Shown: in pieces, positions 1-64,000 of the stretch
How positions within the stretch are numbered: position 1 is the first letter of the stretch
Layout of the letters: each line of letters opens with the position of its first letter
Assembly (NCBI GenBank): GCA_902599655.1
Contig: CACKGC010000005.1
Location: 3,175-67,174 of the forward strand
Source of the DNA: an uncultured Fidelibacterota bacterium
Lineage (GTDB): Bacteria > Fidelibacterota > Marinisomatia > Marinisomatales > Marinisomataceae
Direction: 5' to 3'
DNA: 64,000 nucleotides
Translations under genes and position numbers: made by a program
The notes under the pieces: generated by a model
The model's input: only the letters and a program-made list of their open reading frames with translations
Databases searched by the model: none
Told to the model about the DNA's origin: nothing

Positions 1-1
1 T

Positions 2-910
2 GAAGCAACAGCTGTTTTTGTTGAGGATAGATTTACTTATGGTGATATAACTGTTACTGCCGGAGCAAGATATGAAGAAATTACATTAAAAAGAGATGAT
101 TGGGGTAAAACCGATCCAGATAGATTTGAAATTCCATCAAAAAGAAGTCATACTGTAGATGTAGTCGTTCCAGGTATTGGATTTGAATATGCTGTAAATG
201 ATTATCAGTCTGTTTCAATGGGTGTTCATAAAGGATTTGCACCACCTGGACCAGGTACCGCTGGAGTAGAACAGAATTCGGTTGAGCCTGAAACTAGCAT
301 TAACACTGAAATTGGATTTAAATCTAATTTGGGTTTAAATAGTTTAGAATTTACTTTTTTTACAAATAGTTATGAAAATCTAATTGGTGCAGATACTGCT
401 GCTTCTGGAGGAGGAACAGACGAATTATTTAATGGTGGTGCCGTTGATATTTCAGGTTTCGAGTTGTACTTAAGAAGAATCCTTGTTGATACCGGTTCAA
501 TACAAATACCATTTGAAATGTCTTGGACAAACACAAGCTCAGAATTTCAAGAATCATTTGATGGATTTTGGGGTGATGTATCAAAAGGAGACGAATTACC
601 TTATATACCAGATAATCTAATCACGTTAAATCTTGGATTAAATATTGAAAAATTTTCATCAAATATTAGTTTGAAAAAAACTCCAAAAATGAGAACAGTT
701 GCTGGCTCTGGAAGGTTATTAAAATCTAATTCAACTGATGAATTAACCATTATTGATGTTGGCATGAGGTATGCCTTTGATGACAGTGTTACATTATCAT
801 TTATTATAAATAATTTTTTAAATGATAATAGTATAGCTGCAAGACGTCCTTACGGCGTTAGGCCATCAATGCCGCGTAGTTTAAATATTGGTGTTAATTA
901 TATTTTTTAG
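2..910 (+). CDS. TonB-dependent outer-membrane receptor, C-terminal part (5' end outside window)
   Basis: Frame is open from nt 2 (EATAVFVEDRFTYGDITVTAGARYEE...). It ends ...SLNIGVNYIF, with the terminal aromatic residue typical of TonB-dependent beta-barrels. Confidence 0.75.
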   Translation, partial: EATAVFVEDRFTYGDITVTAGARYEEITLKRDDWGKTDPDRFEIPSKRSHTVDVVVPGIGFEYAVNDYQSVSMGVHKGFAPPGPGTAGVEQNSVEPETSINTEIGFKSNLGLNSLEFTFFTNSYENLIGADTAASGGGTDELFNGGAVDISGFELYLRRILVDTGSIQIPFEMSWTNTSSEFQESFDGFWGDVSKGDELPYIPDNLITLNLGLNIEKFSSNISLKKTPKMRTVAGSGRLLKSNSTDELTIIDVGMRYAFDDSVTLSFIINNFLNDNSIAARRPYGVRPSMPRSLNIGVNYIF

Positions 911-984
911 GAACTTCTTTAAGTAATTACAGTCAAATATTTAGTATACTTTTTATACTTTTTTTACTTATTATTACAGGCTAT

Positions 985-3195
985 ATGAAGAAGATAATTT
1001 TTACACTTTTAATAACAACATTTGCTTTAGGTCAGTCTTATAAAGATTTAACAGAGCGTCCGGTTTATAATCCACTAAAATCCACCTCTAAAATTATAAT
1101 TAATGGTGACTTGTCTGAAATAGACTGGATTAATGCACAGGTTGCAACTGATTTTACAGATCGTGGCATTTATCAGGGCTTGCCTTCACCTTACAAAACC
1201 GAAGCTAAAATTACTTATGATGATAAGAACTTATATGTTGCATTTATAGCATATGTTGATAGAGAAAATTTAACCTATACCATTACTAATCGTGATGAGG
1301 TAGAAGGCAATGATGATAGAGTTTACATTGCCATTGATACTTTTGATGATGAGTCATTAACGTATGGAATTGGAGTCAGTGCTGGGAATATTCAAGTTGA
1401 TGGAAGAGAAGGTTATGGATTTGATACAAATTTAGATATCATTTACGATACTGCTGTTCAAATATTTGATGATAGATATCAAGCAGAGTTTTCTATCCCT
1501 TTTTCAAGTTTAAGATATTCTTTAGCTGATATTCAAACTTGGAGAATAAGTTTTGGAAGATTGTTTACAACGCCTGATATGCAAGGACATTTTGTGCATT
1601 GGGCAAATCAAATAGACGGTATTGAGTGTCAAACCTGTCAATTAGGTTTTTTAAGAGATCTAGACGTTCCCCAGCAATCCATGAGAGAAACAGAATTTAT
1701 TCCATCAATCGTTGGTGGTTATTCGGAAGATAAAATTAATAATTCAACCTCATCCAATGATGAAGCATCTTTATTTGCAAAATACTATGTTTCATCAGTC
1801 GATTTGCTCGAAGTAGCATTGAATCCAGATTTTAGTCAAATTGAATCTGATGATATTCAGAACGATGTTAATGAGGTGAATGCTTTATTTTTTCCTGAAC
1901 GAAGACCTTTTTTTAGTGAGGGAGCTGAGTTATTCAAGTTTGATCCAGGAAGAGGTTATATTAATTTATTTTACTCAAGAACGATAAATGACCCGTCAGT
2001 TGTTGGAAAATTTACAGGAAAGATAGGAAAAACATCATATGGAATAATTTCCGCTATAGATGAAAATTCTTCTTTGTTATTACCATTTGAAGAGACCAGC
2101 ACATTGGTAAATCTTGGTGAAAGTCAAACGCATGTTTTAAGATTAAAAAGAATGTTAAAATATGGTTCTCACATAGGTGCCTTTACGTCCATCCGTAATT
2201 TCGACGGAGCAGGAAATATCGGTAATGTTGGTTTAGATTTGCACTCTCATCCTGGAGGAAATTGGCATTTATCAGCGCATATAGCAACCTCTAGTCATGA
2301 AGAGTCAGAAAATGGTGAATACACTCCTGAAGAAGATGAAATTCAAACATTTGATAATGGAAAATACACAACAGCATTTGATGGTGAGTCAATCAGCGGG
2401 TATGCTATTGGCTTTAATGCTACAAATCGCACCAGAACAGATGGAAAATCTTTTACTGCAAGATTAAGGTCGCCAGGTTTTAGAACTAGTAACGGATTTG
2501 AAAGAAACAACTCTACAAAATGGTTCAAACTTCAACGAAGTAAATCGATATATCATGATAGTGATTTTTTATTAAAATCATCTTATACTGGCGTTGTTGT
2601 TCATAAAGAAAATTATGATGGCAGAGTGGTAAATAGCGAATATGAGCTTAAAGCAAATTATGAATTTGCAAACACCTTAAATCTGAACCTTTCATATGAA
2701 TATTCTGACAAAGTGTACAAAAACTTAGATTTCAAAGGAATGAATGAGTTTTCGATGAGAGCAAGTATTAGACCTAGCCCAAAAGTATTATATTATACAA
2801 CGCTATCATTTAGAGATCAAATCATACGTTATATTGAAACTCCTTCAGCTGCAAATACTTTAGGTGCAAATTTTTATACTGAATATCAACTTTCAGATAA
2901 TACCCAGCTTTCATTAGGTCTTGGATATGAAGATGCAAAAGACTTTTTTGATGGATATCTTTTAAACTTTAGAGTAAAACATGCATTTAGCCCTAAACTA
3001 TCATTGAGATCTAAGGTACAGTATAGTGATTTTTCAAAAAGTTGGTTTATTGAACCTTTATTGACATACCAGCCTAGTGCTTTTTCTGCATTCTATTTTG
3101 GAATTAATGAGCTTTTAGATGTTGATGACAATATTTTCTCAGGCATTAGTGAAAATAACAGACAATTTTTTATCAAATTTCAATACTTATTCTAG
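985..3195 (+). CDS. Outer-membrane protein, CBM9-like N-terminal module plus DUF5916-like barrel (assignment from memory)
   Basis: Signal peptide MKKIIFTLLITTFALGQ. 736 aa with beta-rich composition. C-terminus is ...FFIKFQYLF. Confidence 0.55.
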   Translation: MKKIIFTLLITTFALGQSYKDLTERPVYNPLKSTSKIIINGDLSEIDWINAQVATDFTDRGIYQGLPSPYKTEAKITYDDKNLYVAFIAYVDRENLTYTITNRDEVEGNDDRVYIAIDTFDDESLTYGIGVSAGNIQVDGREGYGFDTNLDIIYDTAVQIFDDRYQAEFSIPFSSLRYSLADIQTWRISFGRLFTTPDMQGHFVHWANQIDGIECQTCQLGFLRDLDVPQQSMRETEFIPSIVGGYSEDKINNSTSSNDEASLFAKYYVSSVDLLEVALNPDFSQIESDDIQNDVNEVNALFFPERRPFFSEGAELFKFDPGRGYINLFYSRTINDPSVVGKFTGKIGKTSYGIISAIDENSSLLLPFEETSTLVNLGESQTHVLRLKRMLKYGSHIGAFTSIRNFDGAGNIGNVGLDLHSHPGGNWHLSAHIATSSHEESENGEYTPEEDEIQTFDNGKYTTAFDGESISGYAIGFNATNRTRTDGKSFTARLRSPGFRTSNGFERNNSTKWFKLQRSKSIYHDSDFLLKSSYTGVVVHKENYDGRVVNSEYELKANYEFANTLNLNLSYEYSDKVYKNLDFKGMNEFSMRASIRPSPKVLYYTTLSFRDQIIRYIETPSAANTLGANFYTEYQLSDNTQLSLGLGYEDAKDFFDGYLLNFRVKHAFSPKLSLRSKVQYSDFSKSWFIEPLLTYQPSAFSAFYFGINELLDVDDNIFSGISENNRQFFIKFQYLF

Positions 3196-3206
3196 GATAT
3201 AAAATT

Positions 3207-3662
3207 ATGAAGAAATACATAATAATGTTTTTTGCGTTTTCTCTGTATAGCTGCGTTGTACCTGTATCAATTGGAAATAGATCTGTTGCAGATAATGAGA
3301 GTAAAACTTCTAATGATTCAAACACAGTTTATACACAAAATGGCAAGACAATGGTAGCCATAAATTACATTCTTCCTCAAAGAGCTGGGCAGTTTGAGAT
3401 GTTAACAAAGACAGTTATAATGCCTGCCATGAAAAGAGAGGATGCAGAAGTATTTAAAAGTTTAAAATTTTTAGTTCCAGAAGAGCAAAATGAAGATGGT
3501 AATTTAACTTATATGTTTATAGCAGATCCGTATTTAGAAGAAAAAAATTATGATATTTTTGAAGTACTTGTATCCCAATATGGAAGAGCAAGAGCTGAAG
3601 AATACTTTGATCGTTGGATTAGTTGTTTTGCTTATGAGCAAGAAGTCATTTCTTTTAGATGA
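3207..3662 (+). CDS. Hypothetical lipoprotein
   Basis: Lipobox-like FSLYSC near the N-terminus. Start is 11 nt after the upstream stop. No family recognised. Confidence 0.55.
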   Translation: MKKYIIMFFAFSLYSCVVPVSIGNRSVADNESKTSNDSNTVYTQNGKTMVAINYILPQRAGQFEMLTKTVIMPAMKREDAEVFKSLKFLVPEEQNEDGNLTYMFIADPYLEEKNYDIFEVLVSQYGRARAEEYFDRWISCFAYEQEVISFR

Positions 3663-3706
3663 TAAAAACATATCATTTTGAAGACATCTATAGTAAATTT
3701 TCTTTA

Positions 3707-4375
3707 ATGAATTCATTAAAAACGTTTTTAACAATTATACTCCTTATAAGCCTATCGTTTGCTCAAAGTGCTGGAGACATGGAAGCAGAAAACCCTGCAA
3801 GCGATAACTGGCAGGAAAATTATCGATCACTTGAAAGAGGGGAATCAAGAGTTAACATCTATTCCAATGCTGCAGTAGCAGACGTATTTGTATGGAATTC
3901 AACATGGCTGTCAACTGAAAGAACGTTTCCAGCAGTTATATCATTACCTACGGACAATCAAGTCTACACTATAAGCTTATATCCTCAATCACAGTTTCAA
4001 TATCTAACGAACGAATTACAAAATTTTGATTTTGACGCAAGAGATGTTGCTGAGTTTGAACTTCTTCAAGAAGAATTTGAAAGAATGAAAATGGGTACTA
4101 AAAATGTAAGGCCGATTCCAGGAACCAGTGAATCAGTTTTTCTAACATATTGTGACTCAGATGATACTAATTGTGAGCAAGGAATGCATTGGCTAGATCA
4201 ATTTTATGCCAAGTATTATGACGACAAACAAGAGCAAGTTCTTGCTTCAGATTTAACTGGATCAGAGCTAACTGACGCTGAAAAAGCCTTAGTCAGAAGA
4301 CATAGGGTAGGAGTTGCTGGAATGCTTGGCGCCTTTAGCATTGCTCTTTTTTTAATTGATAATTCTGCCTTGTGA
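3707..4375 (+). CDS. Hypothetical secreted protein with C-terminal membrane anchor
   Basis: The ORF is open from 3659, but MNSLKTFLTIILLISLSFAQ at 3707 reads as a signal peptide. C-terminal hydrophobic helix VGVAGMLGAFSIALFLI. The start choice is uncertain. Confidence 0.5.
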   Translation: MNSLKTFLTIILLISLSFAQSAGDMEAENPASDNWQENYRSLERGESRVNIYSNAAVADVFVWNSTWLSTERTFPAVISLPTDNQVYTISLYPQSQFQYLTNELQNFDFDARDVAEFELLQEEFERMKMGTKNVRPIPGTSESVFLTYCDSDDTNCEQGMHWLDQFYAKYYDDKQEQVLASDLTGSELTDAEKALVRRHRVGVAGMLGAFSIALFLIDNSAL

Positions 4376-6312
4376 GAAATATTTTAGTAAATATTAAAGG
4401 TCTAAGCTCTCAAGAGTTTCCAAAAGGTATAACTCCACTTCAAATTATGACTAACACAAAAGGTGTATCTAAGGATTCTATAATTTGTAAAGTTGATGGC
4501 GTTCTTACTGATCTTTCTGTACAGCTTTCAAATGATTGTGACTTGCAATTTATGGATGCAAAAAGTAAAGACGGTCATAGTGTTCTTTTGCACAGCACTG
4601 CTCATTTAATGGCTCAGGCAGTAAAAAGATTATTTCCTAAAACTAAAGTAACTATTGGTCCATATCTAGATAATAGATTTTATTATGATTTTGATGTTGA
4701 AACTCCTTTCTCAGAAGAAGATTTAGCAAAAATTGAAGCAGAGATGGTTAATATATCTAATGAAAATCTTGAAATTATTCATGAAGTGAAATCTAGAGAT
4801 GAAGCTCTGAGCTTCTTTGATAAGATTGAAGAAGATTATAAAGTTGAAATCATTAACGACTTAGATAAAGATGAAATTTTAAAGGTGTATTCACAGGGTG
4901 AATTTACTGACCTTTGTAGAGGGCCGCATGTACCATCAACAGGCGCTATTAAGCACTTTAAGTTGTTATCATCTTCTGCAGCTTATTGGAGAGCTGATGA
5001 GAATAATCAAACTTTGCAACGCGTATATGGCACCTCATTCCAAAATGAAAAAGATTTAAAAAAATATCTTAATATGCTTGAAGAGCAAAAAAAACGTGAT
5101 CATAGAAAAATTGGGAAAGAATTAGATTTATATTTTTTTGATGATGAAGTAGGTCCTGGTCTACCTTTGTGGACACCTAATGGAGCTGTGATGATTGATG
5201 AATTGGAAGCTTTAGCTAAAGAAAAAGAGACAGCAAGCGGATATTTAAGAGTTAAAACTCCTCATTTAACGAAAGGAGAGCTTTATGAAAAGTCCGGTCA
5301 TTTAAAGCATTACATCTCCAGTATGTATCCAGCAATGGATGTTGATGGTATTGACTATTATATGAAACCAATGAACTGTCCTCATCATCACAAAATTTTT
5401 GCAAATACTCCTAAAAGCTATAGAGATCTACCATATAGATTGTCCGAATATGGAACATGTTATAGATATGAAAAATCGGGAGAATTATTTGGATTGATGC
5501 GTGTAAGAAGTATGCAGATGAATGATGCACATATTTATTGTACTGAAGAACAATTTAAAGATGAGTTTATTGGGGTTTGTAATCTTTATATGGATTATTT
5601 CAAAATCTTTGGTATTGAAAAATATGAAATGAGATTAAGTCTTCACGATCCAAAAGGGCTAGGTGAAAAATTTATTGATAATGCTGAATTATGGAAAAAA
5701 ACAGAAGACGATGTTAGAAATGCACTTAAAAGTGCTAATCTGAAATTTGTTGAGTCGGTTGGAGATGCTGCTTTTTATGGTCCTAAAATTGATGTTCAGG
5801 TTTGGAGTTCAATTGGAAGAGAGTTTACCTTAGCTACTAATCAGGTAGATTTTGCTGTTCCTGAAAGATTTGACTTAACATATAATGATAACGATGGTAC
5901 CTCGAAAACTCCTCTTTGTATTCATAGAGCACCTTTGGGAACACATGAACGTTTTATTGGGTTTTTAATCGAACATTTTGGAGGTAATTTCCCGCTTTGG
6001 TTAGCGCCAAAACAAGTAACTGTATTGCCTGTTTCTGATAAATATAATGATTATGCAGAAGAAGTGACAAAAGACCTCAAATCAAAAGGTATAAGAGCTT
6101 CCTTGGATAATCGATCAGAAAAAATAGGTTCAAAAATAAGGGATGCAGAATTACAAAAAATTAACATCATGATTATTGTCGGTGAAAAAGAAGTTGAGAA
6201 TAAAACCGTAACTGTCAGAAGAAGGTTCATAAAAGAGCAAAAAGAATTATCTTTAGGTAATTTTTCCAATGAAGTATTAACTGAAATTAACGAAAGGAGA
6301 GTTTCGAATTAA
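4372..6312 (+). CDS. thrS: Threonine--tRNA ligase
   Basis: 646 aa with TGS, editing and class II core motifs (HSTAHLMAQA, MNCPHHH, FRGPHV-like CRGPHVPST). GTG start overlaps the upstream TGA (GTGA). Confidence 0.97.
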   Translation: MRNILVNIKGLSSQEFPKGITPLQIMTNTKGVSKDSIICKVDGVLTDLSVQLSNDCDLQFMDAKSKDGHSVLLHSTAHLMAQAVKRLFPKTKVTIGPYLDNRFYYDFDVETPFSEEDLAKIEAEMVNISNENLEIIHEVKSRDEALSFFDKIEEDYKVEIINDLDKDEILKVYSQGEFTDLCRGPHVPSTGAIKHFKLLSSSAAYWRADENNQTLQRVYGTSFQNEKDLKKYLNMLEEQKKRDHRKIGKELDLYFFDDEVGPGLPLWTPNGAVMIDELEALAKEKETASGYLRVKTPHLTKGELYEKSGHLKHYISSMYPAMDVDGIDYYMKPMNCPHHHKIFANTPKSYRDLPYRLSEYGTCYRYEKSGELFGLMRVRSMQMNDAHIYCTEEQFKDEFIGVCNLYMDYFKIFGIEKYEMRLSLHDPKGLGEKFIDNAELWKKTEDDVRNALKSANLKFVESVGDAAFYGPKIDVQVWSSIGREFTLATNQVDFAVPERFDLTYNDNDGTSKTPLCIHRAPLGTHERFIGFLIEHFGGNFPLWLAPKQVTVLPVSDKYNDYAEEVTKDLKSKGIRASLDNRSEKIGSKIRDAELQKINIMIIVGEKEVENKTVTVRRRFIKEQKELSLGNFSNEVLTEINERRVSN

Positions 6313-6817
6313 AAAACAAAGAATAAGGGTAAACGAAAGAATTTATGCTGATGAAGTAAGGCTCATCAGTCAAAATAAAGAACAAATTGGAGTTGTAAGT
6401 GTAAAAGAAGCCTTAATTAAAGCTCAGGAAGCTGGTTTAGATTTGGTTGAGATTTCACCAAATGCAAAACCTCCAGTTTGCAAAATTATGGACTTTGGTA
6501 AGTTTAAATATGAAGAAAAAAAGAAAGCACAACAAAGCAAGAAAAAACAACAAACTATCAAAGTAAAAGAATTAAGAATGAGACCAAATATTGGTGATCA
6601 TGATTTAGAAAATAAACTTAAAATGGGTAAAAAGTTTTTATCTGACGGATATAAGTTAAAATTAACTTTAATGTATAGAGGTAGAGAAATGTCTCGACAA
6701 GATTTAGGGCAAGAGTTAATGCAACGTGTTTTATCGACGTTAAGTGAGCATGCAGAGTTAGAAAAAGATTCTCCTTTGACTGGAAGAAAAAAATCTATAA
6801 TATTAGCCCCGAAATAG
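6308..6817 (+). CDS. infC: Translation initiation factor IF-3, ATT start
   Basis: Frame is open from 6281. It encodes IKKQRIRVNERIYADEVRLISQNKEQIGVVSVKEALIKAQEAGLDLVEISPNAKPPVCKIMDFGKFKYE. ATT at 6308 lies 8 nt after GGAG (6296-6299). The ORF track only reports the internal TTG at 6443. Confidence 0.88.
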   Translation: MKKQRIRVNERIYADEVRLISQNKEQIGVVSVKEALIKAQEAGLDLVEISPNAKPPVCKIMDFGKFKYEEKKKAQQSKKKQQTIKVKELRMRPNIGDHDLENKLKMGKKFLSDGYKLKLTLMYRGREMSRQDLGQELMQRVLSTLSEHAELEKDSPLTGRKKSIILAPK

Positions 6818-6826
6818 GAATTAAAT

Positions 6827-7030
6827 ATGCCAAAACAAAAAACAAGAAAAAGCGTATCAAAAAGATTTAAAGTTACTGGTTCAGGTAAACTAAAACGTAA
6901 CAAAGCTGGACATAAACACATGCTTATCCGTAGAGATGGAGATGTCAAACGTGCAGCTAAAAAAGCTACAGTGGTAGCTCCATCTTTTGAAAAGCGTATG
7001 AAAAAAATGATGGCGAAAGCAGGAAGTTAA
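6827..7030 (+). CDS. rpmI: 50S ribosomal protein L35
   Basis: [24 protein letters not shown]..., in the canonical position after infC. Confidence 0.97.
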
Positions 7031-7031
7031 G

Positions 7032-7382
7032 ATGCCAAGATCAAATAGTTCAGTTCCAAGACATAGAAGACATCGTAAGATTGTAAAGCTTGCAAAAGGT
7101 TATTTTGGTGCTAGAAGTAGAAATTTTAAAGCAGCTAAAGATGCAGTAACTAAAGCTGGTCTTTATGCTTATAGAGATAGAAGACAGAAAAAACGTCAGT
7201 TTAGAAGACTCTGGATTGTAAGAATTAACGCTGCATCAAGATTAAATGGTTTATCCTATTCAAATTTTGTACATTTATTGAAGGAGAAAGGGGTCGATTT
7301 AGATAGAAAAGTATTAGCAGATTTAGCTGTTAATAACCCAACTGTCTTTGAAGATCTCGTAAAATACTTAAAGAAAAAATAG
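7032..7382 (+). CDS. rplT: 50S ribosomal protein L20
   Basis: [29 protein letters not shown]..., in the canonical position after rpmI. Confidence 0.97.
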
Positions 7383-7391
7383 AAAAATACG

Positions 7392-8372
7392 ATGTCATTA
7401 GATAAAACCATTAAAGGATTAAAGACATCATTTTCTAAAGAGTTATCCAAATCTAAGTCTTCACAAGATCTAGAAAATTTACGAATTAAATACTTAGGTA
7501 GAAATGGGCAGCTTGCATCATTGTTTGAAGAGTTTAATAAACTACCTGCTCCTGAAAAACCTCGCTTTGGAAAAGAATTAAATATCCTAAAAAATCAATT
7601 AACTGATCAATATCAAAATGCTTTAGGAAGCAATAGTGAAAACTCTGCTTCAAGCGATGTAGATTTTTCATTGCCAGGATATGATTTACCCGATGGAAAT
7701 ATCCATCCATTAGAACAGATTACTTCAGAAATAAAATCTATTTTTCAATCTATTGGGTTTTCCGTTGCTTATGGACCTGAAATTGATGATGACTATCATA
7801 ATTTTGAAGCATTAAATGTACCAAAACATCATCCAGCTAGAGATATGCAGGATACATTTTTTATTAACCCTAATGCTGTACTAAGAACACATACATCAAA
7901 TGTTCAAATTCATTTAATGGAAAATCAAGATCCGCCTTTAAGACATATATGTTGTGGTAGAGTATATAGAAATGAAGCAGTAAGTTATAAAAGTTTTTGT
8001 TTATTTAATCAAGTAGAAGGGTTGGTTATCAATGAAACCTCCTCATTTGCTGAGATGAAAGGAACCTTAGAGTATTTTGTTCAGGAAATGTTTGGAAAAG
8101 ATACAAAAATGCGTTTTAGACCAAGTTATTTTCCATTTACTGAACCCAGTGCAGAAGTTGATATTTGGAACAGTAAATTAAATCAATGGATGGAAATTTT
8201 AGGCTGTGGCATGGTCAATCCAAATGTTTTATCTAATGTTGGTTATGACAATGAAAAATATCAAGGATTTGCTTTTGGTATGGGAATAGAAAGAATTGCT
8301 ATGATAAAATATGGCATAAAAGATATTAGACTTTTTTATCAGAACGATAAACGTTTCTTGGAGCAGTTTTAA
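7392..8372 (+). CDS. pheS: Phenylalanine--tRNA ligase alpha subunit
   Basis: HPARDMQDTFF and FRPSYFPFTEPSAEVD motifs. Confidence 0.97.
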   Translation: MSLDKTIKGLKTSFSKELSKSKSSQDLENLRIKYLGRNGQLASLFEEFNKLPAPEKPRFGKELNILKNQLTDQYQNALGSNSENSASSDVDFSLPGYDLPDGNIHPLEQITSEIKSIFQSIGFSVAYGPEIDDDYHNFEALNVPKHHPARDMQDTFFINPNAVLRTHTSNVQIHLMENQDPPLRHICCGRVYRNEAVSYKSFCLFNQVEGLVINETSSFAEMKGTLEYFVQEMFGKDTKMRFRPSYFPFTEPSAEVDIWNSKLNQWMEILGCGMVNPNVLSNVGYDNEKYQGFAFGMGIERIAMIKYGIKDIRLFYQNDKRFLEQF

Positions 8373-10753
8373 TGAAAGTTTCATTACACTGGCTTAGAAG
8401 GTTTGTTGATTTTGACTTTACTGCTACAGAGTTAGCTGAAAAACTAACTATGAGAGGATTTGAGTCAGAAGTTGTATCAGATTTTGATTCTTTAGAAAAT
8501 TTAGTTGTTGGAGATGTTTTAACAGCAGAAAAGCACCCTGATGCAGACAAGCTTAAGTTATGTTCTGTTTCAGATGGATCAGAAACTTTTAGCGTTGTTT
8601 GTGGAGCTCCAAATGTCGATGCTGGTCAAAAAATAGTTTTTGCAAAAGTTGGAGCCGTTCTTCCAGGTGATTTCAAAATAGGTAAAGCTAAAATAAGAGG
8701 TGTAGAAAGTTTTGGAATGATTTGTTCTGAAAGAGAGCTTGGAATCTCAGAAGAACATGACGGTATTATGGTGTTAGATGAGTCTCATAAGGCAGGAACA
8801 CCTATTAAAGAAGTGTTAGGTCCATTATTTAATGCTATTGATATTGAAGTAACTCCTGATAAAGCTTTTGCATTAAGTCATAGAGGGATAGCAAGAGAAG
8901 TTGCGACAATTGTTGGATGCAAACTAAAAACTCCAATAAATAGTGTAAAATTAAATCCTAAGTCAAAAGACGTTGTATCAGTCGAATTAGATAAAAAAGG
9001 CGGCTGTACACGCTATATTGCGGGTACAATGAAAGGTGTAAAGGTAGGACCATCTCCAAAATGGCTTGCCGAATATTTGAAATCAGTTGGTCAGAAGAGT
9101 ATCAATAACCTTGTCGATATATCCAATTTTATGCTTTTGGAAATCGGTCATCCAACTCATGTCTTTGATTTAAAAAAATTAGCCAAACCTGGAATTAAGG
9201 TTTCTTGGGCAAAAATGGGTGAAAAATTTGATGCTTTGGATGAAGAAACATATGAATTAAGTACGGATCATATGGTGATTACGGATACAAAAAATACGGT
9301 TGCTTTAGCTGGTATTATTGGGGGAATGGATAGTTCTGTTACCGATTCAACCTCAGAAGTATTGATTGAGAGCGCTTATTTTGATCCAGTTGTTATCAGA
9401 AAAGGGTCAAAAAAATTAAATTTATTATCTGAGGCATCTAGAAGATTTGAGAGAGGTACAGACCCAAATGCTGCTTTAGAGGCATTCAATATGATTGTCC
9501 AGTTAATGCAAGAAGTTGCTGGTGGTACTTTAGAGTCTGTGATTACTGATGAATGTTCAATGAGCTTAGACAATACTTCTGTTGATTTATCATCTGAAAA
9601 ACTGCTCAAATATGCTGGACAAGAAATTCCTTCAAAAGACGTAGAATCTATATTGAAAGGACTTCACATAGATGCTAAAAAAACAAAAACTGGCTGGAAG
9701 TGTTCTATTCCTACATTTAGAACTGATTTAAAGGTAGAAACTGACCTTATTGAAGAGGTCTTTAGATGTTATGGTTACGACAATATTAAGTCTTCTTTTA
9801 ATTATTCTTCTATTATGCAATATGCAAACGATGAAGAATCTACTATTTCATCCTTAAAGCATCATTTATCTTCCTTAGGATTTCATCAATCTTATAATAA
9901 CTCACTTGAAGATGTAGAAGAAGTAAAGCTCTTTGGTAAAGATGCAGTTAGTGTTATGAATCCTTCCTCAGAAAGAATGAATACACTGCGAACAACTCTT
10001 CATTCAGGATTGTTGAAAAATTTAGATTTTAATTATCGTAATGGATCAGCAAATACCTTGATTTATGAATATGGAACAATTTTTGAAGGTAAGACTGACA
10101 AATTAGAGGACATAATTCAAAAAAGTAGTTTATCATGCTTAGTTCATGGTGATGTATTTTCAAAAAATGTACATTTTGATTCTATACCTGCTTCTTTTGC
10201 ATTTTTAAAAGGGGTGGCTTCCAATATTTTTGAAGACAAAAGACTAGGAATAAAAGTGAAGTTTTCAGAACAGAAACATCATTATTGTGATCCATATTTC
10301 TCAATTATTGACGGTAAAAAACAAGTCATTGGTGGTTTAGGTATCATTAAAGATTCATTATTAAAACAATTAGATATAGCTCATAAACATGAAGTTGTAG
10401 TGTTAGATGTAGATCCAGAGATTTTTACTGATTATGGTAGTTATAGCACCAAGGTAGAGGATATTGTAACCTTCCCAATTGTGCAAAGAGATTTAAATTT
10501 TAAAATGGACAGCAGTATTCAGGTTGGTGAAGTTGTCAAAACAATGAAATCAGTTAATCAGTCTATATTACAAAATGTAATTCCTGTTGATATTTATCAA
10601 TCAAAAAAGGATACATCAACTAAGGATGTTTTATTTTCACTGAACTTTCAATCACCTAAAAAAACACTTGAAGATAATGATGTAAATGCAATTATTACTG
10701 AAATTATAAATATTGTTTCTAAAAAATTTAATGCTAAATTAAGAGATAATTAG
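8372..10753 (+). CDS. pheT: Phenylalanine--tRNA ligase beta subunit
   Basis: 793 aa. N-terminus is MKVSLHWLRRFVDF..., with the tRNA-binding, B3/4, B5 and FDX-ACB layout. TAATG overlap with pheS. Confidence 0.96.
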   Translation: MKVSLHWLRRFVDFDFTATELAEKLTMRGFESEVVSDFDSLENLVVGDVLTAEKHPDADKLKLCSVSDGSETFSVVCGAPNVDAGQKIVFAKVGAVLPGDFKIGKAKIRGVESFGMICSERELGISEEHDGIMVLDESHKAGTPIKEVLGPLFNAIDIEVTPDKAFALSHRGIAREVATIVGCKLKTPINSVKLNPKSKDVVSVELDKKGGCTRYIAGTMKGVKVGPSPKWLAEYLKSVGQKSINNLVDISNFMLLEIGHPTHVFDLKKLAKPGIKVSWAKMGEKFDALDEETYELSTDHMVITDTKNTVALAGIIGGMDSSVTDSTSEVLIESAYFDPVVIRKGSKKLNLLSEASRRFERGTDPNAALEAFNMIVQLMQEVAGGTLESVITDECSMSLDNTSVDLSSEKLLKYAGQEIPSKDVESILKGLHIDAKKTKTGWKCSIPTFRTDLKVETDLIEEVFRCYGYDNIKSSFNYSSIMQYANDEESTISSLKHHLSSLGFHQSYNNSLEDVEEVKLFGKDAVSVMNPSSERMNTLRTTLHSGLLKNLDFNYRNGSANTLIYEYGTIFEGKTDKLEDIIQKSSLSCLVHGDVFSKNVHFDSIPASFAFLKGVASNIFEDKRLGIKVKFSEQKHHYCDPYFSIIDGKKQVIGGLGIIKDSLLKQLDIAHKHEVVVLDVDPEIFTDYGSYSTKVEDIVTFPIVQRDLNFKMDSSIQVGEVVKTMKSVNQSILQNVIPVDIYQSKKDTSTKDVLFSLNFQSPKKTLEDNDVNAIITEIINIVSKKFNAKLRDN

Positions 10754-10761
10754 AGGTTGAT

Positions 10762-11055
10762 ATGGAATCAAATAAAAAACTAGTAAACGTTAGAATATTT
10801 GGACAGGAGTATCCAATTAGAGCTTCTTCAAATGAGGATTATATTAAAGAAGTTGCAGCTTATGTAGATAAAAAAATGCATGAAGTTCAACGATCAGTTC
10901 CATCTTCTATGAATGCATCAAAAATAGCTATTTTAGCAGCCATGAATATTTCTGATGAATTATTTGGTGCTCGTCGAGGTGAATACTCATTTAAGGGTGA
11001 AGTTGAGTCCAAAGTAAAATCGTTAATTGAACGAATAGAAGAAATTACAGATTAG
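10762..11055 (+). CDS. zapA: Cell division protein ZapA
   Basis: 97 aa. VRIFGQEYPIRASSNEDYIKEVAAYVDKKM resembles ZapA family N-termini. Confidence 0.8.
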   Translation: MESNKKLVNVRIFGQEYPIRASSNEDYIKEVAAYVDKKMHEVQRSVPSSMNASKIAILAAMNISDELFGARRGEYSFKGEVESKVKSLIERIEEITD

Positions 11056-11066
11056 GGGATATCGTA

Positions 11067-11936
11067 ATGGAAACGTCTATACTGTCTGGCTTAGAAGCCA
11101 GTAAAGCTCTTTATTTAAGCCTTGAAAGCAGAATTAGTCACTTAAAAGATCGTGGCATTATGCCTGGATTAGCTGCAGTATTAGTTGGTAATAATCCTGC
11201 GTCTGAAATATATGTAAAAAACAAGACCAAAAAATTTGAATCTTTAGGGCTTAAAACTGAAGTATTTCGATTAGAGGAAACAGTATCTGAAGACGAATTG
11301 TTGTCTTTAATAAGTAAGTTAAATACAGATTCTGAATTTCATGGTATTTTGGTACAATTGCCGCTTCCAAAACATATAGATAGTGAAAAAGTCCTTAATG
11401 CAATCATTCCTACAAAAGATGTAGATGGATTTCATCCTGAAAACGCTGGTTTATTATCCATAGGTAAGCCTAGGTTTGTGCCATGTACACCCAAGGGCAT
11501 AATGTTTATTTTAAAGCATTTTAATATAGATTTAAATGGCAAGCATGTAGTCGTTATCGGTAGAAGTAATATCGTTGGTAGACCCATTTCTATTTTAGCT
11601 AGTTTAAAAGAGTTAGGAAATGCCACTGTAACGCTTTGTCACAGTGGAACAAAAGATTTAAAGTATTATTCAAAACAAGCAGATGTGTTAGTAGCTGCTT
11701 TAGGATCACCAGAGTTAGTAGACAGTTCTTATATCAAAGAAGGGGCATGTTTAGTTGATGTTGGTATAAATAGAATTGAAATAGATGGAAAGTCAAAGAT
11801 TGTTGGTGATGTCAATCAAGACAGTGTAACTGGTATTGCAAGTTCGTTAACACCTGTTCCAAAAGGTGTTGGACCAATGACGATTGCTATGTTGGTAGAA
11901 AACACCGTTTTATCAGCTGAATTATTGTTAAATTGA
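11067..11936 (+). CDS. folD: Bifunctional methylenetetrahydrofolate dehydrogenase/cyclohydrolase
   Basis: ASEIYVKNKTK, GILVQLPLPKHID, VVVIGRSNIVGRP and TPVPKGVGPMT motifs. Confidence 0.95.
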   Translation: METSILSGLEASKALYLSLESRISHLKDRGIMPGLAAVLVGNNPASEIYVKNKTKKFESLGLKTEVFRLEETVSEDELLSLISKLNTDSEFHGILVQLPLPKHIDSEKVLNAIIPTKDVDGFHPENAGLLSIGKPRFVPCTPKGIMFILKHFNIDLNGKHVVVIGRSNIVGRPISILASLKELGNATVTLCHSGTKDLKYYSKQADVLVAALGSPELVDSSYIKEGACLVDVGINRIEIDGKSKIVGDVNQDSVTGIASSLTPVPKGVGPMTIAMLVENTVLSAELLLN

Positions 11937-11957
11937 TTTTTATTAGCAGGAGATATA

Positions 11958-13745
11958 ATGTATAAAAAATTACTATTTATAATTTTACCATTTCTACTTT
12001 TTTCGTGTACTTCTAATGTAGATGAAGCAGAAGTTAAAAAGGCACGTCAATTCTTTGAATCAGTATTTCAAGATTCAGTGCTTGATAGTCCTGAATTCCA
12101 AGCATCCTTAGGTTATAAGTCAAATTATGATAAATGGGATGATATCACTTGGCAAAGCTCAAGAAGAAAAGCTAAGCAAGCTATTGATGACTTAGCATAC
12201 TTAAGAGAGAATATTGATTTTGAAAAGTTGGATGAAAATACAAAAATCAGTTATCGTTTAATGGAAAAAAGACTTCAAAGAGCTATAGATAATGATAAGT
12301 TTATCTTTCATGGATACATGATAACTCATCGAGGGGGAAAACACTCAAGCATTCCATCCTTTTTGATTAATTATCATAAAATAGACGAAGAACAGGATGT
12401 GAAGGACTATATTGGCCGATTAAGAAATGTTGAACCATTAATGAATGATTTGATAGAGCAGCTAAGATTAAGACAGGACGTTAAAAAAATTGCTCCTGCA
12501 TTTGTATTTCCTCAAGCAATTAAAACATCCGAAAATATCATATCAGGATACCCTTTTGAAGAAACCAAAAAACAAAACGTTATTTATGCAGATTTCATGA
12601 AAAAGTTAAATGATTTGGATATTTCAGATGCCAAAAAGCTTCGATATCAAAGTGAAGCTGAGGCAGTGTTATTAACAATTGTTAATTATTCTTACACAAA
12701 ACTAATAGATTTTCTTAAAGAACAGCAAAAATTAGCAGATAATAATCATGGAGTTTGGAAGTATGAAGACGGAGCAGATTACTATCAACATACACTTGAC
12801 GGATATACAACTTTAGGGTTGACTGCTGAGGAAATTCATGAGATTGGTTTAAGTGAGGTAGAAAGAATTCATGGAGAAATCTATGAAATTATGGAAAAGG
12901 TTAACTTTGATGGCACCTTAAAAGAATTCTTTGATTTTATGAGAGAAGATGATCAGTTTTATTATCCTGAAGGGCCTAAAGGGAGACAAATGTACTTAGA
13001 CCAGGTTCAGGTAGTAGTAGATACGCTGTCTAATCGTATTGAAGAACTGTTTTATGGGTTACCATCTATTCCGCTTCAAGTTAAGCCTGTAGAGGCTTAT
13101 AGAGAAGCTTCAGCGGGTATTGCATTCTACCAGCGCGGTCAAGCAGATGGAAGCAGACCTGGAACGTACTATGCAAATTTGTATAGAATGAGAGATATGC
13201 CGATATACAAGCTTGAAAATTTAGCCTATCATGAAGCAATCCCAGGACACCATATGCAAATTTCTATACAGTTAGAAGTCGAAGATATGCCAAGTTTTAG
13301 AAAGTATGGTGGCTATAGTGTTTATGCTGAAGGTTGGGCTTTATACTCAGAGACTCTTCCAAAGGAAATAGGGCTTTATAAAGACCCATATTCAGATTTT
13401 GGAAGACTTTCAGGAGAGCTTTGGAGAGCGTGTAGATTAGTGGTAGATACCGGTGTTCATCATTATAAGTGGACTAGAGAAGAAGGAATAGACTATTATA
13501 TGAATAATACAGCTAATCCAGAAGGAGATTGTATTGGAATGGTTGAACGACACATCGTGTGGCCAGGACAAGCTGTGTCATATAAAATTGGTATGATAAA
13601 AGTGCAAGAGCTCCGTGCGTATGCAGAACAAGAATTAGGAGATAAATTCTCTATACAAGAATTTCATGATGTGGTACTTAGAAATGGTAGTGTAACCATG
13701 GATATTTTAGAAGATATTGTTTATAGTTGGGTAGATAGTAAATAA
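11958..13745 (+). CDS. DUF885-family lipoprotein (putative metallopeptidase-like)
   Basis: Lipobox LLFSC. YHEAIPGHHMQ motif and length are typical of DUF885. Confidence 0.75.
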   Translation: MYKKLLFIILPFLLFSCTSNVDEAEVKKARQFFESVFQDSVLDSPEFQASLGYKSNYDKWDDITWQSSRRKAKQAIDDLAYLRENIDFEKLDENTKISYRLMEKRLQRAIDNDKFIFHGYMITHRGGKHSSIPSFLINYHKIDEEQDVKDYIGRLRNVEPLMNDLIEQLRLRQDVKKIAPAFVFPQAIKTSENIISGYPFEETKKQNVIYADFMKKLNDLDISDAKKLRYQSEAEAVLLTIVNYSYTKLIDFLKEQQKLADNNHGVWKYEDGADYYQHTLDGYTTLGLTAEEIHEIGLSEVERIHGEIYEIMEKVNFDGTLKEFFDFMREDDQFYYPEGPKGRQMYLDQVQVVVDTLSNRIEELFYGLPSIPLQVKPVEAYREASAGIAFYQRGQADGSRPGTYYANLYRMRDMPIYKLENLAYHEAIPGHHMQISIQLEVEDMPSFRKYGGYSVYAEGWALYSETLPKEIGLYKDPYSDFGRLSGELWRACRLVVDTGVHHYKWTREEGIDYYMNNTANPEGDCIGMVERHIVWPGQAVSYKIGMIKVQELRAYAEQELGDKFSIQEFHDVVLRNGSVTMDILEDIVYSWVDSK

Positions 13746-14056
13746 TGATCATCATAAAAACCAGCACAGACAGTCACAAGACAATGAAAGTTATTGCCAA
13801 TGCCTTGCTTAATAACAAGCTTGCTGCTTGCGTAAATATGATTCCTCGCATGCGTTCAAAGTATATAATGGATGGAAGAATTACCGAGTCAAGAGAGGTA
13901 ATTTTATTAATTAAAACAACTGAAAAATTGGAAGATAAAGTCTATAAAACTATTAAAGAACATCATAATTATGAAATACCTGAAATTTCAACTATTCAAA
14001 CTTCAAATGTTGATAAAGATTATGAACAATGGCTTAAGGATTTTGTTGAAGAGTAG
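13745..14056 (+). CDS. cutA: Divalent-cation tolerance protein CutA
   Basis: 103 aa. LAACVNMIPRMRSKYIMDGRI...LLIKT pattern. Confidence 0.8.
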   Translation: MIIIKTSTDSHKTMKVIANALLNNKLAACVNMIPRMRSKYIMDGRITESREVILLIKTTEKLEDKVYKTIKEHHNYEIPEISTIQTSNVDKDYEQWLKDFVEE

Positions 14057-14058
14057 GT

Positions 14059-14184
14059 ATGAAATTAGAAGAATTATCTGAAGCTACTATTTTAAAAACC
14101 GTTATTGTAACATTATTGTTAATCATGATTATTACTGCAATTGTAGTAATAGCTATCAAATATCCTGAAATAGGTGTCCAGTGA
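14059..14184 (+). CDS. Possible 41-aa single-pass membrane peptide (not in ORF track)
   Basis: ATG at 14059, 2 nt after the cutA stop. Product is MKLEELSEATILKTVIVTLLLIMIITAIVVIAIKYPEIGVQ. Its TGA overlaps the GTG of the next gene (GTGA). Confidence 0.35.
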   Translation: MKLEELSEATILKTVIVTLLLIMIITAIVVIAIKYPEIGVQ

Positions 14185-14822
14185 GCTTAATAGACAGTTT
14201 AAATTGGAGATATGCTACCACCAAGTTTGATTCATCCAAGTCTATTTCAGAGCGTGATTTAGAAAAATTAAAAGATATTGTAAAACTGTCACCGTCATCT
14301 TGGGGGTTTCAGTTTTATAAAATTTTTGTGATTACTGATCCAAAGTTAAAAGAAAGGTTACTTCCTGCAGCATACAACCAAAATCAAATTATTGACTGTT
14401 CTCATCTTTTTGTTTTTTGCAGCTATAGAAGTGTGTTTGAAGAAGATATAGATCAAATGATAGCAGAGTTCCACAAGTTGAGAGCTAATGATGATAACTA
14501 TAATAAGGAAAGTACAGATAACTACGGTGCTGGAGCTAAAAAAAGTATTTTAAATATGGAGCCTAATCGTCAAGCAGAATGGCTTAAAAAACAGTGTTAT
14601 ATTGCATTAGGTCAGCTCATGGTTGGTTGCGCAGATATGCATATAGATTCATGTCCAATGGAAGGGTTTAAATCTGATGAGGTAGATGAGATTTTAGAAC
14701 TACAATCTCAAAATTTAACATCCGTAGTATTGCTACCTATGGGATATCGCAGTTCAGATGATAAGTATCAGCATAAAACCAAAGTGCGAAAACCGAATAA
14801 TCTTCTTTTTGAAGATAAATAA
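14181..14822 (+). CDS. Nitroreductase-family NAD(P)H oxidoreductase
   Basis: LNWRYATTKFDSSKSISERDLEKL...SPSSWGFQ...HIDSCPMEGF pattern. GTG start. Confidence 0.8.
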   Translation: MSLIDSLNWRYATTKFDSSKSISERDLEKLKDIVKLSPSSWGFQFYKIFVITDPKLKERLLPAAYNQNQIIDCSHLFVFCSYRSVFEEDIDQMIAEFHKLRANDDNYNKESTDNYGAGAKKSILNMEPNRQAEWLKKQCYIALGQLMVGCADMHIDSCPMEGFKSDEVDEILELQSQNLTSVVLLPMGYRSSDDKYQHKTKVRKPNNLLFEDK

Positions 14823-14834
14823 ACGTTAAATTGC

Positions 14835-15995
14835 ATGGCTATGGAAACTTTTTTTATAACATTATTTATCATTGTTTTTTCTGTTGCATTGGGGTTAATT
14901 GCATACACACTCTACGGAATGTCCAAAAAAATGCCTACTTCTAGCGATGATAAAGAAGATTTATTAAACGAACGAGCAAGTAATATTGCAGTTGATGCGG
15001 CAAAAAAAGCTTTAGATGAGGTCTTAAAACAAAATGCTGAGCTTCAAAAGAAGGATTGGGATGGATATAAAAAAGACTTAGATCTAACCTTAACACCTGT
15101 AAAAAAATCGTTAGAAGATTTACAAAAAAATATATCTGAGGTAGAAAAAGACCGTGTCGAAGACAAGGGTAAGCTCGACGAAAAATTAAAAGATTTAATC
15201 GGCACTACAGAAAGTTTAAGTAGGGCGCTTACTTCAAGCTCTGATACGGGTGATTTAGGTGAGACAATATTAAGAAATTTAGTTGAAAAAGCGGGGATGA
15301 TTAAATATATCGATTTTGTGGAGCAAACCTCTACTGGCAATAGAAGTATCCCTGATATGGTAATTAACTTACCTGGAGGTGGTAAGATTCCAATAGATTC
15401 CAAGCTCTCATTAGAAGCGTTTGATCAAGCGATGGATACTTCAGATAAGTCCCAGCGAAAAGCATTAGAAGAAAAACACGCAAATAACTGTAGAACCCTA
15501 ATGCGTAACCTATCCAAACAAGAATACCATAAACAATTTGATGGACCTATTGAATTTGTAGTGATGTTTATAGGAAGTGAGCCAGCATATCAAATGGCGT
15601 TAAAACACGATGGAAAACTTTTCTTAGATGGTGCAGATAAGAAAGTATTTGTTGTGTCACCATTGTCTCTATTACCGTTATTAAGTTTAGTATCAGAAGC
15701 ATGGAGACAGTTCCAATTAAGTACAAATGCGAATCAAGCAATTCAAATTGCCAAAGATTTAACAGATCGTTTAAAAATTTATGAGGATAAATATCAAGCA
15801 GTAGGTAGTAAAATTTTAGCGCTAGGTAAAGCATACAATTCATCTGTATCATCATATAATGCTAGATTGAAACCATCTGTGAGAAATCTTCAAAAATTAC
15901 AAGGACAACCTCAGGATTTAATGGATATGGAAAACGTTCCCGTGGATGTGACTCCGGTCATTGAATCTTTAGAAGCAGACAACGAAGAAGAATAA
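14835..15995 (+). CDS. rmuC: DNA recombination protein RmuC
   Basis: N-terminal TM helix, a long coiled coil, then a C-terminal nuclease-like core (PDMVINLPGGGKIPIDSK...VVMFIGSEPAY). Confidence 0.88.
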   Translation: MAMETFFITLFIIVFSVALGLIAYTLYGMSKKMPTSSDDKEDLLNERASNIAVDAAKKALDEVLKQNAELQKKDWDGYKKDLDLTLTPVKKSLEDLQKNISEVEKDRVEDKGKLDEKLKDLIGTTESLSRALTSSSDTGDLGETILRNLVEKAGMIKYIDFVEQTSTGNRSIPDMVINLPGGGKIPIDSKLSLEAFDQAMDTSDKSQRKALEEKHANNCRTLMRNLSKQEYHKQFDGPIEFVVMFIGSEPAYQMALKHDGKLFLDGADKKVFVVSPLSLLPLLSLVSEAWRQFQLSTNANQAIQIAKDLTDRLKIYEDKYQAVGSKILALGKAYNSSVSSYNARLKPSVRNLQKLQGQPQDLMDMENVPVDVTPVIESLEADNEEE

Positions 15996-16585
15996 TGCCT
16001 CTAATCAAACCTTTATCCAACATCAAAGATAAAGAAACTCAAGAATTAGTAACTTTTTTTAATGAAACCTTAGGATTTTGTCCAAATTCTGTTCTTACTA
16101 TGCAAAAAAAGCCACATTTGGCCCAAGCGTTTGTAAATCTAAATAAAGCTGTAATGGATAATGCTGGTTCCATTTCAAGCGAATTTAAGCGCATTATAGC
16201 TTATATCAGTAGCAACACAGCGGGGTGTAGATATTGTCAAGCTCATACGATTAGAGCTGCTGAAAGATATGGGGGAGAAAAAGAGCGTTTGGAGCAGGCT
16301 TGGGACTTTGAAAACAGTAGGCTGTTTAGTGAAGCAGAAAAAGTTGCATTACGATTCACTATTGCTGCAAGCTCTGTACCAGTAAGCACATCACAAGAAT
16401 TAGAAGAGTTATTACAATATCATTGGGATGAAACAGATATCTTAGAAATTATGAGTGTCATCGCTTTATTTGGATATCTCAATCGATGGAATGATGTGAT
16501 GGGTACCAGCTTGGAAGAAGATGCAAAAGACTCGGCTGAAAGCTTATTGCAAAATCAATGGGACATCGGAAAACATGCTACTTAA
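15995..16585 (+). CDS. Carboxymuconolactone decarboxylase / AhpD-like peroxidase-related protein
   Basis: Redox motif GCRYCQAHT in a roughly 195-aa protein. Confidence 0.78.
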   Translation: MPLIKPLSNIKDKETQELVTFFNETLGFCPNSVLTMQKKPHLAQAFVNLNKAVMDNAGSISSEFKRIIAYISSNTAGCRYCQAHTIRAAERYGGEKERLEQAWDFENSRLFSEAEKVALRFTIAASSVPVSTSQELEELLQYHWDETDILEIMSVIALFGYLNRWNDVMGTSLEEDAKDSAESLLQNQWDIGKHAT

Positions 16586-16916
16586 TGTAGTCTAAAGCCC
16601 AATCATTTAACATATCAAATACCGGAACCAATGTTTTACCTTTTTTAGTCAATGAATATTCAACTCTTGGCGGTATTTCAGCATAGATTTTACGTGAAAT
16701 AATATCATTTTTTTCAAGATCTCTTAATTCTCTAGTTAACATATTTTTACTTATACCATCAATACCACGATGAAGTACACCAAAACGATTGATATTTTGA
16801 GCTATTCTCATAATAATTATGGGTCTCCATTTACCACCGATCATCTTCATAGAATAAGTGATAGGGCAGGAGTCTACCGTGCATCCGCATATGTCTTCAA
16901 AACATTGTTGTTTCAT
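16578..16916 (-). CDS. HxlR-family transcriptional regulator
   Basis: CPITYSMKMIGGKWRPIIIMRI...GISKNMLTRELRDLEKNDIISRKIY..IPPRVEYSLT. Confidence 0.9.
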   Translation of the reverse strand: MKQQCFEDICGCTVDSCPITYSMKMIGGKWRPIIIMRIAQNINRFGVLHRGIDGISKNMLTRELRDLEKNDIISRKIYAEIPPRVEYSLTKKGKTLVPVFDMLNDWALDYIK

Positions 16917-17039
16917 TATAATAGTCCTTTATTTGTTACTATATTAAAAAATAGTGCCTACTTGTTAAATTTAATATTACTTGATAATTTTTCATATCGT
17001 TTTTTAAGTACTAATAATATTAAATGAAAGGATAGAAAA

Positions 17040-17264
17040 ATGAGTAAAAAAGAACCTCATGTATTAGATATTAAAAAAGATAAGAATTATGCTTGGTGTC
17101 AATGTAATGAATCAGAAGGTCAACCATTTTGTGACGGAAGTCATGCTAAAACTGATCATCAGCCAATTGTGTTCAAATCAGATACTTCTAAACAAGTAGC
17201 TCTTTGTGGTTGTAAGCAATCTAAAAATGCACCATATTGTGATGGTACGCATTTAAGCTTATAA
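17040..17264 (+). CDS. CDGSH iron-sulfur domain protein (two CDGSH motifs)
   Basis: CQCNESEGQPFCDGSH and CGCKQSKNAPYCDGTH. Confidence 0.9.
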   Translation: MSKKEPHVLDIKKDKNYAWCQCNESEGQPFCDGSHAKTDHQPIVFKSDTSKQVALCGCKQSKNAPYCDGTHLSL

Positions 17265-17273
17265 GGAGAGATT

Positions 17274-17642
17274 ATGAACAGATTAGATTTTAGTCACCTA
17301 AGAGGTGCAGTATTAATGGGTATGCGCCTATTACTTGCTTTCATTTTTATAAAAGCAGGAATGGGAAAGTGGCCAGTAGTTGATGGACAAGGATTAACGA
17401 ATGCCTTACCATTATTCTTAGTTTACCTAGTAGTACTTTTTGAGTTTCTAGGAGGAGTATTTATGATTCTAGGTTTAAAGTTTGAAGAGTTAACTAAAAT
17501 CGGTGCATTAATGATTGCTATTGTAATGGTAGGTGCAGCATACATGCATTATTTTGCATGGGGAGATCCGTTTGCATCCAAGGATGTATTATATCCAATA
17601 TCATTATTATTGATTTCACTGGTTTTTGTAACTGAAGAATAG
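17274..17642 (+). CDS. DoxX-family membrane protein
   Basis: 122 aa with four hydrophobic helices and a LRLLLAFIFIKAGMGK-type N-terminus. Confidence 0.7.
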   Translation: MNRLDFSHLRGAVLMGMRLLLAFIFIKAGMGKWPVVDGQGLTNALPLFLVYLVVLFEFLGGVFMILGLKFEELTKIGALMIAIVMVGAAYMHYFAWGDPFASKDVLYPISLLLISLVFVTEE

Positions 17643-17667
17643 ATTAATTGGTATATTCGCTATATTT

Positions 17668-18078
17668 ATGAAGAAAAAAACTATAATAGCTGTAGTATTA
17701 GTAATCTTATTTAGTGTCTTTATCCAAGAGAAAATAGTTGAGCAGGATATACGCAAGGCTATTGTTTCATACAATGACAAGCCGTCCTTTACTAAAGAAA
17801 CGATTACTGAGGAAGATTTTAACGGTGCAGCTATTACCATTTTTACTGCTACATGGTGCGGATATTGTAAGGGAGCAAAGCAATTGCTTAACGAAAAACA
17901 GATAGCTTACTTCGAAGTAGATGTAGAAGAATACAATATTTCAAAACGTAAATTGAAAGAAATTGGTATTGAAGACTTTTTTGTTCCTCAAATATTCGTA
18001 GATGGTGTACCAATCGGTGGATTTTCAGATCTGAAAAAAATCTTTGGCAGTGATATGCCAGTTCCAAAAGTTTCATAA
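17668..18078 (+). CDS. Membrane-anchored or secreted glutaredoxin-like protein
   Basis: N-terminal hydrophobic segment. TIFTATWCGYCKGAK ... VPQIFVDGVPIGGFSDL. Confidence 0.8.
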   Translation: MKKKTIIAVVLVILFSVFIQEKIVEQDIRKAIVSYNDKPSFTKETITEEDFNGAAITIFTATWCGYCKGAKQLLNEKQIAYFEVDVEEYNISKRKLKEIGIEDFFVPQIFVDGVPIGGFSDLKKIFGSDMPVPKVS

Positions 18079-18097
18079 AATTAACCTTGTATTTACA

Positions 18098-18132
18098 ATA
18101 AAAAAGGCGCCTTCGACTTGGCGCCTTTTTTG
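18098..18132. terminator. Bidirectional rho-independent terminator
   Basis: A-run, then AAGGCGCC (18104-18111), an 8-nt loop, GGCGCCTT (18120-18127), then a T-run. It lies between convergent genes. Confidence 0.8.
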
Positions 18133-18154
18133 TACTCGAGGTAACTAGAGATAA

Positions 18155-18661
18155 CTATTTTGAGTTACTGTAAGCAAGACTTTCGTCTTCGTCAACTTGA
18201 CTGAGCTGTGGTTCAGTCTCATCAATTAAAATATCTTCTACTGCAACTTCGCTTTGTAAAACTTCAAATACTTCGTTGGCGTAATTGGTAGAATAAAGAT
18301 TTCCATTCCATTCAAACGTATTTCCAGGACCTAGTTCGTTTCTAGCTGCTAAAAATGCGTCATTAAAAGAGGAAATAGGGGTAGTTTCAATTACTTCAAG
18401 TGATTCAACATCATCTTGAAATGGTGGCACTGTTTTTGTAGCCATGGCTTCATCATTGACTGAATTACCCATATTGGTGTTATTAACTAATGAGGTAATC
18501 TCTACATCCACAGTGCCTTCATTGCTAAAGCTTTCTGAGATATTATCGGACAGTTCTACTTCTTCGGATTGATCCATTAGAAAAAACAAGGAACCGATGC
18601 ACAAAATTACACCTGCTAACACGAATTTTTCAACATTATTATACATATTTTTTAACTCCAT
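18155..18661 (-). CDS. Hypothetical membrane-anchored protein, paralog A (shared SFxxAFxAARxELGPG motif)
   Basis: N-terminal TM helix FVLAGVILCIGSLFFL. Motif SSFNDAFLAARNELGPGNTFEWNGNLYSTNY at aa 98-127. Acidic tail. Confidence 0.6.
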   Translation of the reverse strand: MELKNMYNNVEKFVLAGVILCIGSLFFLMDQSEEVELSDNISESFSNEGTVDVEITSLVNNTNMGNSVNDEAMATKTVPPFQDDVESLEVIETTPISSFNDAFLAARNELGPGNTFEWNGNLYSTNYANEVFEVLQSEVAVEDILIDETEPQLSQVDEDESLAYSNSK

Positions 18662-18725
18662 TTGTTATGCCTCTTAATGTCGCTTTCATAACTTATATAC
18701 ATTTAACTTTCATTATTGTTTCAAA

Positions 18726-19112
18726 TTATTTTGCAATTTTATTTAAAAACGTATAATTAATCTCGTATTTATCGCTATCTTTATACGATCTCACTGCTAC
18801 AACATCACCCAAGGTTTCTTCTGAAGTATAAGTTTTATTCTCTTTATTCACATCTATCACCTCATCTGCAATGACAATTACAGTTTCATAATAAAAATTG
18901 GTAGTAAAGTATCGATTATTCCACATAAAGATTTTACCAGGACCTAATTCTTTTCGTGCAGCTCTAAAGGCTTCTGAAAAGGAAGTTTGATCTTCTTTGC
19001 GGTATTGTTCAAAGTAATAGGTTCGTTCAATCATTCCATCTCTATCTATACGTTGATTATCATTAAAGTCAGAAGAGAGGAAGGTAAGAAAAATAAATAT
19101 ATTTGTAAGCAT
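18726..19112 (-). CDS. Hypothetical secreted protein, paralog B (shared SFxxAFxAARxELGPG motif)
   Basis: N-terminal hydrophobic segment. Motif TSFSEAFRAARKELGPGKIFMWNNRYFTTNF. Confidence 0.6.
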   Translation of the reverse strand: MLTNIFIFLTFLSSDFNDNQRIDRDGMIERTYYFEQYRKEDQTSFSEAFRAARKELGPGKIFMWNNRYFTTNFYYETVIVIADEVIDVNKENKTYTSEETLGDVVAVRSYKDSDKYEINYTFLNKIAK

Positions 19113-19196
19113 GTAGGCTCCTTTTATTCACCTCAAAATTACTTTCTTGTATCATATACAATTAAAAAAAAATAAAGTTTCAAAAATTATGGGAAC

Positions 19197-19211
19197 ATTT
19201 TAGATCTAAAT
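19197..19211. repeat. 15-nt repeat ATTTTAGATCTAAAT, copy 1 (contains 12-bp perfect palindrome TTTAGATCTAAA)
   Basis: Identical 15-mer recurs at 19272-19286. Palindrome core is at 19199-19210. Confidence 0.9.
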
Positions 19212-19233
19212 AAATATAATTAATGTATAATAT

Positions 19234-19245
19234 AAATTAAGATCA
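19234..19245. repeat. 12-nt AAATTAAGATCA, left arm of an inverted pair
   Basis: Its exact reverse complement TGATCTTAATTT is at 19315-19326. Confidence 0.85.
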
Positions 19246-19271
19246 ATTTTATTAATAAATTAACTTCAAAT

Positions 19272-19286
19272 ATTTTAGATCTAAAT
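19272..19286. repeat. 15-nt repeat ATTTTAGATCTAAAT, copy 2
   Basis: Identical to 19197-19211. Lies 12 nt upstream of a TTGACT hexamer. Confidence 0.9.
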
Positions 19287-19297
19287 TATTAAAATAC

Positions 19298-19326
19298 TTG
19301 ACTTTTAATAATTGTGATCTTAATTT
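19298..19326 (+). promoter_or_regulatory. Candidate sigma70-type promoter for the DGQHR cassette
   Basis: TTGACT (19298-19303), a 17-nt spacer, then TAATTT (19321-19326). The -10 is weak. The spacer and -10 overlap the TGATCTTAATTT repeat arm. GGAGG SD at 19348-19352 precedes the ATG at 19360. Confidence 0.3.
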
Positions 19327-19359
19327 AAAAGGTAAATTTAACTAATTGGAGGAAACAGT

Positions 19360-20564
19360 ATGTCATACACAATAGGAAAAGTTGGTAATTTTTTTCAGGA
19401 ACAAAATGAAATGATTACTATAGCAATAAATGTAAACGATTTAATAAATAATCATAAAATTTGTTATTATAATTCAGATCTAAATAGAGATGACGAAGAT
19501 CAAGGATATCAAAGGGAACCTAAAGCTCCTCGTTTATCAAAAATTGCAAAATCTTTAGAAAGAACAGTTAATAATGACACATTTTTACCAATTCCTACAG
19601 CTATAACGTTAAGTGATAGAGGGGTCAATTATAAATTTACCGATGGAAAATTAGATATCGTAGATGGAAAATTTAAACTAATTGATGGTCAACATAGAAT
19701 TCTTGCGTATCAAAGAGCTATTGAAGAATTAGGATGTGAAAGTCTTAAAACTCATTATTTACCATGCACAATAATTTTAATTGAAAAGCAAGATCATTTA
19801 ACCGAATTACAAAAAAAGAAATTGAATTAAAACATTTTATTACTATAAATGGTGAAGCTAAAGCTGTTCCTGTTGATTTGGGTAATGGTCTTTTAGTTGA
19901 TTTATATCAGTCAGGCGCATTAAAGAGCGATGAATTTGACGACGTAAAAATTATGTCTACTCAATTAATGATGATGTTGAATGATGAAAGTGGACCTTGG
20001 ATGGACAAGGTTATAATGCCTAATAAGTCAGCATATAAAAAATCTGAGTGGAATGTTGATCCAAAATTAAAACATTTAAGAGTTGTAAAATCAACAAGTC
20101 TAGTTAATTCTTTCAAGCCATTAATAAAATATCTTGAAAATAATGTTTTTACTCCAATGACAACAAGAGAAACTAAGTTAAAAACAGTTTATACAATTTT
20201 AGATAATTTTTGGACAGTGCTGAAAATGAACATGCCTGCCGCAATAGATGAGGCGAGAGATCATGTTTTACAAAAGTCAGTAGGTATCTTTTCGATGCAT
20301 TCTTTGCTTATTGAGCTTTGTAAGGTAATTAAAGCTAGCGGAAATGAGCTATTAACAGATATAGCCAGTTTTGAAAAAAGACTAAATAGTGATGAACTAG
20401 AATTTATGAGTCATGATTTTTGGTCGAATGACAAAGAAAATCCTGGTGAAGCTACAAAATATGGTAATATGAAAGGTTTTAAAAGGTTGTCAGAAGTAAT
20501 GCTTAAAGAAGTAGTAGAAGCTTCTGAAAATCAAGACCTAAATAATGCTACTGAGGTATTTTAA
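19360..20564 (+). CDS. DGQHR-domain protein (DndB-like, ParB/sulfiredoxin fold), reading frame broken at an A7 tract
   Basis: Two ORFs, 19360-19830 and 19878-20564. The first has GYQREPKAPRLSKIAKSLE and LIDGQHRILAYQ. The second frame is open from 19785 and reads ...KKEIELKHFITINGEAKAVPVDLG, the F-x-x-I-N segment expected after DGQHR. The frames join by a -1 shift at CAAAAAAAG (19810-19818). Confidence 0.7.
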
Positions 20565-20609
20565 TAAAATAAAAATAGTTGTTAAATAAGCGACTTGTCA
20601 TCGCAAAAA

Positions 20610-20663
20610 GGGTAGTTAGAATTTTCTCATCTCCTTTTGTTATTGTTTGTTAACTAACTACCC
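20610..20663. repeat. Perfect 10-bp inverted repeat GGGTAGTTAG / CTAACTACCC with a 34-nt loop
   Basis: Arms at 20610-20619 and 20654-20663, in the 130-nt gap between the DGQHR gene and the nuclease gene. A-runs flank it on both sides. Confidence 0.85.
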
Positions 20664-20694
20664 AAAAATTTTAATAATTTTTAATGGAGGAAAA

Positions 20695-21624
20695 ATGACC
20701 GATAAAAACTCAATTTTAGATCAATTCATTATTCAATCAAATACTCAAGATTTGAAATATGCTCATTATCCAAAAAAATATAACGATCTTGATATGAAGA
20801 TATCATTTGGTATGGGTGTTCCAGCAAGGATTCCTTGGATAGCATTTATAGGAAATGAAATGCTTGTGAGTAATGGATTTTATCCAGTTTATTTATATTA
20901 TAAAGATCTTAAAATGCTAATTCTGTCTTATGGTATAAGTGAAACTTCTGAATATGAACAATCATGGCCTGATAGTATAATTTCTAATAAGACAAAAATA
21001 AAAGACTTTTTCGAAGATAATAGTAAAGTTCATAGATATGGTAGTTCATTCGTTCATCGTGCATACACTATTGATGTAAAAGGTAATAATGTAGAATACA
21101 AGCTATATGAAAATGATAAAATTTTAACTCAAAATGAATTAATAAATGATTTAGATGAAATAATTCATGAATATAAAAATTCAATAAATATTGAAATTAA
21201 AAATGAAGATTCTTTAATAAGTCAGGGAAAGTTTTATATGGAAAAACACCTTGAAGAGTTTATCATAACTAATTGGAATGAAATAGATCTTGGAAGTAGA
21301 TATGATTTAATTTATGATGAAGGTGAATTAGTAAGTCAACAATTCAGAACAGATATAGGATTTATTGATATTTTAGCAAAAGATAAAAAAGATGGATCGT
21401 ATGTAGTTATAGAATTGAAAAAAAATCAAACAAGCGATGATACAATAGGGCAAATTGCAAGATATATGGGATGGATTAGAGATCACAAAAAAGATGAGGA
21501 TGTTAAAGGAATAATAATAGCTTCAGAATTTACTAAAAAGTTAAAATATGCAATTAAATACGTAAAAAATATTGATGTTTTATCTTATGAAATTAATTTT
21601 TCATTAAACGAGGTTAAAAGATGA
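20695..21624 (+). CDS. Fusion protein: McrB-N-like (DUF3578/MrcB_N) DNA-reader domain plus NucS/DUF91-like PD-(D/E)XK nuclease domain
   Basis: ATG at 20695 is preceded by GGAGG. The N-terminal half has ISFGMGVPARIPWIAFIGNEMLVSNGFYPVYLYYKDLKMLILSYG. The C-terminal half has TDIGFIDILAKDKKDGSYVVIELKKNQTSDDTIGQIARYMGWI...KGIIIASEF. The ORF track start at 20647 (TTG) is less likely. Confidence 0.7.
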   Translation: MTDKNSILDQFIIQSNTQDLKYAHYPKKYNDLDMKISFGMGVPARIPWIAFIGNEMLVSNGFYPVYLYYKDLKMLILSYGISETSEYEQSWPDSIISNKTKIKDFFEDNSKVHRYGSSFVHRAYTIDVKGNNVEYKLYENDKILTQNELINDLDEIIHEYKNSINIEIKNEDSLISQGKFYMEKHLEEFIITNWNEIDLGSRYDLIYDEGELVSQQFRTDIGFIDILAKDKKDGSYVVIELKKNQTSDDTIGQIARYMGWIRDHKKDEDVKGIIIASEFTKKLKYAIKYVKNIDVLSYEINFSLNEVKR

Positions 21625-22271
21625 AGTTATCACAAGAAAAAAACGAAATATTAGATAAATTGAACTTTATAAGCATTGACAAAATTTCAAAAAAAACTGT
21701 TCCAGATAGTCCAGGAATCTATTTTTTTAGATTAAAAGATAATTCACAATTTAATACATTTGAAAATGATAAAAATGACAGAATATCATATATAGGCAAG
21801 CATGAGAGCAGTTTAAGAGAAAGATTATTTGAAAATCATTTAAATATTTATAATAATTTTTCAACATTTAGAAGGTCAGTTGGATCTATATTGAAACAGA
21901 ACTTAAGTTTAAGTGCTTATCCAAGAATTAGCAAAAAAACAGGTAAAATTAATAGCTATTCAATATTTAGTTTTGCAAAATTAAAAAAAATAAAAGAAGA
22001 TAAAGGTGTTTTCATTTATGATTTTGATAATTTTGATGATGAAATTAAATTGAATGAATGGATTATTTATAATTTTCAGTTTTCATTTCTAAAAGTTAAT
22101 GATATGCTAATAGAAGATGATCTTAAAAAAAATGAGCATGAAATGAGACATATGTTTAAACCTGCATTAAATTGTAACCACGATGATGATTATAATGAAT
22201 TCAGAGATCGCATCAAACGTCTTAGAAAGATATGTGCAAATGAATGTAGATTAAATTTTAAGGAAAATTAA
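21621..22271 (+). CDS. GIY-YIG-family nuclease
   Basis: PGIYFFRLKD...(about 20 aa)...ISYIGKHESSLRERLFENH, followed later by NEHEMRHMFKPALN (conserved Glu and Asn positions). ATGA overlap with the upstream gene. Confidence 0.65.
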   Translation: MKLSQEKNEILDKLNFISIDKISKKTVPDSPGIYFFRLKDNSQFNTFENDKNDRISYIGKHESSLRERLFENHLNIYNNFSTFRRSVGSILKQNLSLSAYPRISKKTGKINSYSIFSFAKLKKIKEDKGVFIYDFDNFDDEIKLNEWIIYNFQFSFLKVNDMLIEDDLKKNEHEMRHMFKPALNCNHDDDYNEFRDRIKRLRKICANECRLNFKEN

Positions 22272-22274
22272 TAT

Positions 22275-22302
22275 TTTACGCATAATATATATTATGTATA
22301 AT
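22275..22302. other. dif: Candidate dif site (XerC/XerD chromosome dimer resolution site)
   Basis: TTTACGCATAA-TATATA-TTATGTATAAT. By hand alignment it matches E. coli dif (GGTGCGCATAATGTATATTATGTTAAAT) at 22/28 and B. subtilis dif (ACTTCCTAGAATATATATTATGTAAACT) at 20/28 with 15 contiguous identities. Both reference sequences are from memory. The inner arms CATAA/TTATG are inverted. It lies in a 40-nt intergenic gap near the +/- gene-orientation switch. Confidence 0.65.
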
Positions 22303-22311
22303 TAATGACAT

Positions 22312-22980
22312 ATGAATAATACACTAGGAAAAACAACAAGACTAATGCTACTTACCTACCTTGGTTTATTAACCCTGGCAGGTTTTTTCTATGGTGGTGG
22401 TAACTATGTCGACAAAACTACACCCTATTATAATTTTTTTAGAAATTTTATAAGTGATCTTGGCCGTACAACAAGTCATTCTGGTGATGATAATACTATA
22501 TCTATTGTTTTGTTCTCAATTGGTATGATGGTTCAATTAATTGCAGTTTTAATATATCTTGTTAAAGCAGCTAATTACTTTTCTAGGGAATTCCCTAAAA
22601 TTAGTTTATTAGCTAAATGCTCTGCAATTTTTGGCTCTATAAGTCTTTTAGGGGTTATTTTAACACCAGCAGATGTTCCTTCGTTATATGCATTACATAT
22701 TTTCTTTGCAAATTCAGTATTTAACGGTGCTTTTGTAACATTAGGCATATATTCTTACTTATTTTACTCTAAAGGTCTTAAAAACGTCACTTATACCCTC
22801 TTTTTATGTTCCTTAATCATTCTTGGATATATAATATTTCTTGAAATTGGTCCTGAACCCTGGAAATCAATTCAATCACTAACTTTTCATGCAACCTATC
22901 AAAAGGTAGCTGTTTTAAGCTTAATTGGAACAGTTTGGGTTATGTCTAAAGGTACAGATCTACTTGACGACAAAATTTAA
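22312..22980 (+). CDS. Hypothetical polytopic membrane protein
   Basis: 222 aa with about six hydrophobic helices. The 3' end overlaps the convergent leuS 3' end by 21 nt. Confidence 0.6.
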
Positions 22981-25401
22981 GAGTCTGTTTGGTACATAAA
23001 TTGTTTTTACAACATTTCCTTCTGATGTGAATTTTTCGACATTTTCTAACGACATAGCTTCAGAAATAACATCTTTTTCATCTGAATCTTTAGCTATATT
23101 AATATTAGCTCTAAGCTTGCCATTTACCTGAACAGCAATAGTAACTTCATCTAATTGTATCAAACCCTCATCGAACTGTGGCCATGGCTGATATGTAATG
23201 GTTTCAGAATGACCTAGTAAGCTCCAAAACTCTTCAGAAAGATGAGGAACAAATGGGCTTAGTATAATAACCAGCTCCTCTATAAGCTTTTTTGAAACTG
23301 TACTACATTTCTGTAAATGATTACAATAAATCATTAGTTGAGATACTGCAGTATTAAAATGTAGTTTTTCGATATCTTCACCTAATTTTTTAATTGTTTG
23401 ATGGTGTAAAAATAATGTATCTTTATCCTCTTCATCACTATCAACAATCTTCGAGGACAATTTACCATTTTCATCAACTATAATTGACCATAATTTATTT
23501 ACAAATCTATAACATCCTTGCAAGCCTTTAGTGCTCCAAGGTTTTGATTTGTTTAAGGGGCCCATAAACATCTCATAAAGCCTCATTGAATCTGAACCGT
23601 ATTCATCCATAATCTCTTCTGGATTTATTACATTTCCTCGAGATTTGCTCATTTTTGTACCATCATCTCCCAAAATCATTCCTTGATTATATAATTTTTT
23701 AAATGGTTCTTTAGTCGATACTAGGCCTAAATCATATAAAACATGATGCCAAAATCTTGAGTACAACAAATGAAGTACTGCATGCTCTTGACCGCCAATA
23801 TATAAATCTACTGGCATCCAATAGTTTTCTTTTTCTTTTGACCATGCTTCGTTTGTGTTATTAGGATCTGTAAATCTTAAAAAATACCAACAAGATCCAG
23901 CCCATTGAGGCATAGTATTTGTTTCTCTAAGTCCAATAATATTACCACTTTCATCTTTTACTTCAACCCAATTTTTAACTAATGATAATGGAGATTTACC
24001 ATCATCTGATGGTTTATAATTTTCAACTTCAGGAAGCATTACTGGCAAATCTTTTTCATGAATTAACTCAACTGAATCGTCCTTATGAATTAATGGAAAT
24101 GGCTCTCCCCAATATCTTTGTCTTGAGAACAACCAATCTCTTAACTTGTAATTAACAGTAGCTTTTCCGATTGAATTTTTTTCAATAAATAAAATTGCTT
24201 CCTTAATTGCTTGATCTACGCTTAAACCATCCATGGATAATGTTTTATCGTTTGAAGAGTTTATAATTTTAGCATTTCCTTTTGCAGTGTATGCAGCTTT
24301 TGATACATCTCCTCCCTCGACAACTTCTACTATAGGAAGATTATATTTTGATGCAAACTCCCAATCTCTTTCGTCATGACCAGGAACAGCCATAATAGCA
24401 CCGGTTCCATAACTAATCAGTACATAGTCAGCTATCCATATTTCAATTTTTTCTTTGCTGAAAGGGTTTATTGCATAGCTTCCAGTAAAAACACCAGTTT
24501 TATCCTTATTAACTTCTGTTCTATCAAAATCTGATTTCTTTTTTGTTTCCTCAATATAAGCTTCCACTTTTGATCTTTGCTCATCAGTAACAATGGAATG
24601 AATTAAGGTATGTTCTGGAGCTAAAACCATATAAGATGCTCCGAAAAGAGTGTCAGGTCTTGTAGTGTATACATTGATAGTATCATTATGTCCATAAATA
24701 TCAAACCCTAACTCTACTCCTTCTGATTTACCAATCCAATTTTTTTGAAGCTCTTTAATATTTTCTGGCCAATCTAAATCATCTAATCCATCAAGTAATG
24801 ATTCTGCATAGTCAGTAATCTTTAAAATCCATTGTCTCATTGGTAGTCTTACTACGGGATGTCCGCCAATATCTGATTTTCCGTTAACAACTTCTTCGTT
24901 AGCAAGGACTGCTTTTAGCTCAGGACACCAATTAACAGCAACTTCTTGTTCATAAGCTAAGCCTTTATTATAAAGTTGCATAAAAATCCATTGAGTCCAT
25001 TTGTAGTAATTAGGATCGGTTGTATTTATTTCTCTTGACCAATCATATGAAAATCCAAGGCTATTAATTTGTTTTTTAAAATTTGAAACATTCTGATGAG
25101 TTGTTTCTTTAGGATGAGTACCTGTTTTAATTGCATATTGCTCTGCTGGAAGTCCAAAAGCATCCCAACCCATTGGATGAAGCACATTAAAGCCTTTCAT
25201 GCGCTTGTAACGTGCTACAATATCTGTTGCCACATAACCTAAAGCATGACCGACATGTAGTCCTGCCCCAGACGGATAAGGAAACATATCCAAAACATAA
25301 TATTTAGGTTTATTGGTAGAGATATCTTCAGACTTAAAAGTTTGATTTTCAGACCAAAATTTTTGCCATCTACTCTCTATGGATTTATGATTGTAGCTCA
25401 A
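22960..25401 (-). CDS. leuS: Leucine--tRNA ligase
   Basis: 813 aa. [18 protein letters not shown] (HIGH region) and KMSKSRGN (KMSKS). Confidence 0.97.
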
Positions 25402-25403
25402 AT

Positions 25404-25925
25404 TTAATAGAAGTTCTTAATTTGCTTCATCCAATCAAGAATAATTGCATTTACATCAATTGGTTGATCATTTGAGGAGCCATAACCCATATTATTTGAA
25501 GTTGTACTTCCAAAAGCATTAGTCATTGGTCCACTATATTCATCGTCTGCAAGCACCTGATTTGCTTGAAATTTAGCAAACACTTTCTTGGTCTTTGGAT
25601 CTCTAAAAATAATTGATGAAGTTTTAGGATCTGCAGTTGAACCATAATATGGATCGAAATTAAAATCTTCAAAATTGATTAAAACTTCCATATCTCCATC
25701 TGTTTCAGGAGGCAATATTTCAAAACCGATTTTAACTAATTCAGATTGCAATGATTGTATATGTTCAACCATAAAAGGATCTTGAATATAATCATTAATA
25801 AACTCTTCGATTTTATTTGTCTGGCTAAGCTTTACTTTTTTTCTTCTAAACTGTCCATTCAGGTCCGTCGTAAAAACAAATAACATTAATAAAGCTAGTA
25901 GATATGTATAGTTTTTAAGTTTCAT
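25404..25925 (-). CDS. Hypothetical secreted protein
   Basis: Start chosen at [18 protein letters not shown], with GGAGA 7 nt upstream. The ORF track start at 25949 would overlap msrA. Confidence 0.55.
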
Positions 25926-25936
25926 TTTATTCTCCA

Positions 25937-26479
25937 TTAAATAGCGCATCCGTCTATTCCCCTTTTTTTGTAATAATCTTGATGATAATCTTCTGCATTG
26001 TAAAAATCAGAAATAGCTTCAATCTCCGTTACGATTTTTGAAGTAAATTTCCCTGATTCGTTTAATGTATTAATTTTGCTTTCAATAATTTGTTTTTCTT
26101 CGTCATTAGAAAAATATGCAGCTGAACGATATTGAGTACCTATATCTGGGCCTTGACGATTTAACGTGGTAGGATCATGAAGCTCAAAGAAAGTATCTAA
26201 CAGCTTTTCAAAAGTAACTTCATTTGGATTATACACAACCTCTACTGCTTCGGCATGACCTGTTAATCCTGTACATACCAGTTCATATGAAGGATTTTTA
26301 ACTTTTCCACCAATATATCCTACTGTGGTAGATTTCACTCCATCCATTTGTTGAAATGTGGATTCAACTCCCCAAAAACAACCAGCTGCAAATACAGCTT
26401 TTTTATTTTCTGTGTTATTTGCCATTACTAACCCCGTTATTGAAATAAAAATTGCTAAATATGTTTTAATTCTTATCAT
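25937..26479 (-). CDS. msrA: Peptide-methionine (S)-S-oxide reductase, exported or anchored form
   Basis: GCFWGVES motif, with an N-terminal hydrophobic segment. Confidence 0.93.
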   Translation of the reverse strand: MIRIKTYLAIFISITGLVMANNTENKKAVFAAGCFWGVESTFQQMDGVKSTTVGYIGGKVKNPSYELVCTGLTGHAEAVEVVYNPNEVTFEKLLDTFFELHDPTTLNRQGPDIGTQYRSAAYFSNDEEKQIIESKINTLNESGKFTSKIVTEIEAISDFYNAEDYHQDYYKKRGIDGCAI

Positions 26480-26603
26480 GTGTATAATAAAAGTATGCTC
26501 CTATAATACTCATTGGAATCGAGACAACTGCACCGATTACTGGTATTAGAAAAGATGCTAAAAATATACCGATACCAACAATTATTGTATTGAAAATACG
26601 CAC
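26466..26603 (-). CDS. Possible 45-aa hydrophobic peptide (not in ORF track)
   Basis: GTG at 26603. Product is VRIFNTIIVGIGIFLASFLIPVIGAVVSIPMSIIGAYFYYTHDKN. Its stop overlaps the msrA start region. No clear SD. Confidence 0.25.
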   Translation of the reverse strand: MRIFNTIIVGIGIFLASFLIPVIGAVVSIPMSIIGAYFYYTHDKN

Positions 26604-26680
26604 AATTAATCTTTCTTAATAAAAATTCTTTTAATATTTCGCATTTTTACTTAAAAAATTAAGAAAAAATATAAATTAAA

Positions 26681-26713
26681 TAAATAAAAAAGCCTCTCAA
26701 TAAATGAGAGGCT
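26681..26713 (-). terminator. Rho-independent terminator after the MerR-like gene
   Basis: Minus-strand hairpin AGCCTCTCA-TTTAT-TGAGAGGCT followed by TTTTTTATTT. Confidence 0.8.
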
Positions 26714-26742
26714 TTGGTGGCTACCATAATAGACTCTTACCC

Positions 26743-27090
26743 TTAGTGTCTATTTAGTATATTTAAAATATTCTTTAATTCGTTTTTAATCTCATTCAAA
26801 GCTGATACTTGAGTATTAGATAATGTTTTTTCTGGTAAAGTTTTAGTTGATCTGTTTTTAAGCTCTTCAACCGCTCCTTTAATGGTAAATTTTTTATCAT
26901 AAAGTAATTTCTTAATATCAAGTATTACTTGAATGTCTTGCTTTTTATAGGTTCTATTTCCAGCCTTATTTTTTGCCGGTTTTAATGACGGGAATTCAGA
27001 TTCCCAATACCTTAAAACATAAGGCTTAAGCTCCGTCATTTCACTTACTTCTTTAATACTATAATACAGTTTTGAATTTGATTCAAGCAT
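26743..27090 (-). CDS. MerR-family transcriptional regulator
   Basis: YSIKEVSEMTELKPYVLRYWESEFPSLKPAKNKAGNRTYKKQDI HTH region. Confidence 0.85.
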   Translation of the reverse strand: MLESNSKLYYSIKEVSEMTELKPYVLRYWESEFPSLKPAKNKAGNRTYKKQDIQVILDIKKLLYDKKFTIKGAVEELKNRSTKTLPEKTLSNTQVSALNEIKNELKNILNILNRH

Positions 27091-27151
27091 CGCTTTAATA
27101 ATATATAAAAAATATCATTAAAGTGATACTTTAAATAATAAATACAGATAT

Positions 27152-28249
27152 TTAAAGTGATTTTGGATCGGAATATTCTAACGAATGAGCAACAGCAACT
27201 TCTTCATTTGTAAGCTTACCGTTATATGTATTTAACGCCATAAGAAGTTTATCATCATTAAATAAGCCATGCAGTCCAGAATTAGCAAATTTATGTATAA
27301 ATGGCTTTGTAGCTTCATTTAATGCATTAGTAGCTGTAAATGGAACCGCTGAAGGAATGTTTTTAACACAATAATGAATAATATTATCCAACTCATATGT
27401 TGGATTTCCATGTGTTGTTGGTTTTGAGGTCTCAAAACATCCACCCTGGTCAACAGAAACATCAGACAAAATAGATTTAGGCTCCATTAAACTTAACATA
27501 TCTCTTGTAATAACCGTTGGAGGCTTCCCTCCTGGAGTTAAAACTGCTCCAACAACAATGTCTACCATAGGTAAAATTCCCTCGATAACTTGCTTGGAGG
27601 ATTCGCCAACATTTACTGCCGGATATCTGCTCTTAATATCATTCAATAGTTCGTTGTTTACATCTAGCAATGTTGTACTAGCACCTAATCCTAAACTCAT
27701 TTGCATAGCATTTAATCCAACAATACCCCCACCAATGATTAATACGTTTGCAGGATCAGCTAAGCTTGTACCAGCAATCAACTTCCCTTTTCCACCCTTA
27801 CTCTTCTTTAAAAGCTCAATACTATCTAACAAAGACAGTCTACCAGCGATTTCGCTCATCGGTTTTAACATGGGAGTTTGGTTGTTTATAACCACAGTTT
27901 CATATGCTAATCCAGTAACATTGCATTCCATAAGCTTCTGTGTTAATTCTTTAGATGAACTTAGGTGTAAATAAGTAAAAATTACCTTATTTGAAAGCAT
28001 TTCAACTTCTTCTAATGACGGCTCTTTAACCTTAACAATCAACTCTGATCTATCAAAAACTTCTGACGCAGAATCAACGATTGTACATCCTAAAGATGAG
28101 TAATCCTCATCCTTATAACCACTATCTTGACCTGCACCAGATTGAACATATAGCTCATGAGAGCTTTGAAGAAGCATTTTTGCTGTTTCCGGGTTGATAG
28201 AAACACGATATTCTTGAGAAATAATTTCTTTTGGAATACCAATTTTCAT
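27152..28249 (-). CDS. ald: Alanine dehydrogenase
   Basis: MKIGIPKEIISQEYRVSINP..., with NAD-binding VLIIGGGIVGLNA. Confidence 0.9.
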   Translation of the reverse strand: MKIGIPKEIISQEYRVSINPETAKMLLQSSHELYVQSGAGQDSGYKDEDYSSLGCTIVDSASEVFDRSELIVKVKEPSLEEVEMLSNKVIFTYLHLSSSKELTQKLMECNVTGLAYETVVINNQTPMLKPMSEIAGRLSLLDSIELLKKSKGGKGKLIAGTSLADPANVLIIGGGIVGLNAMQMSLGLGASTTLLDVNNELLNDIKSRYPAVNVGESSKQVIEGILPMVDIVVGAVLTPGGKPPTVITRDMLSLMEPKSILSDVSVDQGGCFETSKPTTHGNPTYELDNIIHYCVKNIPSAVPFTATNALNEATKPFIHKFANSGLHGLFNDDKLLMALNTYNGKLTNEEVAVAHSLEYSDPKSL

Positions 28250-28257
28250 ATCATTTA

Positions 28258-30336
28258 TTATTCAGGTTTTTCAGTTAAAAGCTTAATACTGAAATTTAAA
28301 CGACCTTGTTTATCAATTTCAAATAGCTTTATCTTGACTTCATCGCCCTCAGAAAGCACATCTTCAACTTTATTAACACGTTCCCATGCTAGTTGTGAAA
28401 TGTGTACTAAACCTTCTCTTCCTGGAGCAAATTCAACAAAAGCACCAAAGTCTAAAATTTTAGTCACTTTACCATCGAAAACAGTTCCAACTTCTGGATC
28501 TTGAACTACAGCTTTAATTTGAGATATTGCGTTATCTAATTTTGCTTTGTTTTCTGCTGATACACTGACAGTACCATCATCTTCAATATTAATAACACAT
28601 TCTGCATTCTCCTGAAGAGCCTTAATATTTTTACCTCCAGGCCCAATTAATGCACCAATCTTATCTTTGTCAATCTTAAAAGATTCAATTTGAGGTGCAT
28701 ATGGGGATAATGCATTCGGTTTATCAATTGCTTTATTCATTTCACCTAGAATATGCAATCTACCTTTATTTGCTTGTTCAAGTGCATTTGATAAAACATC
28801 CATAGAAAGACCAGGAACTTTTAAATCAAGCTGAATTGCACTAATTCCATCTTTTGTACCAGCTACCTTGAAATCCATATCTCCAAGGAAGTCTTCTGTA
28901 CCTAGGATGTCACTTAAAACTGCGTAATTATCATCATCTTCCATGATTAAACCCATAGCTATACCTGCCACATGCTCTTTTATAGGAACACCGGCATTCA
29001 TCATTGCTAATGAGCCGCCACAAACAGATGCCATTGATGAAGAACCATTTGATTCGGTAATTTCTGATACAATACGAACTGTATATGGAAATTCTTCCGA
29101 AGATGGCAATATAGGTTTTAGCGATCTTTCAGCTAAATGACCATGACCAATTTCACGTCTATTAGTAAAACCAATTCTACCTGTTTCTCCTACACAATAT
29201 GGAGGAAAGTTATAGTGTAATAAGAATGATTTTTTATAATCACTAGCCATTGAATCAATAATTTGCTCATCTCTACTAGATCCTAAAGTTAAAGCAGCTA
29301 TAGACTGAGTTTCTCCGCGAGTAAATAATGCAGATCCATGTACTCTTGGTAGAATAGATTCTACAACACTGATGTCTCTAATATCTTCCAATCCTCTACC
29401 ATCAACTCTAACTTTTTTATCTAGAACAGTTTTTCTAACTGTGTTTTTGAACATATTTTTAATATGATTCTTAACTTCTGGATACATTTCTTCATCTTCA
29501 AGATATGGTTCTAATGCTTCTTTCTCAATTGCATTAAATTCATCATCTCTTGCTTGCTTTGTATCTAAATCAAAAATCTTTTCCATTTTTGACAAGTAAG
29601 CATCATCTAAAGACTTTTCAATATCTTCTGTTATAACTTTAGTATCAATAATTTCATAAGAATTGTCAAAATGTTCTGAAAACTCCATTTGAAGATCAAC
29701 AATGTCGTTAATTCCATCCATTGCTACATCTAATGCTTCTAAAATTGTTTTTTCTGGAACAAAATTAGATCCACCTTCAATCATACAAATTTTATCTTTC
29801 TTTCCAGTAACCATTAAGTCTAAATCTGATGATTCCATTTGTTCATGTGTTGGATTTAAAACATATTCTCCGTCAATTAATCCAACTTTTACTGAAGCAA
29901 TAGGACCATCGAATGGTACTGGTGACAATAATAAGGCTGCTGAAGCACCAATAGCAGCGACAACATCTGGTGTATTTACACCGTCATATGACATTGTAGT
30001 TAACATAATTTGCAATTCATGCCTGTAATTCTTAGGTATTAAGGGTCTAATAGGTCTATCTGTTAGACGTGAAGTCAGTACCTCAGCATCTGTAGGTTTA
30101 GCCTCTCTTTTAAAGAACCCTCCGGGTATTTTTCCACCCGCATAATGTTTTTCTCTGTATTCAACCTGCATTGGTAAAAAGTCAATGCCCTCTCTTGGTT
30201 CAGATGAACAACATACTGTTGCTAAAATTGCTGTTTCTCCATAACTAATAAATACGGAACCACCAGCTTGTCTAGCGATTTGTCCAGATTCTATTTTAAG
30301 CGGTCTTCCCGCTATATTCTTTTCTACTTTTATCAT
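28258..30336 (-). CDS. pnp: Polyribonucleotide nucleotidyltransferase (PNPase)
   Basis: 692 aa with two RNase PH domains, then KH and S1 (GTVFDGKVTKILDFGAFVEF). Confidence 0.97.
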   Translation of the reverse strand: MIKVEKNIAGRPLKIESGQIARQAGGSVFISYGETAILATVCCSSEPREGIDFLPMQVEYREKHYAGGKIPGGFFKREAKPTDAEVLTSRLTDRPIRPLIPKNYRHELQIMLTTMSYDGVNTPDVVAAIGASAALLLSPVPFDGPIASVKVGLIDGEYVLNPTHEQMESSDLDLMVTGKKDKICMIEGGSNFVPEKTILEALDVAMDGINDIVDLQMEFSEHFDNSYEIIDTKVITEDIEKSLDDAYLSKMEKIFDLDTKQARDDEFNAIEKEALEPYLEDEEMYPEVKNHIKNMFKNTVRKTVLDKKVRVDGRGLEDIRDISVVESILPRVHGSALFTRGETQSIAALTLGSSRDEQIIDSMASDYKKSFLLHYNFPPYCVGETGRIGFTNRREIGHGHLAERSLKPILPSSEEFPYTVRIVSEITESNGSSSMASVCGGSLAMMNAGVPIKEHVAGIAMGLIMEDDDNYAVLSDILGTEDFLGDMDFKVAGTKDGISAIQLDLKVPGLSMDVLSNALEQANKGRLHILGEMNKAIDKPNALSPYAPQIESFKIDKDKIGALIGPGGKNIKALQENAECVINIEDDGTVSVSAENKAKLDNAISQIKAVVQDPEVGTVFDGKVTKILDFGAFVEFAPGREGLVHISQLAWERVNKVEDVLSEGDEVKIKLFEIDKQGRLNFSIKLLTEKPE

Positions 30337-30344
30337 TTTCTTCT

Positions 30345-30614
30345 TTATCTTCCTCTTATCGATAGTTTCTTAATTAATTCATCATAACTATCTAGTTTAG
30401 TTTTTCTTAAATATTTCAATAGCTTCTTTCGCTGTGACACTAACTTAACTAAACCATGTTTTGAATGAACATCTTTCTTGTGCATCTTTACATGCTCTGT
30501 CAATGATCTAATTCGATCAGTTAGAAGTGCAATTTGCGCTTCACTACTACCGACATTCTTTGCATCAAGACCTGCGTCTTGAAGAAGTGTACTTGTTTCT
30601 TTACTATATTTCAT
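30345..30614 (-). CDS. rpsO: 30S ribosomal protein S15
   Basis: 89 aa. LTDRIRSLTEHVKMHKKDVHSKHGLVKLVSQRKKLLKYL. Confidence 0.96.
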   Translation of the reverse strand: MKYSKETSTLLQDAGLDAKNVGSSEAQIALLTDRIRSLTEHVKMHKKDVHSKHGLVKLVSQRKKLLKYLRKTKLDSYDELIKKLSIRGR

Positions 30615-31554
30615 ATTTCTCCTTAAAAGTATCTATTAATTCAATACATACTTCTTTATCTTTTTCAATTTGTTTGATTAGCAATTCTTTACTTTCAAAC
30701 TTTTTTTCATCTCGAATTTTATCCAAAAACTCGATATAAAAATTCTTATCGTATAGATTGCCGAATTTATCAGATAAAATGTGAACTTCCATAACAAATT
30801 TTTTTTCATTAAAAGTTGGTCTGACACCCGCATTCATCATTCCAAAATAGCATTCTCCGTCTAAGAAAACCCTAGCTAAATATACTCCAGTGCTCGGAAG
30901 TAACTGATTTTCAAAAGTTGGAATAAAATTTGCTGTTGGATAATTCATTGTTTTTCCGCGATTTGAACCAGAAACAACAGTTGCATTAAATCCATAAAAT
31001 CTTCCTAAATAATCATATACCTTGCTTGAGTTTCCATCTAAAATCAATGATCTAATTAAGCTACTAGATATGGTGCTACCCATATGTTCTCTCATTACAG
31101 GCGTATGAAGTTCTATATTATTGTCACTGCAAAAAGCTTTTAAAAATTCAAAATCTCCTTCTTTTTTATGTCCAAAATAGTGATTTGTACCTACAGAAAT
31201 TAAAGTTGGATTGAATAAATCTTTTAACACATTATCTGCAAACATTTGAGCTGACATTAATGAAAACTCTCTGTCAAATGGTATTATTAACACAATATCT
31301 AAACCTATTTCTTTTAAAGTTTCCAGTTTTTCATCTAAACTTTGAAGATTTATTGAATCTGGTTTATCAGAAAGCACATAAAAAGGATTTGGATCAAATG
31401 TAATTAAGCAAGACGGTATATTTCTTTTTTTGCCCTCTTCAACAATATAAGATAGTACATCATGATGACCTTTATGAATACCGTCGTAATTACCAACAGT
31501 TATAACTGAATTTGATAACTTTTTAAAATCTTTTAATGATGTTATGATTTCCAT
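30604..31554 (-). CDS. ribF: Bifunctional riboflavin kinase / FAD synthetase
   Basis: VGNYDGIHKGHH and GRKTMNYPTANF-like GKTMNYPTANF motifs. Confidence 0.93.
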   Translation of the reverse strand: MEIITSLKDFKKLSNSVITVGNYDGIHKGHHDVLSYIVEEGKKRNIPSCLITFDPNPFYVLSDKPDSINLQSLDEKLETLKEIGLDIVLIIPFDREFSLMSAQMFADNVLKDLFNPTLISVGTNHYFGHKKEGDFEFLKAFCSDNNIELHTPVMREHMGSTISSSLIRSLILDGNSSKVYDYLGRFYGFNATVVSGSNRGKTMNYPTANFIPTFENQLLPSTGVYLARVFLDGECYFGMMNAGVRPTFNEKKFVMEVHILSDKFGNLYDKNFYIEFLDKIRDEKKFESKELLIKQIEKDKEVCIELIDTFKEKYEI

Positions 31555-32183
31555 TTGTCCTCAAATTTTTCTATTGTAACCGATTCATCCAATCTATATT
31601 CACCAACACTTAATCGTGTTAAGCTTATCAAATGACCTACAGTACCTAAATATTCTGCTATATCCTCTGCTAACACCCTTATATAAGTTCCAGATGAACA
31701 ATCCACAGTTATTTTTAAGGTATTTTCGTCTAATGAATCAATTTTTAAGCTATTAATAGTTATCAACTTTGGATTTGTTTTGATTTCAATATTTTTTCTT
31801 GCAAGCTTATAGAGTCGAACTCCATTAATTTTCCTTGCTGAGTACATAGGAGTTCTTTGTAATAATTCTCCAACAAACTTATTCTCGCAATCAATTAAAC
31901 TTTGTTCAGAAATTTCACAAACTTCTTTTTCTTCAACAATGTTGCCTGTTAAATCCATTGAATCCGTTTTTTCTCCTAATTTGATTATACCTTCATAAGT
32001 CTTATCAAATTGTATGATATTTGATAATTTTTTGGTCGATTTTCCAACACCTAACACTAAAACTCCGTCTGCAAATGGATCTAAAGTACCTGAGTGTCCA
32101 ACCTTTTCTTTAGTAATATTTTTTACTTTTTTAACAATTGAAAAAGAAGACAAATCTTTTGGCTTATATATGTTGTAAATCAT
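31542..32183 (-). CDS. truB: tRNA pseudouridine(55) synthase (short form, no obvious PUA extension)
   Basis: KVGHSGTLDPFADGVLVLGVG catalytic motif. 213 aa. Confidence 0.9.
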   Translation of the reverse strand: MIYNIYKPKDLSSFSIVKKVKNITKEKVGHSGTLDPFADGVLVLGVGKSTKKLSNIIQFDKTYEGIIKLGEKTDSMDLTGNIVEEKEVCEISEQSLIDCENKFVGELLQRTPMYSARKINGVRLYKLARKNIEIKTNPKLITINSLKIDSLDENTLKITVDCSSGTYIRVLAEDIAEYLGTVGHLISLTRLSVGEYRLDESVTIEKFEDKWKS

Positions 32184-32184
32184 A

Positions 32185-32532
32185 CTAATCTATCTTTTTT
32201 ATTAGCTTATCAATTTTTTCAAATTGCTCAAATGAATCATCATAGAAAAATTTTAATGTTGGAGTAGATCTTAAATTTAAAGATGCTGATAAAAATTTTC
32301 TAAAAACCGGCACAAGCAAGTTTAGTTCTTCGTTAATAATTTCTATCTTTTTAGTAGGGTTTAAAACACTATAATATAAAGTTGCATGTTTTAAATCAGC
32401 TGTCATTTTAACTGAAGAAAAAGTGATAAAACCATATTTCCTTAAATCCATCTCTCTAGTTAAGATATCATTAATGGTTTTTAAAACTTGTTGTGATACT
32501 CTTTCTGATCTTGAAAACGGTTTATTATTCAA
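32185..32532 (-). CDS. rbfA: Ribosome-binding factor A
   Basis: 115 aa. RSERVSQQVLKTINDIL, in the canonical position after infB. Confidence 0.9.
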   Translation of the reverse strand: MNNKPFSRSERVSQQVLKTINDILTREMDLRKYGFITFSSVKMTADLKHATLYYSVLNPTKKIEIINEELNLLVPVFRKFLSASLNLRSTPTLKFFYDDSFEQFEKIDKLIKKID

Positions 32533-34877
32533 CTGTCTGCTAATGTTCTCTTAATTTCATTTATTTTATACGCAACAATTCTGTCGCCTTCAAAATACTT
32601 TTTCACACCTTCAACGGAAATACCACATTCCATACCTGAATCAACAGATGCTACATCGTCTTTAAATCGCTTTAATGAGGTAATTGAACCTTTCGAAACA
32701 AGCTCCTCTTCTTCGCGAATAAGCCTAACAAAACAATCACGTGTAATTTTACCAGATTCTACTTGAGATCCAGCGATAAAACCAATTTTAGGAATTTTAA
32801 ATGACTCTTTAACTACTGCAACACCGATAACTTCTTCAACCATATCTGGCTTTAATAATCCTTCAACAGCCATCTTAACGTCTTCAACAATCTGATAAAT
32901 AATACTATAGGCTCTAATTTCTACATTGTTTTGACTAGCTAAGAGCTTGGTATTTGATGGAATTTGAACTCCAAAGCCAATAATAATTGCTTGTGAAGCT
33001 TGTGCTAACAAAACATCAGATTCGGTAACATTACCAACTCCCTTATGAACAATATCTACACCAACTTCATCATTGTTGATTTTTTCTATACTTTGTATTA
33101 AAGCTTCAATTGAACCATCAGAATCAGCTTTAATAATGATATTTAAGTTATTAATATCACCTTCCTTAATCTGAGCTGATATACTATCTAATGATGTTTT
33201 TTGAACCATCTGAAGATCAATTTCACGTTTAATTCTCTGACGTTCATTAGCTATTTTCTTTAAATCTGATTCATTTTCAACTTCTGCAAAAATATCTCCA
33301 GCCTGAGGAACTTGATCAAAACCTAGAATTTGGACTGGATCTGATGGTCTAGCTTCTGTGATTCTCTCATTGTTTTCATTCATAATTGCTCGAACCTTAC
33401 CAGGGTGATTATTACAAATAAATGGAGTTCCTATACTTAAAGTACCTTTTTGAATTAAGACGGTTGCCACAGGACCTAATCCTTTATCTAATCTTGAATC
33501 TATTACAATACCTTTACAATCAATATCTTGATTTGCTTTCAGGTCTAATACTTCGGCCTCAAGTAAAATTGCTTCCATTAAGTCATCTATACCTTCACCT
33601 GTTTGAGCAGACGTATGTACAGATTGAATTTTACCTCCCCAGTCTTCCACTAAGACATCTTTTTCAGATAATTCTCTTTTAACGATGTCAGGATTAGCAC
33701 CTTGCTTATCAATCTTGTTGATAGCTACTACGATTGGAACTTCCGCAGCTTTTGCATGATTAATAGCTTCAATTGTTTGAGGCATAACACTATCATCAGC
33801 TGCAACTACCAGAATTACAATATCTGTTGATTGAGCACCTCTTGCTCTCATAGCAGTAAAAGCTTCGTGTCCAGGTGTATCTAAAAAAGTGATTTTATTA
33901 TCATTATGTAAAACCTGATAAGCTCCAACTCTTTGTGTTATTCCTCCTGATTCACCTGCAGCAACTTTTGTTTTTCTGATATAATCTAAAATGGATGTTT
34001 TACCATGGTCTACGTGTCCCATAATTGTTACAACCGGTGCTCTTTCTATCGCATTTGATAATTCTTCTTCTGAATGAGATGTTACAAACAAGTCATCAAC
34101 AACTTCTTCATATTTCTTCAATTCAACATCATATTCTCCAGCAATTAATTCTATGACATCCCATTCGAGTCTTTGATTTACAGTTGCTAAAATACCCATT
34201 TGTAAGCATTTACCAATTACTTCACTGGTTGATACGTCTAAAACTTTAGCTATTTCATCAATACTAGCATATTCGGCAAGCTCAATTGATCTTTTTTGAT
34301 CTCCATCTTCTAGTCCAACATCTTTTTTTGATTTCTTGTATGATTTCTTCTTAGGACTTGCATCCATAGAAGCAAGAGTCTTCTTCAATCTTTTAACAGC
34401 AGAACTATCTTTTTTCAGTTCATCTTTATGTTTTTTGGCCTGCTTTTTATCCTCTTTCTTTTCTGGTTCACGTAAAGAGATTTTTCTTAATTTTTTCTTT
34501 GGTTTTTTCTCAACAGGAGCCTCTTTTTTTGCTTCAGTCTTTTTACTATCTTTTTCATCCTTAGTTGGCTCTTCAGCTTTTTTCTTCTCTGATTTACGTT
34601 GATCTTCAACAGACATAATTTTGAACTTTTTGACAGATTTAGTTTTCATCACAACTTTTGAGTCATGAATCTCTTTTCTAACCTGTTCTTTTCTATCTCT
34701 TTCTGCAGATTGGCGATCTTTTGCAAACTCTGTATAAACTAATTGTTGTGTTTTTCCGTCAATTGGGGACATATGGCTAGATACAGAAATATCTTTTGAC
34801 TTTAAAAAGTCTAAGATATCAGTATGAGATATATTTAGCTCTTTTGCCAATTGGAATATTCTTATAGAATCAGACAT
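32529..34877 (-). CDS. infB: Translation initiation factor IF-2
   Basis: GTPase motifs GHVDHGKTS, DTPGHEAF, NKID. Lys/Glu-rich N-terminal region. Confidence 0.97.
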   Translation of the reverse strand: MSDSIRIFQLAKELNISHTDILDFLKSKDISVSSHMSPIDGKTQQLVYTEFAKDRQSAERDRKEQVRKEIHDSKVVMKTKSVKKFKIMSVEDQRKSEKKKAEEPTKDEKDSKKTEAKKEAPVEKKPKKKLRKISLREPEKKEDKKQAKKHKDELKKDSSAVKRLKKTLASMDASPKKKSYKKSKKDVGLEDGDQKRSIELAEYASIDEIAKVLDVSTSEVIGKCLQMGILATVNQRLEWDVIELIAGEYDVELKKYEEVVDDLFVTSHSEEELSNAIERAPVVTIMGHVDHGKTSILDYIRKTKVAAGESGGITQRVGAYQVLHNDNKITFLDTPGHEAFTAMRARGAQSTDIVILVVAADDSVMPQTIEAINHAKAAEVPIVVAINKIDKQGANPDIVKRELSEKDVLVEDWGGKIQSVHTSAQTGEGIDDLMEAILLEAEVLDLKANQDIDCKGIVIDSRLDKGLGPVATVLIQKGTLSIGTPFICNNHPGKVRAIMNENNERITEARPSDPVQILGFDQVPQAGDIFAEVENESDLKKIANERQRIKREIDLQMVQKTSLDSISAQIKEGDINNLNIIIKADSDGSIEALIQSIEKINNDEVGVDIVHKGVGNVTESDVLLAQASQAIIIGFGVQIPSNTKLLASQNNVEIRAYSIIYQIVEDVKMAVEGLLKPDMVEEVIGVAVVKESFKIPKIGFIAGSQVESGKITRDCFVRLIREEEELVSKGSITSLKRFKDDVASVDSGMECGISVEGVKKYFEGDRIVAYKINEIKRTLADS

Positions 34878-34880
34878 TAA

Positions 34881-36353
34881 TTACTCTTCTTTTTCCTCAA
34901 TATTTGCGTCAGAATCTTCTTCTGAGTCAACAACTTCTTCATCCGGTAATTCTACTTCTTCAGCTGGCTCTTCATCAGCTGCTGCAGCTTCTTCGCTATC
35001 ATCTTCAACTGCTTCAATATCTTGTTCTTGAACAGTTGAATCTGACTCAGCACTATCTTCAGTGTTTTCAATTACCTCTTCAACTTCTTCTTCTTTGTTA
35101 TGCGTAATTTCTATAAATGAATTTACTGCATCACTTATTGAAGTTATGTCTTTATCATTAAGCTCTAGTTCTTCATTTAGAACATATTTTTTTACGTTTA
35201 AATAATCTGCAACTGAAACAATATTTGCTTTTGCAAGTTTATTACTCAACGTTTTTGTAATTCCGTCTAATGATTCAAGCGTTGTTTTCTGATTTATAAG
35301 CACTTCATCATATTCTGATTTCGTGTAAGCATCAATTGTATATCCTGTTAGTTTTGAAGCAAGATTAATATTGACACCACTTCTTCCAACAGCATTTTCA
35401 AGACCACCTTCATCAAATATTGCAACACAATACTTTCTATCATCATCTATATATAAATCAACTGGTTTTGCTGGAGAAAGTGCTCTAGTAATGAACACCT
35501 CAGATTTCTCTGTATAATTAACAATATCAATCTTTTCATTATTTAACTCTCTAACAACAGATTGAATTCTACTTCCTCTCATACCTACACAGGCACCAAC
35601 TGCATCAATTCGTTTATCAACAGAATGAACTATAATTTTACTTCTTTCTCCTGGTTTTCTTGCAATTCCTTTAATTTCTATAATCCCATCTTCAATTTCT
35701 GGGACTTCCATTTCAAAAAGCTTGTATAGAAAAAGATCGTCACTTCGAGATATTAAAATATCTGGACCTTTTGGTGTTACTTCGACTGATTTAACTAGGG
35801 CTCTGATTGTATCGCCTCTTCTGAATCTTTCAGAATAAATTTGTTCATTCCTAGGCATTCTTAACTCTGTTTGCTCAATATTTACAAAAGTATTTTCACG
35901 ATGAACTTGATGAACAGTCCCGATGATAACTTCTCCTATTCTCTGAACATAATCCTCATAAATATACTGCTGCTGAACTTCTCTGGTTCTTTTGTTCAGA
36001 AATTGTCTCGCATTTGCAACTAATCTTCTACCAAAACGCGCAGGGTCAATCACCTCTACAAAAGTATCTCCTAACTTTAATTCGCCAGCTAAATCTGGCT
36101 CAAGATCTACAGCTCTTTCTAATGTTATATCGAAGTGATCATCATCTACTTCTTCAACAATTGTTTTTTCAACATAAATTTCTATTTCACCCTTATCAAG
36201 ATTAACAATAACACTACAATTATCAGATTCGCCAGTTTCTTTCTCAATAATAAATAAGAATAATTGTTCAATTATTGTGCCAAGCTCTGAACGCTCGATA
36301 TTCTTTTCTCTTGCTAATTCAATAAAAATTTCAATTAAATCTCTATTAATCAT
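34881..36353 (-). CDS. nusA: Transcription termination/antitermination factor NusA with long acidic C-terminal tail
   Basis: S1 and KH domains (IGACVGMRGSRIQSV). The last roughly 70 aa are Glu/Asp-rich. Confidence 0.96.
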   Translation of the reverse strand: MINRDLIEIFIELAREKNIERSELGTIIEQLFLFIIEKETGESDNCSVIVNLDKGEIEIYVEKTIVEEVDDDHFDITLERAVDLEPDLAGELKLGDTFVEVIDPARFGRRLVANARQFLNKRTREVQQQYIYEDYVQRIGEVIIGTVHQVHRENTFVNIEQTELRMPRNEQIYSERFRRGDTIRALVKSVEVTPKGPDILISRSDDLFLYKLFEMEVPEIEDGIIEIKGIARKPGERSKIIVHSVDKRIDAVGACVGMRGSRIQSVVRELNNEKIDIVNYTEKSEVFITRALSPAKPVDLYIDDDRKYCVAIFDEGGLENAVGRSGVNINLASKLTGYTIDAYTKSEYDEVLINQKTTLESLDGITKTLSNKLAKANIVSVADYLNVKKYVLNEELELNDKDITSISDAVNSFIEITHNKEEEVEEVIENTEDSAESDSTVQEQDIEAVEDDSEEAAAADEEPAEEVELPDEEVVDSEEDSDANIEEKEE

Positions 36354-36374
36354 AATAACCCTTCAATTTTTTTC

Positions 36375-36383
36375 ATTATAACA
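36375..36383 (-). promoter_or_regulatory. Candidate extended -10 promoter (TGTTATAAT) for the nusA-infB operon
   Basis: Minus strand reads TGTTATAAT. It ends 21 nt upstream of the nusA ATG, and an AGGG SD lies in between. No good -35. Confidence 0.45.
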
Positions 36384-36404
36384 AAAATGGGCCGTAGCCC
36401 ATTT
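36381..36404 (-). terminator. Rho-independent terminator after the TPR-like gene
   Basis: Minus strand reads AAATGGGC-TACG-GCCCATTT followed by TTTGT. It abuts the candidate nusA promoter. Confidence 0.7.
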
Positions 36405-36448
36405 AATTCATTGGAATATATTTAATTAATATCGTATTAACAAGTATC

Positions 36449-37084
36449 TTAGTTAATACTTAATACGTACCCATAAACTTCTTCAAAAAGTTGATTATAT
36501 GCCGGATTATCAGCATCAATTGACTCGAGAAGCATTATAGACTGATCTGTCTGGCCATTTTGAGCTAGTTTTTCAGCTTTGAGAATACTGATATATTTAA
36601 TTTCATTTTCAGAGTCAGTAAACTTCATTGCATTGTCGAACATTTTTGTGTCGTTTTCTAGCTCAGCAAGCATGATATATCCTTCTTTTTTAAGATTGTC
36701 ATACTTCATTTTAGAAACGCTTTCAGATAAATAAACAAGCGCTTTATCATTATTTCCATTGATAAATGCGGTTCTTCCAAGATAAAACTTTGCTTGATGA
36801 GCAGCTTTTGTGCCAGAAAAGTTATCTACAACAGTTTCAAGCTGTAAAACAGCATTATCAAAATCTCCTTTTTCAAAGTAAATCATCGCATTGCTAAGTG
36901 CTGCATCTGATGCAGATGGCTTTGGATCGTCATTTAAAGAAAAGGCTTGGAAAGTGACTAGAAATACAATTAATGCCAGAACAATAGGGTTTAATATGAA
37001 ATTTTCAATCGGTGTATAGTCCGATCTGTCTTTATAGCTCACCTTAATTGGTGTTAAAATGAAATTTTGAAATTTGTCTATCAT
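36449..37084 (-). CDS. Membrane-anchored TPR-like protein
   Basis: Start chosen at MIDKFQNF (37084), 4 nt after the trhO stop. One TM helix followed by TPR-like repeats (YFEKGDFDNAVLQLE, AKFYLGRTAF). Confidence 0.6.
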   Translation of the reverse strand: MIDKFQNFILTPIKVSYKDRSDYTPIENFILNPIVLALIVFLVTFQAFSLNDDPKPSASDAALSNAMIYFEKGDFDNAVLQLETVVDNFSGTKAAHQAKFYLGRTAFINGNNDKALVYLSESVSKMKYDNLKKEGYIMLAELENDTKMFDNAMKFTDSENEIKYISILKAEKLAQNGQTDQSIMLLESIDADNPAYNQLFEEVYGYVLSIN

Positions 37085-37088
37085 TGTA

Positions 37089-38126
37089 TTATTTCCAGTA
37101 ATTAAACAGTTTATAAAGTTTAGGTCTAAATTTAGTTGATAATTTAGCACTTGAAACCTTTTTATTTTTATCTTTTCTTAATTTTTTTTGTGTCACTATA
37201 TCCAGTTGCAAGAATTCATTACAGGCTTTTGAGCAACAATCTTTAAACTTTTCAGCACATTTATCACATTGAATGAACAATAAATGACATGCATCATTTT
37301 TACAATTCTTGTGATTATCCGATGGTGTCTTACATTGATGACATTTACCAATAATGTCATTTGTTACACGTTCTCCCATTCTATCATCAAACACGAAATT
37401 CTTACCAATAAATTCAGATTTCAAATCATTTTTCTTCATATCATGAGCGTATTGAATGATTCCACCTTCGAGTTGATAGACTTCTTTAAAACCTTTTTTA
37501 ATGAGATACGAACTAGCTTTTTCACAGCGTATACCTCCTGTACAATATAGATGTACTTTTTTATCCTCTTTTCCTTCTAAGGTTTTAGCAACCGTTGGAA
37601 GTAGTTCTTTTGAAAAATGTGCATCAGGAATAATAGCATTTTTAAATCTACCTACTTCACTTTCGTAATAATTTCTCATATCAACTATAATTGCGTCTTT
37701 TTCTTTAATTGAACGATTAAAATCAAGAGGTTTTAAATGCACTCCTGTCTTGTTCATATCATAGGATTCTTCAGGTACTTTATAAGCAACAATCTCATCA
37801 CGAACTAAAATTTTTAATTTTATGAAAGATGCGCCCTCTTCAACAGCATGTTTGAATTTAATATCGCTAAATACATCAATGGAGTGTATGTAAGATTTAA
37901 AATTTTCTACATTATGTTCAGGAATGCTTATTTGCGCATTAATTCCTTCTTTCGAAACATATATTCTACCAAGAATATCCTGTTCAATTAGATATGAATA
38001 TAATTTGTTGCGCAAATCTTCGGGATTATCAATAAAACAATACTTATAAAAAGAACAAGTTGTCCTATTAAAACTTTCTCTTTTTAAGCTTTTTTTTAGT
38101 TCAATTTTTGACTTTTTATTGTACAT
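37089..38126 (-). CDS. trhO: Rhodanese-domain tRNA uridine(34) hydroxylase (UPF0176/YceA family)
   Basis: Rhodanese active-site loop YCTGGIRCEKAS, with a Cys-rich C-terminal extension. Confidence 0.85.
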   Translation of the reverse strand: MYNKKSKIELKKSLKRESFNRTTCSFYKYCFIDNPEDLRNKLYSYLIEQDILGRIYVSKEGINAQISIPEHNVENFKSYIHSIDVFSDIKFKHAVEEGASFIKLKILVRDEIVAYKVPEESYDMNKTGVHLKPLDFNRSIKEKDAIIVDMRNYYESEVGRFKNAIIPDAHFSKELLPTVAKTLEGKEDKKVHLYCTGGIRCEKASSYLIKKGFKEVYQLEGGIIQYAHDMKKNDLKSEFIGKNFVFDDRMGERVTNDIIGKCHQCKTPSDNHKNCKNDACHLLFIQCDKCAEKFKDCCSKACNEFLQLDIVTQKKLRKDKNKKVSSAKLSTKFRPKLYKLFNYWK

Positions 38127-38195
38127 ATTGGAATGTTAATAGAAAAAGAGCCTATTAACAATAAATAATAGGCCCTTTACAAAGTTTGAAAAGTG

Positions 38196-38948
38196 TTAAT
38201 CAACAGATGTACTTAACTCAGGTCTAAATCTCCAAGTTTCACTCCAAATCCATGACCAACCACTTCTAACTTTTGAATCTAGTTCAGCATCTTCAGCATA
38301 CATTTGTGCTAAAACCTCACCAAACTCAGCTTGAGCAGGTGCAAGCAGTTCTGACATTGTCATGTGCGGCGTTGAGTATGAGTATACTGAGACATTTCCA
38401 CCAAGCGTTTTTGTCATTGCAACCCACGGTCTTGTACTGTCTGTTTGTTGTGCAATTTCATTAAATCTGCTAAAAACTGCTTCAGTATTTTTATTACCTC
38501 CTTGTTGGACACCGTAATAATAAATAGTTATATACTTTGGTTGTTGGCCATTTATATCTGAACCTTCAACTGTAGGCATATTTCTACTCAAATCAGATCT
38601 TACTGTCCAAAATTCCATCCCACCTTCAAGCTCAACCATACTTCCCCATTTATCATAAGGTACTTCTATATCATGATCTGCGTGTGCATCATAAATACTG
38701 TCAACCATATCTAATGGTGTAGGCCATTGTGCTGCTGGAACTCTAACATATTTACCAGCATTTGGACCGTTAACGATGGAAAATGTGTTAACAGCTGCTA
38801 GTCCTTTATGAGCTTTGTTGTGTTGCATCATTGCTTTTTCAAAATCTGCTACCCTTACTCCGTCTTTTAATCCAAGAACACTTTGCATATGATATGCTTG
38901 ACCAAAAGCTAAAGAAGTAAAAATTATTGATAGTAATATTTTTTTCAT
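38196..38948 (-). CDS. Hypothetical secreted protein
   Basis: Signal peptide MKKILLSIIFTSLAFGQ. No family recognised. Confidence 0.55.
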   Translation of the reverse strand: MKKILLSIIFTSLAFGQAYHMQSVLGLKDGVRVADFEKAMMQHNKAHKGLAAVNTFSIVNGPNAGKYVRVPAAQWPTPLDMVDSIYDAHADHDIEVPYDKWGSMVELEGGMEFWTVRSDLSRNMPTVEGSDINGQQPKYITIYYYGVQQGGNKNTEAVFSRFNEIAQQTDSTRPWVAMTKTLGGNVSVYSYSTPHMTMSELLAPAQAEFGEVLAQMYAEDAELDSKVRSGWSWIWSETWRFRPELSTSVD

Positions 38949-39014
38949 AATTAACCCCATATTTGTTAATAACATATAATGTTAATTATTTTTTGTCAAA
39001 CATGTAATAGCTAA

Positions 39015-39944
39015 CTAAAGATTCAATCTGTTTCCACGCTGTGCGATATTAAAGTCGTTATCAATGATATTTTGAAATTCATTTGAGCTTTTATCTAGCG
39101 CAGGATTAGTATGATTTAAATGGATAAAATAAATAGAATCTTTTTTATCAGAATATTTAAATAATTTCATTGTTTCAACAATGAAAGGATGAGGAATTTG
39201 TGACATATCTCTACCAGGAAGTTCATTTATATCGTAGAAAGTTCCATCTAATAAACTGTAGTCTGAATTTTCAACAATATCTATAATATCTGTCTGCCAT
39301 TTACTCCATTTATCAATATCTGGGATGAAAACTAAAGATTTTGATGGTCCTTCTATTTTGAAACCCACTGTTTCAGAAAATTCATCCCTATGAGGAACTT
39401 TAAATGGAATAATAGATAATCTTGAATTTAGTTGAACTTTTTTATTGTCACTTAAACTTGATAAGGAAATATTCTTTAAATCAACCAGCTGGCTCCAAGG
39501 ACCATTATTTCTTAAAAAACTTTCCATTTTAGGCATGACATTAACTACAGTACTTTTTGCACCCATAACCTCTCTTCCTAAATGCATCAATCCAGTATAA
39601 TGTCCAATATGAGCATGCGTTAAAAAAATTCCTTTAAGTTCTCTTTTATTGTTATTGGTTAACAAATGTAACTGTTCAGCAAAATCAGGTGTTGCATCAA
39701 TCATCCAAACTTCATTTGAAACAGGGTCGACAATACCAATGCTTGAGACTTTGTTATGAAGATTTGGATCGTTCCATTTATTAATACAACAAGTTTTTTC
39801 GCAGGCTGCATGAGGAGCACCACCGTCTTGTGCAATTCCCAAAATAACGACATATGGCTGCTCTTTTATATAGGTAAAGCTATAAAATAGCGATGAAATC
39901 GATAAAACTAATAATAACCTAACCACCAAGCTGAAGTTCATCAT
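39015..39944 (-). CDS. MBL-fold metallo-hydrolase (PqqB-like)
   Basis: LTHAHIGHYTGL metal-binding motif. N-terminal hydrophobic segment. Confidence 0.75.
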   Translation of the reverse strand: MMNFSLVVRLLLVLSISSLFYSFTYIKEQPYVVILGIAQDGGAPHAACEKTCCINKWNDPNLHNKVSSIGIVDPVSNEVWMIDATPDFAEQLHLLTNNNKRELKGIFLTHAHIGHYTGLMHLGREVMGAKSTVVNVMPKMESFLRNNGPWSQLVDLKNISLSSLSDNKKVQLNSRLSIIPFKVPHRDEFSETVGFKIEGPSKSLVFIPDIDKWSKWQTDIIDIVENSDYSLLDGTFYDINELPGRDMSQIPHPFIVETMKLFKYSDKKDSIYFIHLNHTNPALDKSSNEFQNIIDNDFNIAQRGNRLNL

Positions 39945-41790
39945 CGGATGATGTTACGGGTGTGTTTGGTGAGTTGTACATTGCGTCAATTTCAGCTTTA
40001 TGTTTTTCAACAACTACTTTTCTCTTAATAGACATTTTTGGAGTTAATTCTCCTCTATCTACAGTCCATTCATCAGCAATTAAAGTGAATTTTCTTACAG
40101 ATTCATATCTTGAAAAGTTTGTCATCGTATCTTTAACAATGGCATCAAATAAGTCATATGCAAGTTCATGCGCACATATAGCATTATAATCTAAACCAGA
40201 CAACCCTTTTTCTTCTGCCCACGCTAATAGATTTTCTTTATTTGGAACTATCAATGCTGAAATGAAATTCCTATCATCTCCTACAACATTACATTGTTCG
40301 ATATATTTATTTGATGTAAGCGAAACTTCCATTGGTTGAGGGGCAACATTTTTACCTCCTGAAGTTACAATCAAGCTCTTCTTTCTATCAGTGATGCGCA
40401 ATAAACCATCTTCATCAAATTCACCAATATCGCCTGAATGAAACCATCCATCAATAATTGCTTCATTAGTTGCTTCTTCATTCTTGTAGTAACCTTGCAT
40501 AACATTATGTCCTCTACAAACAATCTCTCCATCAGGTTGAATTTTGACTTCAACTCCTGGTATTGCTTTTCCAACAGTTCCAAATTTAAAGAAGTCTGGA
40601 TGTCCAATTGTCATTACTGGACTTGTTTCAGTTAAACCATAACCTTCGATAATTGAAATACCAATTCCACAAAAGAATGATCCAACTTCTTTAGATAATG
40701 CTGATCCTCCAGAAGAACATGCTCTAACCTTGCCACCTAATGCAGCTCTAAATTTGTTAAGCACTAACTTATCAGCAATTTTATATTTTAAACCAAGTAC
40801 AAATGGTAAGTCTCGATTAGTAGTACGATAAGGTACAGTTTGCAATCCAACAGAAATTGACCAGTCTGCAAGCTTCTTTTTAATTCCGGTCATCGATGCT
40901 ACTGAATCTAAAATTTTAGCATGAATTTTTTCAAAAATTCTAGGTACCGCTGTTAAAAAAGTTGGTCGAACTTCTCTAATATTTTCAAAAAGAATTTCAG
41001 GAGTAAAATTCATTTCAGCGTAATATATTGAGGTCCCTTGGCTAAATATTGAATAATGACCACCAACTCTTTCAAAACTATGACTGATCGGAAGAAATGA
41101 TACAAATCGCTCTATACCATCAGCAGGTTTTAATTCAGGGTTAAGTTCCATTGCAGCCTTAATATTGACATCGATTGAAAGTAAATTATTACAAATATTT
41201 GCATGGCTAAGCATAACACCCTTTGGATTTCCAGTTGTACCACTAGTATAAATTAGAGTTAATAAATCATTTTCCTGAACCGTTGCTGATAGAGCGCGAA
41301 TATCATGTACTTGATCTTTCATATTAAATACATCACCAAAATTGATAACATTATCTTTCCCGCCACTATATTCATCATCCATAATAATAATGGTATTTAA
41401 ATTTGAATTTGCGTCATTGATTAAAGGATATACCTTGTCTAATTGAACCTCATCTTGAACAATAGCTATTTTACTTTCTGAATGTTCAACAACATATTGA
41501 GATTGGGTTGGAATAAGCGTTGGATAAACTGGAACAGATACAGCTCTAATATGAGCAATTGCGTAGTCCGATATTGCCCATTTACGGGAATTTGCGCCAA
41601 TGATAGCAACTTTATCATTATCATTTATTCCTAAATTTTTTAATCCATTTGCAAAATCTTCAACCATCACTTGAAGATCAGCTAACTCTACACCTTCCCA
41701 TCCATTTTCAGTTTTTGTATAAAAAGTTTTTAAGGTTGGTCTTTCGCTTACTAAATGTTGAAACATTTGTGGTACTGTTTTAAATGACAC
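39919..41790 (-). CDS. Long-chain fatty acid--CoA ligase (AMP-forming)
   Basis: IYTSGTTGNPKGVMLSH AMP-binding motif, GYGLTET, GWFHSGDIG. Confidence 0.9.
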   Translation of the reverse strand: MSFKTVPQMFQHLVSERPTLKTFYTKTENGWEGVELADLQVMVEDFANGLKNLGINDNDKVAIIGANSRKWAISDYAIAHIRAVSVPVYPTLIPTQSQYVVEHSESKIAIVQDEVQLDKVYPLINDANSNLNTIIIMDDEYSGGKDNVINFGDVFNMKDQVHDIRALSATVQENDLLTLIYTSGTTGNPKGVMLSHANICNNLLSIDVNIKAAMELNPELKPADGIERFVSFLPISHSFERVGGHYSIFSQGTSIYYAEMNFTPEILFENIREVRPTFLTAVPRIFEKIHAKILDSVASMTGIKKKLADWSISVGLQTVPYRTTNRDLPFVLGLKYKIADKLVLNKFRAALGGKVRACSSGGSALSKEVGSFFCGIGISIIEGYGLTETSPVMTIGHPDFFKFGTVGKAIPGVEVKIQPDGEIVCRGHNVMQGYYKNEEATNEAIIDGWFHSGDIGEFDEDGLLRITDRKKSLIVTSGGKNVAPQPMEVSLTSNKYIEQCNVVGDDRNFISALIVPNKENLLAWAEEKGLSGLDYNAICAHELAYDLFDAIVKDTMTNFSRYESVRKFTLIADEWTVDRGELTPKMSIKRKVVVEKHKAEIDAMYNSPNTPVTSSDDELQLGG

Positions 41791-41857
41791 TATACACTCC
41801 TTTTAATATTGGTTATTGACAAACTACATACTTTATCTGAAATTTGTCAACATCTTT

Positions 41858-41941
41858 GCCGGGGTGGCGGAATTGGTAGACGCGCTGGTCTCAAACACCA
41901 GTGAGAGTAATCTCATGTCGGTTCGAGCCCGACCCTCGGTA
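41858..41941 (+). tRNA. tRNA-Leu (anticodon CAA)
   Basis: Cloverleaf folded by hand. Anticodon stem CTGGT/ACCAG with loop CTCAAAC (CAA at 41892-41894). Long variable arm. T-arm GTCGG-TTCGAGC-CCGAC. Acceptor stem has G1-U72. No encoded CCA. Confidence 0.88.
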
Positions 41942-41942
41942 C

Positions 41943-41975
41943 AAAAAAAGGGCTTAAAAAAAGCCCTTTTTTTTG
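41943..41975. terminator. Bidirectional rho-independent terminator
   Basis: A-run, AAGGGCTT, loop AAAAA, AAGCCCTT, then T8. Lies between tRNA-Leu (+) and a convergent minus-strand gene. Confidence 0.8.
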
Positions 41976-41986
41976 ACTAATTAAAC

Positions 41987-42463
41987 TTATTCCTCTTCTG
42001 GAGGGAAGACTTCATCATTAAGTTTTTTTAACTGTTTCTTAATATCTGATAGGTCTCTTCTTGTTCTACGCTTTTCTGAATCAAAGTTATCTTCTAACCC
42101 TTCAAGATCACGTTGAACATTTTTAATTCTTTTTGTTAAGTCTCTATCAACTCTTTTAATCTCGTACGCTAGGTCATCGATTAAATTTCCAAGAGAGTCA
42201 GCCTTAGCATAAATTAACTTAGTATTGGCTAGAATCATATCTTGACCTCTTTTAATCTCTTTACCTTGGCCGATATTTTCTAACTCAACAGCTTTAACTC
42301 TTTGTTTAAATTCTTTATTTACCATATCTACATGCTCTGCTTGCTCACTTCTTAATTGAGCCATTTCATCCATAGCTGATCCATATTGCATTAATGAAAA
42401 ACCAACTGCTAGAGTCAAAGCAAGAACAACAACACTTAAAATCTTTTCTGTACTAGATAACAT
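41987..42463 (-). CDS. Hypothetical membrane-anchored coiled-coil protein
   Basis: N-terminal TM helix ILSVVVLALTLAVGFSL, then charged heptad-like sequence. Confidence 0.55.
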   Translation of the reverse strand: MLSSTEKILSVVVLALTLAVGFSLMQYGSAMDEMAQLRSEQAEHVDMVNKEFKQRVKAVELENIGQGKEIKRGQDMILANTKLIYAKADSLGNLIDDLAYEIKRVDRDLTKRIKNVQRDLEGLEDNFDSEKRRTRRDLSDIKKQLKKLNDEVFPPEEE

Positions 42464-42534
42464 AATAAATACCTCAATTGTTTTTTTAGTCCACAGAAAC
42501 TAATGAATGAAAATTCAATATGAAAACATTTTTT

Positions 42535-43509
42535 TTATTTAGGAATATTTCCAATTCTGGAAAGTCTGGGTAAATAATTTTCTAAGTCTAATGAAAACCA
42601 AGTAATTACTGGTTGTCCAAGTATATGACTCTTAGGCACAAAACCCCAAAATCTTGAATCTTCACTATTATCCCTATTATCTCCCATCATCCAATAATAA
42701 TCTTGTTTTAAAGAATATGTATCAATCTCGCTAATATCTTTATCATTTATTTTTAAATATTTTAAATATTCTTTCTTCATTACTGACATCCATGGATTAA
42801 TTAATGAAGCATTAGGTTGCGGAACATAGTTATCAAATACTTTTCTATCACCCGTTCTTCTATACAGGTCATACGGATCTTCGTTGGTAAATGTTAGCTT
42901 TTGATCGTTAACAACCAATTCAACTTTATTTCCTTCAAATAATAGTAAAGGGATAATTAGCTCCCAATTCATATCCTCGTTGATTATATATGTATCACCT
43001 TTTTTTGGGATTTTAAGCTCTTTCATATTATCTTTATTTCCAAGATTCATAAATATACTGTCATCAATATAGGATTCTGATGATGGTTCTTGCGATAAAA
43101 ATTGACCACCTTCAGGTAGTAAATACTCTTCATTATTAATTAACACTTTTCGATTTTCAATTCTAACATTATCACCAGGCAAACCGATACATCTTTTTAC
43201 ATATTTATATACATTATCTCTGGGATATTCAAAAACTACTACATCTCCTCTTTCTACTTCTTTAAATGCAGGAAATCTATAATCGGGAAGAAATGTAGGA
43301 ATACTTACAGCTGTAAATGGAACCCAAATTTTTTGAGGAACTTTCATACCATAGATGTATCTACTTCCAACAAGCATGTCTCCTCTTAATATATTCTTTT
43401 CCATGCTTCCTGTTGGTACGATATAAAGCTCTACAACTGTTTCTTTTAAGAAAAGGATGGCCAAGATTAAAACAGAAAGTGATTTTATTTCTTTAATGAA
43501 GTTTTGCAT
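42535..43509 (-). CDS. lepB: Signal peptidase I
   Basis: VPTGSMEKNI (catalytic Ser box), KRCIGLPGD, GDNRDNSEDSRFWGFVP. Confidence 0.93.
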   Translation of the reverse strand: MQNFIKEIKSLSVLILAILFLKETVVELYIVPTGSMEKNILRGDMLVGSRYIYGMKVPQKIWVPFTAVSIPTFLPDYRFPAFKEVERGDVVVFEYPRDNVYKYVKRCIGLPGDNVRIENRKVLINNEEYLLPEGGQFLSQEPSSESYIDDSIFMNLGNKDNMKELKIPKKGDTYIINEDMNWELIIPLLLFEGNKVELVVNDQKLTFTNEDPYDLYRRTGDRKVFDNYVPQPNASLINPWMSVMKKEYLKYLKINDKDISEIDTYSLKQDYYWMMGDNRDNSEDSRFWGFVPKSHILGQPVITWFSLDLENYLPRLSRIGNIPK

Positions 43510-44060
43510 TATTTAATATTAGATGATATTGGCTTAAAGGTTAGTCTGTGTATTGGTGTATATGAGTATTTGTCTAATGCTTCCAAGTGTTTTTTTGTTC
43601 CATATCCGCTATTTGATATAAAATCATATTGTGGATAAATATAATGAAATGATCGCATTATTTCATCTCTTGTTACTTTTGCTATAATTGAAGCAGCCAT
43701 AATTTGCTCATATTTTTGATCGCCTTTTATGATACCCTCATTTTCAATTTGAATGTCTAATGAAAACCCATCAACTAAAACTTTATCTGGCCTAACGCTT
43801 AATGAGCTTATTGCCTCTTTCATTGCGTCTTCTGATGCAATCTTAATATTGTGTTTATCAATATAATCATTCCATTTAACTCCAACAGCAACTGAAGCAC
43901 AATTTTCTAAAATCTCGCTATATAAAAATTCTCTCTTCTTTTTAGATAATTTTTTTGAATCATTTAGTGAATCAATAGAGTTATTTAATATTACTGCTGC
44001 AGCTACCACTGGACCAGCTAAACAGCCTCTACCCACTTCATCTACGCCTGCAATAATCAT
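43509..44060 (-). CDS. rnhB: Ribonuclease HII
   Basis: AGVDEVGRGCLAGPVVAAAV and DSKKLS motifs. Confidence 0.93.
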   Translation of the reverse strand: MIIAGVDEVGRGCLAGPVVAAAVILNNSIDSLNDSKKLSKKKREFLYSEILENCASVAVGVKWNDYIDKHNIKIASEDAMKEAISSLSVRPDKVLVDGFSLDIQIENEGIIKGDQKYEQIMAASIIAKVTRDEIMRSFHYIYPQYDFISNSGYGTKKHLEALDKYSYTPIHRLTFKPISSNIK

Positions 44061-44115
44061 TTTTTAAATTAATAATAAAAAATCAATGTACATCTTTTAA
44101 AAAAATAATTAATAT

Positions 44116-45699
44116 GTGTCCATGTCCAAAAATCAGTATACGCTTTTAGTTTTTTCAATTATAGGAATTTTACTATTGATCCCAGGATACGGAGTTCACT
44201 TTTTTGAACAAATCTGGAGTTTTCCAGGAAATCTTTTTTCAGATGACTTCAAACAATCATTTCCCTTAGCTACCATACCTCTGATGGTTATTTCCCTATT
44301 GGGAACTGGTATGTACATGACTTTTAAGCTAGGATTTCCACAATTAACACGCATTATGCACGGCATTAGAGTTACCCGAGGTGACTACGATAGCACGGAA
44401 GATGAAGGAGATTTAAATCATTTTAAAGCGCTTTCAACCGCTTTAGCTGCTACTGTGGGTATAGGAAATATTGCTGGAGTAGCTATTGCAATTCAAATTG
44501 GTGGTCCTGGCGCATTATTTTGGATGTGGATTACAGCTTTTTTTGGAACTGCTTTAAAGTATGCTGAATGTACTCTTGCGGTTGAATACAGAGAAACAGA
44601 TTCTCAAGGAAATACTGCTGGAGGACCAATGTATACTATAGAAAATGGTTTAGGTCCTAATTGGAGATGGCTAGCAGTAGTATTTGCATGTTTTACAATC
44701 ATTTGCTCTTTCTTTACAGGAAATGCTATTCAATCAAATACCCTTACACAACAGCTATACAGTCAATTAGCTTCTATTTTTGGAACAGATAATTTTTTAA
44801 TGTCTACTAAAGAAGTTGCTTTATTAGGTGATGTTTCTAATATATCTATTATGCATGTTGCAATTGGTCTAATATGTGCTGCAATTGTTGGCTCTGTTAT
44901 TTTAGGCGGGATTAAAAGAATAGGAAATTTTACAAGTTTTCTTGTACCTATTATGGCTGCTATTTATGTTTTTTGTGCTTTATTTATTGTGATAACAAAC
45001 TTTGATCAAGTTGGTAATTCTTTCAATACCATATTTACCATGGCTTTTAATCCACCATCCTTGCTAGTTCCTGCTACTGGTGTTGCTTCAGGAGCATTTA
45101 TAGCATTTTTAAATACAATGTTAATGGGTGTAAAAAGAGGATTATTTTCAAGTGAATCTGGTCAAGGTTCAGCTGCTATTGCTCATTCAACAGCAAAAAC
45201 ACCGTACTCAACCAGAGAAGGTGTTGTCGCTTTATTAGAGCCATACATTGATACTATTATAATTTGCACATTAACCGGCTTAGTAATTATGGTTACTGGT
45301 TCATGGAAATTTACTGAGTTTTATTCCCTAAGAATTGATTCATCAATTGTTGAATTAAAAGAAGGTGTATTACTTACAAGTTATGCTTTTTCACAAGGAA
45401 TCCCTTTTGGTAGTGAAATGGTTACCATAGCTGTTGTTCTTTTTGCTCTTTCAACTGCTATAAGTTGGTCATTTTATGGTGATAGAGCAACCGAGTACTT
45501 GTTTGGATCTAGTTATATTACATATTATAGATATGTTTATGTTATGATGGTCTTTTTTGGCTCATTATTAACTTTAAAACAAGTTTGGAATCTTGGTGAT
45601 GCTGCCCTTGCTTTTATGACTTTCCCTAACCTTATTGCGATCATTCTTTTAAGCACCAAATTAAAAGATATTTCCTCTAAATACTTTGAAAAGTACTAA
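44116..45699 (+). CDS. Sodium:alanine symporter family (AGCS) transporter
   Basis: ATVGIGNIAGVAIAIQIGGPGALFWMW motif in a polytopic protein. The start could be GTG 44116 or ATG 44122. Confidence 0.88.
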   Translation: MSMSKNQYTLLVFSIIGILLLIPGYGVHFFEQIWSFPGNLFSDDFKQSFPLATIPLMVISLLGTGMYMTFKLGFPQLTRIMHGIRVTRGDYDSTEDEGDLNHFKALSTALAATVGIGNIAGVAIAIQIGGPGALFWMWITAFFGTALKYAECTLAVEYRETDSQGNTAGGPMYTIENGLGPNWRWLAVVFACFTIICSFFTGNAIQSNTLTQQLYSQLASIFGTDNFLMSTKEVALLGDVSNISIMHVAIGLICAAIVGSVILGGIKRIGNFTSFLVPIMAAIYVFCALFIVITNFDQVGNSFNTIFTMAFNPPSLLVPATGVASGAFIAFLNTMLMGVKRGLFSSESGQGSAAIAHSTAKTPYSTREGVVALLEPYIDTIIICTLTGLVIMVTGSWKFTEFYSLRIDSSIVELKEGVLLTSYAFSQGIPFGSEMVTIAVVLFALSTAISWSFYGDRATEYLFGSSYITYYRYVYVMMVFFGSLLTLKQVWNLGDAALAFMTFPNLIAIILLSTKLKDISSKYFEKY

Positions 45700-46468
45700 T
45701 CACATTCTTGATACTGCATTAGAAATTTCAGATCAAGCTGCTGAACTTATTCGTTTGTCTTCTCAAAAAATTAAATCTTTTAAGTCTAAAGGAGAAGTTT
45801 CAAACCTTGTAACTCAAACTGATATTGAAACTGATAAACTTATCACCAAAAAAATTAAAGATTCTTTTCCCGAACATAATATTGTTTCAGAAGAATTAGG
45901 ATCAAATAACTTGGGTTCAGATTATACCTGGTACATTGACCCAATTGATGGTACCAACAATTTTGTACATAATTACCCTTCTTTTGCTGTTTCTATAGGC
46001 GTTTTCTTTAAAAGTAAACCGCTGGTTGGGGTTGTTTATGATATCCCCAATAACGAAAAGTTTTTTGCTTCTAAAGGCGGTGGTTCTTTTAGTAATGATT
46101 CTCCAATATCTGTTTCAGAAAAAGATCATTTTAATGAAGGGTTATACGTTACTGGTTTTATACCATACGATGAAAATTATATTAATAAAAATTTGCAAGT
46201 TATTAAGAATATCAATCTTAATTCACATGGTGTTAGAAGATTGGGAGCAGCTTCCTTAGATATGTGTCATGTAGCTAAAGGTATTGTTGAAGGATTTTGG
46301 GAATACAATTTACAACCGTGGGATACAGCAGCCGGTAATATCATTATTTCTGAAGCAGGCGGAACTGTTTCAAATGAAAACGGAAATCAATATAATTTTG
46401 ATAAATGCATTGTCGCTTCTAACAAAAAAGTTCACAAAGATTTTTTAAAAATTATTAAAGAATCTTAG
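45686..46468 (+). CDS. suhB: Inositol monophosphatase family protein
   Basis: [12 protein letters not shown] and WDTAAG motifs. TTG start overlaps the upstream gene by 14 nt. Confidence 0.85.
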
Positions 46469-47454
46469 TTCAAGTCTAAATAATCTTTAACATCAGATAA
46501 TACGCTTTTCATAAGCTTTTCATCAGTTTCTAGTAGAGTTTTAACTTTTTCTCGGCCTTGAGCAATCTTATCACCTTTGTAAGAGAACCAAGAGCCCATT
46601 TTTTCAACTACGCCACCCTGTAAAGCTAAATCTAGTAAATCTCCAGCATATGAGATTCCTTTACCGTACATAATATCAAATTCAGTCATTTTAAAAGGTG
46701 GAGCTACTTTATTTTTCACAACTTTTACTCTGGTTCTATTTCCAGTCATATCAGTTCCTTCTTTTATAGCAGCTATTCTTCTAATATCCAATCTTACTGA
46801 TGAATAAAATTTTAATGCTCTACCACCCGGAGTTGTTTCTGGACTACCGAACATTACACCAATTTTTTCTCTAATTTGGTTAATAAAAACTACACATGTT
46901 CTAGATTTGTTAATTGGACCAGAAAGCTTTCTTAGAGCTTGTGACATCAATCTTGCCTGTAAACCAACAGTAACATCACCAATCTGTCCATCAAGCTCAG
47001 CTTTAGGCACTAATGCTGCTACAGAGTCAATAACAATAACATCCAAAGCAGCTGTTTCTAGTAATTTTTGAAGAATATCGAGTGCTTGCTCTCCAGAATC
47101 TGGCTGTGAAACCAATAAATCGTCTGCGTTACATCCAAGATTTTTAGCATATTCTGGATCTAATGCATTTTCAGCGTCAATAAATGCTGCTTTTCCACCA
47201 TTTTTTTGACATTCAGCAACAATATGTAAAGCTAGGGTTGTTTTTCCTGAAGATTCAGGTCCAAATACTTCAATAATTCTTCCTTTTGGTACACCGCCAA
47301 CTCCTAAAGCCATATCTAGTGAAAGACATCCAGTTGAAATTGCTTCTACATCAAGATTGGCAGTTCCACCCAATCTCATAATGGATCCATCTCCATACTC
47401 TTTATTAATATCTAATTGAACTGCTTCTAACGCTTTATCTACATTTTTTGCCAT
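46465..47454 (-). CDS. recA: Recombinase RecA
   Basis: [16 protein letters not shown] (Walker A), with L1/L2 loop regions. Confidence 0.98.
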
Positions 47455-47473
47455 TACGACTTTCCTTTAACAT

Positions 47474-48766
47474 TTATGAATTTCTTAAAATTTTTCGTAT
47501 TTCATTAAGACACAAGGTAACAGTTAATTCACGATTTGTGATCCTGTCAGGTGTTAAATTATACCTCTTAATATATAAATTATTTTTATAAAATATTCCA
47601 ACAAATACTAATCCAACTGGTTTTTTTTCTGTTCCACCATCTGGACCAGCTATTCCAGTTATTCCGATACCTATATCTGTATTATTTTTTTTAGCAATAT
47701 TTTTTGCTAGAGATTCTGAAACCTCCTCACTGACCGCGCCATATTTTTCTATCAAATCCTTATCTACGCCAATATCATTAATTTTTAACTCATTGCTATA
47801 ACAGACACTTCCACCTTTAAAATATTGAGAGCTTCCAGGAACATCTGTTAATCTTGATGCAAGCAAACCTGAAGTGCATGATTCAGCGGTACTTACTGTA
47901 AGATTATTTTGAATGAGCAGGTCAGCTATTACTTGTTCTAACTTATCGTTATCATAACCATATACATATTTTTTAATTCTTGGAACTATTGAATTAATTA
48001 AATCTTCAATTAATTGATTATCTGATGATGTAAGGCGTATATCAACTCCTAACATCCTATGAGGCAAGAATGCAATATCACATTTTTCCTTATTGGCATC
48101 AATGATATCTGTAATCTTTTCTTGAAGAATGGATTCAGGAACCCCTGTTGTTCTAATGCTTTTACAAACTACTTTATTCTTTAATGATTTTTCAATTTCT
48201 GGTAACACGTAATTTGTAAACATAGATTTCATTTCTTTGGGAACTCCTGGAAGAGCGAAAAAATTGACTCTATTTTTATCTCCTGTAATTAAACCTTTAA
48301 CACTTTTTAAAACTGAATCATGTTTTTTAGTGTAATGCAACCCTCTTGCAGTACCAACCAAATTTGGAATCATAATTCCTCTTTTAGATTTATATGCCTG
48401 GTTTTTATTAAGATTTGGCATTTTGAAGTTTAATCTTTTGAATCTTTCTGACAAAATTTCCCAATACTCTTTATCAAATTCATGTGAATCATCGAAGTAT
48501 TCAAGGAATGAAGACACTGTAATATCATCGACAGTTGGTCCAAGACCTCCTGTAACAATAATCTGATCACACCTCCATTCCCTAAATTGATACTCTAAGG
48601 TGTCATAAATAACACCAAAATCATCTGGAATGGTATGATGAACATTGACTTTAATTCCTGAAGAAAGTAGTTGTTGTCCTATCCAAGCAGCATTACGATC
48701 TACGGTAAAGCCACTTAATAACTCATTCCCAATTGTTATAATTCCAACTCTCATTGCAGTATCCAT
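47474..48766 (-). CDS. cinA: CinA-family protein (MoCF-biosynthesis domain plus nicotinamide-nucleotide amidase domain)
   Basis: MRVGIITIGNELLSG... at the N-terminus. C-terminal TAESCTSGLLA motif. The start may be at 48754 (MRVGII). Confidence 0.88.
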   Translation of the reverse strand: MDTAMRVGIITIGNELLSGFTVDRNAAWIGQQLLSSGIKVNVHHTIPDDFGVIYDTLEYQFREWRCDQIIVTGGLGPTVDDITVSSFLEYFDDSHEFDKEYWEILSERFKRLNFKMPNLNKNQAYKSKRGIMIPNLVGTARGLHYTKKHDSVLKSVKGLITGDKNRVNFFALPGVPKEMKSMFTNYVLPEIEKSLKNKVVCKSIRTTGVPESILQEKITDIIDANKEKCDIAFLPHRMLGVDIRLTSSDNQLIEDLINSIVPRIKKYVYGYDNDKLEQVIADLLIQNNLTVSTAESCTSGLLASRLTDVPGSSQYFKGGSVCYSNELKINDIGVDKDLIEKYGAVSEEVSESLAKNIAKKNNTDIGIGITGIAGPDGGTEKKPVGLVFVGIFYKNNLYIKRYNLTPDRITNRELTVTLCLNEIRKILRNS

Positions 48767-49275
48767 AAGTTAACACATAAAAAAATTATTACAACAATTA
48801 TGGACAAAAATGCGGCCATAATATCATCCCCTATAACCCTATTATATGCTTTTTCCTTTGGATTACTTTCAACCCATCCGACTGGACCAATTTTAGAAAT
48901 ATCAAAAAATCTAAAGGCTATAAATGTTAATATGAAAAGCTCACTTGTTGCGGAAAGAGATTCTACAAAATTAAACGAAAGCTGATCAAAAATGCTTGTA
49001 AAAATATAGACTCCAGAAATAGCAATACCCATTCCTATAACCTCATCTAAAACATATTCTTTCGGGTCTTCAGATTCAACAAGAGCGGTAAGCTTTCTGT
49101 AAGCACCTGGACCAATAATTAGAGTAAAAAATGCTAGAAATGAAGCTGTTTCTGCGTTTTGTTCATATAATGCAATAAGTAAAACTATAAGGGAGGCCCA
49201 AGTACCTCCTCCGGGAATTCTTCCAATGCCAAATAATGTGGCAAGCTGAACATTAAATCCTTTACTAAAATCCAT
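48751..49275 (-). CDS. pgpA: Phosphatidylglycerophosphatase A
   Basis: LFGIGRIPGGGTWASL motif. Start chosen at MDFSKG (49275). The ORF track start at 49332 would overlap pgsA by 68 nt. Confidence 0.75.
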   Translation of the reverse strand: MDFSKGFNVQLATLFGIGRIPGGGTWASLIVLLIALYEQNAETASFLAFFTLIIGPGAYRKLTALVESEDPKEYVLDEVIGMGIAISGVYIFTSIFDQLSFNFVESLSATSELFILTFIAFRFFDISKIGPVGWVESNPKEKAYNRVIGDDIMAAFLSIIVVIIFLCVNLWILQ

Positions 49276-49768
49276 TTTTAACAAAATAATGAATTCCAGT
49301 TGCAGCGGCATAGATTGCATTAATATTGACAATTAAATCAACCATAACTTGTGATGGATTTACAAGCAATATTATTAAAACCATACCGTGTTGAAACACT
49401 GTTTTTAGCTTTCCAAATTTTGATGTTTCAAGCGGTTTATTTTTCGCAATCAGATAGTTTCTATATAATGTAATAATTATATCTCTACCAATTATGATTA
49501 TGAAAGGCCATAGCTGTATTGTATCTAATACTAATAGCGCTGATAGTGCTCCTATCATTAAAACTTTATCAGCCAATGGATCCATATAATTACCGTGACC
49601 TGAAACCAAATCATATTTTCTAGCAATTTTACCGTCAGCAACATCGCTAAAACTGCAATATGCAAAGATTATACCTGCATAAAGAAAATTGTCATTTAAA
49701 ATTAAATAAATGATTAATGGAGTTAGCAGAATTCTAGAATAAGTGAGGAAATTCAGAAAAAATTTCAA
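49265..49768 (-). CDS. pgsA: CDP-diacylglycerol--glycerol-3-phosphate 3-phosphatidyltransferase
   Basis: CDP-alcohol phosphatidyltransferase motif DGKIARKYDLVSGHGNYMDPLADK. Confidence 0.9.
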   Translation of the reverse strand: MKFFLNFLTYSRILLTPLIIYLILNDNFLYAGIIFAYCSFSDVADGKIARKYDLVSGHGNYMDPLADKVLMIGALSALLVLDTIQLWPFIIIIGRDIIITLYRNYLIAKNKPLETSKFGKLKTVFQHGMVLIILLVNPSQVMVDLIVNINAIYAAATGIHYFVKNGF

Positions 49769-50364
49769 CTTAACTTCACCCTTCCTGAAATAGCTGAAGA
49801 AATAGTTTTGTCGTCGATATATTCCAAATTACTACCAACCGGCAAACCAACAGCAAGCCGGGATAGTTCAACGTTCTTATCTTTTAAAATTTTTTCGAGA
49901 TAAAGCGCAGTGGCATTTCCAGACGTACTAGGATTGGTTGCAATAATAACTTCTTTTAATCCTGAATTAATTCTTTTTAAAAGCTTGTCAAAAGATAGAT
50001 CTGATGGACCAATACCATCTAATGGAGAAATAGCTCCACCAAGCACATGATATAATCCATCGAAACTGTTGGTGTTTTCAATTTTAATAACATCTTCCAT
50101 ATTTTCAACTACACATAAAATTTCAGAATTTCTAGCGTCACTGCTTAATGGAGATTCTTCACCTTTCAATAATACCATCCCTGTATCTGGACAAATATCA
50201 AGTTTTTCATCAACCTCTTTTAAGGCGCCAATTAAATTTTTGCCCAATGACTTATCGGACTTTACGATAAAATATGCTATTCTTTCTGCTCCTTTTCTTC
50301 CAATTCCGGGAAACTTGATCAAAGAATCAATTAATACTTCAATATATTTTGTAGCATTTGCCAT
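49765..50364 (-). CDS. recR: Recombination protein RecR (zinc-finger cysteines largely absent)
   Basis: FPGIGRKGAERIAYF HhH motif and a Toprim region (ILCVVENMEDV, ATNPSTSGNATA). Only one Cys where the C4 finger is expected. Confidence 0.9.
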   Translation of the reverse strand: MANATKYIEVLIDSLIKFPGIGRKGAERIAYFIVKSDKSLGKNLIGALKEVDEKLDICPDTGMVLLKGEESPLSSDARNSEILCVVENMEDVIKIENTNSFDGLYHVLGGAISPLDGIGPSDLSFDKLLKRINSGLKEVIIATNPSTSGNATALYLEKILKDKNVELSRLAVGLPVGSNLEYIDDKTISSAISGRVKLS

Positions 50365-50678
50365 TAAAATCCAGGTAATCCATCAGTTAACCCGCCAGTT
50401 ACAGCTTTTAATTTCTTAGCTGATGTATCTTTAGCATCTTCAAGTGCATTATTTACAGCGACTTTTATAGCATTTTCAATTACATAAGCTTCGCTACTTA
50501 AAAGCGTTTCATCAATTTCTACATTTTGAGTTTTCATATCTGCTGTCATAGTAACCTTACATGCACCATTAGCAGATACTCCTTCTACTTCTATGCTCTC
50601 TAACTCTTTCTTAATTTTTTTCATTTGAGATTTCATATTTTGAGCTTGTTTAAGCATTTCTTTCATATTTCCAAACAT
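50364..50678 (-). CDS. ybaB: Nucleoid-associated protein YbaB/EbfC
   Basis: 104 aa. MFGNMKEMLKQAQNMKSQMKKIKKELE, in the canonical dnaX-ybaB-recR order. Confidence 0.92.
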   Translation of the reverse strand: MFGNMKEMLKQAQNMKSQMKKIKKELESIEVEGVSANGACKVTMTADMKTQNVEIDETLLSSEAYVIENAIKVAVNNALEDAKDTSAKKLKAVTGGLTDGLPGF

Positions 50679-52228
50679 TACAACATATCCTTTCCATCAA
50701 ATAGAGACACAATATCATCTTCATTTACTTTTTCTTCTTTTTTATCTTGAATTTTTTCAACCTCAGTATCAACCACCAAGCTAACATTAATATTGGAGCC
50801 ATACTTTTCATCAATAATTGACTTTACAAGCTCCAAACCTTCCTGTAATAGCTTTTGATTAAATTCGGAGCTATCATAAGAAATCACCTTAAGATTGTTA
50901 CTTTTTAAATCTCCAAGGATACATCCCGATAACTGCGCTCCGATTGATCCCCTTTTTTTTGAAACTTCCTTAACGATTTGATTCCAATCATTCTTCAATA
51001 ACTCTTCACTTAAATCTATTTTTTTCTCTTTTTTTTTAGATGTTTCGTCAGGGGTTTTATCAACCGTTTTTGCTTTTCGGGTTTCTACCTGTTGCTCCTG
51101 TGAAATTTCTTTTTTTAAAAATTTTTCAATATCAATACTTGAATCAAATTCTAAGAGCTTGATCAAATTCATTTCTAATATTAAATATTGATCAGAGTAT
51201 TGTCTTATTGAAGCATAAAGTGTTGAAAGATTATTAGATAGTCTAATTATATCTTTGTGACTCCAAGTGTAGTTTAATTGATTATATTTTTTAGAAAGTT
51301 CCGAATCTACACCTGCAAGCTTTAATCCGTTTTTAAAATTCAATACCGATAAATTTCTGAAATGCAGAATAAGATCTTTTAATAAATCCTCAACTATATA
51401 ACCTTTATTCCTAATAATCTCTAAATCAGCCATGAGTTTATCTCCATCTCTATCATGCAAAGCATCGGAGATACTAAACAAAATTTCATGAGGAACTACT
51501 CCAAGTAAATCCTGTACCATATCAAAAGTGATATCATTTCCTAGCACAAGGACTTGATCTAAATAACTTAATGCGTCTCGCATACTTCCTTCTGATTTTG
51601 AGGCAATCATTGATAACGACTTCTCATCAATTGATTGATTTTCACTTTCCGTAATATATTTTAATCTATCACTTATTGTAGTGTTTGAAAGTGGTAAAAA
51701 ATCGAATCTTTGACATCTTGAAATAATCGTTTGCGGTACTTTATGTACATCTGTAGTTGCCAGAATAAATTTCACATGCTGAGGAGGTTCTTCTAATGTC
51801 TTTAATAAAGCATTAAATGCTTGTGTAGTAAGCATATGAACCTCATCAATGATAATAACCTTAAACTTGCCAGAAACAGGCATAAACTTGATATTTTCTC
51901 GCAATTCGCGTATTTCATCAATACCTCTATTGGAGGCTCCATCGATCTCAATCACATCCATAGATTTTCCATCAATAATATCCAATACTGACTCAGATTT
52001 TAAATCATAGTCTGTAGTTGGTGTATCTGCACCATTTAAAGACATAGCTACTAGACGAGCTGTGGTTGTTTTACCTACTCCCCTTGGTCCAGCAAATAAA
52101 AATGCTTGGGCGATTCGATTTTTTTCAAAAGCCTTTTGAAGTGTAGCGGTAATATGTTCTTGGCCAACAACATCTTTGAATTGTTTTGGACGCCATTTAA
52201 GAGCTAGAACTTGGTAATTTTCTGACAA
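50678..52228 (-). CDS. dnaX: DNA polymerase III subunit gamma/tau
   Basis: GPRGVGKTT Walker A, IIDEVHMLT, SRCQRFDF. 516 aa. An A9 tract lies at 51029-51037. Confidence 0.96.
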   Translation of the reverse strand: MSENYQVLALKWRPKQFKDVVGQEHITATLQKAFEKNRIAQAFLFAGPRGVGKTTTARLVAMSLNGADTPTTDYDLKSESVLDIIDGKSMDVIEIDGASNRGIDEIRELRENIKFMPVSGKFKVIIIDEVHMLTTQAFNALLKTLEEPPQHVKFILATTDVHKVPQTIISRCQRFDFLPLSNTTISDRLKYITESENQSIDEKSLSMIASKSEGSMRDALSYLDQVLVLGNDITFDMVQDLLGVVPHEILFSISDALHDRDGDKLMADLEIIRNKGYIVEDLLKDLILHFRNLSVLNFKNGLKLAGVDSELSKKYNQLNYTWSHKDIIRLSNNLSTLYASIRQYSDQYLILEMNLIKLLEFDSSIDIEKFLKKEISQEQQVETRKAKTVDKTPDETSKKKEKKIDLSEELLKNDWNQIVKEVSKKRGSIGAQLSGCILGDLKSNNLKVISYDSSEFNQKLLQEGLELVKSIIDEKYGSNINVSLVVDTEVEKIQDKKEEKVNEDDIVSLFDGKDML

Positions 52229-52266
52229 TTTATTTCCTTTATTTTGCAGAATTTAATCAAACATAT

Positions 52267-52300
52267 TAAAAGAGCGTAGAATTATAATAACTCTACGCTC
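52267..52300 (-). terminator. Rho-independent terminator after the TPR lipoprotein gene
   Basis: GAGCGTAGA (52272-52280) pairs with TCTACGCTC (52292-52300). On the minus strand the hairpin is followed by TTTTAAT. Confidence 0.65.
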
Positions 52301-52346
52301 CTTTTTCAAATCAAATAAGTTTTTAAGCTTATTTTAGGTTCATTGA

Positions 52347-53801
52347 TTATTCGCTTAAAAGAGATTTCAAACTATCTACTTTTGATTCACTGGCTTTTAA
52401 TCCCATCATTGCAGATTGTTCAAAATATTTTAACGCCATGGAATTATCATTTACTGCTAAATAATAATCACCCAAAGAATCATAAGGGTTAGCCTTACCT
52501 GACTGTCTCCTTACTTGCTCTTGAAGTGTTTCTTTAGCTAAATCCATCTCATCTTTTTGCATATAAGCATAACCCATAATATTTAATGCTGGCGTAAAGT
52601 TAGGATTCATTGCGTACAATTCCTTTCCTCTGCGTAAGATCATGTCTGGTCCAATATCGCTCATTGTAGCAAAAATTGATTCCATTCTCAAAAATGATCC
52701 ATCAGGATATTTCGTGGCCAATCTTTCAATAACTCGATTAAATGAATTGGTTCCTAATTTGGTATCATTTGATAATGCCATAATCATTTTCTTTTCTTCT
52801 GAAGATGCGTTTTCTGACATACTAACTGCAATTTCTAAGTCTTCATCAGATGCAGTTTGATTTTGCATAAGTCGGTGCGTTCTAGCTCGCATTGCATAAG
52901 CAAGAGCAAAGCTTTCATCAATTTCAATTGCATTTGCAAATGACTCATTTGCTTGCTCCCATTCAAGATTGTAAAGCTGCCACATTCCCATATTGAATGC
53001 AGATTTAGCTTCATCTGATTCGCTTGTCCATTGCATCACTTTAGAATCTTCGCTAGCCATCTTTTGTTGATATTTAGCCAAAGCTAAATTCCTAGTTGCC
53101 CATTCAAACTCCGGATCGACTTCAAATGCTAACTGATATGTCTCTATTGCTTTATCAAACTCACCTTTATTAAGATGAAATTCGGCTAATGAATCATATG
53201 CATTTGCTTCATTTGGATTTAACTCAATATATTTTTCAATAAATGGCAATCCTTTATCATATTCCTCATCATTTTCAGCATTCCAAAAGTACGAATAAGC
53301 TAAAAGATTATATAAATGACCTGCTTTCAATCTCTCACCTGCTTCTATCAATAGCTCTCTACCTTCATCAATTCGATCATTAAACTGAAGATATCTGTAT
53401 GCCCCTGAAGCTAGATATTTATCACCTTTATATTTTTTGTATAAGTCAGGATGAGCGTCAAATCTCCCGCCTTCTCCGTTAATCCAATTTACAGATGCTT
53501 CCATCAACTTTGTTTCTGGATGCCCTTTTTTAGCTAAATCTAAAGCAGTTTCAAGATACTCTCTTCTTAGAACTCTATCTTGCTCAGCATTACCTAAATT
53601 CAAATAACATGAAGCACAATTTGGATCTTTTTCAATACCCTCTAAAAACAATGCTCTTGCTTCAGCAAAACGTACATGATGCATTGCTTCTAATCCATTC
53701 ATTAGCTCACTAGATGCTTGTCCAGTCTGTCTTGGCATTTCACCAGAATTAGACTGACAACTAATTGCTAAAAATGAAAGTAATATTAATATTCTTTTCA
53801 T
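52347..53801 (-). CDS. TPR-repeat lipoprotein
   Basis: Lipobox LAISC, with multiple TPR-like repeats (AEARALFLEGIEKDPN, FDKAIETYQLAFEVDPE). Confidence 0.7.
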   Translation of the reverse strand: MKRILILLSFLAISCQSNSGEMPRQTGQASSELMNGLEAMHHVRFAEARALFLEGIEKDPNCASCYLNLGNAEQDRVLRREYLETALDLAKKGHPETKLMEASVNWINGEGGRFDAHPDLYKKYKGDKYLASGAYRYLQFNDRIDEGRELLIEAGERLKAGHLYNLLAYSYFWNAENDEEYDKGLPFIEKYIELNPNEANAYDSLAEFHLNKGEFDKAIETYQLAFEVDPEFEWATRNLALAKYQQKMASEDSKVMQWTSESDEAKSAFNMGMWQLYNLEWEQANESFANAIEIDESFALAYAMRARTHRLMQNQTASDEDLEIAVSMSENASSEEKKMIMALSNDTKLGTNSFNRVIERLATKYPDGSFLRMESIFATMSDIGPDMILRRGKELYAMNPNFTPALNIMGYAYMQKDEMDLAKETLQEQVRRQSGKANPYDSLGDYYLAVNDNSMALKYFEQSAMMGLKASESKVDSLKSLLSE

Positions 53802-53813
53802 TATTTCCTCCCT

Positions 53814-54578
53814 TTATCTCGTAAATACAAATGTCAAATCATCAGATAACGATGAATCAAATTTGTAGTTTTCTAAGTCAAAGTCTTTTAAATCTTTATT
53901 TCTTGTGATTTTATTGTTAATTACAAATTTTGCTAATAAACCGCGAGCTTTTTTAGCATTAAACGAAATAAATTTAAGTTCGCCATCACGATATTCTTTA
54001 AATACTGTATTTAGTATATCTCCCTCAAGATTTTTTTGATCAATAACATTAAAATATTCATTTGATGAACAATTTATTATGGTCTTGTTCTCATGTTTTT
54101 TAATATTTTTATTAAGATTATTTGTTACTTCATTACTCCAAAAATCATATAAATTATTTCCTTTTGCATTTTCAAACTTTGTGCCCATTTCAAGTCTATA
54201 TGGTTGAATTAAATCTAAAGGTTTTAATATTCCATACAACCCTGAAAGAATTCGTAAATGATCTTGAGCAAACTCTAAATCATTTTGGTTAAATGTTTCT
54301 GCTTGTAATCCAGAATAAACACCGCCATCAAAAGCTAAGATAGCTTGCTTTGCATTATCTTGATTAAATGGCAAAGACCAATTATTAAAACGTTCTTTGT
54401 TTAAATCTGCCAACGAATCACTGATTTTCATTAAATCTTTTAAATCTTGTGACGTCAAATTCTTTGCTTGATTAACTAGCTCTTGAGCGCTTTCAATAAA
54501 ATCACATTGTGTAAATGTTAAAACAGCATCTTGATGTTTGAAATTTAACTTTTTTGATGGTGATAATAACGTAATCAT
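53814..54578 (-). CDS. yaaA: Peroxide stress protein YaaA (DUF328)
   Basis: MITLLSPSKKLNF N-terminus. 254 aa. Confidence 0.85.
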   Translation of the reverse strand: MITLLSPSKKLNFKHQDAVLTFTQCDFIESAQELVNQAKNLTSQDLKDLMKISDSLADLNKERFNNWSLPFNQDNAKQAILAFDGGVYSGLQAETFNQNDLEFAQDHLRILSGLYGILKPLDLIQPYRLEMGTKFENAKGNNLYDFWSNEVTNNLNKNIKKHENKTIINCSSNEYFNVIDQKNLEGDILNTVFKEYRDGELKFISFNAKKARGLLAKFVINNKITRNKDLKDFDLENYKFDSSLSDDLTFVFTR

Positions 54579-55015
54579 TCTAACTCCCTTAAATTGTCTA
54601 TAACCACTTGATGTACTGGAATTGATTTCTGCTCCACAAAATTAAACATTACAAAGGTATGAATCGTTTGAAAAGATGGATCATTTTCTTCTTCAACAAA
54701 AATACCTTGGTGCACGTCATAGCTTTTACTTCCTACCCTAGTAATACGACATCCTATATCTAACTTGACAGGATGATGAACTTGCTTGATGTAGGTAACA
54801 TCCATGGAAGCTAATAAGCCTGCTGCAGTGCTTTTTAGTCCAAGATCATAAGTAGTTTCCCCATAAATATGATCAATAAAATCTTTATGTTTTGTTTCAA
54901 GCAAACTGAGATAAACTGTGTGATTAATGTGTCCTAAAGTATCTACATCCCTCCACCTGGTTTCAGCTGATGTAAAAAAGTCATAATCACTTCTAGTTAA
55001 AATCTTTTTTTTCAT
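54575..55015 (-). CDS. Acyl-CoA thioesterase (hotdog fold, YbgC-like)
   Basis: 146 aa. RWRDVDTLGHINHTVYLS motif. Confidence 0.75.
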   Translation of the reverse strand: MKKKILTRSDYDFFTSAETRWRDVDTLGHINHTVYLSLLETKHKDFIDHIYGETTYDLGLKSTAAGLLASMDVTYIKQVHHPVKLDIGCRITRVGSKSYDVHQGIFVEEENDPSFQTIHTFVMFNFVEQKSIPVHQVVIDNLRELE

Positions 55016-55851
55016 ATTAGCTTTTTTTTGTAATCCTCACATAAATCCCAAACTTTTTTCCAATCTTCTTGATTGTAGGAAGCTCTGGAAGATTTAATTT
55101 CTCTGCATTTAAAAAAATACTTACCAGACACGCCCTTCACCTCATCAGAGGTTGATAAATAAATACTGGAGTCTGCGCCATTATCAACAGTTCTAGCAAA
55201 CATTTTTGCTCCAAATTTTACGATATATTTTATCAAATTTCCTTCATTACCTGCAATATTAGTATCTACAAAACCGGGATGTAACACATTGACTGAAACC
55301 CTATCTTGCATCGATGACAATTGATACGTAAACATAATATTCATCAGTTTTGAAACACAATACGAAGTCCAGGCTGAAAAGCTTTTTTCACAATTGATAT
55401 TCTCATAATCAACTTCTGCGCCAATATGCGCATTAGAAGCAACATTCACTATTCTTCCATCATTTGATTCTGTAAGAATATCTAATAACTCTGTTGAAAG
55501 AACAAAATAATTCATTTGATTAGTTGCGAATGTTTTTTCAAGCCCTTCAGATGTGATTTGCTTTGTTTTATTTGCGCCACCAGCATTATTTAACAGCACA
55601 TCAATTTTGCTGTGCTTTTGTTTGATTCTATCAGCCAAATCTTTCACGTTAGCAACTAAGCTAAGGTCGCACTCAAAAAAGTCTAAATTTTCATTACCGG
55701 AATGTTCAACGACTGTTTCAAGAGCTTTTTTACCTTTATCAGGATTTCTTCCTACTAAACTAACATGATAACCTTTTTTAGCAATAGATTTAGCAGCTGC
55801 TAAGCCAATTCCATCTGTTGCTCCCGTAATGATAATATTTTTATGCTGCAT
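55012..55851 (-). CDS. SDR-family oxidoreductase
   Basis: ITGATDGIGLAAAK, NNAG, and Y..SK (YCVSK) catalytic motif. Confidence 0.88.
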   Translation of the reverse strand: MQHKNIIITGATDGIGLAAAKSIAKKGYHVSLVGRNPDKGKKALETVVEHSGNENLDFFECDLSLVANVKDLADRIKQKHSKIDVLLNNAGGANKTKQITSEGLEKTFATNQMNYFVLSTELLDILTESNDGRIVNVASNAHIGAEVDYENINCEKSFSAWTSYCVSKLMNIMFTYQLSSMQDRVSVNVLHPGFVDTNIAGNEGNLIKYIVKFGAKMFARTVDNGADSSIYLSTSDEVKGVSGKYFFKCREIKSSRASYNQEDWKKVWDLCEDYKKKLI

Positions 55852-55897
55852 ATATCTGATATTTGAAGAATTAAATATTACTCATAAATTGTAATCG

Positions 55898-56644
55898 ATG
55901 TTACAAAATTTTGAATCATTAGTTCTTATTTGGCTGGGTATAGGCTTTATTACCTTTATTACCCTGTTAAAAATTCCAGCTCCATATGGAAAATTTTCAA
56001 AAACTAATTGGGGTCCAATGATTCCAAGTAAACTTGGATGGATAGTAATGGAAATTATTTCACCTCTTGCCTTACTGTATTTCTTTTTAAATGGAAATAT
56101 TGAAAAGACACCAACGAATATTACCTTTATCTCATTGTGGACGATACACTACTTTAACAGAAGTGTTATTTATCCCTTAAGACAGAATAATCCTGCTCAA
56201 ATGCCGCTTCTTATTGCAGTGCTTGCATTCCTGTTTAATGTGATGAATGGATATATAAATGGGACTTATTTTGGTAGTATTCAGGAATATTCTGCTGAAT
56301 ACATGTCAAATTGGAATTTTATTTTAGGTGTTTGCTTATTCATCATTGGTGCATACATCAATATAAAATCTGACAATATTTTACTGTCATTACGATCTAA
56401 ATCAGGAGAATACAAAATTCCTGAAGGCTTTATGTTTAAATATGTCTCATTTCCAAACTATTTAGGAGAAATTCTCGAATGGATAGCTTTTGCTATAATG
56501 ACCTGGTCTCTTGCTGGACTGTCATTTATGATTTGGACCATGGCAAATCTCGTACCAAGAGCTATTAAGGGACATCAATGGTATCATGATAAGTTTGAGT
56601 CTTATCCAAAAAACAGAAAAGCAATATTTCCATTTATTATTTAA
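55898..56644 (+). CDS. 3-oxo-5-alpha-steroid 4-dehydrogenase (steroid 5-alpha-reductase) family membrane protein
   Basis: Polytopic, with YKIPEGFMFKYVSFPNYLGEILEWIAF near the C-terminus. Confidence 0.78.
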   Translation: MLQNFESLVLIWLGIGFITFITLLKIPAPYGKFSKTNWGPMIPSKLGWIVMEIISPLALLYFFLNGNIEKTPTNITFISLWTIHYFNRSVIYPLRQNNPAQMPLLIAVLAFLFNVMNGYINGTYFGSIQEYSAEYMSNWNFILGVCLFIIGAYINIKSDNILLSLRSKSGEYKIPEGFMFKYVSFPNYLGEILEWIAFAIMTWSLAGLSFMIWTMANLVPRAIKGHQWYHDKFESYPKNRKAIFPFII

Positions 56645-57129
56645 AATTCTTTTTTCTTCTGTCTTTTTTTAAAAAAATATTCTTGAAGTAACGCAAGGGA
56701 TTCACCTGCAAGCAAATTTCCTCGAACTACAGCAGGTGTATTTAAACTAACATTACCACAAATTTCAAATTTTGAACCACAAGCTCCATAATCTTCATCA
56801 TAACAACCAAAATATAAAAACTCAATTCGACTATTAACTATCGCCCCTGCGCACATTGGGCAAGGCTCTTTTGTAACATACATGGTGCACTCATTTAATC
56901 TCCAGTCTCCTATGGTGTTTGAAGCTGCGGTAATAGCTAACATTTCAGCATGGGCTGTTGCATCATTTAGTGAATTGCATTGATTATAACCCTGGCCAAT
57001 AATTTTGCCTTTATGTACTACGATAGCTCCGACCGGAACTTCATCCTCAAGCATAGCTTTTTTAGCTAATTGTAGGCATTTTCTCATCCAGTCTTCATGG
57101 GAATTTTGTGTTAGATTGATTTCAGACAT
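56641..57129 (-). CDS. tadA: tRNA adenosine(34) deaminase
   Basis: HAEMLAI and PCPMCAGA zinc motifs. N-terminus MSEINLTQNSHEDWMRKCLQLAKKA parallels the E. coli TadA N-terminus. The ORF track start at 57159 (TTG) runs into the tRNA gene and is rejected. Confidence 0.9.
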   Translation of the reverse strand: MSEINLTQNSHEDWMRKCLQLAKKAMLEDEVPVGAIVVHKGKIIGQGYNQCNSLNDATAHAEMLAITAASNTIGDWRLNECTMYVTKEPCPMCAGAIVNSRIEFLYFGCYDEDYGACGSKFEICGNVSLNTPAVVRGNLLAGESLALLQEYFFKKRQKKKEF

Positions 57130-57132
57130 TAG

Positions 57133-57206
57133 TACGCCCGGAAGGACTTGAACCCACAACCTTCTGGTCCGTAGCCAGACGCTCTATCCAATTGAGCTAC
57201 GGGCGC
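57133..57206 (-). tRNA. tRNA-Arg (anticodon ACG)
   Basis: Hand-folded as GCGCCCG-TA-GCTC-AATTGGATA-GAGC-G-TCTGG-CTACGGA-CCAGA-AGGTT-GTGGG-TTCAAGT-CCTTC-CGGGCGT-A. It has G1-U72 and one U-U mismatch in the T stem. No encoded CCA. Confidence 0.82.
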
Positions 57207-57230
57207 ATATGTAAAACAGATTGGAACTTA

Positions 57231-58100
57231 TTAATCAAACGCGAGAGCTTCAACCTGATAAACTTTTTTATTATTTTGCCCAGCTCCGTCAAATTGAACA
57301 AAAGCAACCAAATTTAAGTCTTGAACATTCCAACTAACTCCAGAATCATTAGGCCAATTACTATCCATTGTCCAGTTAAACACTTTATTTAATGTTTCCC
57401 CAGCTCCTAGATTAATAGTATCAAAATAGACTTGCTGACCGTCAATGATATTTCCACTTAAAAAATCGACAAATGTTTGATCAAATACAGTTTGTCCATT
57501 TGGTGCATTATATGTTGAATTGTCATGAGTAACAGCAACATAAAGCTTAAATCCTGAAACATCACTTATATCAGCGGATGAAGTTACTCGAACATTTCCA
57601 CTAATATTATAACCATTTCTTGATCCACTTATATCAATTTTAAAAAAGGTAGATTGATTTATAGCTGCTCTTGCATTAGTTCTCCATGTAGTTGCAGTTC
57701 CGGCAGAATCAACATTGCCATTTGTATACATATGAGGAACATATCCAACGTCATAATAAGCTTCTCTATTGATAACTGGTGCTTGATTCCAATCATAGTA
57801 TGGATCCCCAGATGATGGCCACCATACATGATATCTTAAAATAATCCATTCATCAGCCAAGTCGCCAGCATACACAGAAGATGTCGGATCTAGATATCGA
57901 TTTAAAGTTGTATTTTGTGGCAAACATGGACCACAAGTAGTAGAAGTAAACAACTCCATTAAAATCTTAGAATCGTAGACAATTGCGTTACTTCCACCCT
58001 CATTATTGTTTTCAGTAGTAGCAGTAACATTGCTGCCTTCTTTACCACAAGAAAGCAATATAAATAGTCCTAAAATATATATTTTGAAAATTTTATCCAT
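57231..58100 (-). CDS. Lipoprotein with thioredoxin-like TCGPC motif (possibly Omp28-related)
   Basis: Lipobox LLSC. ELFTSTTCGPCLPQN. Family guess is from memory only. Confidence 0.55.
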   Translation of the reverse strand: MDKIFKIYILGLFILLSCGKEGSNVTATTENNNEGGSNAIVYDSKILMELFTSTTCGPCLPQNTTLNRYLDPTSSVYAGDLADEWIILRYHVWWPSSGDPYYDWNQAPVINREAYYDVGYVPHMYTNGNVDSAGTATTWRTNARAAINQSTFFKIDISGSRNGYNISGNVRVTSSADISDVSGFKLYVAVTHDNSTYNAPNGQTVFDQTFVDFLSGNIIDGQQVYFDTINLGAGETLNKVFNWTMDSNWPNDSGVSWNVQDLNLVAFVQFDGAGQNNKKVYQVEALAFD

Positions 58101-58121
58101 TTACCAACCCTTCTTAAGAAG

Positions 58122-59801
58122 TTAATTCAAATTTGAGGTGTAGTCAATTCTTAGACCATCTTCAAAAGCTTGCACATATCTACAAACACCGTTTGTACAA
58201 TCTAAACCTCCTCTAACAGATCCGTAAAAGAGTTGTAAAGTATCATCGGAATCAAACTTATAAGAAACACCTATTGACTCCCATGAATTTGATGAATCAA
58301 AGTTATCATTAGTATTATCATTCAATTTTGATTCATCTGCATTCGTTGTTTCAAAAGAAAAATTGAATGTCCAGCTCTGGTTATAGTTGGCTGAAAATGA
58401 GATAAATCTATTTATCTGCTCTTTTTTACTTAATAATGAATGAAATGAATATAAATTGTCAATTCCATCTACATCAGAAATAATTGTTCTCTTGAAACCT
58501 GTTTTGAGTTTTTGATATTCAAACTGAACATCATAGCTCCATTGAGAATTTGTCTTAAAACTTAACAAAAAAGGAAAGGTTTGGGATTTTGTAACTTCAA
58601 AAGATTGAAATTCTGGTCCGTTTGTCAAAACATTAAATACTTTATTTTGAAAATCTATTCCTGTTTTATAGTAAATATCTCCACTGGAGCTATAACCACT
58701 AAACTCTAAATAGGTTTCTTCAAATGGATATGAACTATATTTAGATGATGGAAAGGTAGAATTTTTCTTACTTAGCCAATCTCCATTCCAATTTTGATAC
58801 CAATCTTTTGTACTACTTGACTTTAGATAATTTATGGCAACAATATTATACTCATTTAATGGCCCTGAAATTTGAAGTTCAATTCCAATTTCATCATTCA
58901 AATTTACCTCTTGAGATGTTCTGCTTAGTAAGCGAAATGTATGAAGATAGTAACCAGTTGGAGATCTTTGTACATCAAGAGCATTTCCAAAATTATCTGA
59001 TTGATTATGCCTTATATTAGGATTATTGATATCCATTTTCATTGACCTGTATCCAGTTGTAATTGACCAGTTTTTAAAAAAGTTTGTATTAGATAAATAG
59101 AATCCGGAACCTTGTATATTTTCATCAAAATCTTTTTTTTCAGAATCCTTTCTAACAAACGACAAATAAATATCTCCAGCAGAATAGCTTTTCTCGAACC
59201 TAAAGTTTGATAAACTGTGATGAATATCTCTGCTGTCCTCTTCAACACTTAATATAGATAAACCATAATTAAAACCTGGAAAATTATGATTTATATCAGC
59301 TCCGTAGATAAATTGATCAATGAAATAATTTGGAACTCTTGGGTCATAATTTGCATGACTTGTTATGCTTTTACTAATTGCTAAATCTCCTGCAATTAGA
59401 TTTATCAAAAAATCAGAACTGGAATACTTAAGTCCTAAACCATTTGCACCAGTATCAAAATCTAAATTTTGGTAATCTAACTGATTTAAAATCAATCCTC
59501 TACCCCATGTTTGATAAATATCTCCCAATTCCATTGAGAAATTTTCATTATAATATCCAATTAAATACTTTCTTAAACCTCTTTCATCCAAACCTATCTC
59601 AGGAGGATTGCTATTTTCAAAAGAAAAGATTCCTTCAATCATATAGTTGGTTTTAAATAGTGTAATTTTAGAATCAAGAATTAATTCATTATAATTATAG
59701 TTATTGCTACTATTGCCATAACGAACTTCAAGCTCATTTGAAATATTTATTTGAGAAAATAATGTTGAAAAAAACAATAAATATATTACCTGTTTACTCA
59801 A
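58122..59801 (-). CDS. Putative outer-membrane beta-barrel protein (possibly DUF6029-like)
   Basis: Signal peptide, 559 aa, rich in Y/N/S/F alternating strands. Cys pair CTNGVCRY near the C-terminus. Confidence 0.5.
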   Translation of the reverse strand: MSKQVIYLLFFSTLFSQINISNELEVRYGNSSNNYNYNELILDSKITLFKTNYMIEGIFSFENSNPPEIGLDERGLRKYLIGYYNENFSMELGDIYQTWGRGLILNQLDYQNLDFDTGANGLGLKYSSSDFLINLIAGDLAISKSITSHANYDPRVPNYFIDQFIYGADINHNFPGFNYGLSILSVEEDSRDIHHSLSNFRFEKSYSAGDIYLSFVRKDSEKKDFDENIQGSGFYLSNTNFFKNWSITTGYRSMKMDINNPNIRHNQSDNFGNALDVQRSPTGYYLHTFRLLSRTSQEVNLNDEIGIELQISGPLNEYNIVAINYLKSSSTKDWYQNWNGDWLSKKNSTFPSSKYSSYPFEETYLEFSGYSSSGDIYYKTGIDFQNKVFNVLTNGPEFQSFEVTKSQTFPFLLSFKTNSQWSYDVQFEYQKLKTGFKRTIISDVDGIDNLYSFHSLLSKKEQINRFISFSANYNQSWTFNFSFETTNADESKLNDNTNDNFDSSNSWESIGVSYKFDSDDTLQLFYGSVRGGLDCTNGVCRYVQAFEDGLRIDYTSNLN

Positions 59802-60270
59802 AAATTACCTGCTCAATAATATTTTTAATTTCAACTTCATCTCCAATATTAAAACCTCTTTTTCTATAAATAATTTGATTATTTTTTGTGATTAGAGTTA
59901 ATGGAATTGGTTGAGCATTAAATGATCGCGAAAGTTTTTGATTGTAGTCCATAACGATATGATATTTATTATCAATGGGATATTTTTTTGTATTTACTAA
60001 TCTTTTTACTTTTGCAATTTCACCAGCTTTATCAGTGTTAATTAGGATAACAGATAAATTTTCATAATCTTTAACAAAAACATTAATCTTATCAATTTCT
60101 TTTATACAAGGAAGACACCAAGTAGCCCAAAAACTTATCAAAGTTACTTCACTAGTTAAATTAATTAAATTGCTTGATTGATTATTTAAAAGCTTTACAG
60201 GATAGTTAGGTAGATTATCTTGAGGAAACAAATTGCAAACAAGTAGACAAAATAAAATTATTTTTTTCAT
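59794..60270 (-). CDS. TlpA/ResA-like thiol:disulfide oxidoreductase
   Basis: Signal peptide plus the FWATWCLPC thioredoxin motif. Confidence 0.85.
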   Translation of the reverse strand: MKKIILFCLLVCNLFPQDNLPNYPVKLLNNQSSNLINLTSEVTLISFWATWCLPCIKEIDKINVFVKDYENLSVILINTDKAGEIAKVKRLVNTKKYPIDNKYHIVMDYNQKLSRSFNAQPIPLTLITKNNQIIYRKRGFNIGDEVEIKNIIEQVIFE

Positions 60271-61679
60271 TCAACTTCTGAAAGTGTATGCCTTAACCTA
60301 ATTTGACAGATATCTTTTCCTAATAATAGAATTAAATCAAAAATTCCAGGTCCGAAAGGTATACCACTAAGAGCCACTCTGATAGGTTTCATTACTTGTC
60401 CAATAGCTACATCATGTTGCTCCATTAGATTTTCAAAAATGTTTTCTAGCTCTACCCTGGACCAATTTTCAATTGAGGTTAAAGCGGATTTGAAATCTTT
60501 AATTATTGCAATAGACTTATCATTGTAGGTTTTGCTCAATAAATCAGAATCATAATCTAATTTGTCAGTAAAAAATATTTCAGACATAGATGCAATTTCG
60601 GTAATTGTTTTAGATCTATCTTTTATTAATTTTACAACTTCCTTCAAATATTCCCATTCTAAACCATCTCCCCATCCCGAGTTTAAAGCATAAATTTCAT
60701 TCATTAAATCTCTCACGCTCATTTCTGATAAATGTTGTTGAGAAATCCATAATAATTTCTTTTCATCAAAAACGGCTGATTTTTTTTGTACTTGTTTGAA
60801 TTGAAAGCTATTAATCAGTTCATTTTCATCAAAAATTTCCTTGTCTGAATCTGGATTCCAACCTAAAAGAGATAGATAATTTAATATCACCTTAGAAGTA
60901 AACCCTTTCTCTTTATACTCCTGAACATTGGTTGCTGCATGCCTTTTGCTTAATCTTTTTTTATCAGAACCTAAGATCATTGGTAAGTGTGCAAAAATTG
61001 GAACATCTAACTCTAATGCCTTATATACTAGTATTTGTTTAGGAGTATTTGCTAAGTGATCATCACCTCTGATAACGTGAGAAATTTTCATATCTGCATC
61101 GTCAACTGCTACAACAAAGTTATAAGTTGGCGATCCATCAGAACGAGCAATAATAAAATCGTCTAGATCTTTATTTTGAACCTTTATAGAGCCATATACG
61201 AGATCATTAAATTCGGTTTCACCTTTTGGAACTTTAAGTCTTACAGTAAAAGATTTTCCCTCTTCAATTAATGCTTTTTCTTTTTCAGGAGATAAATTCC
61301 TAAATGTTTGAGGTACACGAAAAATTTCTTTTCTTTGTTCAGACTCTTTTCTGAGGTTATCTAATTCTTCTTTTTGAAGAAAACACTTATAAGCTGTTCC
61401 ATCTTTAAGCATTTTAGCAACCATTTCCTGATGTCTGTCATTATTTTTTGATTGCAAGACAATATCTTCGTCCCAATTTAACCCTAACCACTTTAGCGCA
61501 TCCGTAATTTGATCTATATACTCATCTTTGGAACGTTCAAGGTCGGTATCTTCAATTCTTAAAAGAAATTTACCATTATTTTGTTTAGCAAATAGCCAAT
61601 TGAAAAGAGCTGTTCTGGCGCCACCGATATGTAAATATCCAGTTGGACTTGGAGCGAATCTTACTCGAGGATTCTTCAT
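60267..61679 (-). CDS. gltX: Glutamate--tRNA ligase
   Basis: MKNPRVRFAPSPTGYLHIGGARTALFNWL (HIGH) and KLSKR (KMSKS). The ORF track start at 61790 reads through the tRNA-Ser gene and is rejected. Confidence 0.93.
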   Translation of the reverse strand: MKNPRVRFAPSPTGYLHIGGARTALFNWLFAKQNNGKFLLRIEDTDLERSKDEYIDQITDALKWLGLNWDEDIVLQSKNNDRHQEMVAKMLKDGTAYKCFLQKEELDNLRKESEQRKEIFRVPQTFRNLSPEKEKALIEEGKSFTVRLKVPKGETEFNDLVYGSIKVQNKDLDDFIIARSDGSPTYNFVVAVDDADMKISHVIRGDDHLANTPKQILVYKALELDVPIFAHLPMILGSDKKRLSKRHAATNVQEYKEKGFTSKVILNYLSLLGWNPDSDKEIFDENELINSFQFKQVQKKSAVFDEKKLLWISQQHLSEMSVRDLMNEIYALNSGWGDGLEWEYLKEVVKLIKDRSKTITEIASMSEIFFTDKLDYDSDLLSKTYNDKSIAIIKDFKSALTSIENWSRVELENIFENLMEQHDVAIGQVMKPIRVALSGIPFGPGIFDLILLLGKDICQIRLRHTLSEVE

Positions 61680-61681
61680 TG

Positions 61682-61768
61682 CGGAGGCAAGAGGATTCGA
61701 ACCTCTGAAGGGCTTGCACCCTTGCTGGTTTTCAAGACCAGTGCATTCAACCGCTCTGCCATGCCTCC
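61682..61768 (-). tRNA. tRNA-Ser (anticodon UGA)
   Basis: GGAGGCA acceptor pairs perfectly with TGCCTCC. Anticodon stem-loop CTGGT-CTTGAAA-ACCAG. Long variable arm. T-arm GAGGTTCGAATCCTC. Discriminator G. No encoded CCA. Confidence 0.9.
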
Positions 61769-61916
61769 AAAATTCAATGTAATTTATCAATTATAAATGA
61801 AAATAAAAGATAATTACTATTATATAAGATTATACTTACTTGTCGTTAAAAACTAAATATATTAATTTTTGACTCGAAATTTATTTGCAAAAAAATTAAA
61901 AGGAAACATTGGACTT

Positions 61917-62648
61917 ATGAAAAGACTATTATTATTTATTTTAATCTCAAACATTGCTTTTGGTCAACTTCTCGATCAATCTGAAAAGGAATTAATTCCT
62001 GTAAAAAGATTTGACAATATTGCAACTAGACAAGTAGATGAAAATTTAATTAATCCAACAATCATTTTAAATGCAGGAAAAAGTAATTTTATTTGGAGTG
62101 GTGGATTAAAATTTGGTCCAAAAACTCATAACGGAAAATTGAGATTGTTAAATGGAAATATCAATTTGAACGAGCAGAATATTTCAGGTGATGTCACAAT
62201 CAACATGCTTTCACTAAATAATAGTGAACTTGTTGGAACTTCAAGTGAAAGACTTGTAGGTCATTTAAGAAGTGCTGACTTTTTTGATGTTGAAAAATAT
62301 CCAACTGCAAAACTATCTATTAAGAAAAGTAAAATAATTGAAAAGCTTAGTGACGGAAGATATAAAATGCTGATTGATGGAGATATGACCATAAAATCAA
62401 AAACCAATCCAATATCTTTTGAAGCTATAGTTGATTTAACTTCGGAAATAAAGACTGCTGAAGGAACACTAGTTTTTAATAGAAATGATTTTAATGTTCA
62501 ATATCGTTCTGAAATGCATTTAAATGACCCCAAGTCTTTTTGGAATAAACTTCAAACTACTCGAGATACTGCTAAAGACAAGGTCATTAATGAAGAAATT
62601 GAAATTCAATTTGATGTAGTTTCTATGCCAGGAATGCTATCAAAATAA
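61917..62648 (+). CDS. YceI-family periplasmic protein
   Basis: Start chosen at the signal peptide MKRLLLFILISNIAFGQ. HLRSADFFDVEKYPTAKLSI motif. Confidence 0.8.
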   Translation: MKRLLLFILISNIAFGQLLDQSEKELIPVKRFDNIATRQVDENLINPTIILNAGKSNFIWSGGLKFGPKTHNGKLRLLNGNINLNEQNISGDVTINMLSLNNSELVGTSSERLVGHLRSADFFDVEKYPTAKLSIKKSKIIEKLSDGRYKMLIDGDMTIKSKTNPISFEAIVDLTSEIKTAEGTLVFNRNDFNVQYRSEMHLNDPKSFWNKLQTTRDTAKDKVINEEIEIQFDVVSMPGMLSK

Positions 62649-62671
62649 AAAATTTTGAACACTTTATTATA

Positions 62672-62857
62672 CTAACTAAAGAAACCTTTCATTATCAGAT
62701 AAGGTAAAATTATATAAAGAGTAACATCTCTTATTAAGTAGTACATAAATATGGCTAAGCCTACTTTCCAGCCATATTTCTTAAACATCATCTTAATGGC
62801 TTGTCTTAATCCGGACTCTTTAGTATTTGTACGTAATTCGTGAAGGACTTTGAACAT
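62672..62857 (-). CDS. Hypothetical small membrane protein
   Basis: 61 aa with one hydrophobic helix, GLAIFMYYLIRDVTLYIILPYLI. No family recognised. Confidence 0.4.
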   Translation of the reverse strand: MFKVLHELRTNTKESGLRQAIKMMFKKYGWKVGLAIFMYYLIRDVTLYIILPYLIMKGFFS

Positions 62858-62875
62858 GCGTGAATATAATAAATT

Positions 62876-63394
62876 TTAATAAAGTTTTGAATTTGTAAAA
62901 GGAATTAGAGCTAAAATGATTGCATGAGCATAGTAATCAGTTCTATTAATTAGGTTATCTGTTAAAATTCCAACTGCTCCATTTTTTTGTTTTGAGTTTG
63001 AGCGCTTAAACACGATATCATCAGCATCTCCAAGTTCATAACCCTTTTTGATAAGATTTGAAATTTTCATCGGTAATTGAAAGGTTGCTGTTTTTGCTTT
63101 TCCAACTTTGTTATTATCTGAAATAACAATCCATGCAAAAGCTTCATATTTATTATCAAGCAAATCTACTCCTCCCTCTATAGAAACAAAATAATCAGCT
63201 TCAAGATGTTGGATATTTTGAATTCTATTGGTTGCTCCTTTTAAAGTTTCGTCATTTGACATGGGTTGATCTGAAACCAAAGAATCAGCAGACACTCCTT
63301 CAAATTCAAAACGATCATTAAAGACTTCCTCAAAAGCCTTTTTAGTGGCATTAATTTTTACTGGATTCCTTGATGCTATAAGTACTTTTTTCAT
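62876..63394 (-). CDS. yjjX: Inosine/xanthosine triphosphatase (YjjX/DUF84 NTPase)
   Basis: MKKVLIASRNPVKINATKKAFEEVF N-terminus. 172 aa. Confidence 0.8.
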   Translation of the reverse strand: MKKVLIASRNPVKINATKKAFEEVFNDRFEFEGVSADSLVSDQPMSNDETLKGATNRIQNIQHLEADYFVSIEGGVDLLDNKYEAFAWIVISDNNKVGKAKTATFQLPMKISNLIKKGYELGDADDIVFKRSNSKQKNGAVGILTDNLINRTDYYAHAIILALIPFTNSKLY

Positions 63395-63855
63395 TTGAAA
63401 ATGCTATCAAGCAGTGCTTTTGGCATTCTTAGCGAAACAATAATCCACTTTGCTATCGGAACTGAACCTAGCATACTATTTACTCTTACCCTACTTTTGC
63501 GCATTTTTTTTAATGATTCAGGCTCATTGCTATTATTTATGTCTCTCATCTCTAATACTGGAACAATGGTATGCCCTAAAACCATAGGTATAAAGTTTGC
63601 AGGATTACCTTCGTTATTGGCTTCAAAAATAATAGTTCCAACTATCCCCAAAAAAGAATAAGCTGCTTGGGAAAATAATACATCATTGCTTTGCTTTGCT
63701 AGCGACTTGTTAATAATCTCAGTTTGCTTTTTAATCTCATCTGACAGAATTCCTTTAACTGCCTTATCGTGATCTTCTAAGATGTTTCCCGTTGATGCTT
63801 CTTGAGCTACAGAAAAAGCACTAAATAAGATTAGTATTGTGATATAGTTCTTCAT
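63391..63855 (-). CDS. Hypothetical secreted protein
   Basis: Signal peptide MKNYITILILFSAFSVAQ. 4-nt overlap with yjjX. Confidence 0.5.
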   Translation of the reverse strand: MKNYITILILFSAFSVAQEASTGNILEDHDKAVKGILSDEIKKQTEIINKSLAKQSNDVLFSQAAYSFLGIVGTIIFEANNEGNPANFIPMVLGHTIVPVLEMRDINNSNEPESLKKMRKSRVRVNSMLGSVPIAKWIIVSLRMPKALLDSIFK

Positions 63856-63892
63856 TTTTAGAGTTTAGTATATGCTTACTAAACCTTCAATG

Positions 63893-64000
63893 TTAAAAAT
63901 TCGTTCCAATTTGTGGTGTAGCTTGGGGAAAGTTTTTCTCTTTTAATTGACCAGGACTCATTCTCTCCTTGCACAGCGTATCTAATAGTATCTGATCCAA
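63893..64000 (-). CDS. C-terminal 35 codons of an unidentified CDS that continues beyond the window
   Basis: Open frame on the minus strand from the window edge (LDQILLDTLCKERMSPGQLKEKNFPQATPQIGTNF, then stop at 63893-63895). Confidence 0.3.
   Translation of the reverse strand: MDQILLDTLCKERMSPGQLKEKNFPQATPQIGTNF

What the first reader, a model, noticed from the sequence alone, without database searches (positions are those of the whole stretch)
19360..22271. Candidate undescribed three-gene nuclease defence cassette: DGQHR (DndB-like) + McrB-N/NucS-like fusion + GIY-YIG
Three co-directional genes form the cassette. Gene 1 is a DGQHR-domain ParB/sulfiredoxin-fold protein (GYQRE..., LIDGQHRILAYQ, FITINGEAKAV). 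This family is known from DndB in phosphorothioation clusters and from DpdB-like proteins in 7-deazaguanine clusters. Gene 2 combines an N-terminal domain matching the McrB-N/DUF3578 pattern used by type IV restriction enzymes to read modified bases (SFGMGVPARIPWIAF...GFYPVYLYY...LSYG) with a NucS/DUF91-like PD-(D/E)XK nuclease (IDILAKD...VVIELKK...GQIARYMGW). Gene 3 is a GIY-YIG nuclease (GIYFF...YIGK...R...E...N) that overlaps gene 2 by ATGA. No methyltransferase, dnd/ssp/dpd modification genes, ATPase/helicase or integrase accompanies them. The DGQHR protein therefore appears outside its known modification contexts, paired with two different nucleases. I do not recognise this combination as a named defence system. 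The cassette looks more AT-rich than its surroundings on spot counts: 8 and 12 G+C in the 60-nt rows at 21121 and 21181, versus 22 in a thrS row at 5281. It is embedded between housekeeping blocks and next to a dif-like site.
Basis: partly seen in the sequence, partly recalled or inferred. Interest (0 to 1): 0.85.

Follow-up and report, generated by a model that had tools for sequence, protein, structure and literature searches.

The report
Mosaic restriction genes beside chromosomal dif
The three genes are real and defence-related, but they are three independently shuffled modules filling a hypervariable restriction slot next to the chromosome's dif site in a marine Marinimicrobia bacterium, and only the middle gene, a predicted one-protein methylcytosine-dependent restriction enzyme, looks like a self-sufficient unit.

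Summary
Window 19360-22271 carries three co-directional genes:
- Gene 1 is a DGQHR/DndB-like gene, broken by a 1-nt deletion in an A8 run.
- Gene 2 is a 309-aa McrB-N + NucS-like PD-(D/E)xK fusion.
- Gene 3 is a 216-aa GIY_YIG_2 nuclease that overlaps gene 2 by ATGA.
The block has 25.8% GC against 32-33% in the flanks. It ends exactly at a conserved dif site (22275-22302), at the GC-skew switch.

The interpretation as one three-gene system is not supported. The trio occurs only in one narrow Marinimicrobia lineage. Within that lineage, gene 3 is about 57% identical where genes 1 and 2 are 97-98% identical. One of the outer genes is often damaged, while gene 2 is always intact.

Gene 2 homologues (more than 1,700) occur in many bacterial and archaeal phyla. 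None of 50 species-representative genome loci has a DGQHR or GIY_YIG_2 neighbour.

In sister strains the same slot next to dif holds Type I R-M systems, C5 methyltransferases, GmrSD, AIPR and others, or is nearly empty. DGQHR orthologues and GIY_YIG_2 genes pair with other cargo there.

Best reading: gene 2 is an autonomous Type IV enzyme with an EcoK McrB-like 5mC reader. Gene 1 is probably a ParB-like regulator or accessory. Gene 3 is an independent nuclease that elsewhere is usually paired with C5 methyltransferases.

The parts
19113..19359 (+). Left end of the variable slot and the upstream region of gene 1. It holds two copies of the perfect 12-nt palindrome TTTAGATCTAAA (19199-19210 and 19274-19285) and a TTGACT -35-like hexamer (19298-19303). 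These are candidate operators and promoter.
   Evidence: The repeats are (D1, I9, I21). The proximal palindrome, the TTG(A/C)(C/T)T hexamer and a GATC-containing element are conserved upstream of DGQHR orthologues that are only 74-98% identical, while the rest of the spacer is not. The operator function is inferred.
19360..20564 (+). Gene 1: a DGQHR (DndB/DpdB-like, ParB-fold) protein. It is 401 aa when one A is restored. Here it is split into 156-aa and 228-aa ORFs.
   Evidence: The AlphaFold model has pLDDT 85.7. Its best PDB neighbour is the pNOB8 ParB-N domain, and only weakly (E=0.033).
19811..19818 (+). Frameshift site. The run is A7 here and A8 in five related contigs. The A7 allele creates an in-phase A_AAA_AAG heptamer (19812-19818), where a -1 slip would give the same protein as the A8 allele.
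   Evidence: Leaky decoding is an inference; no stimulatory element was looked for beyond reading the sequence.
20565..20694 (+). Spacer between genes 1 and 2. It holds a promoter-like site (TTGTCA-16-TAGAAT, 20595-20622), a small hairpin (20590-20604) and a GGAGG ribosome-binding site before the ATG at 20695.
   Evidence: These are consensus matches only. The scan found 37 promoter-like sites against 32 expected by chance, so this is weak evidence on its own.
20695..21624 (+). Gene 2: a 309-aa fusion of an McrB-N (DUF3578/ADAM) 5-methylcytosine reader and a NucS-like PD-(D/E)xK nuclease. It is the predicted autonomous Type IV restriction endonuclease.
   Evidence: The family profile matches the EcoK McrB-N crystal structure 3SSC at 2.6e-26 from residue 1. 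W48, Y63 and L67 align with the 3SSC residues W49, Y64 and L68. D225, E240 and K242 are invariant in 21 sequences.
21621..22271 (+). Gene 3: a 216-aa GIY_YIG_2 nuclease whose start overlaps the gene 2 stop (ATGA).
   Evidence: G32, Y34, Y57, G59, R68 and H73 are invariant, E172 is nearly invariant (at least 90%), and the Asn of the P-x-L-N motif is conserved in most of 51 family members. The AlphaFold model has pLDDT 93.5, with a lineage-specific beta insertion at about residues 100-137.
22275..22302 (.). The dif site (XerC/XerD-type 11-6-11 arrangement, 20 of 28 bases identical to E. coli dif). It is the invariant right boundary of the variable slot.
   Evidence: It lies at the GC-skew switch.

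Best explanation
The block 19113-22274 is the complete content, in this strain, of a hypervariable restriction/defence slot. The slot lies between a conserved minus-strand gene (18726-19112) and the chromosomal dif site of a marine Marinimicrobia (SAR406) genome. Its three genes are separate modules, not one machine.

1. Gene 2 is the working unit: a single-chain, NTP-independent, modification-dependent (Type IV) restriction endonuclease. Its N-terminal McrB-N domain flips out and recognises methylated cytosine in incoming DNA (5mC, possibly also 4mC or 5hmC as in EcoK McrB). The fused NucS-like PD-(D/E)xK domain (D225/E240/K242) cuts nearby. The host tolerates it because it carries no C5 methyltransferase. 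Sister strains carry C5 methyltransferases in the same slot, so phage or DNA coming from them would be marked and cut.
2. Gene 1 is a ParB-fold DGQHR protein. It most likely acts as a DNA-binding regulator or accessory of whatever restriction cargo lies downstream, as DndB does for dnd genes. It is dispensable here because it is frameshifted.
3. Gene 3 is an independent GIY-YIG nuclease. In sister islands this kind of gene is usually partnered with a C5 methyltransferase. It sits here as an orphan resident at the dif-proximal edge.

Shown: the domain identities, conservation of the residues aligning with the 3SSC pocket and of the catalytic residues, the independent assortment, and the slot architecture. 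Inferred: the substrate specificity, the regulator role and the status of gene 3.
For: Gene 2 is autonomous:
- It has more than 1,772 homologues at 55-60% identity across bacteria and archaea.
- None of 50 species-representative loci has GIY_YIG_2 or DGQHR within 7 kb.
- Among 146 neighbouring proteins, no family occurs in more than 7.
- It stands alone at the same slot next to dif in L004 and follows a DEAD helicase in L126.
- Its nuclease half equals the PADLOC single-gene candidate PDC-S02.

Reader and nuclease:
- The family profile matches 3SSC (EcoK McrB-N) at 2.6e-26. W48, Y63 and L67 align with W49, Y64 and L68.
- D225, E240 and K242 are invariant.
- NucS structures 2VLD and 5GKE are hit by the C-terminal domain.

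Host compatibility: the window holds no C5 methyltransferase, and none of the gene 2 islands has one, while 16 of 44 unbiased sister islands do.

Modularity:
- Window against L070: gene 1 98%, gene 2 97.1%, gene 3 56.5% identical.
- The gene 3 start codon is ATG->ATA in L070-72, and gene 1 is frameshifted here. Gene 2 is intact everywhere.
- DGQHR orthologues (75% identical) precede two C5 methyltransferases plus NOV_C, or unknown cargo.
- GIY_YIG_2 follows hsdMSR or C5 methyltransferases. GIY and C5 co-occur in 5/6 islands against 11/38 without GIY (p=0.018).

Slot:
- The dif site is the constant right edge.
- The u128/u168 genes form the left edge, and L136 is nearly empty.
- The Pfam census of 113 slot proteins is dominated by R-M and Type IV families.

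Regulator idea:
- Palindromes at the gene 1 promoter are conserved.
- DndB is described in the literature as a regulator (title of PMC4507180) and as a potential negative regulator (PMC3632139).
Against: - The ATGA overlap and the GAGG site before gene 3 suggest translational coupling of genes 2 and 3. That would be odd for unrelated modules.
- DndB-like genes and GIY_YIG_2 co-occur in three different arrangements in this lineage (window, L013, L132). This hints at some functional link.
- No experiment exists for this family. The one PDC-S02 representative tested gave no protection against T7, T5 or T4, although those phages carry no 5mC.
- The position aligning with McrB Y41 is Met here.
- The neighbour analysis used crude ORF calls and narrow in-house HMMs for part of the test.
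- The genome-contig scan returns only sequences that match two peptide patterns.
Confidence: 0.65

Rival explanations
1. Genes 2 and 3 form a two-nuclease operon that works as a unit. For example, the McrB-N/NucS protein finds methylated DNA, and the two nucleases each cut one strand or extend the damage. Gene 1 is separate.
For: - The ATGA overlap, with a GAGG site before gene 3, is present in the window and in L001.
- The spacer before gene 2 has a promoter-like site of its own.
- The catalytic residues of both nucleases are intact.
Against: - Gene 2 lacks any GIY-YIG neighbour in L004, L126 and 50 other genomes.
- In L070-72 the gene 3 start codon is lost while gene 2 stays 97% identical.
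- The gene 3 allele switches (56.5% identical) across a junction where gene 2 is 97% identical. The pair is therefore not co-inherited.
Confidence: 0.13
2. One reading: the three genes form one new tripartite defence system (DGQHR sensor or loader plus two effectors).
For: - The trio recurs in at least 8 metagenome contigs from different ocean samples.
- DndB-like and GIY_YIG_2 genes co-occur in two other arrangements (L013, L132).
- No named system matches.
Against: - All trio copies belong to one lineage, with gene 2 at least 93.5% identical.
- Each gene is found without the others at the same slot.
- None of 50 loci outside the lineage has the partners.
- Gene 1 or gene 3 is damaged in different members.
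Confidence: 0.08
3. The block is a decaying remnant. An ancestral DGQHR + C5 methyltransferase + GIY-YIG restriction-modification cassette, as still seen in sister strains, lost its methyltransferase when the 5mC-dependent gene 2 came in. Genes 1 and 3 are now eroding passengers.
For: - DndB-like genes, C5 methyltransferases and GIY_YIG_2 occur together in L013 and L132, and C5 + GIY in L152, L155 and L158.
- Gene 1 is frameshifted here and gene 3 has lost its start codon in L070-72.
- C5 methylation and a 5mC-dependent nuclease cannot coexist (established logic of Type IV systems).
Against: - Gene 3 here has an intact frame and intact catalytic residues.
- The A7 allele may still be decoded by a -1 slip.
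- No methyltransferase fragment is visible in the spacers.
- This rival overlaps largely with the best explanation and differs only in history.
Confidence: 0.1
4. The block is an IMEX-type element, or a dif module, inserted by XerC/XerD at dif.
For: - The block abuts the XerC-arm side of dif in every strain, and the slot can be nearly empty.
- The best non-self match to dif in the whole window (8 of 28 mismatches) lies at 19220, at the left edge of the block.
Against: - Eight mismatches is barely better than the background of 9-10.
- That sequence is not conserved in L070 and L073, which carry the same trio.
- No second dif with 4 or fewer mismatches to the 24-nt core was found in any of the dif-anchored islands screened.
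- No phage or plasmid relatives were found.
Confidence: 0.04

Closest known systems
EcoKMcrBC (Type IV restriction, E. coli K-12)
   Same: The gene 2 N-terminal domain is the same reader domain as McrB-N (DUF3578/ADAM). It aligns from residue 1 with 3SSC at 2.6e-26. W48, Y63 and L67 align with W49, Y64 and L68.
   Different: There is no AAA+ GTPase domain and no McrC partner. The position aligning with Y41 is Met. The NCBIfam McrB equivalog score is 78.9 bits against a cut-off of 637.
Single-chain reader-nuclease Type IV enzymes (MspJI/AspBHI, EVE-PD-(D/E)xK and SRA-nuclease fusions)
   Same: The logic is the same: a modified-base flipping domain fused to a PD-(D/E)xK nuclease, with no NTPase and no cognate methyltransferase. 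EVE fusions of this kind are described in PMC7641849. The rest rests on general knowledge.
PADLOC candidate PDC-S02 (single-gene phage-defence candidate)
   Same: The C-terminal 155 residues match PDLC04824 at 3.6e-43. The same NucS-domain proteins occur on Acinetobacter, Burkholderia and other plasmids.
   Different: The profile's N-terminal 150 positions do not match, so gene 2 carries a different N-terminal reader. PDC-S02 is unvalidated: one representative gave no protection against T7, T5 or T4.
NucS/EndoMS mismatch endonuclease
   Same: The C-terminal catalytic domain is the same (NucS_C 2.6e-14; 2VLD 1.7e-05).
   Different: The NucS N-terminal mismatch-binding domain is absent. The equivalog scores are 58.8 and 40.1 bits against cut-offs of 216 and 252.
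DndB (phosphorothioation) and DpdB (7-deazaguanine) DGQHR proteins
   Same: The QR pair, DGQHR and FxxxN motifs are present, and TIGR03187 scores above its cut-off. The N-terminal domain is ParB-like (weak).
   Different: No dnd, ssp or dpd genes are adjacent. The equivalog scores are 29.5 against 300 (DpdB) and 24.8 against 450 (DGQHR_dnd_1). Orthologues sit in front of C5 methyltransferase/nuclease cargo or unknown cargo.
GIY-YIG Type II restriction enzymes (Eco29kI, Cfr42I, Hpy188I)
   Same: The superfamily and size (about 200 aa) are the same. In sister islands GIY_YIG_2 lies directly after a C5 methyltransferase (L152, L155, L158). That gene layout resembles known GIY-YIG restriction-modification systems.
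   Different: No sequence hit to any GIY-YIG structure was found except a marginal UvrC match (E=0.15), and there was no Foldseek hit. Here the gene has no methyltransferase. A relative (P0151) sits alone on the opposite strand in phage-like gene arrays, like a free-standing homing endonuclease.
Defence islands / hotspots at the replication terminus; IMEX elements at dif
   Same: This is a strain-variable block of restriction genes at a fixed chromosomal address, bounded by dif.
   Different: There is no second dif-like site, integrase or phage genes. The exchange mechanism is unknown.

Membership tests
Type IV (modification-dependent) restriction endonuclease - gene 2 | A dedicated modified-base recognition domain | tested here: met
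   MrcB_N 1.1e-11. The McrB N-terminal match is 3e-22. 3SSC is matched at 2.6e-26, and the residues aligning with W49, Y64 and L68 are conserved.
Type IV (modification-dependent) restriction endonuclease - gene 2 | An endonuclease domain with intact catalytic motif | tested here: met
   NucS_C 2.6e-14. D225, E240 and K242 are invariant in 21 sequences.
Type IV (modification-dependent) restriction endonuclease - gene 2 | No cognate methyltransferase; the host lacks the target modification | tested here: inconclusive
   There is no C5 methyltransferase in the slot or in the 64-kb window. The rest of the genome and the actual methylome were not available.
Type IV (modification-dependent) restriction endonuclease - gene 2 | Cleavage depends on modified DNA | not testable with these tools
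   This needs biochemistry or in vivo restriction assays.
McrBC | AAA+ GTPase domain in McrB and an McrC partner gene | tested here: not met
   Gene 2 is 309 aa with only two domains. The McrB equivalog score is 78.9 against 637. No McrC-like neighbour is present.
NucS/EndoMS | NucS N-terminal domain plus the C-terminal nuclease, scoring above the equivalog cut-off | tested here: not met
   Only the C-terminal domain matches. The scores are 58.8 against 216 and 40.1 against 252 bits.
PADLOC PDC-S02 | Full-length match to a PDC-S02 profile | tested here: inconclusive
   The match is strong (3.6e-43) but covers only profile positions 152-306 of 308.
DGQHR domain family (TIGR03187) - gene 1 | QR pair, DGQHR pentapeptide and FxxxN motif; score above the cut-off | tested here: met
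   71.7 bits against a cut-off of 58.85 on the frame-restored protein. G49, Y50, Q51, R52, D109-R113, F160 and N164 are invariant.
DndB / DpdB proper | Equivalog-level score and adjacent dndCDE / dpdA genes | tested here: not met
   The scores are 24.8 against 450 and 29.5 against 300. The neighbours are gene 2 and housekeeping genes.
GIY-YIG nuclease superfamily - gene 3 | GIY and YIG strands, and conserved Arg, His/Tyr, Glu and Asn | tested here: met
   PF20815 1.7e-16. G32, Y34, Y57, G59, R68 and H73 are invariant, E172 is nearly invariant, and the Asn of the P-x-L-N motif is conserved in most of 51 sequences.
Type II R-M (GIY-YIG REase with cognate methyltransferase) - gene 3 | Adjacent cognate methyltransferase | tested here: not met
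   There is no methyltransferase in the block or the window. The feature is met in sister islands L152, L155 and L158.
IMEX / dif module | Element flanked by dif and a second dif-like site | tested here: not met
   The best second site has 8 of 28 mismatches and is not conserved. No sister island screened has a second site with 4 or fewer mismatches to the 24-nt core.
One conserved three-gene defence system | The three families co-occur across unrelated genomes | tested here: not met
   0 of 50 genome loci have the partners. The trio occurs only in one lineage.

The most novel reading that the evidence does not exclude
The GIY_YIG_2 gene parked at the dif-proximal edge of the slot is a free-standing, homing-type endonuclease. 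It would cut GIY-less alleles of the slot, and repair by gene conversion would drag the neighbouring restriction cargo along. A selfish nuclease would then be the engine that shuffles defence cassettes between Marinimicrobia strains at dif, with the DGQHR gene as the conserved regulator at the other edge.
Probability: 0.1. Interest if true: 0.75.

Novelty: new variant of a known kind. Interest (0 to 1): 0.4.

Why it matters
- Gene 2 represents a very widespread family (more than 1,700 clusters in bacteria, CPR lineages and archaea) with a new Type IV architecture. The EcoK McrB methylcytosine reader is wired directly to a NucS-type nuclease, with no GTPase motor. I found no experimental study of this family. 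If it is active, it would be a compact 5mC-dependent enzyme of possible use in epigenetic mapping. It would also give the PADLOC candidate PDC-S02 a mechanism.
- The locus shows methylating and methylation-dependent cassettes alternating at one address next to dif in an abundant uncultured ocean lineage. This is a clear natural example of strain-level restriction polymorphism.
- The result also removes a false lead: the trio should not be catalogued as a three-gene defence system.

Tried and rejected
- Second dif site / IMEX: I scanned the window and all islands. The best extra site has 8 of 28 mismatches at 19220 and is not conserved. Rejected as unsupported.
- Foldseek against the PDB: the high-confidence gene 3 model gave no hit with E<2. 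The gene 1 model gave only a weak ParB-N hit. Neither result was informative for function.
- PDB sequence searches: gene 1 gave nothing. Gene 3 gave only a marginal UvrC match.
- Viral contigs: no relatives of gene 1 or gene 2. The GIY alignment was too diverse to scan.
- Phage and plasmid collections: no full-length gene 2 match.
- Literature: nothing was found for PF20815 or GIY_YIG_2.
- Rfam and tRNA scans: nothing is near the block.
- HEPN domain in the gene 1 C-terminus (proposed for DndB in PMC3632139): no HMM or fold support was obtained. Left open.
- Exclusivity of gene 2 and C5 methyltransferases: the data are consistent with it, but there are only three independent gene 2 islands, too few for a test.


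Full report
**What is in the sequence**

Window 19360-22271 holds three co-directional genes.
- Gene 1 (19360-20564) is split into a 156-aa ORF and a 228-aa ORF. The break is at an A7 run at 19811-19817. Adding one A gives a 401-aa protein.
- An intact 401-aa version, 98% identical, occurs on five independent marine metagenome contigs, all with A8. The window therefore carries a 1-nt deletion, or an assembly error.
- The A7 allele happens to place a dnaX-type A_AAA_AAG heptamer in phase. A -1 slip there would produce exactly the A8 protein. Some full-length product may therefore still be made. This is an inference.
- Gene 2 (ATG at 20695, GGAGG upstream, to 21624) encodes 309 aa.
- Gene 3 (21621-22271) encodes 216 aa, and its ATG overlaps the gene 2 TGA.
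- The block has 25.8% GC against 32-33% on both sides.
- It ends 3 nt before a 28-nt dif site (22275-22302). Cumulative GC skew peaks there, which places it at the replication terminus.

**Domain calls**

- Gene 1 scores above the NCBIfam cut-off for the DGQHR domain (71.7 against 58.85 bits). It scores far below the DpdB and Dnd-associated equivalog cut-offs.
- Its QR, DGQHR and FxxxN motifs are invariant in 18 homologues.
- Gene 2 matches MrcB_N and NucS_C. A profile of 21 family members matches the crystal structure of the E. coli McrB N-terminal domain (3SSC) at 2.6e-26, from residue 1.
- W48, Y63 and L67 align with W49, Y64 and L68 of 3SSC and are invariant or nearly so. From my own knowledge of the McrB-N structure, not checked here, these three residues hold the flipped methylcytosine. 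The position aligning with Y41 is Met.
- The nuclease half has invariant D225, E240 and K242. It matches the PADLOC single-gene candidate PDC-S02 at 3.6e-43, but only over the C-terminal half of that profile.
- Gene 3 matches Pfam GIY_YIG_2 at 1.7e-16. G32, Y34, Y57, G59, R68 and H73 are invariant, E172 is nearly invariant, and the Asn of the P-x-L-N motif is conserved in most of 51 family members.

**Organism and locus**

- Members of the 90% clusters of neighbouring window proteins are named Candidatus Marinimicrobia / Neomarinimicrobiota.
- I anchored on the membrane-protein gene just right of dif (22312-22980) and retrieved 79 related metagenome loci.
- In every related locus that reaches this point, the dif sequence TTT(A/G)CGCA(T/G)AATATATATTATGTATAAT is conserved. 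DNA similarity to the window begins exactly there.
- To the left, the conserved flank is DoxX, a glutaredoxin-like gene and one or two minus-strand genes (18155-18661 and 18726-19112).
- Between that flank and dif the content differs from strain to strain. In one contig (L136) the gap is about 400 nt with only a 64-aa ORF.
- The three genes are therefore the whole content of a variable slot (19113-22274).
- A Pfam census of 113 non-redundant proteins from the last three ORFs before dif, across 47 islands, gives:
  - C5 DNA methylase: 15
  - GIY_YIG_2: 6
  - AIPR: 5
  - GmrSD_N: 5
  - ResIII: 5
  - N6/N4 methylase: 4
  - EcoRI methylase, D12 methylase, Type I S subunit and Eco57I: 3 each
  - AspBHI_N and MrcB_N: 2 each
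- This is a restriction/defence hotspot.

**Do the three genes belong together?**

- Gene 2 has more than 1,772 homologues at about 55-60% identity. A scan of one genome per species found 50 loci. They come from Pelagibacteraceae, SAR86, CPR phyla, Bathyarchaeota, Woesearchaeota, Nitrososphaerales and others.
- None of these loci has a GIY_YIG_2 or DGQHR ORF within 7 kb.
- Their 146 nearest neighbours share no dominant family. The top is AAA_22, with 7.
- Inside the Marinimicrobia slot, gene 2 is the only defence-like gene in L004. That locus is at the same position, with gene 2 65% identical. In L126 gene 2 follows a DEAD-box helicase.
- DGQHR orthologues, 75% identical, sit in front of two C5 methyltransferases plus a NOV_C nuclease-like protein (L064-67). 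Others sit in front of two proteins of unknown function (L075-79).
- L065 ends at the same dif flank as L009. L009 carries hsdM-hsdS-hsdR plus GIY_YIG_2 instead.
- GIY_YIG_2 genes follow Type I R-M systems (L005, L009), a C5 methyltransferase (L152, L155, L158), or a C5 methyltransferase plus a giant DndB-fusion protein (L013, L132).
- In the unbiased anchor set, GIY_YIG_2 co-occurs with C5 methylases in 5 of 6 islands, against 11 of 38 islands without it (one-sided Fisher p=0.018).
- The full trio is found only in contigs where gene 2 is at least 93.5% identical to the window (L001 and L070-72; partial in L002-003, L073 and L074).
- Within that lineage the genes are not co-inherited. Against L070, gene 1 is 98% identical, gene 2 is 97.1% and gene 3 is only 56.5%.
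- In L070-72 the gene 3 ATG is ATA, and the first in-frame ATG lies after the GIY strand.
- So gene 1 is damaged in the window, gene 3 is damaged in L070-72, and gene 2 is intact everywhere.

**Most likely mechanism**

- Gene 2 is a self-sufficient Type IV restriction endonuclease. An McrB-type reader flips out and recognises methylated cytosine, and the fused NucS-type PD-(D/E)xK domain cuts. No GTPase motor or McrC is involved.
- This matches the logic of MspJI-like and EVE-nuclease fusions (PMC7641849), with a different reader.
- The host has no C5 methylase in the slot or in the 64-kb window. 16 of 44 sister islands do have one. DNA or phage arriving from those strains would therefore be marked for cutting.
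- Gene 1 is most simply a ParB-fold DNA-binding regulator or accessory. DndB is reported as a regulator of the dnd genes (PMC4507180 title; PMC3632139).
- Two perfect TTTAGATCTAAA palindromes flank a TTGACT hexamer upstream of gene 1. The proximal set is conserved in orthologous loci whose spacers otherwise diverge.
- Gene 2 has a promoter-like site of its own in the 130-nt spacer (weak evidence). This fits its independence from the broken gene 1.
- The role of gene 3 is the least certain. Its usual partner in this slot is a C5 methylase, which suggests a restriction-type or methylation-linked nuclease. It is tolerated without a methylase, however.
- Its closest relative outside the lineage sits alone on the opposite strand in phage-like arrays of small ORFs (L161-165). 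That is the typical setting of a free-standing homing endonuclease.

**Caveats**

- The ATGA overlap of genes 2 and 3, seen in the window and in L001, argues for co-translation. I therefore keep a two-gene unit as the main rival.
- DndB-like and GIY_YIG_2 genes co-occur in three arrangements, which may reflect a link I cannot resolve.
- My neighbour tests rest on simple ORF calling, on in-house HMMs backed by Pfam scans, and on collections searched through short peptide patterns.
- No experiment exists for this family. The one PDC-S02 representative tested gave no protection against T7, T5 and T4 (bioRxiv 10.1101/2024.09.26.614923). That result says little about a 5mC-dependent enzyme.
- Structure searches added little.

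**Verdict**

- The interpretation as a new three-gene system is not supported.
- What remains of interest is a widespread, uncharacterised Type IV architecture (McrB-N fused to a NucS-type nuclease), and a strain-variable restriction slot next to dif in an abundant marine lineage.
- Interest is 0.4. Novelty: a new variant of a known kind.

Noticed in passing
window 22275-22302 and the whole-window skew: A conserved dif site (TTTACGCATAATATATATTATGTATAAT) lies exactly where cumulative GC skew peaks. The window therefore spans the replication terminus. Genes on both sides point toward it.
   Followed up: yes
window 19812-19818: The A7 frameshift allele creates an in-phase A_AAA_AAG heptamer, the dnaX-type -1 slippery sequence. 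A -1 slip or transcriptional slippage would restore the exact A8 protein.
   Followed up: partly
window 18155-18661 (-) and 18726-19112 (-): Two adjacent minus-strand genes of unknown function are paralogues. They share a C-terminal motif (F..AF..AR.ELGPG..F.WN...Y.T) and form the conserved left border of the variable slot in related strains.
   Followed up: partly
L152:4169-5768, L155:2-1593, L158:164-1781: C5 DNA methyltransferase genes are directly followed by short (169-201 aa) GIY_YIG_2 genes. These are candidate two-gene Type II R-M systems with a GIY-YIG nuclease of a family that has no solved structure.
   Followed up: partly
L013:1878-4388, L082:2193-5168, L104:451-3036, L132:5772-8663, L156:862-3477: Giant (836-997 aa) proteins with an internal DndB/DGQHR domain, plus a faint NERD match in L013 and a faint Schlafen/AlbA match in L104, sit in the same slot. 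In L013, L082 and L132 they lie next to C5 methyltransferases. They may be the restriction component of an uncharacterised R-M type.
   Followed up: no
L136:652-1052: This is a nearly empty version of the slot. About 400 nt and one 64-aa ORF lie between the left-flank gene and dif.
   Followed up: partly
L017, L018, L020, L053 (Pelagibacteraceae): Gene 2 homologues in SAR11 genomes lie downstream of ORFs of 591 aa and 607-612 aa. Pfam counts suggest these are dnaG and rpoD, which would point to a different fixed insertion address in that lineage.
   Followed up: no
L161-L165: The closest GIY_YIG_2 relative outside the lineage (P0151, 34% identical) is a lone gene on the opposite strand inside arrays of small ORFs. 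The arrays include an N6/N4 methylase and M48 peptidases. The setting looks like a phage with a free-standing homing endonuclease.
   Followed up: no
window 59001-61000 and 10001-11000: Other stretches have GC below 0.30 (0.268, 0.291 and 0.289). These may be further acquired segments.
   Followed up: no
window vs L001 (gene 2 93.5%, leuS 82.2%, DUF998-like 76.1%): Gene 2 is more similar between these two lineages than their core genes are. This suggests recent horizontal exchange of gene 2 among Marinimicrobia strains.
   Followed up: partly

What the first reader, a model, noticed from the sequence alone, without database searches (positions are those of the whole stretch)
22275..22302. dif-like XerC/XerD site in a 40-nt intergenic gap
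TTTACGCATAA|TATATA|TTATGTATAAT has the 11-6-11 architecture of dif. It has inverted inner arms (CATAA / TTATG) and divergent outer arms. By my hand alignment it matches E. coli dif at 22 of 28 positions and B. subtilis dif at 20 of 28, with 15 consecutive identities (AATATATATTATGTA). Both reference sequences are recalled from memory. It lies within 700 bp of the point where gene orientation flips from + to -, which is where a terminus-proximal dif is expected. The match is far longer than the generic AT-rich similarity seen elsewhere in the window.
Basis: partly seen in the sequence, partly recalled or inferred. Interest (0 to 1): 0.7.

Follow-up and report, generated by a model that had tools for sequence, protein, structure and literature searches.

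The report
Chromosome dimer-resolution (dif) site, SAR406 bacterium
The 28-base sequence is very likely the real dif site, where a circular chromosome that has fused into a dimer is cut apart before cell division, in an uncultured marine SAR406 (Marinimicrobia) bacterium; that is ordinary biology newly placed in this phylum, but the site also bounds a fast-changing restriction/defence island and is copied exactly by uncultured marine tailed phages.

Summary
TTTACGCATAA-TATATA-TTATGTATAAT lies at 22275-22302 in a 40-nt gap and is unique in the window. It matches E. coli dif at 22/28 and B. subtilis dif at 20/28, with both references now verified. The window comes from a Marinimicrobia/SAR406 bacterium. 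GC skew and gene orientation both converge here, as expected at a terminus. Six of six related genomes (LeuS identity 97% down to 61%) carry the same element just past the 3' end of leuS, each at its own GC-skew maximum. The right arm is invariant, the left arm is 73-100% conserved, the spacer varies freely and the flanks are at random-level identity. That is the signature of a Xer site. xerC/xerD/ftsK could not be checked because none lies in the window, and KOPS polarity is inconclusive. Verdict: a genuine dif site, a new member of a known kind. Two side findings raise the interest. First, DNA on the left-arm side is hypervariable between strains and rich in restriction-modification and defence genes, with homology between strains starting exactly at the site. 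Second, two families of uncultured marine tailed phages carry the same site, some as tandem arrays with different spacers. No integrated form or second flanking site was found, so Xer-mediated mobility is unproven.

The parts
22275..22302 (+). Complete 28-bp dif site (11-6-11)
   Evidence: Searches show it is present and unique. Searches give 22/28 identity to E. coli dif and 20/28 to B. subtilis dif. Searches show it is conserved in 6/6 related genomes.
22275..22285 (+). Left arm TTTACGCATAA, the inferred XerC-binding half-site
   Evidence: It matches 8/11 positions of the E. coli XerC arm GGTGCGCATAA. It is 73-100% conserved among relatives, with the inner GCATAA most conserved and the outer bases least. 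Assigning it to XerC is an inference from homology to E. coli dif.
22286..22291 (+). Central 6-bp spacer TATATA, the inferred strand-exchange region
   Evidence: It varies freely among relatives: TATGTG, TAAAGA, TAGTTA, TTTACG, GATATG, TAACAG.
22292..22302 (+). Right arm TTATGTATAAT, the inferred XerD-binding half-site
   Evidence: It matches 9/11 positions of the E. coli XerD arm. It is 11/11 identical in all six relatives, down to 61% LeuS identity. This agrees with the general rule in Kono 2011 that the XerD arm is the more conserved.
22000..23000 (.). GC-skew sign change and convergence of gene orientation (terminus-like)
   Evidence: One search gives the skew table. One search puts the cumulative G-C maximum at 22654. 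One search counts 21+/3- ORFs to the left and 5+/35- to the right.
19174..22274 (+). Strain-specific, low-GC (about 26%) defence islet that ends exactly at the left arm. It holds a DndB-like DGQHR gene (19360-20564, frameshifted here), an MrcB_N+NucS_C nuclease (20647-21624) and a GIY-YIG_2 nuclease (21621-22271).
   Evidence: One search gives the Pfam matches. One search shows that homology to L009 starts at 22275 and to L008 at 22253, and that the left boundary is at 19173. One search gives the GC content. One search shows the frameshift.
22312..22980 (+). Conserved right-flank gene encoding a DUF998-like membrane protein
   Evidence: Right flanks are homologous in 28/28 pairs of contigs.
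22960..25401 (-). leuS, whose 3' end is linked to the site throughout the lineage
   Evidence: The site lies 20-700 bp past the leuS stop codon in L008, L009, L011, L012, L013 and L016.

Best explanation
This is the chromosomal dif site of a Marinimicrobia (SAR406/Fidelibacterota) bacterium. By homology to E. coli dif, a XerC-type recombinase binds the left arm (TTTACGCATAA) and a XerD-type recombinase binds the right arm (TTATGTATAAT). When sister chromosomes have become a dimer through an odd number of crossovers, two dif copies are brought together at the division septum, probably by FtsK translocation. Two sequential pairs of strand exchanges at the edges of the 6-bp spacer then restore monomers. 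What is shown here: the sequence and its architecture, its similarity to experimentally defined dif sites, its position at the point where skew and gene orientation converge, and deep conservation with the arm/spacer pattern of a Xer site. What is inferred: which protein binds which arm, dependence on FtsK, and the recombination activity itself.
For: (1) Architecture and similarity. The site is 11-6-11, and positions 7-12 and 17-22 are 6/6 complementary. It matches E. coli dif at 22/28, B. subtilis dif at 20/28, and predicted dif sites of L. casei and F. johnsoniae at 23/28. (2) It is unique in the window, and shuffles give no match. (3) Position. The cumulative GC-skew maximum is about 350 bp away, and gene strand flips from 21+/3- to 5+/35-. 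(4) In L008, L009, L011, L012, L013 and L016 the same element lies 30-1000 bp from each locus's own skew maximum. In the complete chromosome OZ243041.1 it is at about 54% of the length. (5) Conservation profile relative to the window: left flank 0.29-0.41, left arm 0.73-1.0, spacer 0.33-1.0, right arm 1.0 in all six, right flank 0.23-0.95. In L013 and L016 the 28-mer is the only conserved intergenic element. (6) Eighteen further marine metagenome contigs of this lineage carry it with the same right flank. (7) Independent phage genomes copy exactly these 28 bp and nothing beyond them. That is what is expected of a site read by host machinery.
Against: No xerC, xerD or ftsK gene could be shown for this genome. 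Single-copy status was tested only over 64 kb. KOPS-like polar motifs could not be separated from coding-strand bias. The origin position in OZ243041.1 is unknown, so the 54% figure is only suggestive. There is no experimental evidence.
Confidence: 0.9

Rival explanations
1. The 28-mer is conserved as a sigma-70-type promoter for the downstream DUF998 gene, not as a recombination site. It reads TTTACG, then 16 nt, then TATAAT, and the -10 element ends 9 nt before the ATG.
For: The promoter scan lists 22275-22302 as a 10/12 match with a perfect TATAAT. The DUF998 gene starts at 22312 and has no other obvious promoter in the 40-nt gap.
Against: The conservation pattern is the opposite of a promoter's. 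The -35-like outer bases are the least conserved, while the inner palindromic bases CATAA/TTATG, which would be promoter spacer, are the most conserved. In L013 and L016 the DUF998 gene is absent and the right arm points into the 3' end of convergent leuS, yet the right arm is still 11/11. Phages carry the same 28-mer in an unrelated context. A secondary promoter role in this strain is not excluded.
Confidence: 0.03
2. It is a Xer-type site served by a single recombinase, as in XerH/difH, XerS/difSL or XerA, rather than by a XerC/XerD pair.
For: The recombinase genes were not seen, so the number of recombinases is unknown. Single-recombinase systems exist in several lineages (review PMC5357621, listed).
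Against: The site has the canonical 28-bp 11-6-11 layout. Its two arms are distinct and match the E. coli XerC and XerD arms at 8/11 and 9/11 respectively. The asymmetric conservation, with the right arm invariant and the left arm variable, is the XerC/XerD pattern reported across phyla. From my own knowledge, difSL and difH differ in length and arm structure.
Confidence: 0.06
3. It is only an attachment site (attB) for mobile elements or phages that bring their own integrase, and it sits near the terminus by coincidence.
For: The left flank is a hotspot of strain-specific islands, and phages carry the same sequence.
Against: No integrase is present in the islands or in the held parts of the phages. 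The site is kept in lineages with almost no island, such as L012 with about 1.1 kb. It resembles true dif sites in both arms, and it coincides with the skew maximum in seven genomes.
Confidence: 0.02
4. It is a chance AT-rich palindrome in a 32% GC genome.
For: The core pattern CATAA-N6-TTATG, at up to 1 mismatch, occurs at about the chance rate in the window: 9 observed against 7.2 expected.
Against: The full 28-mer has no near match in 100 shuffles. It is conserved across genomes whose flanks are at random-level identity.
Confidence: 0.005

Closest known systems
E. coli dif (GGTGCGCATAATGTATATTATGTTAAAT), the XerC/XerD/FtsK chromosome dimer resolution site
   Same: Both are 28 bp with an 11-6-11 layout, and they share 22/28 identity: 8/11 in the XerC arm, 5/6 in the spacer and 9/11 in the XerD arm. 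Both lie at the terminus, where GC skew converges.
   Different: The outer bases of the left arm differ, as do positions 7-8 of the right arm (TA in place of TT... AT). The cognate recombinases and FtsK/KOPS were not demonstrated here.
Firmicutes and FCB-group predicted dif sites from Kono et al. 2011: B. subtilis ACTTCCTAGAATATATATTATGTAAACT, L. casei ACTTCGCATAATATATATTATGTAAACT, Chlorobium chlorochromatii TTGTTGTATAATATATATTATGTAAACT, Flavobacterium johnsoniae TTGACCTATAATTTATATTATGTAAAAT
   Same: Several share the same TATATA spacer and the same inner arms. Identity is 20-23/28. The rule that the XerD arm is more conserved than the XerC arm also holds.
   Different: The exact right arm TTATGTATAAT does not occur anywhere in that 641-organism list. 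Marinimicrobia were not covered in 2011.
IMEXs, integrative mobile elements exploiting Xer: CTX-phi, VGJ-phi, TLC-phi, the gonococcal genetic island, and dif-type double jelly-roll phages
   Same: Here, too, foreign strain-specific DNA abuts dif on the XerC-arm side, and phage genomes carry full-length dif mimics, sometimes in tandem. In described IMEXs, spacer compatibility governs which partners can recombine (my own knowledge of CTX-phi tropism).
   Different: Described phage IMEXs are filamentous or double jelly-roll, not tailed (PMC12715192). Here no second dif-like site bounds the islands, and no prophage-host junction was found. IMEX behaviour is therefore a hypothesis, not a finding.
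Acinetobacter pdif modules, gene cassettes bracketed by XerC/D-like sites on plasmids
   Same: The class B phage contigs have 2-2.8 kb segments bracketed by two same-strand dif-like sites.
   Different: The context is different (phage genomes rather than plasmids), as are the cargo and the site orientation (direct here). This was not analysed further.

Membership tests
dif (Xer chromosome dimer-resolution site) | A 28-bp site made of two 11-bp arms with inverted inner halves around a 6-bp spacer | tested here: met
   The site reads TTTACGCATAA-TATATA-TTATGTATAAT. Positions 7-12 and 17-22 are 6/6 complementary, above Kono's threshold of more than 4.
dif (Xer chromosome dimer-resolution site) | Sequence similarity to experimentally defined dif sites in both arms | tested here: met
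   Identity is 22/28 to E. coli and 20/28 to B. subtilis. Both references were verified in MG1655 and in PMC3025954.
dif (Xer chromosome dimer-resolution site) | Location at the replication terminus (GC-skew shift point, convergence of gene orientation) | tested here: met
   In the window the skew flips from + to - and the cumulative maximum is at 22654. ORFs run 21+/3- on one side and 5+/35- on the other. The same coincidence holds in six relatives. A whole-replicon skew plot was not possible. The site is at about 54% of the complete chromosome of L012.
dif (Xer chromosome dimer-resolution site) | Single copy per chromosome | tested here: inconclusive
   It is unique in the 64-kb window and in each 9-22 kb related locus.
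dif (Xer chromosome dimer-resolution site) | Phylogenetic conservation with conserved arms, a free spacer, and a XerD arm more conserved than the XerC arm | tested here: met
   The right arm is 11/11 in 6/6 relatives, the left arm is 73-100% conserved, the spacer 33-100%, and the flanks are at random-level identity.
dif (Xer chromosome dimer-resolution site) | Cognate XerC/XerD (or a single Xer) recombinase and FtsK encoded in the genome | not testable with these tools
   tblastn with E. coli XerD finds no homologue in the window or in the Marinimicrobia loci held.
dif (Xer chromosome dimer-resolution site) | Polar FtsK-orienting (KOPS/SRS-like) motifs converging on the site | tested here: inconclusive
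   E. coli KOPS and B. subtilis SRS are both absent (0/0). Purine-rich words such as GAAGAAG are skewed 30:5 towards the site, but this cannot be separated from coding-strand bias in 64 kb.
dif (Xer chromosome dimer-resolution site) | Xer-dependent recombination or dimer resolution at the site | not testable with these tools
   This needs an experiment.
IMEX (as a description of the island at 19174-22274) | The element is bounded by dif on one side and a second, often degenerate, dif-like site on the other | tested here: not met
   No second site rises above chance in the window, L008 or L009. Right-arm matches of 10/11 or better occur 7 times, against about 10.6 expected. Nothing is present at the far junctions, window 19173 and L008rc 3218.
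IMEX (as a description of the class C tailed phages) | The element carries a dif-like attP and lacks its own integrase | tested here: inconclusive
   An exact copy of the host 28-mer is present. No XerD-like integrase is found in the roughly 21 kb of the phage genome covered by the held loci, but the genomes are only partly held.
IMEX (as a description of the class C tailed phages) | An integrated form is found at the host dif, flanked by hybrid sites | tested here: not met
   None of the 80 metagenome loci joins phage DNA to host DNA. No viral-collection contig has the host right flank after the site.

The most novel reading that the evidence does not exclude
In surface-ocean SAR406 the dif site may be more than a housekeeping site. 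It may be the entry point of a Xer-exploiting mobilome. On this reading, restriction-modification and defence cassettes turn over on the XerC-arm side of dif. Uncultured tailed phages use exact dif mimics as attP sites for integrase-free integration, which would make them the first tailed-phage IMEXs. Host spacer polymorphism (TATATA, TATGTG, TAAAGA, TTTACG and others) and phage tandem arrays of 2-4 sites with different spacers, including TAAAGA as in the AG-337-K10 lineage, would reflect a compatibility arms race over the 6-bp crossover region. Even without integration, the exact 28-mer would assign these phage families to SAR406 hosts.
Probability: 0.3. Interest if true: 0.65.

Novelty: new member of a known kind. 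Interest (0 to 1): 0.38.

Why it matters
Placing dif gives a fixed marker for the replication terminus in SAR406/Marinimicrobia, an abundant and almost entirely uncultured ocean phylum that the published dif surveys did not cover. It can be used to orient and check assemblies of this group, because metagenome contigs repeatedly break at this site. It defines the lineage's consensus, (T/A)T(T/G)(A/G)(C/T)(G/A)CA(T/G)AA-N6-TTATGTATAAT. It also points to two leads that can be tested directly: a defence-gene hotspot whose edge is the dif left arm, and phage families that can be linked to SAR406 hosts through an exact 28-bp site. The dif site itself is expected biology.

Tried and rejected
(1) A second, degenerate dif-like site bounding the island, which would be the IMEX signature. 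I scanned the window, L008, L009, L012, L013 and L016 by arm scores. Secondary hits occur at chance frequency and none lies at the island's far junction. The candidate at 19204-19231, with a 10/11 right arm, is a chance-level match. (2) De novo KOPS-like polarity. Many skewed 7- and 8-mers were found, but they are purine-rich coding-strand words, so nothing can be concluded from 64 kb. (3) A Xer recombinase in the window, the relatives, or the viral and metagenome loci. tblastn with E. coli XerD found only one unrelated weak hit, in L221. (4) An RNA-family explanation. Rfam finds nothing at the site. (5) A promoter explanation. A sigma-70-like match exists, but it is rejected as the reason for conservation. 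(6) Host assignment of the phages through deposited relatives. TerL is below 27% identical to any GenBank phage. A blastn search with the site region against deposited phages gave only weak partial hits, mostly small Microviridae. (7) A prophage-host junction in the viral collection: 0 hits. (8) The roughly 1 kb without ORFs beside the phage-borne site. It has no tRNA and no convincing iterons. (9) Literature on dif or Xer in Marinimicrobia: none found in the searched library.

Full report
1. THE OBSERVATION

The 28-mer TTTACGCATAA-TATATA-TTATGTATAAT is at window 22275-22302 on the + strand. It fills most of the 40-nt gap between a GIY-YIG nuclease gene (21621-22271) and a DUF998-like membrane-protein gene (22312-22980).

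It is unique in the window at up to 3 mismatches, and none of 100 shuffles gave a match. Scoring only the two 11-nt arms, it matches 22/22 and the next-best position in 64 kb matches 16/22. The bare inner motif CATAA-N6-TTATG, at up to 1 mismatch, is not unusual (9 found, 7.2 expected). The signal is therefore in the full site, not in the core palindrome.

The E. coli dif 28-mer occurs exactly once in the 20-kb MG1655 stretch fetched (1,580,000-1,600,000), at 1,590,750 between yneL and hipA. Both references are printed in Kono et al. 2011, PMC3025954. Identities are 22/28 to E. coli and 20/28 to B. subtilis.

2. WHAT ORGANISM, AND WHAT IS AROUND THE SITE

LeuS (22960-25401, minus strand) finds its closest relatives in Marinimicrobia/SAR406 (Fidelibacterota) genomes:
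- single-cell genome AH-287-F08, 97% identity (L008);
- single-cell genome AG-337-K10, 90% (L009);
- three genomes at 77-78% (L010-L012), of which L012 is a complete 969,550-bp chromosome, OZ243041.1;
- more distant genomes at 65% (L013) and 61% (L016).

The window has 32% GC. On the + strand, GC skew is about +0.1 to +0.2 from 1 to about 22 kb and about -0.1 to -0.25 from 23 kb onward. The cumulative G-C maximum is at 22654. Non-overlapping ORFs of at least 100 aa run 21 plus / 3 minus to the left of the site and 5 plus / 35 minus to the right. Positive-then-negative skew together with converging genes marks a terminus, not an origin.

3. COMPARATIVE EVIDENCE

This is the decisive part. Every related locus that extends at least 700 nt past the leuS stop codon carries the element:

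| Locus | Site |
|---|---|
| L008 | identical to the window |
| L009 | TTTACGCATAA-TAAAGA-TTATGTATAAT |
| L011 | TTTACGCAGAA-TAGTTA-TTATGTATAAT |
| L012 | TTTGCGCATAA-TATATA-TTATGTATAAT |
| L013 | ATTGCACATAA-GATATG-TTATGTATAAT |
| L016 | ATGATGCATAA-TAACAG-TTATGTATAAT |

Ungapped identity to the window:

| Segment | Identity to window |
|---|---|
| 56 nt to the left | 0.29-0.41 (random level) |
| Left arm | 0.73-1.0 |
| Spacer | 0.33-1.0 |
| Right arm | 1.0 in all six |
| 56 nt to the right | 0.23-0.95 |

In L013 and L016 the DUF998 gene is missing and the site abuts the 3' end of leuS. There the 28-mer is the only conserved intergenic sequence.

In each of these loci the cumulative skew maximum lies 30-1000 bp from the site. 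In OZ243041.1 the site is at about 524,95x, or 54% of the chromosome. That fits a terminus if the record starts near the origin, which I could not check.

An invariant XerD-type arm, a more variable XerC-type arm and a free spacer is the pattern Kono et al. report across phyla. The closest predicted sites in their table are L. casei and F. johnsoniae (23/28) and Chlorobium chlorochromatii (22/28). The exact right arm TTATGTATAAT does not occur in their list. I found no paper on dif in this phylum.

4. MECHANISM

The best-supported reading, at about 0.9 confidence, is a canonical dif site. A XerC-type recombinase binds the left arm and a XerD-type recombinase binds the right arm. Strand exchange takes place at the spacer borders. 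The reaction is activated at the septum and resolves chromosome dimers.

Shown here: architecture, similarity, position and selective constraint. Inferred: protein assignments, dependence on FtsK, and activity.

Not testable here: the presence of xerC/xerD/ftsK.

KOPS-like polarity is inconclusive. The E. coli and B. subtilis motifs are absent, and the skewed words found are purine-rich coding-strand words.

5. RIVAL EXPLANATIONS

- **Promoter.** The 28-mer also reads as a sigma-70-like promoter, TTTACG-16-TATAAT (10/12), ending 9 nt before the DUF998 start codon. The conservation profile is the reverse of a promoter's: the outer -35-like bases are the least conserved and the inner palindromic bases the most. 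The site also persists where there is no downstream gene. A secondary promoter role in this strain is possible.
- **Known RNA family.** Rfam finds nothing.
- **Single-recombinase Xer system.** This cannot be excluded without the recombinase genes, but the two distinct arms argue for XerC/XerD.

6. WHAT ELSE THE SITE MARKS

(a) A hypervariable defence hotspot.
- Homology between the window and L009 begins exactly at base 22275. Homology with L008 begins at 22253. Everything immediately to the left is strain-specific.
- Among 19 genomes or contigs of this lineage, only 1 of 171 left-flank pairs share extended homology. That pair is L211 and the window, which carry the same island type, and L211 has the spacer TTTACG. 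Right flanks are homologous in 28 of 28 pairs.
- The 42 ORFs within 4 kb to the left are dominated by restriction-modification and defence domains: ResIII, C5, N6/N4, D12 and EcoRI-type methylases, HsdR/HsdS, GmrSD, GIY-YIG_2, NOV_C and MrcB_N/NucS. L008 carries a Dcm-type methylase and a putative restriction enzyme.
- In the window the islet is 19174-22274 at 26% GC. It holds a DndB-like gene, an MrcB_N/NucS nuclease and a GIY-YIG nuclease.
- No second dif-like site bounds these islands. Xer-mediated insertion is therefore not supported, and the reason for the sharp boundary remains open.

(b) Phages carrying the site. Scanning IMG/VR for GCATAA-N6-TTATGTATAAT gave 54 loci.
- **Class C** (L097, L102, L109, L115, L127, L132, L134, L105/120, L106/124, L122, L092/138). 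These contigs are 70-99% identical to each other on both sides of the site, have 34% GC, and show no similarity to the host loci. They encode TerS, TerL and a P22-like portal. They carry the exact host 28-mer, with identity ending at the 28-bp borders, or tandem arrays of 2-4 sites spaced 3-11 nt apart with different spacers. One phage spacer, TAAAGA, equals that of the L009 host lineage.
- **Class B.** This is a second tailed-phage family, with TerL and TerS identified. The related site sits just upstream of terS. Some genomes have two sites bracketing 2-2.8 kb.
- No integrase homologue was found in the held parts of these genomes. No phage-host junction was found. No close deposited relative exists.
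- According to PMC12715192, the described phage IMEXs are filamentous or double jelly-roll. Tailed phages with full dif mimics would extend that, but integration is unproven. The sites could instead resolve multimers of the phage's own circular DNA.

7. VERDICT

This is a dif site, a new member of a known kind in a phylum where it had not been described. On its own it is ordinary. The hotspot and the phage copies are the parts worth following up.

Noticed in passing
window 16525-22274; L008 13128-19250; L009 13128-22439; L145-L222 (class A contigs): The DNA on the left-arm side of the site is hypervariable between strains and dominated by restriction-modification and defence genes. The right side (DUF998, leuS) is conserved. 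Homology between strains starts at or within 22 nt of the first base of the site.
   Followed up: yes
L097 (site at rc 3016), L127, L132 4871-4898, L134, L102, L109, L115: A family of uncultured marine tailed phages (TerS, TerL, P22-like portal, amidoligase+GATase genes, 34% GC) carries the exact host 28-mer in a conserved intergenic region about 2.5 kb upstream of terS. Identity to the host stops at the borders of the 28-mer. No integrase was seen in the held parts and no integrated form was found.
   Followed up: partly
L106 5683-5749; L105 rc 5911-5969; L122 5781-; L138 rc about 4060-4150: In some of these phages the site is present as a tandem array of 2-4 copies, 3-11 nt apart, with different spacers (TATATA, TAAAGA, TAAACG, TAAGGA, TAAATG). 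TAAAGA is also the spacer of the host lineage AG-337-K10 (L009). This may broaden spacer compatibility.
   Followed up: partly
L091, L117 1043-3430, L118, L129, L135, L137; single-site relatives L093-L096, L099-L101 and others: A second tailed-phage family (TerL phrog_2, TerS phrog_309) has a dif-like site with the same right arm just upstream of terS. Several genomes have two same-strand sites 2-2.8 kb apart that bracket small ORFs (phrog_1392, phrog_35453), a cassette-like arrangement.
   Followed up: partly
L001 1, L002 1, L003 17; L145, L173, L177, L192, L197, L201, L202, L209, L211, L212, L222 ends; L010 end: Metagenome contigs of this lineage very often end at or inside the site. Three independent contigs start at the same base inside the spacer, one of them preceded by Nextera adaptor sequence. 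The site evidently acts as an assembly breakpoint, because it is shared by strains and phages with different flanks.
   Followed up: partly
window about 19811 (gene 19360-20564): The DndB-like DGQHR gene is split into two ORFs here by a 1-nt deletion in an A-run, relative to the intact 401-aa gene in L004 and L005. This is either a frameshift or a homopolymer sequencing error. In L004 it is the MrcB_N/NucS gene that is split instead.
   Followed up: partly
L005 3109-3136, L007 967-994 versus window 22286-22291: Contigs whose GIY-YIG protein and 60-nt left flank are identical to the window's carry the spacer TATGTG instead of TATATA. The crossover region is therefore polymorphic within a very close population.
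   Followed up: no
window 22275-22302: The 28-mer also reads as a sigma-70-like promoter (TTTACG, 16 nt, TATAAT), with the -10 element ending 9 nt before the DUF998 ATG. This could give a near-leaderless transcript, so the site may have a secondary role in this strain.
   Followed up: partly
window 19198-19211 and 19273-19286: Two exact copies of TTTTAGATCTAAAT, with a palindromic core TAGATCTA, lie 75 nt apart upstream of the first gene of the defence islet (2 found, 0.28 expected). They may be an operator for control of the islet.
   Followed up: no
L044 9085-9112: An unclassified MAG with only 56% LeuS identity has a dif-like site, ATGTCGCATAA-TATGTA-TTATGTAAACC, about 1.2 kb past leuS. The leuS-dif linkage may therefore extend beyond Marinimicrobia.
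   Followed up: no
L152, L157, L160, L162-L165, L191, L193, L195, L196, L199, L200, L207, L210, L214, L215, L220: Many other metagenome contigs carry full dif-like sites with the same right arm but different left arms (ACGTCGCATAA, GCGTCGCATAA, ATGTCGCATAA, ATTGCGCATAA, TATGCGCATAA). They are presumably dif sites of other uncultured lineages. This right arm is absent from the 2011 catalogue.
   Followed up: no
window 43000-47000 and 61000-64000: There are local interruptions of the negative GC skew (values near 0). They coincide with short runs of plus-strand ORFs within the minus-strand replichore.
   Followed up: no

Follow-up and report, generated by a model that had tools for sequence, protein, structure and literature searches.

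How can a protein gene be expressed when a folded tRNA ends three bases ahead of its start codon? This question is raised by the tadA gene of a streamlined marine SAR406/Marinimicrobia genus with genomes of 0.7-1.1 Mb, found in the window, i.e., the whole stretch of 64,000 nucleotides that was analysed. On the minus strand, read 5′ to 3′, the stop codon of a lipoprotein gene (57233-57231) is followed by a 24-nt gap, the tRNA-Arg(ACG) gene (57206-57133), the bases CTA and the ATG of tadA. The junction is built of the following features:

57133..57206, minus strand: tRNA-Arg(ACG), 74 nt up to discriminator A57133 (ARAGORN and Rfam RF00005)
57132, minus strand: C74, the only encoded base of CCA, the following CA being absent from the gene
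57130..57131, minus strand: spacer TA, two bases between C74 and the start codon
56641..57129, minus strand: tadA, tRNA adenosine(34) deaminase, 162 codons plus stop, start ATG 57129-57127 (NF008113, 1Z3A)

The gap of 3 nt between discriminator A57133 and the tadA ATG at 57129-57127, formed by C-T-A (57132-57130), had been described in an earlier note on this DNA, and its coordinates are correct according to ARAGORN, Rfam and the sequence. Infernal-type scoring of 57133-57206 with RF00005 gave 62.8 bits against a gathering score of 29 and covered the full model positions 1-71; the T-stem holds a single U.U mismatch, with two non-canonical pairs flagged there by the Rfam match. The element recognized by TadA is the loop U33-A34-C35-G36 with the anticodon ACG, which Wolf, Gerber and Keller are said to have placed in the anticodon loop in 2002. 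The anticodon loop of the tRNA-Arg(ACG), CUACGGA, is such a TadA substrate loop and carries U33-A34-C35-G36. Furthermore, the 3′ half of this tRNA is identical across all loci of the genus. Two additional claims of the same note hold for this junction, namely that CCA is not encoded, C74 alone being present, and that there is no space for a Shine-Dalgarno (SD) sequence. The 12 bases before the tadA ATG, CCGGGCGTACTA, are acceptor stem, and positions -12 to -7 within it read CCGGGC, so that neither an SD nor a -10 box could be accommodated ahead of the ATG.

The identity of the downstream protein was established by two comparisons. The 162-aa ORF passes the NCBIfam TadA equivalog NF008113 narrowly, with 152.6 bits at a cut-off of 150 and residues 8-160 on profile positions 4-156, and it matches E. 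coli TadA (1Z3A) with an E-value of 3e-37, residues 8-160 being aligned to chain residues 6-158. In the latter alignment, QNSHEDWMRKCL sits opposite the E. coli N-terminal segment and SHEDWMR opposite SHEYWMR. The zinc-binding and catalytic motifs HAE and PCxxC are intact, with H60, A61, E62, P89, C90 and C93 invariant among 15 aligned orthologs. No further in-frame ATG, GTG or TTG is present between the tRNA-Arg(ACG) and the conserved SHEDWM, and the ATG at 57129-57127 is, judged from frame and homology, the only possible tadA start. This agrees with the earlier proposal that the start does not lie further downstream, as the N-terminus aligns with E. coli TadA from residue 8.

The junction is conserved among relatives. 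The tRNA-Arg(ACG) gene was located directly upstream of tadA in 21 of 21 same-genus loci of the first set, and three further loci with the same layout extend this to all 24 same-genus genomes having tadA. In the first 21 loci, the spacer after the discriminator measured 3 nt in 19, 5 nt in 1 and 7 nt in 1, and the tadA start codon was ATG in 17 and GTG in 4, always followed by a Ser codon (TCN). The same layout, with an ATG or GTG start, is shared by about 45 low-GC marine metagenome contigs found by scanning with the 3′ 23-mer of the tRNA. The two bases after C74 vary (TA, AA, AC, TC, GA), with a length that is almost always 2, and the N-terminal tail of TadA varies in length among relatives with its frame kept. 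Across roughly 70 sequences, related by shared ancestry and thus not independent samples, the position of the start codon is maintained. Small genes are inserted between tRNA-Arg and tadA in variants L232/L235 and L244, the tadA of L232 overlapping the inserted ORF by 8 nt, and these insertions indicate that the abutment is not needed for tadA expression. Among the five genomes of the genus without a tadA match, contigs break at the locus in two (G004, G007), and neither tRNA-Arg(ACG) nor tadA was found in the assemblies of the other three (G009, G018, G262), from which a loss of tadA is not concluded.

In regard to the source of the transcript, the surroundings of the two genes contain the following features:

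57231..58100, minus strand: Omp28-related lipoprotein gene, its stop 24 nt before the tRNA
57248..57253, minus strand: candidate -35 box TTGAAG within the 3′ end of the lipoprotein gene, separated from TAAGTT by 17 nt
57225..57230, minus strand: candidate -10 box TAAGTT, 18 nt before the tRNA and just past the upstream stop codon
57207..57215, minus strand: 5′ leader TTTACATAT, conserved throughout the genus and adjoining tRNA position +1
55898..56644, plus strand: convergent gene overlapping the tadA stop codon by 4 nt

A TANNNT hexamer (TAAGTT, TAACTT or TAAATT) is kept in the non-coding gap in nearly all relatives, and TAAGTT resembles the TAAnTT boxes before leaderless-type starts in the same genome, which points to a putative promoter function of this element. 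The conservation of TTGAAG may be accounted for by coding constraint (YQVEAL) alone. As the convergent gene overlaps its stop codon, tadA would be the last gene of the transcription unit, and a two-gene unit of tRNA-Arg and tadA seems to be the simplest reading, with read-through from the lipoprotein operon as an alternative source of the transcript. By complementarity, the ACAU of the leader could pair with the AUGU at which tadA starts, and this pairing is present in the minimum free energy (MFE) structure. As a regulatory helix it was rejected, since the fold has a z-score of -0.2 and the centroid retains 2 of those pairs.

The translation signals of the genome as a whole have a bearing on how such a transcript could be read. 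The earlier note had assumed that most genes carry an SD sequence. This did not hold at the scale of the genome, where, with crude gene calls, an SD-like 4-mer was found at -18 to -4 before 28-35% of the called starts, against a background of 12%. These 4-mers peak at -14 to -8 and are rarest ahead of operon-first genes. Among genes with divergent neighbours, TANNNT peaks exactly at -11 to -6 from the start, in 22 of 106 genes, while the remaining positions average 6.5 (Poisson P 1.4e-6, crude longest-ORF calls), and the start codons of certain divergent pairs lie only 21-34 nt apart. Leaderless transcripts are characterized by such a -10 box 5 nt ahead of the start codon, which predicts them at other genes of this genome, and the ribosomes of the organism are probably accustomed to starting at a 5′-terminal AUG. 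In view of this signature, a tadA message that is produced by processing and retains a leader of 0-3 nt is credible. Furthermore, the first 63 nt of the putative processed tadA mRNA form practically no structure (MFE of -2.6 kcal/mol, with an open centroid). In E. coli, extra 5′ bases reduce leaderless translation, and a leader of 2-3 nt may be inefficient. A primary leaderless tadA transcript from a promoter inside the tRNA was also considered and rejected, as CCGGGC occupies the -12 to -7 positions and the consensus scan lists no box there.

The tadA junction is one of several of its kind. The assembly that contains the window (G000; 706 kb, 81.5% complete, 32% GC) is about 93% coding, with a median gap of 0 nt between same-strand genes according to crude longest-ORF calls. 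In eight of its 20 tRNA genes, the start codon of a long same-strand ORF follows 2-10 nt past the discriminator:

tRNA-Ser(UGA), spacer 2 nt, gltX
tRNA-Arg(ACG), spacer 3 nt, tadA
tRNA-Met, spacer 3 nt, ilvE-like aminotransferase
tRNA-Leu(UAG), spacer 3 nt, 596-aa transporter with a weak, sub-cut-off DASS-family match
tRNA-Gln, spacer 7 nt, prs
tRNA-Val, spacer 7 nt, 203-aa ORF
tRNA-Lys(CUU), spacer 10 nt, SDR oxidoreductase
tRNA-Phe, spacer 10 nt, 177-aa ORF

The first of these lies in the window as its second such junction:

61682..61768, minus strand: tRNA-Ser(UGA), followed by C74, A and the gltX ATG
60267..61679, minus strand: gltX, glutamate--tRNA ligase, 470 aa, starting 2 nt past the tRNA-Ser discriminator

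The gltX product matches TIGR00464 with 547 bits, its residue 5 falling on profile position 3, and the N-termini of gltX, prs and the SDR oxidoreductase are supported by family profiles to within a few residues. Even the tightest junctions of the genome hold C74 and at least one more base before the ATG. Junctions that bear an SD are present as well, namely tRNA-Thr-tuf (43 nt, AAGGAG) and tRNA-Trp-secE. In a congener (G012, 99% complete), five of 31 tRNAs have abutted starts, while none of the 23 tRNAs of G035, a relative of 2.3 Mb that belongs to another family, is followed by a start codon at such spacing. In the latter genome, a 469-aa ORF, presumably the gltX ortholog, begins 91 nt after tRNA-Ser(TGA), compared with the 2 nt found here, and the spacer thus apparently shrank in the streamlined genus. 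Given these counts in the genus and in the larger relative, the tadA abutment is one product of genome compaction, and not a device specific to this enzyme and its substrate.

Taking the above into account, we give about an even chance to the reading in which the tRNA-Arg-tadA unit is processed by tRNA excision into a near-leaderless tadA mRNA, where co-transcription, the cut, the cutting enzyme and leaderless translation are all steps that we infer. According to this reading, transcription of the unit would begin at a promoter located shortly before the tRNA, or would reach it by read-through from the upstream operon. RNase P would then cut on the 5′ side of tRNA-Arg, an endonuclease, most likely RNase E/G, would cut at or just past the encoded C74, and the CCA-adding enzyme would complete the 3′ end of the tRNA. 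Downstream, a tadA mRNA would be left with 0-3 nt ahead of its AUG, to be initiated by the leaderless route. The same route would probably operate at seven or more other tRNA-gene junctions in the genome, and the arrangement would have arisen as compaction removed spacers. If 3′ maturation were exonucleolytic, following a cut further downstream, each event would destroy a tadA message.

The choice of the endonuclease follows from the processing enzymes present. The earlier note had invoked an RNase Z-type cut after the discriminator, and this part of the proposal had to be abandoned: every match to the RNase Z family models (TIGR02651, NF000801) fell below the cut-off in four genomes of the genus (G000, 81.5% complete; G012, 99% complete; G005; G010; one relative was searched as well). 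The best candidates are a PqqB-like MBL protein with 23.6 bits and an MBL protein of 366 aa that bears a membrane helix at its N-terminus, the latter occurring in G005 and G012 but not in G000 or G010; tblastn of these two against G000 gave no match. Searches of the genus for RNase Y, RNase J, RNase PH and enzymes of the RNB family (II/R) were likewise negative, whereas an RNB enzyme is encoded by the larger relative. The genus does have RNase E/G (506 aa, 455 bits; in G000 at C1:70264-71496), a PNPase-like gene, a CCA-adding enzyme and a type A RNase P RNA in which the GGU of loop 15 is kept. The account in PMC5291269 includes the one-step generation of mature tRNA-Pro 3′ ends by RNase E in E. 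coli. Considering this precedent, the presence of RNase E/G and the lack of RNase Z matches, an RNase E/G-type cut in the AU-rich bases past the tRNA would be the preferred candidate over RNase Z.

Related to this, all 82 distinct tRNAs of G000, G012 and G035 carry a C immediately past the discriminator, and the full CCA is encoded in 6 of them. It is possible that C74 is kept for pairing with the GGU motif of the RNase P RNA, an interaction that Kirsebom and Svard reportedly described in 1994. It could also show where the 3′ end is to be processed, in which case CA would be supplied by the CCA-adding enzyme.

The best of the alternatives, although unlikely, is that tadA is translated from an unprocessed transcript, or from one cut on the 5′ side only, with the folded tRNA attached and perhaps protective and with the ribosome loading on the AU-rich open coding start. 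SD-independent loading must be common in this genome, as about 70% of starts are without an SD-like motif. The region past the tRNA is unstructured, and a clean 3′ endonuclease such as RNase Z was not found, which would both suit translation of the uncut RNA. However, the footprint of the 30S subunit needs single-stranded mRNA around the AUG, and the 7-bp acceptor helix ends 4 nt before it, where the small subunit would have to bind. Moreover, the tRNA has to be set free in order to function, as it is apparently the sole CGN-reading tRNA found, and the spacers extend just 1-9 nt past C74 at all eight junctions.

Processing of the unit into a near-leaderless message should also be weighed against a neutral origin, in which the abutment is a by-product of deletion bias, most transcripts are consumed for the tRNA by cuts inside tadA followed by 3′-5′ trimming, and a small inefficient fraction gives enough TadA. 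The extreme packing throughout the genome, the spacer lengths that differ among junctions (1-9 nt after C74) and the tolerated insertions between tRNA and tadA would all be expected in that case, and among the RNases sought, just RNase E/G and the PNPase-like gene were found. Such wasteful expression is difficult to reconcile with the high-demand genes gltX, prs and the ilvE-like aminotransferase, which share the arrangement, or with a start position conserved over roughly 70 sequences, and we regard this origin as quite improbable.

The position of an enzyme beside its own substrate invites another explanation, in which the two are coupled by regulation: TadA would recognize the anticodon loop of the unprocessed tRNA that precedes its own coding sequence, and would thereby tune translation or processing, or a shared promoter would set the ratio of enzyme to substrate. 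The pairing of tRNA-Arg(ACG) with tadA is, judged from gene order, conserved in the genus but derived. No tRNA-Arg was found upstream of tadA in 30 loci that represent other classes and other families of the phylum, and the common arrangement there, seen in 13 of the 30, is tRNA-Ser(CGA) downstream of tadA. Beyond the genus, another 77 loci (from Marinimicrobia, Verrucomicrobiota, Lentisphaerota and others) yielded one case of the pairing. These counts reject an ancient, widely conserved synteny of the two genes. The same order occurs with looser spacing in three other lineages: 168 nt in another family of the order (G039), 103 nt in an Auribacterota MAG and 90-110 nt in a metagenome lineage of about 52% GC, the TadA of which shares no more than 55% identity with any in the phylum. 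Two to three independent recurrences in about 100 loci look like an excess over chance when counted without phylogenetic correction.

For the coupling claimed in the earlier note, the outcome is therefore divided. Enzyme and substrate seem to form a unit of their own, with a candidate promoter upstream and a convergent gene downstream, and their order recurs at 90-170 nt in the three other lineages; the abutment, on the other hand, is not specific to the pair, as none of the remaining seven abutted genes is cognate to the tRNA ahead of it. Besides the rarity of the pairing in the phylum and beyond it, three contigs of the lineage with about 52% GC have a hairpin resembling a terminator between the two genes, and the binding of precursors by TadA is hypothetical. 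Regulatory coupling is accordingly very unlikely as the reason for this junction; a coupling of enzyme and substrate is possible, but the data can be explained without it. Nevertheless, a layout in which an enzyme is encoded next to its substrate, and which recurs in unrelated lineages at looser spacing, represents an attractive test case.

The weakest alternative, a tadA start elsewhere, is hardly credible: the frame is open back to TTG 57159 within the tRNA, giving a 172-aa ORF, and Met15 is invariant among the aligned orthologs, but a start inside the folded tRNA lacks homology support and would be out of frame in the relatives with spacers of 5 and 7 nt (L011 and L020), and Met15 comes too late, because residues 8-14 align with E. 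coli TadA and the family profile and TadA proteins from nine other families of the order begin 8-12 residues ahead of it, so that the profile, 1Z3A, the ortholog N-termini and the frame of the relatives' spacers together rule out both. The mechanical ORF that reaches TTG 57159 in the T-arm is, as the earlier note warned, an annotation trap, and gene callers generally extend abutted ORFs into the tRNA or choose internal starts.

The excision of the tRNA from a common transcript could have a wider role. As a tentative and somewhat unlikely extension, one RNase E/G cut beside the invariant C74 would finish every tRNA 3′ end and, for at least a quarter of the genes located behind tRNAs, would at the same time generate the 5′ end of a translatable message. 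This would be an independently evolved punctuation of the mitochondrial type, performed by a different enzyme, and tadA synthesis would be tied to the transcription and processing of its only substrate. In any case, the lineage raises a question of enzymology, namely how CCA-less tRNAs mature without RNase Z and what role the universal C74 has.

In the full-text literature searched, no description was found of bacterial mRNAs made leaderless by tRNA processing, nor of a tRNA-Arg/tadA linkage, although either may exist. Several known systems are comparable in part. Leaderless mRNAs of Actinobacteria, Deinococcus and archaea arise by transcription initiation at the start codon (PMC4633059, PMC3848588). 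As in those, translation of tadA would begin at or beside the 5′ end of the RNA, and the corresponding promoter signature is present at other genes of this genome. At tadA itself, a TANNNT ending 5-7 nt before the start is absent, and its 5′ end would be a processed monophosphate instead of a triphosphate, probably with 0-3 extra bases.

Operons of tRNA and mRNA in E. coli, such as thrU-tyrU-glyT-thrT-tufB and secG-leuU (PMC2241853), likewise carry a tRNA and a protein gene on one transcript, from which RNase E and RNase P separate tRNA from mRNA. There, the spacer is long enough for an SD and CCA is encoded, whereas here the spacer is 3 nt, without an SD, and C74 stands alone. In that respect the CTA of the tadA junction, which holds no ribosome-binding site, differs from junctions of the tufB type.

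The closest parallel is the tRNA punctuation of animal mitochondrial transcripts, which Ojala, Montoya and Attardi are said to have described in 1981. The resemblance had been pointed out in the earlier note, and it stands, given the 3-nt spacer and the missing room for a promoter or an SD. The differences are considerable: the organism is a free-living bacterium with an ordinary gene complement, in which 5-8 tRNAs per genome are involved; RNase Z/ELAC2 was not found in the genus and C74 is always encoded; a 24-nt upstream gap and a possible promoter precede the tRNA; and the bacterial case is known from sequence alone. In both systems, however, tRNA genes adjoin coding sequences and tRNA excision would set the 5′ end of the mRNA, leaving messages with zero or few leader bases and no SD, while CCA is added post-transcriptionally. 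If the reading is true, abundant free-living ocean bacteria would make their tadA, gltX and prs mRNAs by a route that textbooks assign to mitochondria, which would show how far streamlining can push the signals of gene expression.

A TANNNT box, mostly in the form TAAnTT, was found at exactly -11 to -6 from the start codon, i.e., ending 5 nt before it as in the signature of leaderless mRNAs, in 22 of the 106 genes with a divergent neighbour in the source assembly (G000), compared with an expected count of about 6.5. The statistic covers the whole genome and was obtained with crude gene calls. In addition, the start codons of some divergent gene pairs in this genome lie only 21-34 nt apart. Taken together, the peak at -11 to -6 and the narrow divergent spacing suggest that leaderless transcription is widespread in the streamlined SAR406 genus.

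Regarding the tRNA 3' ends, a C directly 3' of the discriminator (C74, the first base of the CCA end) is encoded in 82/82 distinct tRNA genes from three genomes of the order, namely the whole G000 genome and loci L035-L094 of G012, from the same genus, and of G035, a 2.3-Mb relative from another family. The full CCA is encoded in only six of these genes, and position 75 is almost never a C. The tmRNA gene likewise encodes a C just after its discriminator. Two examples of encoded C74 are located in the window:

57132, encoded C74, directly after tRNA-Arg(ACG)
61681, encoded C74

The GGU motif of loop 15 is retained in the RNase P RNA, and could be the pairing partner of the encoded C74.

The RNase set of the streamlined genus seems to be minimal. 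RNase E/G, a PNPase-like gene and RNase P RNA are present (G000, G005, G010 and G012 examined), while no RNase Z, Y, J, PH or RNB (II/R) was found in the genus genomes searched among these four; an RNB enzyme is still present in G035. The sole RNase Z-like match in G000 is the following:

39015-39944, (-) strand, PqqB-like MBL-fold protein of 309 aa, with a sub-cut-off score of 95 bits against the PqqB model

The tRNA-Arg(ACG) gene is preceded by a conserved leader, TTTACATAT (57207-57215), whose ACAU is complementary to the bases at the start of tadA (57126-57129), which read AUGU (or GUGU). The MFE structure of the precursor contains this pairing, which lacks statistical support. In the streamlined genus, the T-stem of this tRNA (57140-57160) reads GUGGG/CCUUC, with one U.U mismatch and one G.U pair; it is fully paired (GAGGG/CCUUC) in a lineage of ~52% GC (L181, L185, L192, L196, L208, L219, L222, L252). 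There, a nearly identical tRNA-Arg(ACG), preceded by a textbook TTGACT-17-TATTTT promoter, is followed by tadA 90-110 nt downstream, with a terminator-like hairpin separating the two in three contigs, and by tRNA-Ala(CGC) after tadA in all three loci checked (L185, L196, L222). In L192, an ATG in the reading frame of tadA is located 2 nt after C74.

Natural variants on metagenome contigs of the streamlined genus (L232/L235 and L244) have tRNA-Arg and tadA separated by inserts. One insert is ~255 nt long, and its 57-aa ORF runs 8 nt into the start of tadA; the second, of ~500 nt, carries two small membrane-protein genes bearing clear SD sequences.

On the other side of tadA, tRNA-Ser(CGA), sometimes tRNA-Ser(GGA), lies 3' on the same strand across Marinimicrobia, and the same order occurs in a small number of loci from Verrucomicrobiota and Lentisphaeria (all groups together: L022, L025-L028, L030, L099, L103, L112, L113, L130, L139, L150 and L257-L283). 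The tadA-tRNA-Ser synteny is far more widespread than that of tRNA-Arg and tadA.
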